From contig JAUCBJ010008119.1 of NCBI GenBank assembly GCA_032718475.1, positions 1 through 55,616 on the forward strand: DNA of 55,616 nt, written 5' to 3'. This document shows positions 1-55,616 of the stretch, in pieces. This DNA comes from Nemertoderma westbladi (Eukaryota > Animalia > Xenacoelomorpha). The position numbers and the translations under genes were made by a program. The notes below the pieces were generated by a model. The model was not told where the DNA came from, made no database searches, and worked only from the letters and a program-made list of their open reading frames with translations. Each line of letters starts with the position of its first letter. Position 1 is the first letter of the stretch.

Positions 1-3000
1 AACACCAGGTGTATATGGAAGGAGCTCAGCTAGGTTAGTGTACCAGTTAGTGTACCAGTTGTATATGGAAGGAGCTCAGCTAGGTTAGTGTACCAGGTTG
101 TGTACCAGTTGTATATGGAAGGAGCTCAGCTAGGTTAGTGTACCAGGTTGTGTACCAGTTGTATATGGAAGGAGCTCAGCTAGGTTAGTGTACCAGGTTG
201 TGTACCAGTTGTATATGGAAGGAGCTCAGCTAGGTTAGTGTACCAGGTTGTGTACCAGTTGTATATGGAAGGAGCTCAGCTAGGTTAGTGTACCAGGTTG
301 TGTACCAGTTGCATATGGAAGGAGCTCAGCTAGGTTAGTGTACCAGGTTGTGTACCAGTTGTATATGGAAGGAGCTCAGCTAGGTTAGTGTACCAGGTTG
401 TGTACCAGTTGTATATGGAAGGAGCTCAGCTAGGTTAGTGTACCAGTTTGTGTACCAGTTGTATATGGAAGGAGCTCAGCTAGGTTAGTGTACCAGGTGT
501 ATATGGAAGGAGCTCAGCTAGGTTAGTGTACCAGTTAGTGTACCAGTTGTATATGGAAGGAGCTCAGCTGGGTGAGTGTACCAGTTAGTGTACCAGTTGT
601 ATATGGAAGGAGCTCAGCTAGGTTAGTGTACCAGGTTGTGTACCAGTTGTATATGGAAGGAGCTCAGCTAGGTTAGTGTACCAGGTTGTGTACCAGTTGT
701 ATATGGAAGGAGCTCAGCTAGGTTAGTGTACCAGTTGTGTACCAGTTGTATATGGAAGGAGCTCAGCTAGGTTAGTGTACCAGTTGTGTACCAGTTGTAT
801 ATGGAAGGAGCTCAGCTAGGTTAGTGTACCAGTTTGTGTACCAGTTGTATATGGAAGGAGCTCAGCTAGGTTAGTGTACCAGTTGTGTACCAGTTGTATA
901 TGGAAGGAGCTCAGCTAGGTTAGTGTACCAGTTGTATATGGAAGGAGCTCAGCTAGGTTAGTGTACCAGTTAGTGTACCAGTTGTATATGGAAGGAGCTC
1001 AGCTAGGTTAGTGTACCAGTTAGTGTACCAGTTGTATATGGAAGGAGCTCAGCTAGGTTAGTGTACCAGTTGTATATGGTAGGAGCTCAGCTAGGTTAGT
1101 GTACCAGTTTGTGTACCAGTTGTATATGGAAGGAGCTCAGCTAGGTTAGTGTACCAGTTTGTGTACCAGTTGTATATGGAAGGAGCTCAGCTAGGTTAGT
1201 GTACCAGTTAGTGTACCAGTTGTATATGGAAGGAGCTCAGCTAGGTTAGTGTACCAGTTAGTGTACCAGTTGTATATGGAAGGAGCTCAGCTAGGTTAGT
1301 GTACCAGTTTGTGTACCAGTTGTATATGGAAGGAGCTCAGCTAGGTTAGTGTACCAGTTAGTGTACCAGTTGTATATGGAAGGAGCTCAGCTAGGTTAGT
1401 GTACCAGTTAGTGTACCAGTTGTATATGGAAGGAGCTCAGCTGGGTGAGTGTACCAGTTAGTGTACCAGTTGTATATGGAAGGAGCTCAGCTAGTGTACC
1501 AGTTAGTGTACCAGTTGTATATGGAAGGAGCTCAGCTAGGTTAGTGTACCAGTTAGTGTACCAGTTGTATATGGAAGGAGCTCAGCTAGGTTAGTGTACC
1601 AGTTTGTGTACCAGTTGTATATGGAAGGAGCTCAGCTAGGTTAGTGTACCAGTTTGTGTACCAGTTGTATATGGAAGGAGCTCAGCTAGGTTAGTGTACC
1701 AGTCGTGTATATGGAAGGAGCTCAGCTAGGTTAGTGTACCAGTTTGTGTACCAGTTGTATATGGAAGGAGCTCAGCTAGGTTAGTGTACCAGGCCTTGTA
1801 TATGGAAGGAGCTCAGCTAGGTTAGTGTACCAGTTAGTGTACCAGTTGTATATGGAAGGAGCTCAGCTAGGTTAGTGTACCAGTTTGTGTACCAGTTGTA
1901 TATGGAAGGAGCTCAGCTAGGTTAGTGTACCAGGTTGTATATGGAAGGAGCTCAGCTAGGTTAGTGTACCAGTTAGTGTACCAGTTGTATATGGAAGGAG
2001 CTCAGCTAGGTTAGTGTACCAGTTTGTGTACCAGTTGTATATGGAAGGAGCTCAGCTAGGTTAGTGTACCAGTTTGTGTACCAGTTGTATATGGAAGGAG
2101 CTCAGCTAGGTTAGTGTACCAGTTAGTGTACCAGTTGTATATGGAAGGAGCTCAGCTAGGTTAGTGTACCAGTTAGTGTACCAGTTGTATATGGAAGGAG
2201 CTCAGCTAGGTTAGTGTACCAGTTGTGTACCAGTTGTATATGGAAGGAGCTCAGCTAGGTTAGTGTACCAGTTAGTGTACCAGTTGTATATGGAAGGAGC
2301 TCAGCTAGGTTAGTGTACCAGTTGTATATGGAAGGAGCTCAGCTAGGTTATTGTACCAGTTGTGTACCAGTTGTATATGGAAGGAGCTCAGCTAGGTTAG
2401 TGTACCAGTTGTATATGGAAGGAGCTCAGCTAGGTTAGTGTACCAGTTTGTGTACCAGTTGTATATGGAAGGAGCTCAGCTAGGTTAGTGTACCAGTTGT
2501 ATATGGAAGGAGCTCAGCTAGGTTAGTGTACCAGTTAGTGTACCAGTTGTATATGGAAGGAGCTCAGCTAGGTTATTGTACCAGTTTGTGTACCAGTTGT
2601 ATATGGAAGGAGCTCAGCTAGGTTAGTGTACCAGTTGTATATGGAAGGAGCTCAGCTAGGTTAGTGTACCAGTTAGTGTACCAGTTGTATATGGAAGGAG
2701 CTCAGCTAGGTTATTGTACCAGTTTGTGTACCAGTTGTATATGGAAGGAGCTCAGCTAGGTTAGTGTACCAGTTTGTGTACCAGTTGTATATGGAAGGAG
2801 CTCAGCTAGGTTAGTGTACCAGTTAGTGTACCAGTTGTATATGGAAGGAGCTCAGCTAGGTTATTGTACCAGTTTGTGTACCAGTTGTATATGGAAGGAG
2901 CTCAGCTAGGTTAGTGTACCAGGTTGTGTACCAGTTGTATATGGAAGGAGCTCAGCTAGGTTAGTGTACCAGGTTGTGTACCAGTTGTATATGGAAGGAG

Positions 3001-6000
3001 CTCAGCTAGGTTAGTGTACCAGTTTGTGTACCAGTTGTATATGGAAGGAGCTCAGCTAGGTTAGTGTACCAGTTTGTGTACCAGTTGTATATGGAAGGAG
3101 CTCTGCTAGGTTAGTGTACCGGTTGTATATGGAAGGAGCTCAGCTAGGTTAGTGTACCAGTTTGTGTACCAGTTGTATATGGAAGGAGCTCAGCTAGGTT
3201 AGTGTACCAGGTTGTGTACCAGTTGTATATGGAAGGAGCTCAGCTAGGTTAGTGTACCAGTTAGTGTACCAGTTGTATATGGAAGGAGCTCAGCTAGGTT
3301 AGTGTACCAGTTGTATATGGAAGGAGCTCAGCTAGGTTAGTGTACCAGTTGTATATGGAAGGAGCTCAGCTAGGTTAGTGTACCAGTTTGTGTACCAGTT
3401 GTATATGGAAGGAGCTCAGCTAGGTTAGTGTACCAGTTTGTGTACCAGTTGTATATGGAAGGAGCTCAGCTAGGTTAGTGTACCAGTTGTATATGGAAGG
3501 AGCTCAGCTAGGTTAGTGTACCAGTTGTATATGGAAGGAGCTCAGCTAGGTTAGTGTACCAGTTTGTGTACCAGTTGTATATGGAAGGAGCTCAGCTGGG
3601 TTAGTGTACCAGTTAGTGTACCAGTTAGTGTACCAGTTGTATATGGAAGGAGCTCAGCTAGGTTATTGTACCAGTTAGTGTACCAGTTGTATATGGAAGG
3701 AGCTCAGCTAGGGTATTGTGCCAGTTTGTGTACCAGTTGTATATGGAAGGAGCTCAGCTGGGTGAGTGTACCAGTTTGTGTACCAGTTGTATATGGAAGG
3801 AGCTCAGCTAGGTTAGTGTACCAGTTTGTGTACCAGTTGTATATGGAAGGAGCTCAGCTAGGTTAGTGTACCAGTTGTGTACCAGTTGTATATGGAAGGA
3901 GCTCAGCTAGGTTAGTGTACCAGTTTGTGTACCAGTTGTATATGGAAGGAGCTCAGCTAGGTTAGTGTACCAGTTAGTGTACCAGTTGTATATGGAAGGA
4001 GCTCAGCTAGGTTAGTGTACCAGTTAGTGTACCAGTTGTATATGGAAGGAGCTCAGCTAGGTTATTGTACCAGTTAGTGTGCCAGTTGTATATGGAAGGA
4101 GCTCAGCTAGGTTAGTGTACCAGTTTGTGTACCAGTTGTATATGGAAGGAGCTCAGCTAGGTTAGTGTACCAGTTTGTGTACCAGTTGTATATGGAAGGA
4201 GCTCAGCTGGGTGAGTGTACCAGTTAGTGTACCAGTTGTATATGGAAGGAGCTCAGCTGGGTGAGTGTACCAGTTTGTGTACCAGTTGTATATGGAAGGA
4301 GCTCAGCTAGGTTAGTGTACCAGTTTGTGTACCAGTTGTATATGGAAGGAGCTCAGCTGGGTGAGTGTACCAGTTTGTGTACCAGTTGTATATGGAAGGA
4401 GCTCAGCTAGGTTAGTGTACCAGTTAGTGTACCAGTTGTATATGGAAGGAGCTCAGCTAGGTTATTGTACCAGTTAGTGTACCAGTTGTATATGGAAGGA
4501 GCTCAGCTAGGTTAGTGTACCAGTTTGTGTACCAGTTGTATATGGAAGGAGCTCAGCTAGGTTAGTGTACCAGTTGTGTACCAGTTGTATATGGAAGGAG
4601 CTCAGCTAGGTTAGTGTACCAGTTTGTGTACCAGTTGTATATGGAAGGAGCTCAGCTAGGTTATTGTACCAGTTAGTGTGCCAGTTGTATATGGAAGGAG
4701 CTCAGCTAGGTTAGTGTACCAGTTTGTGTACCAGTTGTATATGGAAGGAGCTCAGCTAGGTTAGTGTACCAGTTTGTGTACCAGTTGTATATGGAAGGAG
4801 CTCAGCTAGGTTAGTGTACCAGTTTGTGTACCAGTTGTATATGGAAGGAGCTCAGCTAGGTTAGTGTACCAGTTGTATATGGAAGGAGCTCAGCTAGGTT
4901 TAGTGTACCAGTTGTATATGGAAGGAGCTCAGCTAGGTTAGTGTACCAGTTGTGTACCAGTTGTATATGGAAGGAGCTCAGCTAGGTTAGTGTACCAGTT
5001 TGTGTACCAGTTGTATATGGAAGGAGCTCAGCTAGGTTAGTGTACCAGTTTGTGTACCAGTTGTATATGGAAGGAGCTCAGCTAGGTTAGTGTACCAGTT
5101 GTATATGGAAGGAGCTCAGCTAGGTTAGTGTACCAGTTGTATATGGAAGGAGCTCAGCTAGGTTAGTGTACCAGTTTGTGTACCAGTTGTATATGGAAGG
5201 AGCTCAGCTAGGTTAGTGTACCAGGTTGTGTACCAGTTGTATATGGAAGGAGCTCAGCTAGGTTAGTGTACCAGTTTGTGTACCAGTTGTATATGGAAGG
5301 AGCTCAGCTAGGTTAGTGTACCAGTTTGTGTACCAGTTGTATATGGAAGGAGCTCAGCTAGGTTAGTGTACCAGTTTGTGTACCAGTTGTATATGGAAGG
5401 AGCTCAGCTAGGTTAGGACAGTTGTGTACCAGTTGTATATGGAAGGAGCTCAGCTAGGTTAGTGTACCAGTTAGTGTACCAGTTGTATATGGAAGGAGCT
5501 CAGCTAGGTTAGTGTACCAGTTAGTGTACCAGTTGTATATGGAAGGAGCTCAGCTAGGTAGTGTACCAGTTAGTGTACCAGTTGTATATGGAAGGAGCTC
5601 AGCTAGGTTAGGTACCAGGTTGTGTACCAGTTGTATATGGAAGGAGCTCAGCTAGGTTAGTGTACCAGTTTGTGTACCAGTTGTATATGGAAGGAGCTCA
5701 GCTAGGTTAGTGTACCAGTTAGTGTACCAGTTGTATATGGAAGGAGCTCAGCTAGGTTAGTGTACCAGTTTGTGTACCAGTTGTATATGGAAGGAGCTCA
5801 GCTAGGTTAGTGTACCAGTTTGTGTACCAGTTGTATATGGAAGGAGCTCAGCTAGGTTAGTGTACCAGTTAGTGTACCAGTTGTATATGGAAGGAGCTCA
5901 GCTAGGTTAGTGTACCAGTTTGTGTACCAGTTGTATATGGAAGGAGCTCAGCTAGGTTAGTGTACCAGGTTAGTGTACCAGTTGTATATGGAAGGAGCTC

Positions 6001-6234
6001 AGCTAGGTTAGTGTACCAGTTAGTGTACCAGTTGTATATGGAAGGAGCTCAGCTAGGTTAGTGTACCAGTTGTATATGGAAGGAGCTCAGCTAGGTTAGT
6101 GTACCAGTTGTGTACCAGTTGTATATGGAAGGAGCTCAGCTAGGTTAGTGTACCAGTTTGTGTACCAGTTGTATATGGAAGGAGCTCAGCTAGGTTAGTG
6201 TACCAGTTAGTGTACCAGTTGTATATGGAAGGAG
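1..6234. repeat. Minisatellite array, left arm: 51-bp unit GTATATGGAAGGAGCTCAGCTAGGTTAGTGTACCAGTT(A/T)GTGTACCAGTT, with 39-bp variants lacking one 12-bp subunit
   Basis: Directly visible tandem repeat; runs off the window start and stops mid-unit after GGAAGGAG at 6234. Confidence 0.99.
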
Positions 6235-6852
6235 ATTTTAGATTATCGCGCAAACGCGCGCAGCACCAGTCTAGCTGGCATTTATTCAAACAGTAAAAAC
6301 TTAAAAATCATCAAAACATTAAAACCGCATTGAAAGTGAAGGTTAAAATGTACAGTAATAAAATGGTAGGTAAGTTACCGTTAAATGGGGTTACACAGCA
6401 CGGCATTCTAAATGCACCCAAAACCAAAAAGCATCACGTCTTTTCCCTACCCTAATTGTGAAGTGACATTAAAACCACAAATATCAGGATATATAATAGA
6501 CCTCGTGTACTAAAATCCTGCTAGGTTTAAAATTAAACAATTGAATCAAACAAAATCAAACATAACACGATCAAAATCGAGAAATCTGCACTGGGTACTG
6601 GGTAGACTCCTACTAGATTTACATTTAGAAACCCGAGAAATCTGCACTGGGTACTGGGTGGGTAGTCTCCTACCGCTAAAATGCACGACATACTGTATGG
6701 AACCCAAGATCGCGAAAATACAGAGGGTAAATCTCCTTAGATCTAGAAACTGCACAAGTACAGGGTAATCTACTTGGTTTACATAACAAAATAGGCTACT
6801 AAGTGCACGACATGATGCAACTTAAAATGGAAAATTGACAGGCTATCATATC

Positions 6853-7001
6853 TCATAATTCAAATATTCTGAAATATTCTTTTATGTGCTTATGCTTTGA
6901 ACGAAAAGATACACCTGGTATTGAAAAAGTGTTTGAAATAAAATTAGCTGACATTTGAGAAACTGCTGAGACTTCTGGGGGAGATAGTCGTTCCTTAAGC
7001 G

Positions 7002-7002
<1 letters not shown>
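6853..7002 (-). CDS. Displaced C-terminal 49 codons of the RTE-X-like ORF2 (SLKERLSPPEVSAVSQMSANFISNTFSIPGVSFRSKHKHIKEYFRIFEL*)
   Basis: Hand translation of the minus strand; joins in frame to ...CHKSL of ORF2 across the AGCGAT duplication (6998-7003 and 16542-16547). Confidence 0.75.

Positions 7003-7003
<1 letters not shown>

Positions 7004-7035
<32 letters not shown>
7004..7035 (-). repeat. (ATTG)n microsatellite tail of the CR1-group LINE
   Basis: (CAAT)n on the + strand directly next to the target duplication; short-repeat tails are typical of CR1/L2-group elements. Confidence 0.85.
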
Positions 7036-7165
7036 GTATATTTTAACCCATATGATAATTTATAGATATATGCACATGTTACTTCAATATATAAATATAA
7101 TACAGTATATATGCATTTACATGATAATAAGTGCACTTTTTTAAGGAGAAATTCGAATGGGTTTG

Positions 7166-7203
7166 GAGGGCAGCCAAATAGCGTAGCTAGTGGACGGCTG
7201 CTC
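7166..7203 (-). other. 3'-UTR stem-loop of the CR1-group LINE (GAGCAGCC...CACTAGCTACGCTAT...GGCTGCCC)
   Basis: Complementary arms visible ~130 nt upstream of the tail, where L2/CR1-group RT-recognition hairpins usually lie. Confidence 0.55.
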
Positions 7204-7696
7204 ACCAGAAAAGGTACATGGCTTGAAGTAATATCGGTTGTGGGGTTGGGGGGGGGGGGGGGGGGGGGGGTAAGTGTAATAGAGTAGAATGTAGTAAGTG
7301 TAGTAAGTGTTAGAAAATAGTAAGCGGTGATAGGGTAGAGCCATATATTAGCCTTTTGAATAAGATTTAGATTTAGTATAAGTTGTAATGGCGTAGATGG
7401 AAGTGAGTTAAAGTAGTAGATCACTGAGATTTATATTTTATAGTTATTAATATATATCTTGTCAATGTGTCACCAAGGTCAAGGTATCACGCGATTTGAA
7501 AGGGGTACATCTAGGGGGGTGGTGCAAATACTGGTATTGATAGGACAACGATTACAATTAAAACACAATACAGTTCATTTCATTTATGTGGTCTAAGCCA
7601 ACTTCTACATGGACCTACGAATAGATGTTTGTATATATTAATATATATCCTGATTGAACACATATACATATCTTGATTGAACATGCACACATATAC

Positions 7697-7727
<31 letters not shown>

Positions 7728-7965
7728 TATATATATATATATACACATACATACACACACACACATACACATATATATATACACCAGCACACACATACAC
7801 GAATTTATACATATAGATTGATAATATCTTGATTGGGTATCTATACATTTTGATAGTATATATATATATATATATACACATACACACATGCATACACACA
7901 CACACACACACACACATTGACTGAATATATATATGTTTTATTTTAATATACATAATGATATATAG

Positions 7966-8884
7966 GTGACCCCGCGCCCGAGCAGAAACATTAACCATCC
8001 ACGTGGCTATTACGTGGCCTATATGTAATAAATATATACGTGACCCCGCGCCCGGGTGGAAACATTGACCAGTGCCGTGGCTGTTAGATGACCTGTAGTC
8101 ACCTTCCTTCCAAAGTATCCACGAGTGAACGGATATATGTGTAAAGTATTCACTATTTAATAATTTATTCCCATATAGTTATATTCAATCATGCTATATG
8201 TGCATATATACACCATTATATCCACACACACAGTCACATCAACCTAACACACAATAATATATATATGTTAAATATATATGCACCCGTGCTCAGATGTAAA
8301 CATAACCAATGACATGATTGGTAGGTTACTCTAAGGCACCTTCATGAGTCTTTATACAATAATATACGTGACCCCGCGCCCGGGTGGAAACATTTACAAG
8401 TGACATGGTACTTAGGTAACGTGAAGACACACACAAATATATATATATATATACATACACACAGTTATATATATTCAACTCATTCATATATTAAGTATAT
8501 ATTACAAACGCGCACTTATCCATCCAATTCGACATACAATTATATACATAATAAATATATACGTGTCCCCGCGCCCGGGTGGAATCATTATAGCATTAAC
8601 CAATGATATGGTGGTTAGGTAACTTAAAGACACGGATATACGTACATGCACTGTTTATATATTCCTACATAGCTAGACTCACTCAGATAATAAATATAGC
8701 TATGTATGAATATTACGAAACACGCACGTACACCTCTATTACAACATACGATTTATATACAGTAATAATAATAATACTAATATAATAAAAAATAATATTA
8801 TTTTAATATTTCTATATTATTCTTTTTTAATAATATTTAATAATAATAAATATATACGTGACCCCGCGCCCGGGTGAAAACATT
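7966..8884. repeat. Five to six dispersed copies of a GC-rich motif ATATACGTGACCCCGCGCCCGGGTGGAAACATT separated by (TA)/(CA)-rich spacers
   Basis: Copies near 7966, 8035, 8362, 8557 and 8852, plus a degenerate copy near 8280. Confidence 0.85.
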
Positions 8885-9159
8885 ACCCAAATTCTAAATG
8901 TTAGAAATACACTCAACTAGGGGCAATTAAATATACACGCATACACATATATATACACCAATATAACATTCATACATACACAAATGATATGATATATAAA
9001 TGAATTACAATCGACACACATATACACATACACACATGTATATATACAATATATATACACACACATACATATATACCCACACACACATATATATATAAAT
9101 AATATATTTTGCGTCATGCATACAATTTAGTTAGGCGTACAGTTATACCGTAGTTGCTA

Positions 9160-12100
9160 TTATTCATATTTTAGTAATTCATGCTTCAGAAGTTTAAGAA
9201 ACACAGGTTTACTCTTGATTTCCCTATAAGAGATTGCTAGACTGTTCCAAAGTCGAGGTCCTTGAAAAGACAGTGATTGCTCAGCAACCTTCAGACGGAC
9301 TTTAGGAGGATGAAATAGACCACTGGCTGCAAAGCGTGTGTTGTGGGAGTGGATCTCAGATGCCTTACGGAATAGCGGTGTCAGAGGAGTGGAAATATTA
9401 TTATATACGTCAAACATTACTTTACAAACCTCATATTTATATAACTGTTCTAAGGGGAGGATATTTAGTTGTTGGTAAAGCGGGAGCGATGATGATTGCC
9501 AGTGACTGAAGGTAATTGCTCGTAGAACTTTATTTACTTTGACTCGTATGGGTTTCAACATCGTGGATGAAGTGCTACCCCAGATAACGATAGCATATTG
9601 TATATATGGATGAATAAGTGCAAAGAACAACATACGTAAGATATGAAGTGGAAAGATTTTTCGAAGCCTATAAAATATTCCTGCAGATTTGGAAATCTTT
9701 TTCAATATGTAAGCTATGTGCTCTTTAAAGTTAAGTTTACTATCAATTAAAACTCCAAGGTATTTTGTGTAGCTAACTTTGGAAATTTCTGCACCTTTAA
9801 TTTTTACTTTGGGCAGAGAATCCTGGGAGAGTGTTGAGTTAGAGAATAATGTATATTCTGTTTTCTTGAGATTGAGTGAAAGTTTATTATCAATTAACCA
9901 ATCTACAATGTCATTTATATCGTGGTTTACGGAGGAAATTAATTCTGGTAAGTTATTTAAATGTTTAATTAGACTTGTATCATCAGCAAAAAGGGTTGTC
10001 AAGAAGGATGTGGCGTTTGGGAGGTCGTTTACATAAATCAGGAACAAGATCGGTCCAAGGATCGATCCCTGTGGTATTCCACAAAGTATTGGTTGTAGTG
10101 ATGAGTTGAATCCATCCAGTGTTACAAATTGTGCACGATTAGATAAGTAGTCAGAAAATAATTGCAGAGGAATCCCCCTGACTCCATAGCTTTTCAGTTT
10201 ATTGATTAGGATGGCGTGATCCAGCGTGTCAAACGCTTTTTTAAGATCAATGAAAATAGTACAAGCTGACAATTTATTATCGAGAAAATCACGCAGCTTT
10301 TCTACAATATCGAGAATTGCATACGACGTAGTGTATTTTTTCCTAAAGCCGTACTGGTTACTATTTAGTATGAGGTACTTATCTAAATATGAAGCTAGCT
10401 GGACATATATTATACGCTCGTATAATTTACTCATAACTGGTAATAGTGAGATTGGACGGTAATTAGTTGTAAAACGCGGATCACCAGATTTATAGGCAGG
10501 TATTACTTGTGCTTGCTTGAGCGAATTTGGAAAAAAACCATTTACAATGCTTATATTTATTAATTCCGAGATATGTTCACTCAAAATACGAGCAGCCAGC
10601 TTTATAAGTTTGATTGGGCATTTATCATTTGTAGCTGAGGCTTCTTTTATGTCTAAGATAAAATATTGCACCTCAACCGGTGTCGTTTTTATAAGTGCAA
10701 AGGAGTTCGATTTTTTATGCCTAATATGTCGCAGAGGACAACGGGGAGATATGGGAATTTCATTGGAGAGAGAAGGACCTATAGAAGTGAAAAATTTATT
10801 AAATATTTCGGCAATATCACCTGGTTCAGTGATCAATGACTCAATGTTACCATCAGACACGGATATTTTACGTGGAATGGATTTTTTCGGTGCTCGACCA
10901 AGAGCAGTATTTATAGTACGCCAAGTTTTCCGCATATTTGATTTATTTTTATCAAATTGTGATGTATAATAATCCCGTTCCGCGCTCCTTAATATTGTTG
11001 TAAGTTTATTTCTATATGTTTTATATATTAAATGGTTTTTCGGGGTTTGTTTATGAACGTATTTCGCATATAAGTTATTTTTTTTATTGATTGACTTTAC
11101 CAGTGATTGGGTAAGCCAGGGTTTATGAGGCACCAGTTTTTTTGGAATTTTTTTGCGTGGGGCATGTTTTTGACATATTGCATCTAAATTTGAATAAAAT
11201 ATATCAAAGCGATCTCTCAACTGATTATTCGCGTTATTATAGGTCCACGTGTCAATGTCTGACAAATCAGCTAAAAATGTTGTATGATCAAAATTTGAAT
11301 AATCATAAATAAAGTTCGTAGTATCAGGCCTGAAATAATTAGAATAATCTGTTAAGATCACGAATGTCGGTAAGTGATCGGCAATTTCTGTTAGGAAAAC
11401 ACCCTCATTAGATATCGATGTATTAATATTGGTTATGACATGGTCAAGCAGAGATGGTGGAGAACTTTTAATGCGAGTTGGCTTTGTAATGACCTGCTTA
11501 AAACCGTTTGAGTTTATGGTTTGAAGGTAATTAAGAGTTAAATTACAAGGTTTTTTTAAATTGATGTTCATGTCACCTGTAATGATCACGTCATAGCCTT
11601 TATCAGCTAGCATGGATAGTAAGTTATCCAAATCATCGATAAAATTATTACGGTCAACTGTTTGGGAAACATACATACATCCTATTATTAGAGGTTTATT
11701 TGGATGGGGACGTTTTACTTCGATCCAGCAATTCTCAGGTCCCGATATTCGTAAATCAGTACGTTCAATAAAATCGAACTCATCTCGAATGAAAATTGCA
11801 GTGCCGCCTCGTTTTGTGTCACGCCTATCCTGTGAGACCAACTCATAACCTGGAAAAGTAATTTCTGAGGGGTCCGAAGAAGTGCTCATAAATGTTTCAG
11901 AAAATGTCAACACATCGAAATCACTCGACAGAGTTTGGAAAAAATTTGATATTTCACACTTGTGTGTTGGTAGGCTTTGGCTATTGACATGAAAAACCGA
12001 GAACGACTTAGAGTTCTCTAAGTTACCGAATTCTTTATTAAAAGTATCAGCTGTGTGATAACCCCGCGAAATATTGTTATTATCTAAATTTATGTCCGGA

Positions 12101-12396
12101 TCAATATCATTGAATGGAGAGTTAGATAGATCGTCATCGAAGTTTAAATTACAATGGGTAGACGAATCACCAAATATATCGTCATCATCACTATTAACAT
12201 ATCCAAAAGGAAACAGTTCCAAATAACAGTAAATGCACCACAGACCACCAACCGTGCTCAAATAGGTATCCACCTCGCTTTGGGTGAGACATGTGCCACA
12301 TTGTGAGTGATATGTGAAGCCACAAAGCTCACAATGCAATTTACAATCTGAATTAGTGAACACAGAAAAGCAAAAATCACAGTGAAGATTGTCCAT
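9160..12396 (-). CDS. LINE ORF2: N-terminal PHD finger, apurinic-like endonuclease, reverse transcriptase (1078 aa, intact)
   Basis: PHD-like CDFC...CELC...HSQC...CIYC; APE motifs HVNSQSL, FSETF, GGTAIFI, GDMNIN, LLDH, DHLP; RT motifs NYRPISLL, DLKKAFD, PQGSILGP, FADD, YLG. Confidence 0.97.
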   Translation of the reverse strand: MDNLHCDFCFSVFTNSDCKLHCELCGFTYHSQCGTCLTQSEVDTYLSTVGGLWCIYCYLELFPFGYVNSDDDDIFGDSSTHCNLNFDDDLSNSPFNDIDPDINLDNNNISRGYHTADTFNKEFGNLENSKSFSVFHVNSQSLPTHKCEISNFFQTLSSDFDVLTFSETFMSTSSDPSEITFPGYELVSQDRRDTKRGGTAIFIRDEFDFIERTDLRISGPENCWIEVKRPHPNKPLIIGCMYVSQTVDRNNFIDDLDNLLSMLADKGYDVIITGDMNINLKKPCNLTLNYLQTINSNGFKQVITKPTRIKSSPPSLLDHVITNINTSISNEGVFLTEIADHLPTFVILTDYSNYFRPDTTNFIYDYSNFDHTTFLADLSDIDTWTYNNANNQLRDRFDIFYSNLDAICQKHAPRKKIPKKLVPHKPWLTQSLVKSINKKNNLYAKYVHKQTPKNHLIYKTYRNKLTTILRSAERDYYTSQFDKNKSNMRKTWRTINTALGRAPKKSIPRKISVSDGNIESLITEPGDIAEIFNKFFTSIGPSLSNEIPISPRCPLRHIRHKKSNSFALIKTTPVEVQYFILDIKEASATNDKCPIKLIKLAARILSEHISELINISIVNGFFPNSLKQAQVIPAYKSGDPRFTTNYRPISLLPVMSKLYERIIYVQLASYLDKYLILNSNQYGFRKKYTTSYAILDIVEKLRDFLDNKLSACTIFIDLKKAFDTLDHAILINKLKSYGVRGIPLQLFSDYLSNRAQFVTLDGFNSSLQPILCGIPQGSILGPILFLIYVNDLPNATSFLTTLFADDTSLIKHLNNLPELISSVNHDINDIVDWLIDNKLSLNLKKTEYTLFSNSTLSQDSLPKVKIKGAEISKVSYTKYLGVLIDSKLNFKEHIAYILKKISKSAGIFYRLRKIFPLHILRMLFFALIHPYIQYAIVIWGSTSSTMLKPIRVKVNKVLRAITFSHWQSSSLPLYQQLNILPLEQLYKYEVCKVMFDVYNNISTPLTPLFRKASEIHSHNTRFAASGLFHPPKVRLKVAEQSLSFQGPRLWNSLAISYREIKSKPVFLKLLKHELLKYE

Positions 12397-12632
12397 AGCG
12401 TTAGTTTAGTAGATTTGAGTAGGGTAGGCGGTAGGGGTAGAGAGAGAGAGTGAGGGGTGGGGGTGGGGGTGGGGGGTAGTTTTTTTGTAGTCGCCGGATC
12501 AAATAAGTGAACGGGGACACTCCGTAGACAAGTAGTGTTGTTTACCGGAGAATCTACAGCACTAGACAGAAGTAATACAATAATTAAAATGCCCAATACC
12601 AATATCCCAACCATGCATTATCCTAACAAAAT

Positions 12633-14908
12633 ATTGTAGCTTAGTTCAACCAACGTATGAAAAGAAAACTAGTTCAACCAAAACATTGTAGCTTAGTTCA
12701 ACCAACATATAAAAAACTAGTTCAACCAAAACATTGTAGCTTAGTTCAACCAACGTATAAGAAACTAGTTCAACCAAAACATTGTAGCTTAGTTCAACCA
12801 ACGTATAAAAACTAGTTCAACCAAAAATTGTAGCTTAGTTCAACCAACGTATAAAAAACTAGTTCAACCAAAAATTGTAGCTTAGTTCAACCAACGTATA
12901 AGAAACTAGTTCAACCAAAACATTGTAGCTTAGTTCAACCAACGTATAAAAACTAGTTCAACCAAAAATTGTAGCTTAGTTCAACCAACATATAAAAAAC
13001 TAGTTCAACCAAAACATTGTAGCTTAGTTCAACCAACATATAAAAAACTAGTTCAACCAAAACATTGTAGCTTAGTTCAACCAACGTATAAAAACTAGTT
13101 CAACCAAAAATTGTAGCTTAGTTCAACCAACATATAAAAAACTAGTTCAACCAAAAATTGTAGCTTAGTTCAACCAACATATAAAAAACTAGTTCAACCA
13201 AAACATTGTAGCTTAGTTCAACCAACGTATAAAAACTAGTTCAACCAAAAATTGTAGCTTAGTTCAACCAACATATAAAAAACTAGTTCAACCAAAACAT
13301 TGTAGCTTAGTTCAACCAACATATAAAAAACTAGTTCAACCAAAACATTGTAGCTTAGTTCAACCAACATATAAAAAACTAGTTCAACCAAAACATTCTA
13401 GCTTAGTTCAACCAACGTATAAAAACTAGTTCAACCAAAAATTGTAGCTTAGTTCAACCAACATATAAAAAACTAGTTCAACCAAAACATTGTAGCTTAG
13501 TTCAACCAACGTATAAAAACTAGTTCAACCAAAAATTGTAGCTTAGTTCAACCAACGTATAAAAAACTAGTTCAACCAAAAATTGTAGCTTAGTTCAACC
13601 AACATATAAAAAACTAGTTCAACCAAAACATTGTAGCTTAGTTCAACCAACGTATAAAAAACTAGTTCAACCAAAACATTGTAGCTTAGTTCAACCAACG
13701 TATAAGAAACTAGTTCAAACAAAACATTGTAGCTTAGTTCAACCAACGTATAAAAACTAGTTCAACCAAAAATTGTAGCTTAGTTCAACCAACGTATAAA
13801 AAACTAGTTCAACCAAAAATTGTAGCTTAGTTCAACCAACATATAAAAAACTAGTTCAACCAAAACATTGTAGCTTAGTTCAACCAACATATAAAAAACT
13901 AGTTCAACCAAAACATTCTAGCTTAGTTCAACCAACGTATAAAAACTAGTTCAACCAAAAATTGTAGCTTAGTTCAACCAACATATAAAAAACTAGTTCA
14001 ACCAAAACATTGTAGCTTAGTTCAACCAACGTATAAAAACTAGTTCAACCAAAAATTGTAGCTTAGTTCAACCAACGTATAAAAAACTAGTTCAACCAAA
14101 AATTGTAGCTTAGTTCAACCAACATATAAAAAACTAGTTCAACCAAAACATTGTAGCTTAGTTCAACCAACGTATAAAAAACTAGTTCAACCAAAACATT
14201 GTAGCTTAGTTCAACCAACGTATAAGAAACTAGTTCAAACAAAACATTGTAGCTTAGTTCAACCAACGTATAAAAACTAGTTCAACCAAAAATTGTAGCT
14301 TAGTTCAACCAACGTATAAAAAACTAGTTCAACCAAAAATTGTAGCTTAGTTCAACCAACGTATAAGAAACTAGTTCAACCAAAACATTGCAGCTTAGTT
14401 CAACCAACGTATGAAAACTAGTTCAACCAAAAATTGTAGCTTAGTTCAACCAACGTATAAAAAACTAGTTCAACCAAAACATTGTAGCTTAGTTCAACCA
14501 ACGTATGAAAACTAGTTCAACCAAAAATTGTAGCTTAGTTCAACCAACGTATAAAAAACTAGTTCAACCAAAACATTGTAGCTTAGTTCAACCAACGTAT
14601 GAAAACTAGTTCAACCAAAAATTGTAGCTTAGTTCAACCAACGTATAAAAAACTAGTTCAACCAAAAATTGTAGCTTAGTTCAACCAACGTATAAAAAAC
14701 TAGTTCAACCAAAAATTGTAGCTTAGTTCAACCAACGTATGAAAACTAGTTCAACCAAAAATTGTAGCTTAGTTCAACCAACGTACAAAAAACTAGTTCA
14801 ACCAAAACATTGCAGCTTAGTTCAACCAACGTATGAAAACTAGTTCAACCAAAAATTGTAGCTTAGTTCAACCAACGTATAAAAAACTAGTTCAACCAAA
14901 AATTGTAG
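12633..14908. repeat. Satellite of ~46-48-bp units (ATTGTAGCTTAGTTCAACCAACRTATAAAAAACTAGTTCAACCAAAAC), about 48 copies, in the LINE inter-ORF spacer
   Basis: Directly visible; each unit contains TAGTTCAACCAA twice. Confidence 0.98.
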
Positions 14909-15282
14909 GTATTAGCCCTATATACAAAGGGTTGAAATAGCGCATAGGCCTTTTCCATTATTTTTAACATATAAATTTTATTTTTTATATGTTTACTATT
15001 TTTTGGATTTAGTCTTCCAAGAAGAGATAATATCAAGTTAGTTAAGCGACGATCTATAAGTTCAGTTTACAGACGAAGTTCCATTTAGTAAGTTTACAGT
15101 TCAAGTACTCTACAAACAGAAAAATAAATTTTCACATAGTTTAATGATGCAAGTTAAAAAGCAAAAAAGCAGGATTTAATGATAGGATTTACTTATCTAT
15201 TTGAATTCCTTTTCTATTTGAGCTCATGTTTAAATCCTCAAGATCTAACACACAAGGTAGCTTAACTGCGATAAGCATTCCA

Positions 15283-16541
15283 TCAATCCAAGTTTTCCCC
15301 TAGGTCGCTCAAACAGTCGTATTTCGAATGTATGTCCAATCCATCAACCATCGAAATGACCTGGGAATTATCAACTCGGCCCCTGACAAAGTCAGGGGAG
15401 GAACTCTGGTGGTAAACAGCCTCTGGGTGGACCTCAGTGCGGTCATTCTGGCTCCTACCGGGAGAGAGAATCTCGTCCGAACGTTTAGCGGAATCGGTAT
15501 AGTCGCGTTTGCACGTGCCGGACGACCGAATCTCGTCCGAACGTTTAGCGGAATCTGTATAGTCGCGTTTGTACGTGCCGGACGACCGAATCTCGTCCAG
15601 ACGTTTAGCGGAATCGGTATAGTCGCGTTTGTACGTGCCGGACGACCGAATCTCGTCCGAACGTTTAGCGGAATCGGTATAGTCGCGTTTGTACGTGCCG
15701 GACGACCGAATCTCGCCCGGACGTTTAGCGGAATCGGTATAGTCGCGTTTGTACGTGCCGGATGACCGAATCTCGCCCGGACGTTTAGCGGAATCGGTAT
15801 AGTCGCGTTTGTTCCTACCAGAAGAAGGCTGATCAGTGTCATACCTTCGGATGACATCGTTTAGCGCATCATGAGAAGATATTCTATAGGCGGTACTCCC
15901 GTCGTCCTTTCTCAAAAATATTGCGCCATTTCGGGACCAAATATACTTAAGATTAAGGTTTTTCTTAGCGGATAGAGCCTTGTTAAAAAGGTCTCTATTT
16001 GCATTGGACAGGTGCTCATTGAAGTAAATTTTCCCCAGGTTTAATTTCGACAGGCAGCCGCTATTTAATTTTCCTCTTTTATTCATTAGCTCTTCTTTAT
16101 GTTTTCTATTCGGGAATCGACAAATGACGCTTCGCGGTGTATTTCGAACAGCGGTTGATGACTTGCGCCCTAAACGATGACAGGCCTCTATTGAGGCTGA
16201 TGTTAAGTGTGTAACTCCGAGGCATTCTCCGATTTTAATTACCGTTTCTTCGAGGACTGCATCGTCGACTAACTCGGGGATTCCATTTATAATGATGTTA
16301 TTCCTCTTTTGATACTGGTCCATGTCATTGATCTGAGACTCCTGTTTTCTTATCGTAATTTCTTGTGACACCAGTTTATCACCCATAGATTTGACAGACG
16401 ATTTGAGATATTCGTTTTCTTCTTTTAGGGATGAAACAAGATTAAATAGTCTATCATATCCATCTGATATAAATGTTGACTTTTTTCAATTTCAAACAAC
16501 CTTTCAGCTACGCCATCTAGTTTGCTGGCCACCACAGACAC
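15283..16541 (-). pseudogene. 5'-truncated LINE ORF1 (coiled coil plus L1/Tnp22-type RNA-binding region), with a 1-nt frameshift near 16477
   Basis: DQYQKRNNIIINGIPE, ACHRLG, IYFNEHLS, KYIWSRNG motifs; hand translation extends upstream as SVVASKLDGVAERLFEIEKSQ/TFISDGYDRLFNLVSSLKEENEYLK. Confidence 0.88.
15467..15811 (-). repeat. 60-bp coding tandem repeat (~6 x KRDYTDSAKRSDEIRSSGTY) at the ORF1 C-terminus
   Basis: Visible in DNA and translation. Confidence 0.95.
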
Positions 16542-19500
16542 AGCGATTTATGGCAGTACTGATAGTTGCACAGCGATTTAATCGAGGGAAGACTATGCTC
16601 TTGTATGGCATATCTTAACGTGCCCCCTAAGCCTTGATACGTCCCTGGATTTCCCAACGCGTTATTTTGAACACCCAACCTAAAAATCACTTGTAGATTG
16701 TAATTGGGAGTAGATAGACCTCGCAGTAGGGTCCCAAGACACGATCTATAGGCTCCCACAGATAAACTATCTGTTCCAAACAGATGGTTTAGTGTTTCAT
16801 TCGACACATACGACCCCAAGTGAAGCAAACCTCTCAGCTTCTGGCGATAATATGCATCTAACTTGGCTTTCTCAAATTTCTTCAGAGCACCAATCGAGTA
16901 TTTGTGTCGGTATAAGAACGAGGATAAAGCAATTGATCTCCATAAAAGTGCCACTTTTTCCACTGGATAGTGTTTGGTAGTCCAACCTTGCTTATGGAAT
17001 CGATCAGCCAATATTGCCAGAGCCTGGATTGTATTAGCCAACACATTTACATTATTTTGCCAAGACCTTTGGATATTAACACCAAGGAAAGTTATCGACT
17101 GTGACATATCATGCTGTCGACCATTTAAAAACAGAGTTGGAGGCGGTTTATTCTCCGCTGTATTCCAAGGAGATAGATATATCCAATTTATCTTCGAGTC
17201 TTCCAACCGCAGCCCTAGTTTGGTTATGTGTGTTTCTATACGAGTTGCCAACTTCTCCATATCCCGTGGACAACTTGCCATCAGAAGGATGTCATCAGCA
17301 TATCCAAGAGCACTAAACAACTCATTATATATTCGGCAACCAATCTTACTTTGACCATTGCATGAATAAATATTTGTAAACATCCCATTTGTGTAATAGT
17401 TAAACAGGGCTGGAGATAGAATGGACCCTTGTTTTATTCCATTAAGCATAGTGAAACCATTTTCCGATACAAGGCCATTTATGTTAATGAAAAGACGACT
17501 AAGCTGATAATAAACAACCAGAATTCTACAGATGTACGGATTGATGACATCGGACATCCTCTGAAACAATTTAATCTGGTCGACTCCGTCATATGCCGCC
17601 GAGATATCCAGCTGACAAACGTATACTCCAGATCCATGCCTGCGATAATGTTCTATACACTCAAGTACAGCACTGAGAATTACATCACTGCCAATTCCCG
17701 ATTGATAAGCCAACTGCTGAGGACTGGGTTCCAGAAAAAGATACTCCCTAAGTAATACTCCTTCGAGTACCTTGCCAAATATGCTGATAGATGATATTGG
17801 ACGATATGACGATGGTGCACAAACATCCTTTTTCTTCCCTTTGTAGATACAGGTGACTACAGTCTCCCCAAAGAAATCAGGCAGGCATCCTAGAGATATG
17901 GACTCATTTAATAACTTTGTTACATGGTAGCACACAACTTCTTTCTCCGAATATAAAAGGTGCTCTACAGTCATCATCTGCTTGTCTGGGGACTTATTTC
18001 TGTTGAGAAGTAAGATTGTCCGTTCAACCAACTTTTCAGAAATGACTGGTGCCTCAGTTTGACTACAAGCTGAACTTAGCTTCTCAAGTAAACTATTTAT
18101 ATTTTTCGGTTGAGAACTGTCCTTTTGTAGCTGATTACATAAATAGTCGGTGAGAGGATCTCTCATGGATTCAGCCGTGGTATCTTTCCGTTTATTATTT
18201 ACAAAATTCCAAAATCCACTTGGGTTGTGTCTGTAACTGCCAATTAAATGATCAATGCGCTTGGATAAGTGTTGCTTGGTGAGCCAGTTTTTAAGGTGCC
18301 TCGTTGCACGCTTGGAATCTTGAAACATCTGTCCAAAAGTGTCACCCGAATCCTTACCCCTTTCACACCAAATATTATATAACTTTTTAGATGTTTGGCA
18401 TCTTTCCAGTAATTTTTTATTTCGCACCCTGATATTGTTCGACTTCTTTTTGTGCTGTTTCTTGGGTATATATTCATAGGCAGTATCATAAAATATTGCT
18501 TTCAGCGAATGACCGTACCAATCTATGTCCCTCTTTGTCCACTTTCGATCAAAACAGGAAACAATGTCCTTTAGCCTATTCAACTTGTGCTCGGTTTCTT
18601 GCATATACTTAGATAGCTTTTCCTTACTGCACTTTTCCCACGCAAAACGATGTATCCTTTGTACATTTTTTGTTGAAATTTTTTCTTTTTCTTCACGTTT
18701 TACTTCTAGTTTAAAACAAACGAGGACTGGGACATGATCAGAATTATTGTGAAACTCATCCATACCAAGAACGAAGCCTTGATGAATACTGTTTGCTCCA
18801 GACCTAGATGTCACTATGTGATCGATGTATGATTTGTTGCGTCCATGAAAAGTTACAGTTGGACCTTGAAAAGCTGAGAATGTGTCCGCTGCATGAATAC
18901 CTTGTTGCATTAAAAACTCATGAAATATTTTTCCCCTAGCTGATGCATGTTCTCGACTAAAACGCAGTCCCTGCAGAGGCCCAACATCAGCGTTGAAGTC
19001 GCCAATTAGTATCGGGAGACTATTTGGGTACGACTTTAGGATGTTTGTCAGGCGACCTAAGAAGTCATAAAATTCACTAACTGGTTTACCAGCATCCGGA
19101 GCATATACATTCAGCACTAACAAATCCAAGTTACCCAAAGTAGCCTTGATACCTATGATGTCATTGCTAGATTCAAGCGGCATAGTGTAGTCAAATAGGT
19201 TTTTCCTAATGAGCAAGCCGACTCCCCCACGAACTACTGCACAATGTTTAGTTTGATGGCCAGGAATATATAGGCATTCATAATTATTTTTAAAGCTTTC
19301 ACACCAAATTTTTTCACATTCCGTCCCATCCAACCATAGTTCTTGTATTCCACAAATATCTACATTATGTTCATCCAACAATTTATCGACGTACATCATA
19401 TTGCTAAGTGCTCCCCTTACATTAAAAGTCAGGCAGTTCAAATTAGTTTTGGTAACTACAGCAGAATTATTTTCTTTAAAATTGGTGCATTTTGCATCCA

Positions 19501-19570
19501 AGCCGGAGCCATTAGAATTGAGCGCTGTAGCACCATCCTGAGCACCAGATCCATCTTTATTGTTAAACAC
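16517..19570 (-). CDS. RTE-X-like ORF2, APE endonuclease plus reverse transcriptase; true C-terminus displaced to 6853-7002
   Basis: TFNVRG, GIQELW, GGVGLLI, GDFNAD, YIDHI, SDHVPV; SYRPIS, LDISAAYD, GIKQGSILSP, GYADDI, FLG. The annotated start is GTG. Confidence 0.95.
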   Translation of the reverse strand: MFNNKDGSGAQDGATALNSNGSGLDAKCTNFKENNSAVVTKTNLNCLTFNVRGALSNMMYVDKLLDEHNVDICGIQELWLDGTECEKIWCESFKNNYECLYIPGHQTKHCAVVRGGVGLLIRKNLFDYTMPLESSNDIIGIKATLGNLDLLVLNVYAPDAGKPVSEFYDFLGRLTNILKSYPNSLPILIGDFNADVGPLQGLRFSREHASARGKIFHEFLMQQGIHAADTFSAFQGPTVTFHGRNKSYIDHIVTSRSGANSIHQGFVLGMDEFHNNSDHVPVLVCFKLEVKREEKEKISTKNVQRIHRFAWEKCSKEKLSKYMQETEHKLNRLKDIVSCFDRKWTKRDIDWYGHSLKAIFYDTAYEYIPKKQHKKKSNNIRVRNKKLLERCQTSKKLYNIWCERGKDSGDTFGQMFQDSKRATRHLKNWLTKQHLSKRIDHLIGSYRHNPSGFWNFVNNKRKDTTAESMRDPLTDYLCNQLQKDSSQPKNINSLLEKLSSACSQTEAPVISEKLVERTILLLNRNKSPDKQMMTVEHLLYSEKEVVCYHVTKLLNESISLGCLPDFFGETVVTCIYKGKKKDVCAPSSYRPISSISIFGKVLEGVLLREYLFLEPSPQQLAYQSGIGSDVILSAVLECIEHYRRHGSGVYVCQLDISAAYDGVDQIKLFQRMSDVINPYICRILVVYYQLSRLFININGLVSENGFTMLNGIKQGSILSPALFNYYTNGMFTNIYSCNGQSKIGCRIYNELFSALGYADDILLMASCPRDMEKLATRIETHITKLGLRLEDSKINWIYLSPWNTAENKPPPTLFLNGRQHDMSQSITFLGVNIQRSWQNNVNVLANTIQALAILADRFHKQGWTTKHYPVEKVALLWRSIALSSFLYRHKYSIGALKKFEKAKLDAYYRQKLRGLLHLGSYVSNETLNHLFGTDSLSVGAYRSCLGTLLRGLSTPNYNLQVIFRLGVQNNALGNPGTYQGLGGTLRYAIQEHSLPSIKSLCNYQYCHKSLCLWWPAN

Positions 19571-22500
19571 GAATCCTCTTTCTTCTCCCTTCAGTTACCC
19601 TATAATGATATTGCTTGGGGCTGAAATCTCTTTCTACTGGATAAAGGCAGTTATCCAATTCTACATACTCTGACAAGTCTCTCTCTTTAAAGTCCAATGG
19701 AGTATTATAAGCAGTTGCGCGTTCTTCCCATCTAACACAAATGATACCATCTGGCCAGAAAGATGGCTCCAAAAGATCTTGTTTACAGTTTCTCTCCATA
19801 ATGAGCTTCATGTTTTTAATTCCATCAAAGATTCTTGTGGTTATACGGTGAATACGTGCACCGCGATGTTCTACATAGGCGACAATGTCTTCCTCTGTAT
19901 GTTTGCAGTTGATACCATTTACAAAAAACACCTGTGATTCAAGTTGTTTTCTGCCATTATTTGAATTCCCCTTTTCTCTATGTGAGTCGTTTTCTTTTCT
20001 CTTAACATCATGTTTATCCATATCCCTACATGAAAAGTTGGTCTTTAAGTCTTTGTTCTTTGTTTCCATTTTATTATTCACTGTGACATTAATTGTGTTC
20101 AAATGTTGTTGTTTTGGAAGAGAGCTGGATTTTGTATTTGTAACACTTTCGGTACTTTCAGTCTGTTTTATCTCTGGAAAAGTGTACCTGTTAGAGACTG
20201 GTATCTGAAATGCGTGACTTCCGTTTTGATTAATGAAGTTAACGCGTTTCCTTGTGCAATTCTTTGACTTGACTATGGTATATTCCGGTTCTTTCTTCCC
20301 AAAGGTATCAAGAACCTCATTATCTGTATCACCTATGGAATCAATCACTATGAAACAGTCATCCTGGGATCCCTTGATTGATGCTTGACATACATTCTGA
20401 GCAATAGTTACACTTGTAATTGGTTTTTCTTTCATAGGCTGTGTCTGATTGTTATCTTTAGTACTCTCAACTTGTTGTTCAGCATTCCCTTTGATCAATT
20501 TTGTTAATGTTTCCATCTGATACTGAAGGACGTTTCTCAGCCGTCTTTCATGCTCTAATTCTTCACGTAGAAAACCCACTTCTTGCTTTAATGATGTTAT
20601 ATGAGTCTCTGTCTGGCTGAGTCTACCTTGGAGTACGGCAGAGGAATTTATACATTCCTGATGGACATCCTCCAGAGTTGTGGACCCATCACTGTTGAGC
20701 TCCTTCCTTTTAAGCCGGCGCTTGCAGCATTCTGTGAAATTGTTTGATTCTTTGCATTTGTAGATCTCATAAATGTCAGTGACCAGCTCCTTTAGTGCCG
20801 CCCTGGATCGTAGCTGCAATGTGACAGAGTTTGTTGGGGACATTAAAGATTTTATGTCAGTAAAAAATTGACTTCTCAAAACATTACATTCTTCAGTTGT
20901 GTACGTTTTCATCATCTGTTTAATCGCAAATTGTCGCGGTTGTTGCATGATCTGATGAAAAATTGATCCATCCGAAGTATTAATATGATTATTTTTCTGC
21001 TTATATCCAGGGTCTTCAGTGGAGTCAAAGGAACTTGTATCCTGGTTTCCCAATGAATTTTGTAGTCGCTTAGTAGAAACCGAATCCATACTTAGACAGA
21101 AATTCTCCTTAATTTTATCGAAAGTATTTTGATATCTTTTTTCTCCTCGTTGTATCTGAGAAAAACTAAAGATACCTGCAGATTCAATTAGTTTGCATTC
21201 TGTCAGGCATTCAAGAATCCACTTGCGTGCTTTCGCACTATCAAACACCACATCTGGGAGAACAACAGTATTTAAACCGCAGGCTAGAGCATAGTAGCAC
21301 ACAAAAACTCCACAATCAATACTGTTTCTTTGTTTCGCGAATTTCCTTGTCGAGACAGCTGAAAACCAAATTTTTTTGTGTCTTTCTTCCGTTTCAGGAG
21401 ACAGTTCATCAATTAATGCCAACAGTTTGCAGATTTCCTCAGTAGTGGCTGTAGGTACATTTATATTTAGTGAATCAATACATTCAACTTGCCTGGTCAG
21501 GGTATCAGCTATATGAAGTATAAAATGATTGCTCTGACATTCCGGGAAGAAAATATATCTTGGTTGAAGACCATCAGTATTAAATTTTCCATAATAAGCC
21601 TTTGCAATATACTTCACAGCACTTAAATTATCGTAGACTCGTGTCCCTTCAACCCAGTCCAAAGATTGTAATTTAGTTGTAAGACAGCAACTAACGTAGG
21701 AAGTGTGAGGAATGTTTCGTTCAACTAAACCTAGAAACCCCTCAAGTATGGAGTCAGTTAGCCAATCTCGGGTGTTAAGGAGATTTAAATCTGCAACTGA
21801 TTGAAGAACAAGTCCCCTAGTACCAGGCTTAGCATCAGAACAACATTGCAAATAATCCTTAATTGCCTTTGAGTTGTCATGTCGAAAATTTGATTGACTA
21901 CAGGGATAGACTTCTACGTGACAGGCTTGATTGAAATTCTTTGATCCCTCTACCAAGGCAGTTTCATGTTTCTCTTGATTTCCGGGACACTTACCAGCAT
22001 AATGCGATGGCTGAAATGGAGCCACACCTGGGTCTAGTTGGTGTTGGTTTGATTTGTTTGCGCTCAAATTGGAAATCTCATACGAAATCTGATCCAGTGA
22101 ACCAGAGACCAGCTCCCCATCCGGCTCCACCACAGCCCGATCCAATCCCAGATTTGTCGACCCAGAAGGTGAACCCTCGACCGGAGGAGAAGGAGGGTTG
22201 GATCCCGGAGATGGCGACCCGGAAGGTGAACTCTCAACTGGAGGAGATGGAGAAGGAGGGTTGGATCCCGGAGACGGCGACCCGGAAGGTGAACCCTCGA
22301 CTGGAGGAGAAGCAGGGTTGGATCGCGGAGATGGCGACCCGGAAACGGAACCCTCGACTGGAGGAGAATGAGGGTTGGATCCCGGAGACGGCGACCCGGA
22401 AGGTGAACCCTCAACTGGAGGAGAAGGAGGGTTGGATCCCGGAGATGGCGACCCGGAAGGTGAACCCTCGACTGGGGGGGAAGGAGGGTTGAATCCTGGA

Positions 22501-23150
22501 GATGGCGACCCGGAAGGTGAACCCTCGACTGGAGGAGATGGAGAAGGAGGGTTGGATCCCGGAGATGGCGACCCGGAAGCTGAACCCTCGACTGGAGGAG
22601 AAGGAGAATTGGATCCCGGAGATGGCGACCCGGAAGGTGAGCCCTCGACCGGAGGAGAAGGAGGGTTGGATCCCGGAGATGGCGACCCGGAAGCTGAACC
22701 CTCGACTGGAGGAGGAGGGTTGGATACCGGAGTCGGCGACCCGCAAGGTACCGGTATCTTCCTTAATCTCCAAGATCCGTCGTCTGCCAGATCCTCTATC
22801 TTATAGGGGTCAGCGGAGTGATCCTTCTTTACAGTTAACTGGGGAACACTTTCTGTGTTCTTGGGATCTCCGGGTTTACCCAATACTGGTAGTCCTACCG
22901 TGTGGTTGTACACAGCCGATTTCCTCCTAAGGCCATCTGGTACCGTAACCGGTTGGCCTACCGATAACGATTGTCTCCGCTTTAAATCCGCCGATTTACT
23001 TGAGGTAACAGAGCTGTTTGCTTTTTTACCGGAGTTAGAGCAGAGGCCGCGTTTATTTGGCGCACAGTTTGTACATTTCCTTTGGTCGTTAACGCAGCTG
23101 CATTTATTGCAACGTCCCCTTGTAGCGGAACAGACGCAGCAAGGTGCCAT
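19563..23150 (-). CDS. LINE ORF1 (1195 aa): Cys-rich N-terminus, Pro/Ser repeat, Ulp1/C48 SUMO-protease domain, coiled coil, C-terminal RRM-like domain
   Basis: CCVC...CNKCSC...CTNC...C; DWLTDSI, NHFIL, IDSL, QRNSIDCGVFVC; heptad region LQGRLSQTETHITSLKQEVGFLREEL; FFVNGI...FWPDGIICVRW as in CR1/RTE-X ORF1 C-termini. Confidence 0.88.
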   Translation of the reverse strand: MAPCCVCSATRGRCNKCSCVNDQRKCTNCAPNKRGLCSNSGKKANSSVTSSKSADLKRRQSLSVGQPVTVPDGLRRKSAVYNHTVGLPVLGKPGDPKNTESVPQLTVKKDHSADPYKIEDLADDGSWRLRKIPVPCGSPTPVSNPPPPVEGSASGSPSPGSNPPSPPVEGSPSGSPSPGSNSPSPPVEGSASGSPSPGSNPPSPSPPVEGSPSGSPSPGFNPPSPPVEGSPSGSPSPGSNPPSPPVEGSPSGSPSPGSNPHSPPVEGSVSGSPSPRSNPASPPVEGSPSGSPSPGSNPPSPSPPVESSPSGSPSPGSNPPSPPVEGSPSGSTNLGLDRAVVEPDGELVSGSLDQISYEISNLSANKSNQHQLDPGVAPFQPSHYAGKCPGNQEKHETALVEGSKNFNQACHVEVYPCSQSNFRHDNSKAIKDYLQCCSDAKPGTRGLVLQSVADLNLLNTRDWLTDSILEGFLGLVERNIPHTSYVSCCLTTKLQSLDWVEGTRVYDNLSAVKYIAKAYYGKFNTDGLQPRYIFFPECQSNHFILHIADTLTRQVECIDSLNINVPTATTEEICKLLALIDELSPETEERHKKIWFSAVSTRKFAKQRNSIDCGVFVCYYALACGLNTVVLPDVVFDSAKARKWILECLTECKLIESAGIFSFSQIQRGEKRYQNTFDKIKENFCLSMDSVSTKRLQNSLGNQDTSSFDSTEDPGYKQKNNHINTSDGSIFHQIMQQPRQFAIKQMMKTYTTEECNVLRSQFFTDIKSLMSPTNSVTLQLRSRAALKELVTDIYEIYKCKESNNFTECCKRRLKRKELNSDGSTTLEDVHQECINSSAVLQGRLSQTETHITSLKQEVGFLREELEHERRLRNVLQYQMETLTKLIKGNAEQQVESTKDNNQTQPMKEKPITSVTIAQNVCQASIKGSQDDCFIVIDSIGDTDNEVLDTFGKKEPEYTIVKSKNCTRKRVNFINQNGSHAFQIPVSNRYTFPEIKQTESTESVTNTKSSSLPKQQHLNTINVTVNNKMETKNKDLKTNFSCRDMDKHDVKRKENDSHREKGNSNNGRKQLESQVFFVNGINCKHTEEDIVAYVEHRGARIHRITTRIFDGIKNMKLIMERNCKQDLLEPSFWPDGIICVRWEERATAYNTPLDFKERDLSEYVELDNCLYPVERDFSPKQYHYRVTEGRRKRIRV
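22155..22745 (-). repeat. 60-66-bp coding tandem repeat (~9-10 x PPVEGSPSGSPSPGSNPPS)
   Basis: Visible in DNA and translation. Confidence 0.95.
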
Positions 23151-23228
23151 AATAATCTCACGATATTAATAGGTTATAATATTTCAGCAGTATTAGTACA
23201 GCAGTATTAGTACAGCAGTATTGATGAA

Positions 23229-26200
23229 AGCTCAGCTAGGTTAGTGTACCAGTTGTATATGGAAGGAGCTCAGCTGGGTTAGTGTACCAGTTTGTGTACC
23301 AGTTGTATATGGAAGGAGCTCAGCTAGGTTAGTGTACCAGTTAGTGTACCAGTTAGTGTACCAGTTAGTGTACCAGTTGTATATGGAAGGAGCTCAGCTA
23401 GGTTAGTGTACCAGTTAGTGTACCAGTTGTATATGGAAGGAGCTCAGCTAGGTTAGTGTACCAGTTAGTGTACCAGTTAGTGTACCAGTTGTATATGGAA
23501 GGAGCTCAGCTAGGTTATTGTACCAGTTTGTGTACCAGTTGTATATGGAAGGAGCTCAGCTAGGTTAATGTACCAGTTTGTGTACCAGTTGTATATGGAA
23601 GGAGCTCAGCTAGGTTAGTGTACCAGTTAGTGTACCAGTTGTATATGGAAGGAGCTCAGCTGGGTTAGTGTACCAGTTTGTGTACCAGTTGTATATGGAA
23701 GGAGCTCAGCTAGGTTATTGTACCAGTTTGTGTACCAGTTGTATATGGAAGGAGCTCAGCTAGGTTAATGTACCAGTTTGTGTACCAGTTGTATATGGAA
23801 GGAGCTCAGCTAGGTTAGTGTACCAGTTAGTGTACCAGTTGTATATGGAAGGAGCTCAGCTGGGTTAGTGTACCAGTTTGTGTACCAGTTGTATATGGAA
23901 GGAGCTCAGCTAGGTTAGTGTACCAGTTAGTGTACCAGTTGTATATGGAAGGAGCTCAGCTAGGTTAGTGTACCAGTTAGTGTACCAGTTGTATATGGAA
24001 GGAGCTCAGCTAGGTTAGTGTACCAGTTGTATATGGAAGGAGCTCAGCTGGGTTAGTGTACCAGTTAGTGTACCAGTTATTGTACCAGTTGTATATGGAA
24101 GGAGCTCAGCTAGGTTAGTGTACCAGTTTGTGTACCAGTTGTATATGGAAGGAGCTCAGCTAGGTTATTGTACCAGTTAGTGTACCAGTTGTATATGGAA
24201 GGAGCTCAGCTAGGTTAGTGTACCAGTTAGTGTACCAGTTAGTGTACCAGTTGTATATGGAAGGAGCTCAGCTAGGTTAGTGTACCAGTTTGTGTACCAG
24301 TTGTATATGGAAGGAGCTCAGCTAGGTTATTGTACCAGTTAGTGTACCAGTTGTATATGGAAGGAGCTCAGCTAGGTTAGTGTACCAGTTGTATATGGAA
24401 GGAGCTCAGCTAGGTTAGTGTACCAGTTTGTGTACCAGTTGTATATGGAAGGAGCTCAGCTAGGTTATTGTACCAGTTAGTGTACCAGTTGTATATGGAA
24501 GGAGCTCAGCTAGGTTAGTGTACCAGTTAGTGTGCCAATTGTATATGGAAGGAGCTCAGCTAGGTTAGGAACAGGTTGTGTACCAGTTGTATATGGTAGG
24601 AGCTTAGCTAGGTTAGTGTACCAGTTAGTGTACCAGTTGTATATGGAAGGAGCTCAGCTAGGTTAGTGTACCAGTTAGTGTACCAGTTGTATATGGAAGG
24701 AGCTCAGCTGGGTGAGTGTACCAGTTAGAGAACCAGTTATATATGGAAGGAGCTCAGCTAGGTTATTGTGCCAGTTAGTGTACCAGTTGTATATGGAAGG
24801 AGCTCAGCTAGGTTAGTGTACCAGTTTGTGTACCAGTTGTATATGGAAGGAGCTCAGCTGGGTGAGTGTGCCAGTTTGTGTACCAGTTGTATATGGAAGG
24901 AGCTCAGCTAGGTTAGTGTACCAGTTTGTGTACCAGTTGTATATGGAAGGAGCTCAGCTAGGTTAGTGTACCAGTTAGTGTACCAGTTGTATATGGAAGG
25001 AGCTCAGCTAGGTTAGTGTACCAGTTAGTGTACCAGTTGTATATGGAAGGAGCTCAGCTAGGTTAGTGTACCAGTTAGTGTACCAGTTGTATATGGAAGG
25101 AGCTCAGCTAGATTAGTGTACCAGTTTGTGTACCAGTTGTATATGGAAGGAGCTCAGCTAGGTTAGTGTACCAGTTAGTGTACCAGTTGTATATGGAAGG
25201 AGCTCAGCTAGGTTAGTGTACCAGTTTGTGTACCAGTTGTATATGGAAGGAGCTTAGCTAGGTTATTGTGCCAGTTAGTGTGCCAGTTGTATATGGAAGG
25301 AGCTCAGCTAGGTTAGTGTTCCAGTTTGTGTACCAGTTGTATATGGAAGGAGCTCAGCTAGGTTAGTGTGCCAGTTTGTGTACCAGTTGTATATGGAAGG
25401 AGCTCAGCTAGGTTAGTGTACCAGTTAGTGTACCAGTTGTATATGGAAGGAGCTCAGCTGGGTGAGTGTGCCAGTTTGTGTACCAGTTGTATATGGAAGG
25501 AGCTCAGCTAGGTTAGTGTACCAGTTAGTGTACCAGTTGTATATGGAAGGAGCTCAGCTAGGTTAGTGTACCAGTTTGTGTACCAGTTGTATATGGAAGG
25601 AGCTTAGCTAGGTTATTGTGCCAGTTAGTGTGCCAGTTGTATATGGAAGGAGCTCAGCTAGGTTAGTGTGCCAGTTTGTGTACCAGTTGTATATGGAAGG
25701 AGCTCAGCTGGGTGAGTGTGCCAGTTTGTGTACCAGTTGTATATGGAAGGAGCTCAGCTAGGTTAGTGTACCAGTTGTATATGGAAGGAGCTCAGCTAGG
25801 TTAGTGTACCAGTTTGTGTACCAGTTGTATATGGATGGAACTCAGCTAGGTTATTGTGCCAGTTTGTGTACCAGTTGTATATGGAAGGAGCTCAGCTAGG
25901 TTAGTGTACCAGTTTGTGTACCAGTTGTATATGGAAGGAGCTCAGCTAGGTTAGTGTACCAGTTAGTGTACCAGTTGTATATGGAAGGAGCTCAGCTAGG
26001 TTAGTGTACCAGTTAGTGTACCAGTTGTATATGGAAGGAGCTCAGCTAGGTTAGTGTACCAGGTTGTGTACCAGTTGTATATGGAAGGAGCTCAGCTAGG
26101 TTAGTGTACCAGGTGTATATGGAAGGAGCTCAGCTAGGTTAGTGTACCAGTTAGTGTACCAGTTGTATATGGAAGGAGCTCAGCTGGGTGAGTGTACCAG

Positions 26201-29200
26201 TTAGTGTACCAGTTGTATATGGAAGGAGCTCAGCTAGGTTAGTGTACCAGGTGTATATGGTAGGAGCTTAGCTAGGTTATTGTGCCAGTTTGTGTACCAG
26301 TTGTATATGGAAGGAGCTCAGCTAGGTTAGTGTACCAGTTTGTGTACCAGTTGTATATGGAAGGAGCTCAGCTAGGTTAGTGTACCAGTTAGTGTACCAG
26401 TTGTATATGGAAGGAGCTCAGCTAGGTTAGTGTACCAGTTAGTGTACCAGTTGTATATGGAAGGAGCTCAGCTAGGTTAGTGTACCAGGTTGTGTACCAG
26501 TTGTATATGGAAGGAGCTCAGCTAGGTTAGTGTACCAGTTAGTGTACCAGTTGTATATGGAAGGAGCTCAGCTAGGTTAGTGTACCAGTTAGTGTACCAG
26601 TTGTATATGGAAGGAGCTCAGCTGGGTGAGTGTACCAGTTAGTGTACCAGTTGTATATGGAAGGAGCTCAGCTAGGTTAGTGTACCCGGTGTATATGGAA
26701 GGAGCTCAGCTAGGTTAGTGTACCAGTTAGTGTACCAGTTGTATATGGAAGGAGCTCAGCTAGGTTAGTGTACCAGGTGTATATGGAAGGAGCTCAGCTA
26801 GGTTAGTGTACCAGTTTGTGTACCAGTTGTATATGGAAGGAGCTCAGCTAGGTTAGTGTACCAGGTGTATATGGAAGGAGCTCAGCTAGGTTAGTGTACC
26901 AGTTAGTGTACCAGTTGTATATGGAAGGAGCTCAGCTAGGTTATTGTACCAGTTTGTGTACCAGTTGTATATGGAAGGAGCTCAGCTAGGTTAGTGTACC
27001 AGGTGTATATGGAAGGAGCTCAGCTAGGTTAGTGTACCAGTTAGTGTACCAGTTGTATATGGAAGGAGCTCAGCTAGGTTATTGTACCAGTTTGTGTACC
27101 AGTTGTATATGGAAGGAGCTCAGCTAGGTTAGTGTACCAGTTTGTGTACCAGTTGTATATGGAAGGAGCTCAGCTAGGTTAGTGTACCAGTTAGTGTACC
27201 AGTTGTATATGGAAGGAGCTCAGCTGGGTGAGTGTACCAGTTAGTGTACCAGTTGTATATGGAAGGAGCTCAGCTAGGTTAGTGTACCAGGTGTATATGG
27301 AAGGAGCTCAGCTAGGTTAGTGTACCAGTTATTGTACCAGTTGTATATGGAAGGAGCTCAGCTAGGTTAGTGTACCAGGTGTATATGGAAGGAGCTCAGC
27401 TAGGTTAGTGTACCAGTTTGTGTACCAGTTGTATATGGAAGGAGCTCAGCTAGGTTAGTGTACCAGGTGTATATGGAAGGAGCTCAGCTAGGTTAGTGTA
27501 CCAGTTAGTGTACCAGTTGTATATGGAAGGAGCTCAGCTAGGTTAGTGTACCAGGTGTATATGGAAGGAGCTCAGCTAGGTTAGTGTACCAGTTTGTGTA
27601 CCAGTTGTATATGGAAGGAGCTCAGCTAGGTTAGTGTACCAGGTGTATATGGAAGGAGCTCAGCTAGGTTAGTGTACCAGTTTGTGTACCAGTTGTATAT
27701 GGAAGGAGCTCAGCTAGGTTAGTGTACCAGGTGTATATGGAAGGAGCTCAGCTAGGTTAGTGTACCAGTTTGTGTACCAGTTGTATATGGAAGGAGCTCA
27801 GCTAGGTTAGTGTACCAGGTGTATATGGAAGGAGCTCAGCTAGGTTATTGTACAAGTTAGTGTACCAGTTGTATATGGAAGGAGCTCAGCTAGGTTAGTG
27901 TACCAGTTGTATATGGAAGGAGCTCAGCTAGGTTAGTGTACCAGTTTGTGTACCAGTTGTATATGGAAGGAGCTCAGCTAGGTTAGTGTACCAGGTGTAT
28001 ATGGAAGGAGCTCAGCTAGGTTAGTGTACCAGTTAGTGTACCAGTTGTATATGGAAGGAGCTCAGCTAGGTTATTGTACCAGTTTGTGTACCAGTTGTAT
28101 ATGGAAGGAGCTCAGCTAGGTTAGTGTACCAGGTTGTATATGGAAGGAGCTCAGCTAGGTTAGTGTACCAGTTAGTGTACCAGTTGTATATGGAAGGAGC
28201 TCAGCTAGGTTATTGTACCAGTTTGTGTACCAGTTGTATATGGAAGGAGCTCAGCTAGGTTAGTGTACCAGTTTGTGTACCAGTTGTATATGGAAGGAGC
28301 TCAGCTAGGTTAGTGTACCAGTTAGTGTGCCAGTTGTATATGGAAGGAGCTCAGCTAGGTTATTGTACCAGTTTGTGTACCAGTTGTATATGGAAGGAGC
28401 TCAGCTAGGTTAGTGTACCAGGTTGTGTACCAGTTGTATATGGAAGGAGCTCAGCTAGGTTAGTGTACCAGGTTGTGTACCAGTTGTATATGGAAGGAGC
28501 TCAGCTAGGTTAGTGTACCAGTTTGTGTACCAGTTGTATATGGAAGGAGCTCAGCTAGGTTAGTGTACCAGTTTGTGTACCAGTTGTATATGGAAGGAGC
28601 TCAGCTAGGTTAGTGTACCAGGTTGTATATGGAAGGAGCTCAGCTAGGTTAGTGTACCAGTTTGTGTACCAGTTGTATATGGAAGGAGCTCAGCTAGGTT
28701 AGTGTACCAGGTTGTGTACCAGTTGTATATGGAAGGAGCTCAGCTAGGTTAGTGTACCAGTTAGTGTACCAGTTGTATATGGAAGGAGCTCAGCTAGGTT
28801 AGTGTACCAGTTGTATATGGAAGGAGCTCAGCTAGGTTAGTGTACCAGTTGTATATGGAAGGAGCTCAGCTAGGTTAGTGTACCAGTTTGTGTACCAGTT
28901 GTATATGGAAGGAGCTCAGCTAGGTTAGTGTACCAGGTTGTGTACCAGTTGTATATGGAAGGAGCTCAGCTAGGTTAGTGTACCAGTTAGTGTACCAGTT
29001 GTATATGGAAGGAGCTCAGCTAGGTTAGTGTACCAGTTTGTGTACCAGTTGTATATGGAAGGAGCTCAGCTAGGTTAGTGTACCAGTTTGTGTACCAGTT
29101 GTATATGGAAGGAGCTCAGCTAGGTTAGTGTACCAGTTGTGTACCAGTTGTATATGGAAGGAGCTCAGCTAGGTTAGTGTACCAGTTTGTGTACCAGTTG

Positions 29201-32200
29201 TATATGGAAGGAGCTCAGCTAGGTTAGTGTACCAGTTTGTGTACCAGTTGTATATGGAAGGAGCTCAGCTAGGTTAGTGTACCAGTTTGTGTACCAGTTG
29301 TATATGGAAGGAGCTCAGCTAGGTTAGTGTACCAGGTTGTGTACCAGTTGTATATGGAAGGAGCTCAGCTAGGTTAGTGTACCAGTTTGTGTACCAGTTG
29401 TATATGGAAGGAGCTCAGCTAGGTTAGTGTACCAGTTTGTGTACCAGTTGTATATGGAAGGAGCTCAGCTAGGTTAGTGTACCAGTTAGTGTACCAGTTG
29501 TATATGGAAGGAGCTCAGCTAGGTTATTGTACCAGTTTGTGTACCAGTTGTATATGGAAGGAGCTCAGCTAGTGTACCAGTTAGTGTACCAGTTGTATAT
29601 GGAAGGAGCTCAGCTAGGTTAGTGTACCAGTTTGTGTACCAGTTGTATATGGAAGGAGCTCAGCTAGGTTAGTGTACCAGTTTGTGTACCAGTTGTATAT
29701 GGAAGGAGCTCAGCTAGGTTAGTGTACCAGGTTGTGTACCAGTTGTATATGGAAGGAGCTCAGCTAGGTTAGTGTACCAGTTGTATATGGAAGGAGCTCA
29801 GCTAGGTTAGTGTACCAGTTTGTGTACCAGTTGTATATGGAAGGAGCTCAGCTAGGTTATTGTACCAGTTTGTGTACCAGTTGTATATGGAAGGAGCTCA
29901 GCTAGTGTACCAGTTAGTGTACCAGTTGTATATGGAAGGAGCTCAGCTAGGTTAGTGTACCAGTTTGTGTACCAGTTGTATATGGAAGGAGCTCAGCTAG
30001 GTTAGTGTACCAGTTAGTGTACCAGTTGTATATGGAAGGAGCTCAGCTAGGTTATTGTACCAGTTTGTGTACCAGTTGTATATGGAAGGAGCTCAGCTAG
30101 TGTACCAGTTAGTGTACCAGTTGTATATGGAAGGAGCTCAGCTAGGTTAGTGTACCAGTTTGTGTACCAGTTGTATATGGAAGGAGCTCAGCTAGGTTAG
30201 TGTACCTGTTTGTGTACCAGTTGTATATGGAAGGAGCTCAGCTAGTGTACCAGTTAGTGTACCAGTTGTATATGGAAGGAGCTCAGCTAGGTTAGTGTAC
30301 CAGTTTGTGTACCAGTTGTATATGGAAGGAGCTCAGCTAGGTTAGTGTACCTGTTTGTGTACCAGTTGTATATGGAAGGAGCTCAGCTAGTGTACCAGTT
30401 AGTGTACCAGTTGTATATGGAAGGAGCTCAGCTAGGTTAGTGTACCAGTTTGTGTACCAGTTGTATATGGAAGGAGCTCAGCTAGGTTAGTGTACCTGTT
30501 TGTGTACCAGTTGTATATGGAAGGAGCTCAGCTAGTGTACCAGTTAGTGTACCAGTTGTATATGGAAGGAGCTCAGCTAGGTTAGTGTACCAGTTAGTGT
30601 GCCAGTTGTATATGGAAGGAGCTCAGCTAGGTTAGTGTACCAGTTTGTGTACCAGTTGTATATGGAAGGAGCTCAGCTAGTGTACCAGTTAGTGTACCAG
30701 TTGTATATGGAAGGAGCTCAGCTAGGTTAGTGTACCAGTTTGTGTACCAGTTGTATATGGAAGGAGCTCAGCTAGGTTAGTGTACCTGTTTGTGTACCAG
30801 TTGTATATGGAAGGAGCTCAGCTAGGTTAGTGTACCAGTTAGTGTACCAGTTGTATATGGAAGGAGCTCAGCTAGGTTAGTGTACCTGTTTGTGTACCAG
30901 TTGTATATGGAAGGAGCTCAGCTAGTGTACCAGTTAGTGTACCAGTTGTATATGGAAGGAGCTCAGCTAGGTTAGTGTACCAGTTGTATATGGAAGGAGC
31001 TCAGCTAGGTTAGTGTACCAGTTTGTGTACCAGTTGTATATGGAAGGAGCTCAGCTAGGTTAGTGTACCTGTTTGTGTACCAGTTGTATATGGAAGGAGC
31101 TCAGCTAGTGTACCAGTTAGTGTACCAGTTGTATATGGAAGGAGCTCAGCTAGGTTAGTGTACCAGTTAGTGTGCCAGTTGTATATGGAAGGAGCTCAGC
31201 TAGGTTATTGTACCAGTTTGTGTACCAGTTGTATATGGAAGGAGCTCAGCTAGTGTACCAGTTAGTGTACCAGTTGTATATGGAAGGAGCTCAGCTAGGT
31301 TAGTGTACCAGTTTGTGTACCAGTTGTATATGGAAGGAGCTCAGCTAGGTTAGTGTACCTGTTTGTGTACCAGTTGTATATGGAAGGAGCTCAGCTAGGT
31401 TAGTGTACCAGTTAGTGTACCAGTTGTATATGGAAGGAGCTCAGCTAGGTTAGTGTACCAGGTTGTGTACCAGTTGTATATGGAAGGAGCTCAGCTAGGT
31501 TAGTGTACCAGTTAGTGTACCAGTTGTATATGGAAGGAGCTCAGCTAGGTTAGTGTACCAGTTTGTGTACCAGTTGTATATGGAAGGAGCTCAGCTAGGT
31601 TAGTGTACCAGTTTGTGTACCAGTTGTATATGGAAGGAGCTCTGCTAGGTTAGTGTACCGGTTGTATATGGAAGGAGCTCAGCTAGGTTAGTGTACCAGT
31701 TTGTGTACCAGTTGTATATGGAAGGAGCTCAGCTAGGTTAGTGTACCAGGTTGTGTACCAGTTGTATATGGAAGGAGCTCAGCTAGGTTAGTGTACCAGT
31801 TAGTGTACCAGTTGTATATGGAAGGAGCTCAGCTAGGTTAGTGTACCAGTTGTATATGGAAGGAGCTCAGCTAGGTTAGTGTACCAGGTTGTGTACCAGT
31901 TGTATATGGAAGGAGCTCAGCTAGGTTAGTGTACCAGTTAGTGTACCAGTTGTATATGGAAGGAGCTCAGCTAGGTTAGTGTACCAGTTGTATATGGAAG
32001 GAGCTCAGCTAGGTTAGTGTACCAGTTGTATATGGAAGGAGCTCAGCTAGGTTTGTGTACCAGTTGTATATGGAAGGAGCTCAGCTAGGTTAGTGTACCA
32101 GGTTGTGTACCAGTTGTATATGGAAGGAGCTCAGCTAGGTTAGTGTACCAGTTAGTGTACCAGTTGTATATGGAAGGAGCTCAGCTAGGTTATTGTACCA

Positions 32201-35160
32201 GTTAGTGTACCAGTTGTATATGGAAGGAGCTCAGCTAGGTTAGTGTACCAGTTGTATATGGAAGGAGCTCAGCTAGGTTAGTGTACCAGTTGTATATGGA
32301 AGGAGCTCAGCTAGGTTAGTGTACCAGTTTGTGTACCAGTTGTATATGGAAGGAGCTCAGCTAGGTTAGTGTACCAGGTTGTGTACCAGTTGTATATGGA
32401 AGGAGCTCAGCTAGGTTAGTGTACCAGTTAGTGTACCAGTTGTATATGGAAGGAGCTCAGCTAGGTTAGTGTACCAGGTTGTGTACCAGTTGTATATGGA
32501 AGGAGCTCAGCTAGGTTAGTGTACCAGTTTGTGTACCAGTTGTATATGGAAGGAGCTCAGCTAGGTTAGTGTACCAGTTTGTGTACCAGTTGTATATGGA
32601 AGGAGCTCAGCTAGGTTAGTGTACCAGTTAGTGTGCCAGTTGTATATGGAAGGAGCTCAGCTAGGTTATTGTACCAGTTTGTGTACCAGTTGTATATGGA
32701 AGGAGCTCAGCTAGTGTACCAGTTAGTGTACCAGTTGTATATGGAAGGAGCTCAGCTAGGTTAGTGTACCAGTTTGTGTACCAGTTGTATATGGAAGGAG
32801 CTCAGCTAGGTTAGTGTACCAGTTAGTGTACCAGTTGTATATGGAAGGAGCTCTGCTAGGTTAGTGTACCAGTTGTATATGGAAGGAGCTCAGCTAGGTT
32901 ATTGTACCAGTTAGTGTACCAGTTGTATATGGAAGGAGCTCAGCTAGGTTAGTGTACCAGTTTGTGTACCAGTTGTATATGGAAGGAGCTCAGCTAGGTT
33001 ATTGTACCAGTTAGTGTACCAGTTGTATATGGAAGGAGCTCAGCTAGGTTAGTGTACCAGGTGTATATGGAAGGAGCTCAGCTAGGTTAGTGTACCAGTT
33101 AGTGTACCAGTTGTATATGGAAGGAGCTCAGCTAGGTTATTGTACCAGTTTGTGTACGAGTTGTATATGGAAGGAGCTCAGCTAGGTTAGTGTACCAGTT
33201 AGTGTACCAGTTGTATATGGAAGGAGCTCAGCTGGGTGACTGTACCAGTTAGTGTACCAGTTGTATATGGAAGGAGCTCAGCTAGGTTAGTGTACCAGGT
33301 GTATATGGAAGGAGCTCAGCTAGGTTAGTGTACCAGTTAGTGTACCAGTTGTATATGGAAGGAGCTCAGCTAGGTTAGTGTACCAGTTTGTGTACCAGTT
33401 GTATATGGAAGGAGCTCAGCTAGGTTAGTGTACCAGTTTGTGTACCAGTTGTATATGGAAGGAGCTCAGCTAGGTTAGTGTACCAGTTTGTGTACCAGTT
33501 GTATATGGAAGGAGCTCTGCTAGGTTAGTGTACCAGTTGTATATGGAAGGAGCTCAGCTAGGTTATTGTACCAGTTTGTGTACCAGTTGTATATGGAAGG
33601 AGCTCAGCTAGGTTAGTGTACCAGGTGTATATGGAAGGAGCTCAGCTAGGTTAGTGTACCAGTTTGTGTACCAGTTGTATATGGAAGGAGCTCAGCTAGG
33701 TTAGTGTACCAGTTTGTGTACCAGTTGTATATGGTAGGAGCTTAGCTAGGTTAGTGTACCAGTTAGTGTACCAGTTGTATATGGAAGGAGCTCAGCTAGG
33801 TTAGTGTACCAGTTTGTGTACCAGTTGTATATGGAAGGAGCTCAGCTAGGTTAGTGTACCAGTTTGTGTACCAGTTGTATATGGAAGGAGCTCAGCTAGG
33901 TTAGTGTACCAGTTAGTGTACCAGTTGTATATGGAAGGAGCTCAGCTATGTTAGTGTACCAGTTTGTGTACCAGTTGTATATGGAAGGAGCTCAGCTAGG
34001 TTAGTGTACCAGTTTGTGTACCTGTTGTATATGGAAGGACTCAGCTAGGTGAGTGTACCAGTTAGTGTACCAGATGTATATGGAAGGAGCTCAGCTAGGT
34101 TAGTGTACCAGTTGTATATGGAAGGAGCTCAGCTAGTGTACCAGTTTGTGTACCAGTTGTATATTGAAGGAGCTCAGCTAGTGTACCAGTTAGTGTACCT
34201 GTTGTATATGGAAGGAGCTCAGCTAGGTTAGTGTACCAGGTTGTGTACCAGTTGTATATGGAAGGAGCTCATCTAGGTTAGTGTACCAGTTTGTGTACCA
34301 GTTGTATATGGAAGGAGCTCAGCTAGGTTAGTGTACCAGTTAGTGTACCAGTTGTATATGGAAGGAGCTCAGCTAGGTTAGTGTACCAGTTTGTGTACCA
34401 GTTGTATATGGAAGGACTCAGCTAGGTGAGTGTACCAGTTAGTGTACCAGTTGTATATGGAAGGAGCTCAGCTAGGTTAGTGTACCAGTTAGTGTACCAG
34501 TTGTATATGGAAGGAGCTCAGCTATGTTAGTGTACCAGTTTGTGTACCAGTTGTATATGGAAGGAGCTCAGCTAGGTTAGTGTACCAGTTTGTGTACCTG
34601 TTGTATATGGAAGGACTCAGCTAGGTGAGTGTACCAGTTAGTGTACCAGATGTATATGGAAGGAGCTCAGCTAGGTTAGTGTACCAGTTGTATATGGAAG
34701 GAGCTCAGCTAGGTTAGTGTACCAGTTTGTGTACCGGTTGTATATGGAAGGAGCTCAGCTAGGTTAGTGTACCAGTTAGTGTACCAGTTGTATATGGTAG
34801 GAGCTTAGCTAGGTTAGTGTACCAGTTTGTGTACCAGTTGTATATGGAAGGAGCTCAGCTAGGTTAGTGTTCCAGTTAGTGTACCAGGTTGTGTACCAGT
34901 TGTATATTGAAGGAGCTCAGCTAGTGTACCAGTTAGTGTACCAGTTGTATATGGAAGGAGCTCAGCTAGGTTAGTGTACCAGTTAGTGTACCAGTTAGTG
35001 TACCAGTTAGTGTACCAGTTAGTGTACCAGTTAGTGTACCAGTTAGTGTACCAGTTGTATATGGAAGGAGCTCAGCTAGGTTAGTGTACCAGTTAGTGTA
35101 CCAGTTAGTGTACCAGTTAGTGTACCAGTTGTATATGGAAGGAGCTCAGCTAGGTTAGTC
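23229..35160. repeat. Minisatellite array, right arm (same 51/39-bp unit), with 12-bp subunit expansions near both ends
   Basis: Directly visible; up to about 7 consecutive TTAGTGTACCAG subunits near 34970-35052; decays by ~35190. Confidence 0.99.
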
Positions 35161-35277
35161 TCCCAGTTATAGTTGACCAGTTGTATATAAACTATTAACT
35201 ATGTGAGTGTACTCATGAACCGTAATATTCATTCAACTATTTATCCAACTCCTTTATGGTCTACTTACTTCCTTCAG

Positions 35278-35446
35278 GTAACATCGATTCCGCCAGCGCT
35301 TTGGGTACTGGTTACAGGTTCGGTTTGGGATTGGTTCCCAGAGACGTTGTCATGGCGGTTTCATGGTTGCGGTGGGTCTCAGAAATGAATGTGGAGGGAG
35401 GTTTAGTGCTGCGGGAAGGCTTGGACGCTTACATGGCTAAGAAGTG
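35278..35446 (+). CDS. SEL1L3: SEL1L3-like exon (GNIDSASALGTGYRFGLGLVPRDVVMAVSWLRWVSEMNVEGGLVLREGLDAYMAKKW)
   Basis: ttcag acceptor and gtgagt donor; resembles the recalled vertebrate SEL1L3 segment [33 protein letters not shown]; phase matches the next exon. Confidence 0.85.
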
Positions 35447-35814
35447 GTGAGTCATACGATGATAACATATGTCATGCTTTGCATGATATTGCTTTGGCCA
35501 TGATGAGGACCAGCCATTGTATAATCGTGTACTTTGTCGGCCTCATGGAGTGAATAAGCATGGTGGACAGCCCATGACTTTCTTTAGACGCATCTTAAAG
35601 GACACTGGCCTTGAAGATGCGGATGATCTAGCAAATGTCAGGGGCGCAATTTTCTCGACAAGACGTCACAGCATTCTCAATATTATGTAATATAATGCAG
35701 TTGCATTGCAGCATGCCTATAGTATAGTAGACCTAGACATGTTCATATAATAACTATTAAATTGTACCTAATAATTTCAACGAAACATGCACCTCCAATA
35801 TTTAAATAACATCA

Positions 35815-36642
35815 GTGTTACAACATTCGTTATGTACAGCTTTATCCTAGGTGTTACAACATTCGTTATGTACAGCTTTATCCTAGGTGTTACAACATTC
35901 GTTATGTACAGCTTTATCCTAGGTGTTACAACATTCGTTATGTACAGCTTTATCCTAGGTGTTACAACATTCGTTATGTACAGCTTTATCCTAGGTGTTA
36001 CAACATTCGTTATGTACTGTTTTATCCTAGGTGTTACAACATTCGTTATGTACAGCTTTATCCTAGGTGTTACAACATTCGTTATGTACAGCTTTATCCT
36101 AGGTGTTACAACATTCGTTATGTACAGCTTTATCCTAGGTGTTACAACATTCGTTATGTACAGCTTTATCCTAGGTGTTACAACATTCGTTATGTACAGC
36201 TTTATCCTAGGTGTTACAACATTCGTTATGTACAGCTTTATCCTAGGTGTTACAACATTTGTTATGTACAGCTTTATCCTAGGTGTTACAACATTCGTTA
36301 TGTACAGCTTTATCCTAGGTGTTACAACATTCGTTATGTACAGCTTTATCCTAGGTGTTACAACATTCGTTATGTACAGCTTTATCCTAGGTGTTACAAC
36401 ATTCGTTATGTACAGCTTTATCCTAGGTGTTACAACATTCGTTATGTACAGCTTTATCCTAGGTGTTACAACACTCGTTATGTACAGCTTTATCCTAGGT
36501 GTTACAACATTCGTTATGTACAGCTTTATCCTAGGTGTTACAACATTCGTTATGTACAGCTTTATCCTAGGTGTTACAACATTCGTTATGTACAGCTTTA
36601 TCCTAGGTGTTACAACATTCGTTATGTACAGCTTTATCCTAG
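35815..36642. repeat. Intronic 36-bp minisatellite, 23 copies (GTGTTACAACATTCGTTATGTACAGCTTTATCCTAG)
   Basis: 828 bp = 23 x 36, nearly perfect copies. Confidence 0.98.
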
Positions 36643-36822
36643 TAAAGCATAATTCACAATGTAACATTTAGTGACTGTCGCCTTAGGAACACCAGTTCTG
36701 TGCTGTTGGTTATACTCTTTCAACTCATTTTGAGCATTGTTGTTGTTATCATTGCATTACCTTTTTGTAACTGTTATTGTTATTATTAATATAATAATTG
36801 TATTTGTTGTTCCATTCTTCAG

Positions 36823-36913
36823 GCCTCAGGCGCTGATGTATTACATGATGGCAGCCGAGACAGGCATAGAAGTTGGGGCCTTTAACATGGCGTATCTCTG
36901 CGAAACCAATCAC
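36823..36913 (+). CDS. SEL1L3: SEL1L3-like exon ([30 protein letters not shown])
   Basis: ttcag/gtatgt boundaries; AAETGIEV matches the recalled SEL1L3 segment [22 protein letters not shown]. Confidence 0.9.
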
Positions 36914-37311
36914 GTATGTATCAATAGCAACGGTAATAACTATAATGAGGGAAAATTATTACTAACCCAAGTATTAATTGCGGTATTAATTTAAATCAGT
37001 TTATCCATAACTTTATTATAATATTAACATAGAAGACGCAATTTGTAATTAATGGGAAGTCGCTGTAAAATAATTGAAATTGAAACAATTCAATGCTAGT
37101 CTATGCTATATAGGTTAATAGTTAAACAATGAGACAGCACCGCAGTTAGCTTATAGCCTATTAATTGTGGTACCGGTACCATATTTTACTAGGTAATGCA
37201 AGAAGCCTCCTGTTATTATATGCAGTATGAGCCATTATGTTTAAATTTCATAGCAAGTTATTCTCAAATAATAAATTGTTTCCATTTTTTATTGATTTAT
37301 TGTTTTTTTAG

Positions 37312-37518
37312 AATTTAATCGCTTCAACCAATATAGTGAAGGACTGTGTGTGGAACTATTACAACCAATCAGTGCATGCCACGTGGCCCCACTCGTATGC
37401 CCAAGTTAAGATGGGCGACTGCTATTGGATGTCTCTATCTCCAGGCTGCCAATCGGAAAGAAGCTCCACTATTGCTGCTGCATTGTACCACAAGGCGGCG
37501 CTGCAAAATAATTCGCGG
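37312..37518 (+). CDS. SEL1L3: SEL1L3-like exon (NLIASTNIVKDCVWNYYNQSV...YAQVKMGDCYW...AALYHKAALQNNSR)
   Basis: tttag/gtgaga boundaries, 207 nt, phase 0; matches SEL1L3 CVWRYYNFSV...AYLKMGD. Confidence 0.9.
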
Positions 37519-37692
37519 GTGAGATTAACTTATCTGTATGGTGGGTAACCATGCCAACCGATTGGATAAGCAAAGTTGTCACAATTTTGAAATTTACACT
37601 TTTTTTTATTTTTTTATAAATTTTAAATTACATCCCTACTATTATATTAATGATATTTACATTTCACTTTTGAGAATTTCTTAAATTTTCAG

Positions 37693-37834
37693 GCTCTATA
37701 CAGTCTTGGCCAGATGTTGGAGATGGGGGAGGCAGTGCCCAATTCGGTGTTCCAATCATTGGGTATCCGTGGAAACGACCAATCACTCATCGAGAATGTC
37801 TACCATCGTTGCCGGGAAACTCCCCCCACTAAAG
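37693..37834 (+). CDS. SEL1L3: SEL1L3-like exon (ALYSLGQMLEMGEAVPNSVFQSLGIRGNDQSLIENVYHRCRETPPTK)
   Basis: ttcag/gtgagt boundaries, in frame with the previous exon; resembles SEL1L3 GFFNLALLIEEG...LYERC. Downstream exons were not found in the window. Confidence 0.85.
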
Positions 37835-38109
37835 GTGAGTCACTCGATCGCGGTAACTCAGTTCGCATTTCTATTGGCTAATGTCATTTCTCCTAGGATT
37901 CATTTAGCAATTCTGATGTTTATTTTTAAGGCAAAATAATATTATTAAAATAGCGGTTTATACAACATTATAGAACCGGTACGTGTGGGTTTTGTATCTA
38001 TAAACACCATTTAGCGATAATTTATTATTGGTGTTATGTTATGGGTGAAAGTGAGTGGTTTCATATTATTATAACTTTTTGTTGGGCACAGCTTTTGCAA
38101 AGTCGGCAA

Positions 38110-38191
38110 TGACGTCCAGGTGGGATCGAACTGGTGACCTCCGGGTTGGAAGTCTGATGGTCTAACCGTTCAGCTAGCGGCTCAGGTAAAA
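38110..38191 (-). mobile_element. tRNA-derived SINE-like head, copy 1
   Basis: Minus strand reads GAGCCGCTAGCTGAACGGTTAG...CTTCCAA...CAGTTCGATCCC, with A-box and B-box-like motifs. Confidence 0.65.
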
Positions 38192-38350
38192 GAAAGACCT
38201 GGATACATCTTTTACTCTGATACATTGTATGTCCTCAATTTTCGGTTTTTATTATGGTTATGGTATTTTATTATGGTATTGACAGATGGGAGGCCATGAG
38301 GAGGTAAATTACGGAAATACAAGGTATCAGGTGGTATTTCTAGGTCTATA

Positions 38351-38430
38351 TTTTCCCTGAGCCGCTAGCTGAATGGTTAGAGCGTCAGACTTCCAACTCG
38401 GAGGTCACCAGTTCGATCCCACCCAACGCT
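38351..38430 (+). mobile_element. tRNA-derived SINE-like head, copy 2, inverted relative to copy 1
   Basis: TAGCTGAATGG A-box-like, GTTCGATCC B-box-like, CTTCCAA loop; no clean acceptor stem. Confidence 0.65.
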
Positions 38431-39415
38431 TATAAAATCCTAAAACTTTTAAAAGATTCTCAATGTTTCTAGCGAATTTCAGTGTCGAACTTCTTTGTCT
38501 CGAACTTCAATTCCAATTTTTTTAGTTCACGCCTTCTTACTGCTCTGGATATAAAGTTTACTGATATTTACTACAGTAATATCGGTTAAAAATTAAAGAT
38601 TCACCAATATTGATGACAATGTTCCCAAATAAATAGCCAACTATAAGAAAGTTTATTCCAGCGGGATCTCTTCATTGTGAGTCCATCGGACATCGAGGTT
38701 GTTCGGAGTACAACCGAGAGTTTATTGCCGAGTTTATTCCTGCGGGAACTCTTCTCAATTCAATTCTGGGGAGGTTTGTCATTCAATGGAAACGGATATC
38801 ATAAGATCCAGAGTGTTCCACTCCACAACACAACCATCCCACAACCCAGACTGGGTCGCACAAAAGACCACAACCCTCTTGGAACAAACATACGATGGTG
38901 ACGATTTCTTTTAAGATCGTTGCGACAGCTTAACAAGTTTTAAAACTTTAAACTTTTATTCCGCGCGGTATCCCAACCCGACCTAGACACATATCAACAT
39001 AAAACAGCGCAAGTGGTGGTTACAAAAGGGGGCAAAAAACTGCCGTTCCCTGTTACGAAAGCTGTGGGACAGTGTATTAATGATAATGGGGATCACAGTA
39101 GGGGGTTTAGTGTATCTCGGTCAGAGCACTTTGCTGGGATTGGGTCTATGTTGAAAAATTTTAAGTCCAATTATTCGTTTCGAACATTCACATTAGTGGA
39201 ATCGTATATTGCGCAAACCAAAAAGTTGAGTGCCTTTCAGAGGGAATATACTTGTCTTAGTTACATGTGTTAATGGACTCTTAACGCCTCAGAGTTTACG
39301 AATGAACGCCCCTCGCCACATGAAAAGTAATTTTAGTAAACAAGCGGAGTTGGAGTATACAAAAGTTGCAATTAGTGAATGTAAAGTAGAGCTCAACATT
39401 TTAGAAAGTAGCTAA

Positions 39416-39690
39416 TTTTTTTATTGTTTTTATTGTTTTATTATGCTAATAGTCGGGGTGGTTGGAATAAACGTGGTGGGTGGAAAATTTTCTACTTACT
39501 GTACTTAACATATAGTATAGGCGTACAGGTACAGTAGTAGTACCTACGTTTACCGGTGGTATACTCGGTACACGGTTTTTGGTTTCTTTCACTTTCAACT
39601 CAATTATTATGAGAACAAACGTTATTTACTCATATTAAAAAATGTACTAAATTTTTAGAAAAAATTAATAGTCGGGGTGTCTGGAAAAAG
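39416..39690. mobile_element. AT-rich insertion (possible non-autonomous DNA transposon fragment) in the Penelope N-terminal region
   Basis: Penelope-like coding sequence stops at 39415 and resumes near 39700; TAATAGTCGGGGTG occurs at 39447 and 39666. Confidence 0.4.
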
Positions 39691-41115
39691 ATAATACATC
39701 AGATTTGTGTGTAAAGCCGTAGATCATCAGACAAAGTCTGGTGGATTTTTTTTCAAATGTGTCGCCCCGTCTATTCGGGACTCCAGAGTACTTAGATACG
39801 GATTGCGCAATGGACTTAGACTGTTTCATCACAAATTACTCGACACTTTGTATGATAAAGAATTGGGCAAAATAAAAAATGAAGATAGTTTGGTTACGGT
39901 TGAAAGTTAATAATGCGAATGGACCAGGTGCAAAAATAACTATGCCAAAAACAGTGGTTAATTTAGGTGACAGAAACTCTAAACTCAACTCAACTGAAAG
40001 TTTGTGCTCTAGGATTGAACTTTGAGCCAACCCCCTCTCTTTCTTAAGTTGTATGAACCAGATTTTATTGTGTCAATTGAATCGGTTGCTAGACAGTTAG
40101 GAGGTACAAAGGGGCCTCTTTTAGACATGAGGCCCTATCCATCATAGAAAACCATGTAGGAAAACCCATTGTATCAAACGTAACCCAAGATGAGTGGGCA
40201 GCGATTGATTCCTTGGCTAAGGATAAATCTATTATTATCCGCCCGGCGGAAAAAGGAAATAAGACAGTCATCCTAAACAAAGTAGATTACGATATTAAAA
40301 TGGAAAACATTTTACATGATACATCTCAGTTTGTTGAACTTGACTGTGACCCCGGGAAAAAATGTGAAAGGCAAATACTCAGTAAACTGAAAGTGTGGTT
40401 TGACAATGGAGCAATTGACAACAAGCTACGTACTAAGTTAGGAGTATATCACTCACAGCTCCCCTACACCTACGTTAACCCAAAAATCCACAAAGAAGGG
40501 TCCCCGCTCCGCAACATACTGTAGTAGCGTATAATAACGCCCGTAGTGGATAAATAGCGTCTTTTGTTGCAAAATTATTAAGAAATTATCTATCATGTGT
40601 GGAATCATACATTAAGAACTCCACAGAGTTCATAAAAAATTAAAATCTGTTACAATTGGAACTAAGGACATCCAAACAAAGTTTCGATGTTGTAAATATG
40701 TTTGGAAACATACCTAGAGGAGATGCCTTTGATGTAGATATGAATATCGTTACCAATGATCCCGATTTTAAAGAATGTGCGGGCATAAGTACGGAGACCT
40801 TTACATCTTTTCTTAACCTTGTTTTAGAATAAACGTCGTTTCAGTACAATAATTATTTTTACCGACAGTGTAAAGACTCCCAATGGGTAACCCAGTTTCA
40901 CCTGTACTCAATTGCTTATTTATGTATAGACTTGAACATTTGGCTAGGGAACGGGATTTTTTGCCACACATATGGTTCAGATATGTGGACGATATTTGGT
41001 GTCTGGCCAACAATAAAAATATTTATAATTTACTTAAATGTATGTATAGCTTACACCAGGACATATCTTTCACTGTAGAGCAACAAGACACCCGCGGTAA
41101 CTTGCCCTTCTTAGA

Positions 41116-41664
41116 TGTTAGCTTATTCAATCCCGCTAACACCCCATAAAGTTAAGCCGATAAGCAATATTGGGAGCCACGAGATTGGGTAATTAACCAA
41201 CTCGTGCCATCCCAATGAGAATGGGAAGGAGAAGCACACAATGAGGGTCAGGGGCCAAACCCCTAACCCAGAGAGAACAGGTGGAGTGAACGGGAACACT
41301 CCAAAGGGCGCCAACAAGGGTATCAACCAATCAGAGGGGGGAAAGGCATCGATTAGGTAGAGTAACAAGGCCAACCGTGCAATATAGCCACTTGGCAGTA
41401 ATCATATCAATTCAGTTATCTCAGTGCAATATTGGTGCTAGTTTAGGTTAGATAGTTTAGCTAGGGAAGGACCGGGACTTTAGTTACCGTATCCCGCCTT
41501 CCGTATACAACAACCATATTATCTCATATCTATACCTATATCTATATCTGTATACCCAAATATTATATACGACGAACAGCACAAACTCCTTTATCTTTCA
41601 TACACGGCGGGGACGAGTGAACTAACAAACGGATAAACCGGGATCTCATCTGGATCCCGTCACA
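41116..41664 (+). repeat. 5' LTR (549 bp)
   Basis: TGTTAG...GTCACA; no difference from the 3' LTR seen by eye. Confidence 0.97.
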
Positions 41665-41764
41665 GTAACTAAATCGAGCTGCCGCCCTAGTTAAACTGTA
41701 AAACTAACTAAACCAACTGCTGGCCTAACTAGCCAAACCACCAGCCACCAATCTGCAGAAGGAG

Positions 41765-44700
41765 ATGAGTCAGTCGGGAGAAACAACACCGACGCGGACC
41801 CCGGACGAAGAACAAACGATCCGCGAGGCCGCGACCAGGCGGTATAGGCCCACGACGCCGGAGCCATCGGTAACGGGCGACCCGGAAATTCAAGATGAGG
41901 GGGACCGTCGGGAGTCAGAAGCCGAGTCGAGAGGAGGGGGAATCGAGTCGGAGGATAGAGAGAACAAGCTCGAGGGAGAAGGAGACGAGTCGACACGGGA
42001 CGGGGGTCGACGCACCGGTGTCGCCGGCCAGCCACAGGCCGAGGGCGACGAGCGGCCCACCGAAACGGCGACGGTGGGGCCAACGGTGCGGCGCCGGACG
42101 CGGAGAAACGGAGGAGAAATTGGTACCGATGTCGCCGGCCAGCCACAGGCCGAGGGCGACGGACGGCCCGCCGGAACGGCGACGGTGGGGCCGCCGGTAC
42201 GACGTCGAACCCGGAGAGACGGACGAGAGGTCGGCGACGAGGACGTCGGGGTTTCTGAGCAACTTCGACGGGCCTACAACGCGACCCGGAGACTACTAGA
42301 GGAGGCCAGAAAGGGGAAAACGATAGACGAGGTAAAACTAAAGTCAGTACTAGGTAAGTCGGACAGACATTTATATTATCTGATGCGCTTCAGGCAGAGA
42401 GAACTAGCCGAGGAGAGGGCGAAAGGGGTTGCCAGTGAACTGTTTGAACTATGGGAATGTGGGAGTATGGAACCTAGCGTAGCGTCAGTGTACATAGGGC
42501 CATACTTGGTCGATGCCCGGGGAGTAAAATTAGTGGGCTGGAGGGGACCTGAAGGGGGCGAATCCGAGGTTAACCCCGAGGATTCGGCCTCGTCGGTCGG
42601 AGGAAGTTCCGGGAAGCGGGGGAAAGTTAGTAGATCGGGAAGGCGGAGGGAGTCCGTCGGAACCGATAAGTCTGCTACATCCTCCGCAAAAGGAAGACGG
42701 GTGAGAGAGGTAGGTGCCACGTACCGTCTCGACCTGATAGAGCAAGGTCAGAAGGAAATGGATAAACGGTTGGAGGAGGGGAGAATGCGGCTAGAGAGGG
42801 AAGCGGCATTGATTAGAGAAACCGGAGAGAGGGCCGAAAGGGCTTTGAGAGGCCTTAGGGAGTGTGAGGAAATAGAGGAAAAGGAGTGTAGGGAGCGTGA
42901 GGCGAGAGAGGAAAGGGAACGCAAAGAGCGTGAGGCGGAACACAAGGAGCATGAGGCGAGAGAGGAAAAGGAACGCAAGGAGCGTGAGGCGAGACGGGAA
43001 AGTGAACGCAAGGAGCGTGAAGCGAGGCGAAGGGAGAGCGCTAGGAGAGTAGCAGAGCTGGCTGAGCGGGACGCGCGGGAATGTGAGAGGAGAATGGTAG
43101 AAGCTGAGCGAGAGCAAAAGGAACTAAAGAGACGCCAAGGTGAGCTTGCGGAACATAGGATTAGACGCATGCACGAGCTGCAACTGGTGCGGGCGGGGAC
43201 GTCTGAGAGCGGGACTGGCTCGAGTATTCTAGGGGAGCCAGGGGCCGTGGATACATTTATTAATACCCCACTTACAGGGACCGCACGACAGACCCAAAAC
43301 TGGTGTGACCGTACGGGCGGGGGGGGGGGGGTAATAATGATAATGGTACAGTAGACGTGGTTAATATTAATAGTACCGTATGGGATAATTCTAATCAAAC
43401 CTTTATTGCAGGAAATACTTTGCCTAGTGGTAGTAATTTAAATTTAAATCAGAACAATCCTAATATTAATGTAGAAAATAATTCTAATATTAATGTAGAA
43501 AATAATTCTAATATTAATGTAGCTACACAAAGTAATCCAAATAATTTAAATAATAATCCGAGCCCGAATTTACAAAATAATTCAGATAGTGTAGTCGCAC
43601 AAAATAATTCAAACGATTTTATTTCGAATGAACAAATTAATTCCGTTTCCAATATGGGTGCTATTAACATAAACACGTCGGGCGTGTATAGCCAGACAGA
43701 CGGGGGCCTGGTAGGTCGTACAGTTAGTAGGCAGGGAGTAGCTGGGTCAGGTAGACCCAGCGAGGGCCTGGTAGGCCACGTAGTTGGTAGGCAGGAAGAT
43801 GCTGGGTTGAATAGACCCAGCGAGGGCCTGGTAGGCCACACAGTTAGTAGGCAGGGAGTAGCTGGGTCAGGTAGACCCAGCGAGGGCCTGGTAGGCCACG
43901 TAGTTGGTAGGCAGGAAGAGGCTGGGTTGAATAGACCCAGCGAGGGCCTGGTAGGCCACATAGTTGGTAGGCAGGGAGCAGAGGGCCTGGTAGGCCACGT
44001 AATAGCAGAGGGAGAGGCGGGGGTGAATAGACCCGACCGTGATAGGGTTGATGTGTCGACTAGAGGGGGATATAGTAGCGGGGTGAGAGGTGGCGAAATT
44101 AGATGTGGCGGGTGGGGGGGGGGGGGGGGCTACAGGGGCCCCACAACAGCGAGTTAGCGGCGAAAGGGGGGGGGGGGGAGAGTGTCCCACAGCCGTCAGC
44201 GGATAATACGCGGGCCGAAATGGGTAAACCGCAACAACCGGCGACGGAAAGTAATAGGGGGATTGCGAGTATCCCCAGCGGCGTGCGACCGAGCAGAGAG
44301 AGACAGGTTGACGTCGTAAGAGGGCGGACGAAGCGTCGAGCCCGATCGGAAGAGGGAAGAAGAACAGTGGGGTTTAACCGGGAGGTCGACGAGAGATCTC
44401 ACGAGCGGGAATACTCCACTGAAAGGAGAAGGAGAGAAGACAGCAGTAGAGGTATCGCCGCGAACGATAGAAGAGCGAGGACGGATAGCGAGCCGTCGGT
44501 AGTTGAGATGAGAACGGAGAGTCGATGGGGTCGGACTCCGGGAGATTGCTGTCGCCCCGGAGAGATGCGACCCGGCGAGGCGCACTACGCGCCGATGGAG
44601 GGGTACGCGATGTACCGGTACGAAGACGAGAACAGTAGGGGGGGGGGGGGGGGTCGAAGAGAAACTTTCCGACGGAATACACCTATCGATCGAGAATACG

Positions 44701-47238
44701 GTAGCTGCGGGGAGGATTATTCGAGAAGAATAAACTTCGATCCCGAACAACACATGCAGACTGTAGGACATACTGTAGGCCTTACTGCACATACCATAGG
44801 CCATACTGAGAGAGGCAATGTGGGCGATAGGACAGCGTGGACAACGGGATTAAACCCGGAAGTCGCGGAATACATACCGGCGGGTAGGCCAGAAGCTGAT
44901 AGGCCTATACCGGTACCAGTACAGCAGTATGACTACAGCATGCAGGGACATAACATATACCCAGGGGAGGGGGGAATTATTGCGGATAGGTGCATGGGCC
45001 CCAACATATTAACATCAACCCCAGTACCAAACATACCGGTGGGGGGGGGGACAGGGTGACATTCCCCCATCACAATATCAACAATATACCCCGATAGGAG
45101 CAAGAACAACGAGACCCTTGGATGAGAATAGGTCGTGTGATACAGACATATGGAGGGGGCCGCTACCCCCGATGACATACCCAAGTCAGAGAAGATCGAG
45201 AAATAGGACGAACGAACCGCACCAGACAGGAGAAACTATACAGCACCCGTCGAATCCATTGGAAGCGCATGCGATGGGGATGGCCACGTTGATCGATGCG
45301 TTGAAAACGAGGATCGAGTTACCACCCGTGGAACCATTCAAATTCGATGGGAGCAGGCCGGAAGAATATCTACAGTTTCGGCGCATGTATAGTAACGAAA
45401 TACTAACAAAAAACTTGACGCAGGCGGAGTGCCTAAAGTATCTGCAAGTATACACGGGAGGCCCAGCATACGATATCGTGAGGCAATATCAAGGAATAGA
45501 GGGCGGCTTCACGACAGCATGGCGGGCACTGGATAGGGAATACGGGAACCCGGCCAAAATCATCAGGCAAACGCTGAGAGGCATAACATCGGGTGGCCTA
45601 CAGGATAATCTCGTTAGCATTAAAACGTTCGCTAACAAAGTCGAAAAGGCGCTGATCGTGCTGAAGACGCTAGACGCGCCATACGAGCTCAACGCGTCCA
45701 ACAACATCACCACGATAGCGCAGGCACTACCAAACTGGCTGCGCAACAAGTGGAGGAAAATCGCCTTCTCCACTCGAGACAAGAAGGGTGCGGAACCGGG
45801 TTTAGAAGAAATGTCAAACTTCTTAAACTACGAGGCTGAGCTAATAACTGACCCAGTCTATAGCGAAGATAGCCTGGGAAAGGGACCGAAGACGGATTAC
45901 CATAGACCGAAACCAGAGCACAATACATCAAACGCATTACCGAGGCTCAGGCTGGTTGACAGTGGAGCTGCCTTCACACTAGTCGAGGAATGGGTGGCCG
46001 AAGAGATAGGATTGAGAACGAGGCCAAGCAGAATGGCGGTAACAACCATCTCTAGCAAAGATGAGATCCTGGAGATGAGAACAGGACGGTGCGCAATTGC
46101 AGCAGTGGCACCGGGATGCGACTACGGGGCAACCATCGACCCCATCCAAGTGATAGAATCAATTAATATCAATGCCAGGCGGCCAACCAACATCGAGGTC
46201 GAGCAATAGAAATTCCTGGACGACATTGACTTCTCAATCCCAGATGTGGACGTTAGGAAGGTATCCATCATAGTAGGAATGGACTGCCCAACGGCCCACG
46301 AAAGAATGCAAACGGTCTTCGGCGAAGACAAGCAGTGTGAACCGGTGGCGATATTAACACCATTCGGGTGGACACTGACAGGCCCAATTAAGAGTAATAT
46401 ACCATTCCATGCGTCTGAGAGTTCAGGATGCATGGTGCCAGGAACTGTCGACGAGATAGAGGAGAGGCCAGAGATGGGCAATAGTGGTAGACAGCTAGAA
46501 GTGGAAGCAACACCACGAGAGTGGGCGGAGGAGAATGGCATGGATGCAGAAGATCTAGAGACGATGGGTTGGAACAAGAGTCCCAGCAAGCATCGGTATG
46601 GAGATGGAGAGGAGCGGACGGCAAAATGTCCGGGGGACAGGACGGAGGAGTGTCCGGAAGAGATGCCGGTCCGGTTGGGAGGCATGCCGACAAGGGGGAG
46701 GCCGAGCAGGAGGACTAAATGGAAAGGGAGAAGACTTGAGACGATCAGACCAGGGGCAGAGAAGCCCGTGGGTGGGCATGTGATGGACAAAGGATCCGGG
46801 AAAGTAGGAGGCGTGCTGCATACGCACGCGGGACTGACAGAGTGTGAAGGAGCATTACATGGGCAGAGACCGTGTATACCGAAGGACGAACGGGGGTCGT
46901 CGAGGCCTTTAGTGCCAGCACACATATTAAGGGGGAGGCCAGCAGAGGTGGCATCTAAGATTAAGGAGAAGAACAGGGGCGGCATTATACCGCCGGGTGA
47001 CACGTTGAAGGGTGGCACTTTGCCGCCAAGGGACGACCACGAGATCAGAAACATAAATAGCAGACAGCATTTCCAAAAACAGGAGAAAAGACCACCTATC
47101 GAATTGACAAGGAGAGCGGAGCGAAGAATTAGAGAACCTATAGGGGGGCAGTGGGAGAGTTGCCTGCTGGAGGAATCACCCCTTGGGTCGCTGAGTTGTC
47201 CAACAGGTTGGACTGGGATGGAAGAGTTAGATCCGTAA
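41765..47238 (+). pseudogene. Gag-protease polyprotein of BEL/Pao type; one long frame broken by three shifts at G homopolymers and one TAG (46207-46209)
   Basis: Coiled coil; DUF1759-like IELPPVEPFKFDGS...LKYLQVYTGGPA...LDREYGNP; aspartic protease LVDSGAAFT, IIVGMD, TPFGWTLTGP. Frame changes map to G runs at ~43320, ~44120 and ~45045. Confidence 0.88.
43704..44000 (+). repeat. 60-bp coding repeat (EGLVGHxVxRQ...RPS) in gag, alternating two unit types
   Basis: Visible in DNA and translation. Confidence 0.9.
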
Positions 47239-47429
47239 AAGGTGCGGGCAGAGGTGTTACCTGTCTGTTAGAAGGGGCACCTTAGTGGAGTTAGAGAAGA
47301 GTTTAGTCGTCCAAGTTTTGGACTGAGGGGGGTGGGATTGAGGGCGAGACGCCCTTCCCACACATAAAATAAAAAAAATAGAAAATAAAATAAAATAAAT
47401 AAGTACATAGTAGGTACGCAGTTAGTAGG

Positions 47430-48125
47430 CAGTAAGAGGGTACGTAGTACCTAGAAGTTAGTCAGTAAGAGGGTATGTAGTACCTAGAGTTAGTTAGCTA
47501 GGAGGTACGTAGTACCTAGAGTTAGTTAGTTAGGAGGTACGTAGTACCTAGAGTTAGTTAGTTAGGAGGTACGTAGTACCTAGAGTTAGTTAGTTAGAGG
47601 GTACATAGTACCGATAGTTAGTTAGAGAGTTAGAAGGTACGTAGTACCGATAGTTAGTTAGAGAGTTAGAGGGTACGTAAGTACCGATAGTTAGTTAGAG
47701 AGTTAGAGGGTATGTAGTACCGATAGTTAGTTAGAGAGTTAGAAGGTACGTAGTACCGATAGTTAGTTAGAGAGTTAGAGGGTACGTAAGTACCGATAGT
47801 TAGTTAGAGAGTTAGAAGGTACGTAGTACCGCTAGTTAGTTAGAGAGTTAGAGGGTACGTAAGTACCGCTAGTTAGTTAGAGTTAGAGGGTATGTAGTAC
47901 CATTAGTTAGAGAAGAGTTAGAGGGTACGTAGTACCGTTAGTTAGAGAAGAGTTAGAGGGTACGTAGTACCGTTAGTTAGAGAAGAGTTAGAGGGTACGT
48001 AGTACCGTTAGTTAGAGAAGAGTTAGAGGGTACGTAGTACCGTTAGTTAGAGGAGAGTTAGAGGGTACGTAGTACCGTTAGTTAGTTAGAATTAGAGTTA
48101 GAGGGTACGTAGTACCGTTAGTTAG
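47430..48125. repeat. About 20 tandem 31-40-bp units, each with a GGTAC-GTA-GTACC mini-hairpin
   Basis: Directly visible in the non-coding spacer between gag-protease and the extra ORF. Confidence 0.93.
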
Positions 48126-48608
48126 AAGAGAGAGAGTAAGAGGTAGAAGGGGTATAAGATATAGATATTAGTTAGCAGTTAGTAGCGAGAGGGGGGCATA
48201 TGGGTACAGCTGGATAAATCGTGTGGCCACACGACGCATACTGCTGTACTGCATAGGCCCACAGAGTAGGCCAGAATGTGGATTAGAGAATAGAATAATC
48301 TATAGGCAATAGTAAGTAGTAGGACAGTAGAATTAAAATAGATAAATAAATAGAATAGGGCTGAAAGTTACAAAATAATGGCAACACAAGGGAAGTTATT
48401 CTAGAACATAATAAAAGTAACGGACAGAAATTGTAAATTACGCTCATTTACTAGCTTCACAATTAATTAGTGATAATTTAGGTTAAAAGGCGCAGTTAGG
48501 TAAGAAATAGGCCATTATCGAACCGTACAGAACATCCTAGATACATCACTCATCTGTATTGCGCCTTGGTAAGGCACCACCTTGCAGGTGAGCGAGTGAA
48601 CGTTCGGA

Positions 48609-49856
48609 ATGGCGAGCAAGTTGATCAGAAAGAGAAAGGCGGAGTCAGGAGGAAAGGAGATACTGGTGGATTTCACCGAGAGGCATCCGGAAGAGAAGAC
48701 GAGAGGATACTACGAGAGGTTGGAAAGGGGTCACGCGGCACGAGCGCTGCAGGATCACTTCAGGGAGATGCACGAACAGCGGCTGGTCGGGACCTACGGG
48801 ACGCCGTCGCTGGACAACGCGATCTTCCAACACTTCCACTACGTGGTGAAAGGGGACGAGGCGAAGTTCGGGATTCCGAAGTACCCGAGGGAATCACCGA
48901 GGAAGGACTGGAAGAGATTCATAGAGTCCGTCAACAGAGGAGGATATATGATCCTAGACGACGAGGGAACCGTGGAAGACGAGGCGGGTTCGAGACGAGG
49001 AACGGCGGAGTCGGCCAGGACCATACTCCTACATTTGGCCGCGCCAAATGGGGACATCTTCTTATTCGACCTAGGGACGTATGGGAAGAAGGACGGGCCG
49101 AAATTAAACCGGTTACCGAAAGCGGTACAAGTCTTGGTAAGAGAGAAGTTGACGACGAAAGTGGGATCGGCGATTCGCGAGGATGCGGAGAGAATCATCG
49201 GTCCGGACGCCACCAACCTCCTGGATATGCAGAAGGTCTTTATGGCTATGACGGCACCGGATGGGTTGGGGGTAGTCGAAAACACAGACCAATGCGGGGC
49301 GGTGGCAATGGGCCAATTATTGGGGCTCGTGTGCCACAAACCGATGGATTGGGGGAAGTTTAGGGAAGAATACGGAGCAGAACTAGCGAACTCGCTAAAG
49401 TGGGGAGCGAGACCGGGAAAGCAGGAGGTATATCAATTCCGCAGGGGAGCGATAAAGGTATATCAGAAGCGATATATCCTGCAGGAGGACTGGATGATGA
49501 TAAGTTTGCTTAACTTATTCATGACCGTGGTTATCGAGAGGGAACCAGGGGCATTTCTGTTATCGGGATCACCCCTAAGCTACAGGAGAGCCTTTAAGAC
49601 GGCCTTTGACGGTCTGGTAGACCACCCGGGGCTGAAGGGCGAGTCGGTGTACTACAACAGCCGGCATCTGGTAGACGGGGAGACAGATACACCGTATCAG
49701 AGATGGGAGCAGCTAGAGACGGATAGACGAGAAGCAAAGCGACTGGAAGAAGTCGCTAGACGGGAGAGGATAGAAGCAGAGGAGAGGGAAGAGGAGGCCA
49801 GGACGCAGAGTTACGGCTTCATTGGACTTCATCAGGGAGTTCGGGGGAGTCTCTAG
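48609..49856 (+). CDS. DnaQ-like DEDDy 3'-5' exonuclease domain protein (WRN-exo/EXD2/Mut-7-like), 5' part of the extra ORF
   Basis: ExoI ILDDEG (48957-48965); LLHLAAPNGDIFLFDL; LPKAVQVLV...TKVGSAIRED (ExoII); LLDMQ; ExoIII-like QKRYILQED. Confidence 0.72.
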   Translation: MASKLIRKRKAESGGKEILVDFTERHPEEKTRGYYERLERGHAARALQDHFREMHEQRLVGTYGTPSLDNAIFQHFHYVVKGDEAKFGIPKYPRESPRKDWKRFIESVNRGGYMILDDEGTVEDEAGSRRGTAESARTILLHLAAPNGDIFLFDLGTYGKKDGPKLNRLPKAVQVLVREKLTTKVGSAIREDAERIIGPDATNLLDMQKVFMAMTAPDGLGVVENTDQCGAVAMGQLLGLVCHKPMDWGKFREEYGAELANSLKWGARPGKQEVYQFRRGAIKVYQKRYILQEDWMMISLLNLFMTVVIEREPGAFLLSGSPLSYRRAFKTAFDGLVDHPGLKGESVYYNSRHLVDGETDTPYQRWEQLETDRREAKRLEEVARRERIEAEEREEEARTQSYGFIGLHQGVRGSL

Positions 49857-51127
49857 GGCGAGAATTGGGATGGACGGTGGGATCGCCGAAACAGTCGACG
49901 TCGGGGTTGCAAGCGATGCCCATACCAGCGGGCGCCGAGGGCGACCAACCGCCAAGGAAGTTAAGGGAGCTAGAGGGATGGAGAGCTACGGGCGAGAGCC
50001 AAGGCGGGAAGGGACATAGTGGATCCATCGGGATACCGGGGTTGGAGACACTGCCAGAAGAGGAGGACGACGACGACGAGTTCGGAGAGATGCCGCCCAT
50101 CGAGAGGATAGGCCACTCGGACACGGAGTGGGTTGGCGGAAGGGTGGTGATGGCCAGTGGGGCGAGGGCCTTCTGGAACAGATCCGGCAAGCGGACCTGG
50201 ATGCACGAGGAGCCGGCGATGGATTTCGCGGGGAGCACTATCAGGTTGGGCGAGCAACCGGGGACGGCACCACGGATAGTATTCGGGGAGACGATGCCCG
50301 AGAGGGGCGGAGAGATCGACGTAGATAGAGACACCAACGTGGAGAAGTTCGCCTACCAGCGACTCCACAGACCGCGGAGATCGCTTGGGACGAAAGACGA
50401 GGTGGGACGGGAGACATTGATACTCGGCTGCGACTACTGTGGGAGACAGACCCACCAGGAAAGGAGCTGCTTGTAGCGGTTCCAGAAGGGAACCTTTTGT
50501 CTCTACTGCCGAGAGCCAAGCCACAGGATGGGGGCGTGTCCACGGTTGCATAACCGATGTCCAAAGTGCCACTTTCGGGGACACTACGGACGCGAGTGCG
50601 ACTGGATGAACGACGAGGAGAAGTTCACAAGATTCGAGGAGTGGGCCGACGTCGGGGCCATGACGCGCCAGCGCATGAAGGCCCAGGAGTTCAAGTGGGG
50701 TTTCTTCCTTATCAATCAGGAGACTCACATGGAAATCATAAAGCGGTGTCTACCGTTTACCTACCAAGAGGTAGCAACGGCGGCGTCGTACGCCGGAGTG
50801 ATGAACACGCAAAGATATTTGGACAGGTGGACGCCACAGAACCGAAGGGAGTTTAGGGATTTCTTGGCAGAGCACGTACCACAAGCAATGAAGATGATCC
50901 TATGGGACGCCACCAGAGGGAGACAACCGGGCCACTCTGAGGGGCCACCGGCGAAGCGATATCGGGCACTAATAACACCAGCGCCCAAGGAGCCAACGAC
51001 CGGGATCAGCAGGGAGGTGGCGGCGAAGGTCCGAAAGCAGAAAGCGGATCCCAGAGGAACGGTGGTAACCAAGAAACGACCCAGGGAAGAGGACGCCAGG
51101 GGGAACTATCCCCAGAGGAACAGATAG
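49790..51127 (+). pseudogene. Probable continuation of the extra ORF: acidic linker, three CCHC zinc knuckles, basic tail; one frameshift near 49790 and a TAG at 50474-50476
   Basis: ORFs 49865 and 50528 share a frame; CDYCGRQTHQERSC, CLYCREPSHRMGAC and CPKCHFRGHYGREC are all CX2CX4HX4C. Confidence 0.72.
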
Positions 51128-51802
51128 GTTCCCAGAGCCGAGGGAGAGAGACTGAGACTTGGACGTGGTGCGCCTGGAAGGCGCCGCGTGGGACGTACGA
51201 ACTATTAAGTACAAATTTAATTAATGCAAATAATCATATAAGTGCAATTTGTATGTACGTACGTAGTAATTAGTAATCTACAAATATACGTTCGGAGTAA
51301 GTACTATAGTCATACAACCTTTCTCAATTAGCTACTGGGACTGGGGGATAACTGACTATGGCACTATGGACGAGACACCAGACGATTTCACACTTCTTGA
51401 GTGCGACGGCACGAAAGGGGGGGGGGGGGAGATTCGTCGGAAGGGATGAGGTAGTCAAAGTGGGGTTGAGGGACGGAGTAATGGAGCGAAGTGCAGAGGG
51501 AGTGCGGACGCAATTCTAGTGTGTGGGGAGGAGAATAAGAGGCTGAGTAAGGGACAAGGAGGTCCGAGTGTATGAGAGAGTTAGGATGAGAGTGAAGAAG
51601 AGATAGGGCGGAAGTGTTGGGGAAACAAAAGTTGCGTGAGAGGTGAGCGCGATCGGCCCGACATGAGACGCCAGGCACACAGGGTAGCGTTATCATACCC
51701 ATAGGGAGCGGCCTGGAAAGCCGGCTCAGAGAGAAAAGAATTCCACCCCACACCCGATACTAGATCGGGATCCAGCGGGATTGTAGCGCACTTTTTTGGT
51801 TG

Positions 51803-51839
51803 ATGCTATCTTCTTACCGGGAAGATAGCATGGGGGGAG
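51803..51839 (+). promoter_or_regulatory. 11-bp hairpin (ATGCTATCTTC/GAAGATAGCAT) followed by polypurine tract GGGGGGAG
   Basis: Lies immediately before the TG of the 3' LTR. Confidence 0.8.
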
Positions 51840-52388
51840 TGTTAGCTTATTCAATCCCGCTAACACCCCATAAAGTTAAGCCGATAAGCAATATTGGGAG
51901 CCACGAGATTGGGTAATTAACCAACTCGTGCCATCCCAATGAGAATGGGAAGGAGAAGCACACAATGAGGGTCAGGGGCCAAACCCCTAACCCAGAGAGA
52001 ACAGGTGGAGTGAACGGGAACACTCCAAAGGGCGCCAACAAGGGTATCAACCAATCAGAGGGGGGAAAGGCATCGATTAGGTAGAGTAACAAGGCCAACC
52101 GTGCAATATAGCCACTTGGCAGTAATCATATCAATTCAGTTATCTCAGTGCAATATTGGTGCTAGTTTAGGTTAGATAGTTTAGCTAGGGAAGGACCGGG
52201 ACTTTAGTTACCGTATCCCGCCTTCCGTATACAACAACCATATTATCTCATATCTATACCTATATCTATATCTGTATACCCAAATATTATATACGACGAA
52301 CAGCACAAACTCCTTTATCTTTCATACACGGCGGGGACGAGTGAACTAACAAACGGATAAACCGGGATCTCATCTGGATCCCGTCACA
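51840..52388 (+). repeat. 3' LTR (549 bp)
   Basis: Repeat of 41116-41664, followed by the TTAGA duplication. Confidence 0.97.
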
Positions 52389-52807
52389 TTAGATGTTTTA
52401 GTCTCAATTTCGAATGGTTCAATTTGAACTACAGTATACCAAAAACCCTTTCCATTTCTAGCTTTCTAGGTAAGTAAAACAGAGGATTATTTCCCAATAA
52501 TTGTTGATATTGTCCGTTGTGCCTCTATCAACTGACAACTGTTGCAACCCTTCTACCCTACCCACTCATTGTACCCATCTCCCAACCTATTTTTAAGCAG
52601 CTGATGAAATTATATTTATGACGTTTTGTAATGAATGTTTAGTTTAAGAGACAAATGGAGAATCCTCAATAACCTTCTAGGAATTATACCGCCTATAATA
52701 AGCCATGTGGGATAAAACAAATAAGCACAATATACATTAGATCAGTTTGTGAAGCTAATAATTGTATTTTGTATTTAAATCAAAATTAATATTATTTCAT
52801 ATTCATA

Positions 52808-54106
52808 ATGTTGGATGAAACACTTTCTCTTAACCAAACTCCAACAAATAAACCTCATGGATGGAGACTTACTGTGTTGGTTTCTTTACTGATGGTATTC
52901 CAGTTAATACCAGGATGGGCAATGACTCTACTAGAAACATTTTTCCCTATCGTTGTGGAAAAGCGTGACTGGTCTAACACCCTCATTGGTTCCCTGTTTG
53001 CTATTTACCCCCTCGTACAGATTATCCTTTACATTGGTTTTCCACATTCTATCACCAACTGGGGAACGCGAATTTCCTTAGGAATATCCGGCATCATTGG
53101 AACGATCGGCCAGTTACTCTTTGGATTTGTAGAATACATTCCTAACAACGGAGGACACATATTCACATGTTTTTTGCTGCGCCTGATACAAGGAATAGGT
53201 CTCAACATCAGTTACATTTACTCCTACAATTTATTAATGGAATTGATGCCAAACCACAGAAGTTTCTTAGCTGGTATATCAATTGTTCTTTCCGCGGTCA
53301 GCTATGCTATCGCTCCAGTTTTCGGATCAGCCGTTTTTGCTTCAATGGGCTTTGAATATCCATTTATCATATCGAGTTTGATGTTTCTCATTGGTGTTCT
53401 TTACTGCTGGCACGAGGCACCTCCTTACCTTTACGATAGACATGAATCTAATGAGGAAAGACCAACATATCTTGGATTGCTGAAGAACCCAGCAATCACA
53501 ATAATCTATATATTCCACTTCTATATTACAATGATGTTATATTTCACAGTGGCTTATTATGCTTCTTATATTCACAGCTACTATTATGTTAACCAATATA
53601 ATATTGGTTTAGCATATACGATTCAACCAGTGAGCGAGACTTGTATCGCTCTCGTAATAACGGTTTTCATTAAGAAGTTCAATTTCAATACAATATATCT
53701 AACTTTTATTGGTGGAACAATAACATTTGGCACAATGCAACTCGTAGGGCCAACTGAGATATTGGGTATACCTTACTCCTTAAACATTTCTTTAAGCTCC
53801 TTGGCTATATTTGGAGTGGGAGCCGGGTTAATGTCGATTCCTGCATTTGAAACACAAACTCGTCTGGCTGTTAGAGTATGCGGTCACCCCGACAACATTG
53901 ATACCAGGGCTGTTCTTCAACAAGCTCTTAGAATCTCATATTCTGTTGGTTTTTTACTTGGTGCGCTATTTGGTGGAATTCTAATTGACGATTTCGGATT
54001 CCAAATTGCCGCTTCTTTGCTTAGTTTGATCATTCTGCCCTTTTTGTTTGCTCTCATTGCCCTGTGCGCTTGTGGCCGTGTTGGCCCAGTACTTGGGCCA
54101 TCGTAA
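52808..54106 (+). CDS. SLC18B1: MFS transporter, SLC18B1 (vesicular polyamine transporter)-like, intact single-exon ORF of 432 aa
   Basis: About 12 hydrophobic segments; FFPIVVEKRDWSNTLIG, LFGFVEYIP, CFLLR, GFEYPF, LVGP, GAGLMSIPAF, GGILIDDFGFQIAA parallel the recalled SLC18B1 sequence; AATAAA at 54204. Confidence 0.85.
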   Translation: MLDETLSLNQTPTNKPHGWRLTVLVSLLMVFQLIPGWAMTLLETFFPIVVEKRDWSNTLIGSLFAIYPLVQIILYIGFPHSITNWGTRISLGISGIIGTIGQLLFGFVEYIPNNGGHIFTCFLLRLIQGIGLNISYIYSYNLLMELMPNHRSFLAGISIVLSAVSYAIAPVFGSAVFASMGFEYPFIISSLMFLIGVLYCWHEAPPYLYDRHESNEERPTYLGLLKNPAITIIYIFHFYITMMLYFTVAYYASYIHSYYYVNQYNIGLAYTIQPVSETCIALVITVFIKKFNFNTIYLTFIGGTITFGTMQLVGPTEILGIPYSLNISLSSLAIFGVGAGLMSIPAFETQTRLAVRVCGHPDNIDTRAVLQQALRISYSVGFLLGALFGGILIDDFGFQIAASLLSLIILPFLFALIALCACGRVGPVLGPS

Positions 54107-54969
54107 GACAATGATGGTGAGCTTTATTTATGAAGGTTTACCAAATTGATTTAGCTTATAATTTGGTGAAGGACACCCAAATATTTGTTTAAATATGTAA
54201 TTTAATAAACCGGCAACCAGCAACCCATTCTAACCGTTACCTAAACTTTTCGTCCAATCACCACCCAAGAATAAAACAAGGCATTTGCTTCGCTCTATTT
54301 TTTAGGTCAAACAGACTATGTTCAACCACAGTGGCTAGAAACCAAATTCAAAAAGACCTAAATGAAACCTTCCATAATAATAGCTATCCTACTAGGGTTA
54401 TTTATAACACTAAACGCCGAATTAATGCGCGCTTTAGTAACCCTAACCCTAAACAAACACCGAAGGACAAATTAGTATTTAGAAAAGGTCTACCATACAA
54501 TACTGGGTTAACAGAAAACTTAGAAAGAATATGTGCATGTTATAGGGTGGAGACATACTTTATGTCAGGGTGGAAGCTCCATTCCTATTTATTGAAGGGT
54601 CATAAACCCAAGGGGGGTGGTCTATGCGATCCCATGTACATGTGGCAGGGTATACATATCAAAATATCAAAAAAATCAAAATATCATAGCGACATTAGGT
54701 TAATTCAACATGATTCAGACATACGCCACCAGAGGGCTAAGGCTACTGACTTGGCTGACCATCATGTGCAGACAGGCCATGTACCGGGGTTTGACCTCAT
54801 GCAAGACTTAGGCAGGGAAACGCTTAGGACCGTAGGTGCATACTGGAGAGCCTATAAGGCTATTATAGGTGACAGGGCCCTTAACAAACGACAGTCAGTA
54901 GGTAGGCTACCTGAGTGCAGCAACTCTAACAAAGTTTTCGGGGAAGCGAGTATCCTTCAATCAATAGAA

Positions 54970-55000
<31 letters not shown>

Positions 55001-55184
55001 TGTATGTAAGATGTATGTGTAGCGTATATACAGTAGTAGCATATGTTTCTGTTTTTTGGTTACAAAATTTATTCTGTTTTTTGTGCAATTTTCAACAGAT
55101 ATCAAGTCGTCAATTCTGCAATTTATATTAGAATTTGTACTTTATTGACAATGATCGAAATATATTTATAATTACTACCTTTCG

Positions 55185-55616
55185 CACCACGCCTCCCCAA
55201 ACGGTGGGTGACGCTAGTGGTGGACCTGCAATTTGCAATCTTTGGGCCGATAATTATAAATTACTATTTAATTCCAATAACTCTCCTATTGGTAGTGTGT
55301 CAGGAAAGGTCAAATCAGCAACCGCTAATATTGTCTTTAGTTTAGAAATCCTCGTTTCCCCACGTGAAGTCTTAAGTGCCATTTCTCATTTATCATGCAA
55401 TAAGGCATCAGGTCCTGATTTATTATTTTCTGAAAATATATTGTATGCTCCACGTAGATTACATATTTTTATAAGTTTTTTATATTCATGCTATTTTATC
55501 CACGGTTTTTTACCCTTGTCTATTATAGAATCTAATCTTGTGCCTGTAATTAAAGATAGTAGTGGCCTGGTAACTGACCGCACTAACTATCGCCAATAGC
55601 ATTGTCCTCTATCATG
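55185..55616 (+). pseudogene. Fragment of another LINE ORF2 (RTE-X-like), running off the window end
   Basis: ICNLWADNYKLLFNS, KASGPDLL, HGFLP, LVPVIKD, NYR/PIALSS with a 1-nt frameshift at ~55593. Confidence 0.8.

What the first reader, a model, noticed from the sequence alone, without database searches (positions are those of the whole stretch)
41116..52388. Recently mobilised pol-less BEL/Pao LTR element carrying a DEDDy exonuclease plus triple zinc-knuckle cargo ORF
Seen: apparently identical 549-bp LTRs, a 5-bp target duplication, a PPT, BEL-type gag and protease, no RT/RNase H/integrase motifs, and at the env position an ORF (48609-51127) with ExoI DxE, ExoII D and an atypical ExoIII (YILQED) followed by three CX2CX4HX4C knuckles. 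Known: DEDDy nucleases of this class (Mut-7, Nibbler, EXD1/2, WRN-exo) include small-RNA trimming enzymes, and DEDDy ORF3 cargo has been reported in bdelloid rotifer retroelements; I know of no BEL/Pao case. Inference: a non-autonomous family that makes its own capsid, borrows pol in trans and carries an RNA-binding nuclease, possibly for anti-silencing or RNA processing.
Basis: partly seen in the sequence, partly recalled or inferred. Interest (0 to 1): 0.9.

Follow-up and report, generated by a model that had tools for sequence, protein, structure and literature searches.

The report
BEL/Pao retrotransposons carrying an exonuclease gene
A freshly inserted but broken jumping gene of the BEL/Pao type has lost its copying enzymes yet carries an extra gene, also found in three other BEL/Pao elements, that likely encodes an RNA-trimming nuclease with zinc fingers, a cargo my literature searches found described only in unrelated rotifer retroelements.

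Summary
The element is real: identical 549-nt LTRs, a TTAGA target duplication, a PPT, BEL capsid and protease. It has no RT, RNase H or integrase core; a decayed integrase tail remains, so it is a deletion derivative. The 'ORF 48609-51127' is three pieces in this copy (one frameshift, one stop), and gag is broken and lacks its knuckles, so this copy makes neither capsid nor full cargo.

Main new result: 3 of 80 other BEL/Pao loci from metagenome contigs (L194, L209, L211) carry a homologous ORF between pol and the 3' end; two have intact gag-pol. So the cargo is a recurring BEL/Pao ORF3, not something peculiar to pol-less copies.

The DEDDy call is probable, not proven. No library hit is significant, but several weak tests agree (custom profile 0 of 3000 shuffles; L194's only PDB hit is EXD2). 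L194 keeps DxE/D/YxxxD; L209 and L211 appear to have lost it. Differences among family copies in ORF3 are mostly synonymous (16 of 19).

Closest parallels: bdelloid Juno/Vesta DEDDy ORF3 (position) and trypanosome RNase D (architecture). One earlier scan note on other DNA is similar in kind; no sequence look-alike.

The parts
41111..41115 (+). Left target-site duplication TTAGA
   Evidence: repeated at 52389-52393; the empty site exists in two runs (joint 41110 to 52389)
41116..41664 (+). 5' LTR, 549 nt; TATA-like word at 41381 and Inr-like TCAGTT at 41412 (motif labels recalled)
41665..41673 (+). Primer-site position: no TGG tRNA-type PBS; 9 nt exactly complementary to LTR 41479-41487 (self-priming lead only)
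   Evidence: other copies rejoin at 41763 from 41673/41675
41753..45059 (+). Low-complexity and coiled-coil-like gag N-terminal region in three frame pieces (41753-43354, 43309-44157, 44103-45059), split at G-runs
   Evidence: no Pfam hit
45343..45759 (+). BEL/Pao gag capsid region (DUF1759)
   Evidence: Pfam E=2.9e-12; tblastn to natural BEL loci down to E=8e-15
45952..46401 (+). Aspartic protease (DSGA), interrupted by a stop at 46207-46209; the gag zinc-knuckle region upstream is missing
46402..47285 (+). Collapsed pol: no RT, RNase H or integrase core; decayed integrase C-terminal remnant (46831-46956) and DUF5641-like tail (47211-47282)
   Evidence: 0 of 1000 shuffles; tail 131 of 1000, by eye only; about 442 codons from protease to end against about 1270 residues in L185
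47420..48132 (+). Tandem array of a 35-36 nt unit between pol remnant and ORF3
48609..49856 (+). ORF3 piece 1 (415 aa): probable DEDDy 3'-5' exonuclease domain (D117, E119, D192, Y289, E293/D294) plus a charged helix
49760..50476 (+). ORF3 piece 2 (other frame): acidic low-complexity linker and knuckle 1 (50429-50470), ending in a stop
50477..51127 (+). ORF3 piece 3: knuckles 2 and 3 (50498-50539, 50558-50599) and a conserved FE..A..G..T..R...WG domain shared with L194, L209, L211
   Evidence: tblastn E=4e-8, 2e-7, 5e-4; 23 invariant columns in 4 sequences
51832..51839 (+). Polypurine tract
51840..52388 (+). 3' LTR, identical to 5' LTR
52389..52393 (+). Right target-site duplication TTAGA
40874..41115 (+). 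Interrupted host retroelement RT (continues after 52393); Penelope-like by recalled motifs
   Evidence: RVT_1 E=7e-6; flank translations

Best explanation
This is a recently inserted, pol-deleted BEL/Pao copy, likely mobilised in trans, whose third gene belongs to an ORF3 family shared with pol-bearing BEL/Pao elements and likely encodes an RNA-binding 3'-5' exonuclease (DEDDy domain plus three zinc fingers) predicted to trim RNA 3' ends for the element's benefit. Shown: insertion anatomy, loss of pol, breaks in this copy, homologous ORF3 behind intact gag-pol in other elements, synonymous bias among family copies. Inferred: DEDDy fold (about 0.85); mobilisation by an autonomous relative's RT and integrase (0.9); expression from a separate, probably spliced RNA as for bdelloid ORF3s (untested). 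Committed mechanism (about 0.45): as in trypanosome RNase D, the zinc fingers would grip single-stranded RNA and feed its 3' end to the nuclease, removing destabilising tails from element RNA or shortening small RNAs aimed at it, so protecting the family's RNA from host silencing. This particular copy is a passenger; the selected function would lie in intact copies.
For: Identical LTRs, TSD and empty site. No RT/RH/IN core. Homologous ORF3 downstream of pol in L194, L209, L211; L194 and L209 have one-ORF gag-pol of 2337 and 2194 aa with RT, Pao peptidase A17 (RNase H region), integrase zinc finger and DUF5641; L209's ORF3 is followed by a purine tract and TG at the contig end (by eye). Fold: a bacterial DEDDy profile ranks piece 1 first of 169 window segments (E=0.012), 0 of 3000 global and 0 of 3000 local shuffles reach its score; L194's domain has one hit among 177,635 PDB sequences, human EXD2 (E=0.14); the 4-sequence ORF3 profile's top 2 of 4 PDB hits are Egalitarian and EXD2; profile-profile P=1.5e-4. 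D117, E119, K184, D192, W265, Q286, Y289 fall in invariant columns of bacterial DEDDy proteins. Selection: of 19 polymorphic differences listed in ORF3, 16 are synonymous, while 11 of 15 near-fixed differences of this copy are non-synonymous. Analogy: T. brucei RNase D joins a DEDD domain to CCHC fingers that raise RNA binding and cleavage (PMC7797062); it is the best Foldseek match of the model and second PDB hit of the knuckle array.
Against: No blind search is significant: Pfam, NCBIfam, PHROGs, PDB, 1.84 billion representatives and three homologue searches give nothing for piece 1; P of 1e-4 equals E of about 3 at Pfam scale. An RNase D/NrnC-only profile misses it. The column-matching control is weak (8 of 14; 19 of 400 shuffles reach that). 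Single-sequence AlphaFold failed (pLDDT 37); the pLDDT 69 model was guided by a DEDDy alignment, so searches are circular for the fold. ExoIII has Glu in the Asp column. L209 and L211 lack the acidic motifs by eye and score no better than shuffles against DEDDy profiles, so catalysis is dispensable in some lineages. The 37 coding rows used are the best supported of about 1950 and several are linked on one contig. No expression, substrate or small-RNA evidence. An autonomous partner in this genome was not shown.
Confidence: 0.55

Rival explanations
1. ORF3 works mainly as a catalytically dispensable RNA-binding adaptor, like Egalitarian or EXD1, for transport or packaging of element RNA; the zinc fingers may also stand in for the gag nucleocapsid knuckles missing in this sublineage.
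For: Two of four ORF3s lack the acidic motifs yet remain open frames of 996 and 1277 codons. The best-conserved part is the zinc-finger/WG domain. Egalitarian is the top PDB hit of the ORF3 profile. The window copy lacks gag knuckles.
Against: The window and L194 keep ExoI and ExoII acidic residues across about 21% identity. L194 and L209 keep a long capsid-to-protease segment, so ORF3 did not arise as a knuckle replacement. The Egalitarian hit is E=0.48.
Confidence: 0.25
2. The nuclease serves reverse transcription itself, trimming a self-primer from the element's 5' RNA (Tf1-like) or processing cDNA 3' ends.
For: No tRNA-type PBS; the first 9 nt after the LTR are the exact complement of LTR 41479-41487 (7 of 5735 internal positions reach 9 nt; 40 of 20000 shuffled LTRs). 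Other copies keep only the first 9-11 nt there. Self-priming is known for Tf1 and Tj1 (PMC4600332 passages).
Against: TAGTT/AACTA words are locally abundant, so chance is understated. The lowest-energy fold prefers an LTR-internal hairpin (pairing probability 0.39 from a start at 41414, 0 from 41470-41481). The transcript start is unknown. Primer sites of L194/L209 could not be seen.
Confidence: 0.1
3. The DEDDy resemblance is chance or a decayed host fragment captured once, without a function for the element.
For: No significant library hit; ORF broken in this copy.
Against: Homologues at the same position in three other BEL/Pao elements; 16 of 19 polymorphic differences synonymous; independent weak hits of L194 to EXD2.
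Confidence: 0.1

Closest known systems
DEDDy ORF3 of bdelloid Juno and Vesta LTR retrotransposons and Terminons (PMC5408684, parts 1-3 of 5 read; PMC6431247 passages)
   Same: A DEDDy-like ORF at the env position, altered motif (DEED there), acquired more than once, function untested; a non-autonomous family keeping its ORF3 is also described there (TelKA2n, with env).
   Different: Those are bdelloid lineages for which the passages read name no BEL/Pao member; here the carrier is BEL/Pao (DUF1759, peptidase A17, DUF5641) and the ORF adds three zinc fingers and a conserved C-terminal domain. Homology to the bdelloid ORFs could not be tested (sequences not held).
Trypanosoma brucei RNase D, TbRND (PDB 7c42/7c45; PMC7797062 abstract, passages and section 13 read)
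   Same: DEDD exonuclease followed by tandem CCHC fingers; best Foldseek match of the guided model, longest VIA alignment (188 residues, Z 10.3, rmsd 4.6); knuckle array E=0.34.
   Different: Cellular mitochondrial enzyme with four fingers on a short linker; here three fingers after about 300 low-complexity residues. Direct homology beyond the shared fold is not shown; the architecture may be convergent.
Belpaoviridae / BEL-Pao retrotransposons (PMC8742986 whole text; PMC3118150 passages)
   Same: LTR 0.2-1.2 kb, PPT, gag capsid, protease, integrase tail, third gene after pol.
   Different: The described third gene is env-like; 'exonuclease' occurs 0 times in PMC3118150 and PMC13524379. This copy lacks RT, RNase H, integrase core, gag knuckles and the 18-nt tRNA PBS, and is 11.3 kb.
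EXD2 / WRN-exo / Nibbler / EXD1 / Egalitarian DEDDy domains
   Same: Order and spacing of ExoI, the KVG..D ExoII motif and ExoIII; weak PDB hits.
   Different: Under 25% identity; family-specific insertions before ExoIII; Glu at the ExoIII Asp column in the window copy.

Membership tests
BEL/Pao (Belpaoviridae) | LTRs with TG...CA, short TSD, PPT | tested here: met
BEL/Pao (Belpaoviridae) | BEL-type gag capsid (DUF1759) and protease | tested here: met
   both interrupted in this copy
BEL/Pao (Belpaoviridae) | RT, RNase H and integrase in pol | tested here: not met
   absent; only a decayed integrase tail. Met in L194 and L209. So this copy is a non-autonomous derivative, not a complete member.
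BEL/Pao (Belpaoviridae) | Gag CCHC nucleocapsid knuckles | tested here: not met
   no Cys between capsid match and protease
BEL/Pao (Belpaoviridae) | 18-nt PBS for tRNA-Arg or tRNA-Gly | tested here: inconclusive
   no TGG start after the LTR; host tRNA set not available
DEDDy 3'-5' exonucleases | ExoI DxE on a strand and ExoII Asp in register | tested here: met
DEDDy 3'-5' exonucleases | ExoIII YxxxD | tested here: inconclusive
   window has Y289 then E293/D294; L194 has YxxxD; profile matches did not extend to ExoIII
DEDDy 3'-5' exonucleases | DnaQ/RNase H-like fold | tested here: inconclusive
   unguided model failed; guided model fits but is circular; sequence tests weak but concordant
DEDDy 3'-5' exonucleases | Metal-dependent 3'-5' activity | not testable with these tools
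   needs assay
Bdelloid DEDDy ORF3 family | Sequence homology to Juno/Vesta/Terminon ORFs | not testable with these tools
   those sequences are not in any collection held
TbRND-type RNase D | Exo domain plus tandem CCHC fingers in one chain | tested here: inconclusive
   one open frame in L194, L209, L211 (fingers there are variant CCHC forms); split by a frameshift and a stop in the window copy
Self-priming (Tf1-like) LTR elements | PBS complementary to the 5' end of the transcript | tested here: inconclusive
   9-nt complement exists, transcript start unknown

The most novel reading that the evidence does not exclude
An undescribed BEL/Pao ORF3 family is a retroelement-encoded RNase D-like enzyme with zinc fingers that moves between BEL/Pao lineages, is kept after pol is lost, and counters host small-RNA silencing (or matures the element's own primer), with nuclease-dead versions converging on Egalitarian/EXD1-like RNA adaptors.
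Probability: 0.3. Interest if true: 0.8.

Novelty: new variant of a known kind. Interest (0 to 1): 0.6.

Why it matters
The role of DEDDy ORF3s has been open since their description in rotifer retroelements in 2017. Finding a second, independent-looking family in BEL/Pao elements, with natural active-like (L194, window) and dead-like (L209, L211) versions and an architecture matching a characterised enzyme, turns that question into a direct comparison. If these proteins trim small RNAs or tails, animal retrotransposons would carry their own anti-silencing enzyme built from the fold that hosts use in piRNA processing (host role recalled, and noted in PMC5408684).

Tried and rejected
No hit for ORF3 piece 1 in Pfam, NCBIfam, PHROGs, PDB sequences, 5.8-billion homologue search, 1.84-billion representatives, metagenome, viral and genome contigs, plasmids and phages. 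No hit for piece 3 or gag-pro among longer proteins. ORF3 zinc-finger profile found nothing in viral contigs; the BEL motif found 0 there. Six exact look-ups: 0 of 6 in the collection. Unguided AlphaFold model and its Foldseek search were uninformative. The protein atlas gave no answer, so that route is open. No RNA holder was listed on record; this says nothing on expression. Low contig depth at 46376-47143 cannot be read as copy number, so it was not used to claim that most copies have or lack pol. Whether most family copies in this organism carry pol, and whether the ORF3 breaks are shared, remains open. No whole genome is held for the window. No Rfam match of note and no tRNA gene, so no element-encoded tRNA primer. 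Rejected: general sequencing error as cause of all breaks, because nearby LINE frames of 1025-1200 codons are open; G-run breaks alone may be slippage or error (length variation at 45041). Rejected: one-off capture (three homologues). Column-matching by MAFFT judged too weak to lean on. Repbase, Dfam and GyDB could not be searched, and the supplements of PMC3118150 and PMC5408684 were not read; an entry there with this architecture would lower novelty.
Full report
1. What is there. The element spans 41116-52388. Its two 549-nt LTRs are identical, begin TG and end CA, and are flanked by TTAGA on both sides. It interrupts the RT frame of another retroelement (RVT_1, E=7e-6; Penelope-like by recalled motifs), and contigs of two runs bridge the empty site. 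A purine tract precedes the 3' LTR. The insertion is therefore real and recent.

2. Gag and pol. DUF1759 (E=2.9e-12) and a weak aspartic protease match make it BEL/Pao. A profile of the RT to integrase-core region of 20 natural pol proteins matches only the protease tail of the element. A profile of the integrase tail from 42 sequences ranks 46210-47235 first of 169 window segments (E=0.34) and, in that frame, 0 of 1000 shuffles reach the score of 46831-46956; the DGRVRSV tail is not significant (131 of 1000). About 442 codons separate protease from the tail against about 1270 residues in L185. The gag knuckle segment is also missing, and gag-pro is cut by G-run frame changes and a stop. So this is a multiply deleted derivative that cannot supply capsid, RT or integrase itself; with identical LTRs it was most likely copied in trans. 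The partner was not identified, as no genome is held.

3. The cargo is broken here. The region 48609-51127 reads as three pieces with one frame change and one stop between knuckles 1 and 2. Neighbouring LINE frames are open over 1000 codons, so general error is unlikely.

4. The cargo is under selection in the family. Contigs from four runs show a diverse multi-copy family. Among the 40 best-supported differences shown (1914 more not shown), 37 lie in reading frames. In ORF3, 16 of 19 polymorphic ones are synonymous; of 15 near-fixed ones (this copy against nearly all others, gag, pol remnant and ORF3 together) 11 are non-synonymous. The rows are a small, partly linked sample and the 0.84 cut-off was set after seeing them, but the pattern fits a functional gene in the family and decay in this copy's line.

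5. The cargo recurs in other BEL/Pao elements. Piece 3 hits three of the 80 loci: L211 (E=4e-8), L209 (2e-7), L194 (5e-4). In each the hit lies in one long open frame just downstream of pol (996, 1277 and at least 686 codons). L194 and L209 have single gag-pol frames with RT, peptidase A17, integrase zinc finger and DUF5641. Of 80 loci, 36 had at least 3 kb after the motif; 2 of these carry the ORF, plus L194 with less flank; many of the 36 come from one record series, and no other locus matches the ORF3 profiles (next E=0.39). The N-terminal domains are related too: window against L194 26% over 163 residues, E=1e-4; 0, 1 and 168 of 1000 shuffles for L194, L211, L209; a profile of the three ranks piece 1 first of 169 (E=0.012). 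L194, L209 and L211 form one clade on the integrase tail (support 0.989; 45 sequences). The window's capsid and protease group instead with elements in which no ORF3 was seen (0.91; 17 sequences), and monophyly with L194/L209 is rejected by AU (p=0.031) but not by KH/SH (0.058). Exchange of ORF3 between lineages is thus suggested, not shown.

6. Is it a DEDDy nuclease? No library search finds it. Targeted tests agree weakly. A profile of 67 bacterial DEDDy domains (52 WRN/EXD2-like, 15 RNase D/NrnC) scores piece 1 at P=1.1e-4, above all 3000 global and 3000 local shuffles; the 52-sequence profile leaves 1 and 2 of 3000; the 15-sequence profile misses it. L194's domain, searched blind, has one PDB hit, human EXD2, over ExoI and ExoII (E=0.14). 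The four-sequence profile's top two of four hits are Egalitarian and EXD2; profile-profile P=1.5e-4, probability 51%. Counting matched conserved columns is weak (19 of 400 shuffles). An alignment-guided model reaches pLDDT 69 with 80-89 in the core, but it is circular; only the preference for T. brucei RNase D among DEDDy structures, from a purely bacterial alignment, is partly independent (Z values within 1 are tied). L194 keeps DxE, D and YxxxD; the window has Glu at the last column with Asp next; L209 and L211 lack the acidic residues by eye. I put the fold at about 0.85 and activity of the window-type domain at about 0.55.

7. How it likely works. TbRND joins a DEDD domain to CCHC fingers that strongly raise RNA binding and cleavage of U-tails (PMC7797062). 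By analogy ORF3 would bind single-stranded RNA with its fingers and trim 3' ends, protecting element RNA from tailing-driven decay or blunting small RNAs. This is inference. Rivals: a non-catalytic RNA adaptor (two dead-like homologues), a role in priming (the 9-nt LTR complement at the primer position), or no function (largely excluded).

8. Against the literature. DEDDy ORF3s are described for bdelloid Juno/Vesta elements and Terminons, function untested (PMC5408684, parts 1-3 of 5 read; PMC6431247 passages; cited again in PMC6338049 passages). The ICTV profile lists only env-like third genes for Belpaoviridae (whole text); 'exonuclease' occurs 0 times in PMC3118150, PMC13524379 and PMC12440569 (passages). 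Ten searches (listings and abstract starts) showed no BEL/Pao case. Repbase, Dfam, GyDB and paper supplements were not seen. One earlier scan note (e1-7217852) concerns a DEDD-like ORF before a PPT in another genome; its follow-up did not confirm the nuclease, I did not test it, and sequence look-ups found no look-alike.

9. Verdict. A real, ordinary kind of object (non-autonomous LTR copy) carrying an unusual gene that marks an apparently undescribed BEL/Pao ORF3 family. New variant of a known kind; interest 0.6.

Noticed in passing
window 41665-41673 and 41479-41487: No tRNA-type primer site; 9-nt exact complement between the primer position and the LTR, a Tf1-like self-priming lead.
   Followed up: partly
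L209:7330-10137, L211:359-3346: Long open ORF3s whose exonuclease-like domain lacks the acidic motifs by eye, like EXD1/Egalitarian pseudo-nucleases.
   Followed up: partly
window 15283-23165 (- strand): LINE-like region with a Ulp1 (Peptidase_C48) frame of 1200 aa upstream of an endonuclease-RT frame of 1025 aa, and a Baculo_FP_2nd frame after it.
   Followed up: no
window 9160-12617 (- strand): Second LINE with an open 1081-aa endonuclease-RT frame.
   Followed up: no
window 4-6234 and 23240-35106: Arrays of a 50-nt satellite (129 and 246 copies) flanking the LINEs; 94-nt array at 12627-14908 and 36-nt array at 35815-36642.
   Followed up: no
window 52790-54106: Intronless MFS transporter frame, SLC18B1-like (E=1e-21), 400 nt from the 3' LTR.
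   Followed up: partly
window 46852-47313 and 46648-46844: The collapsed-pol stretch is covered by near-identical contigs in runs of two other studies (X5, X2; table 8), so it is not private to this assembly; two longer contigs at 84-87% identity stop matching at the protease end (46377-46390), as relatives with a different continuation would.
   Followed up: partly
L201:36-7469: BEL/Pao polyprotein of 2478 aa with a Baculo_F env domain fused in frame; roo-like arrangement.
   Followed up: no
window 51789-51830 and 41640-41659: Short perfect hairpins just before the PPT and at the LTR 3' end (by eye).
   Followed up: no
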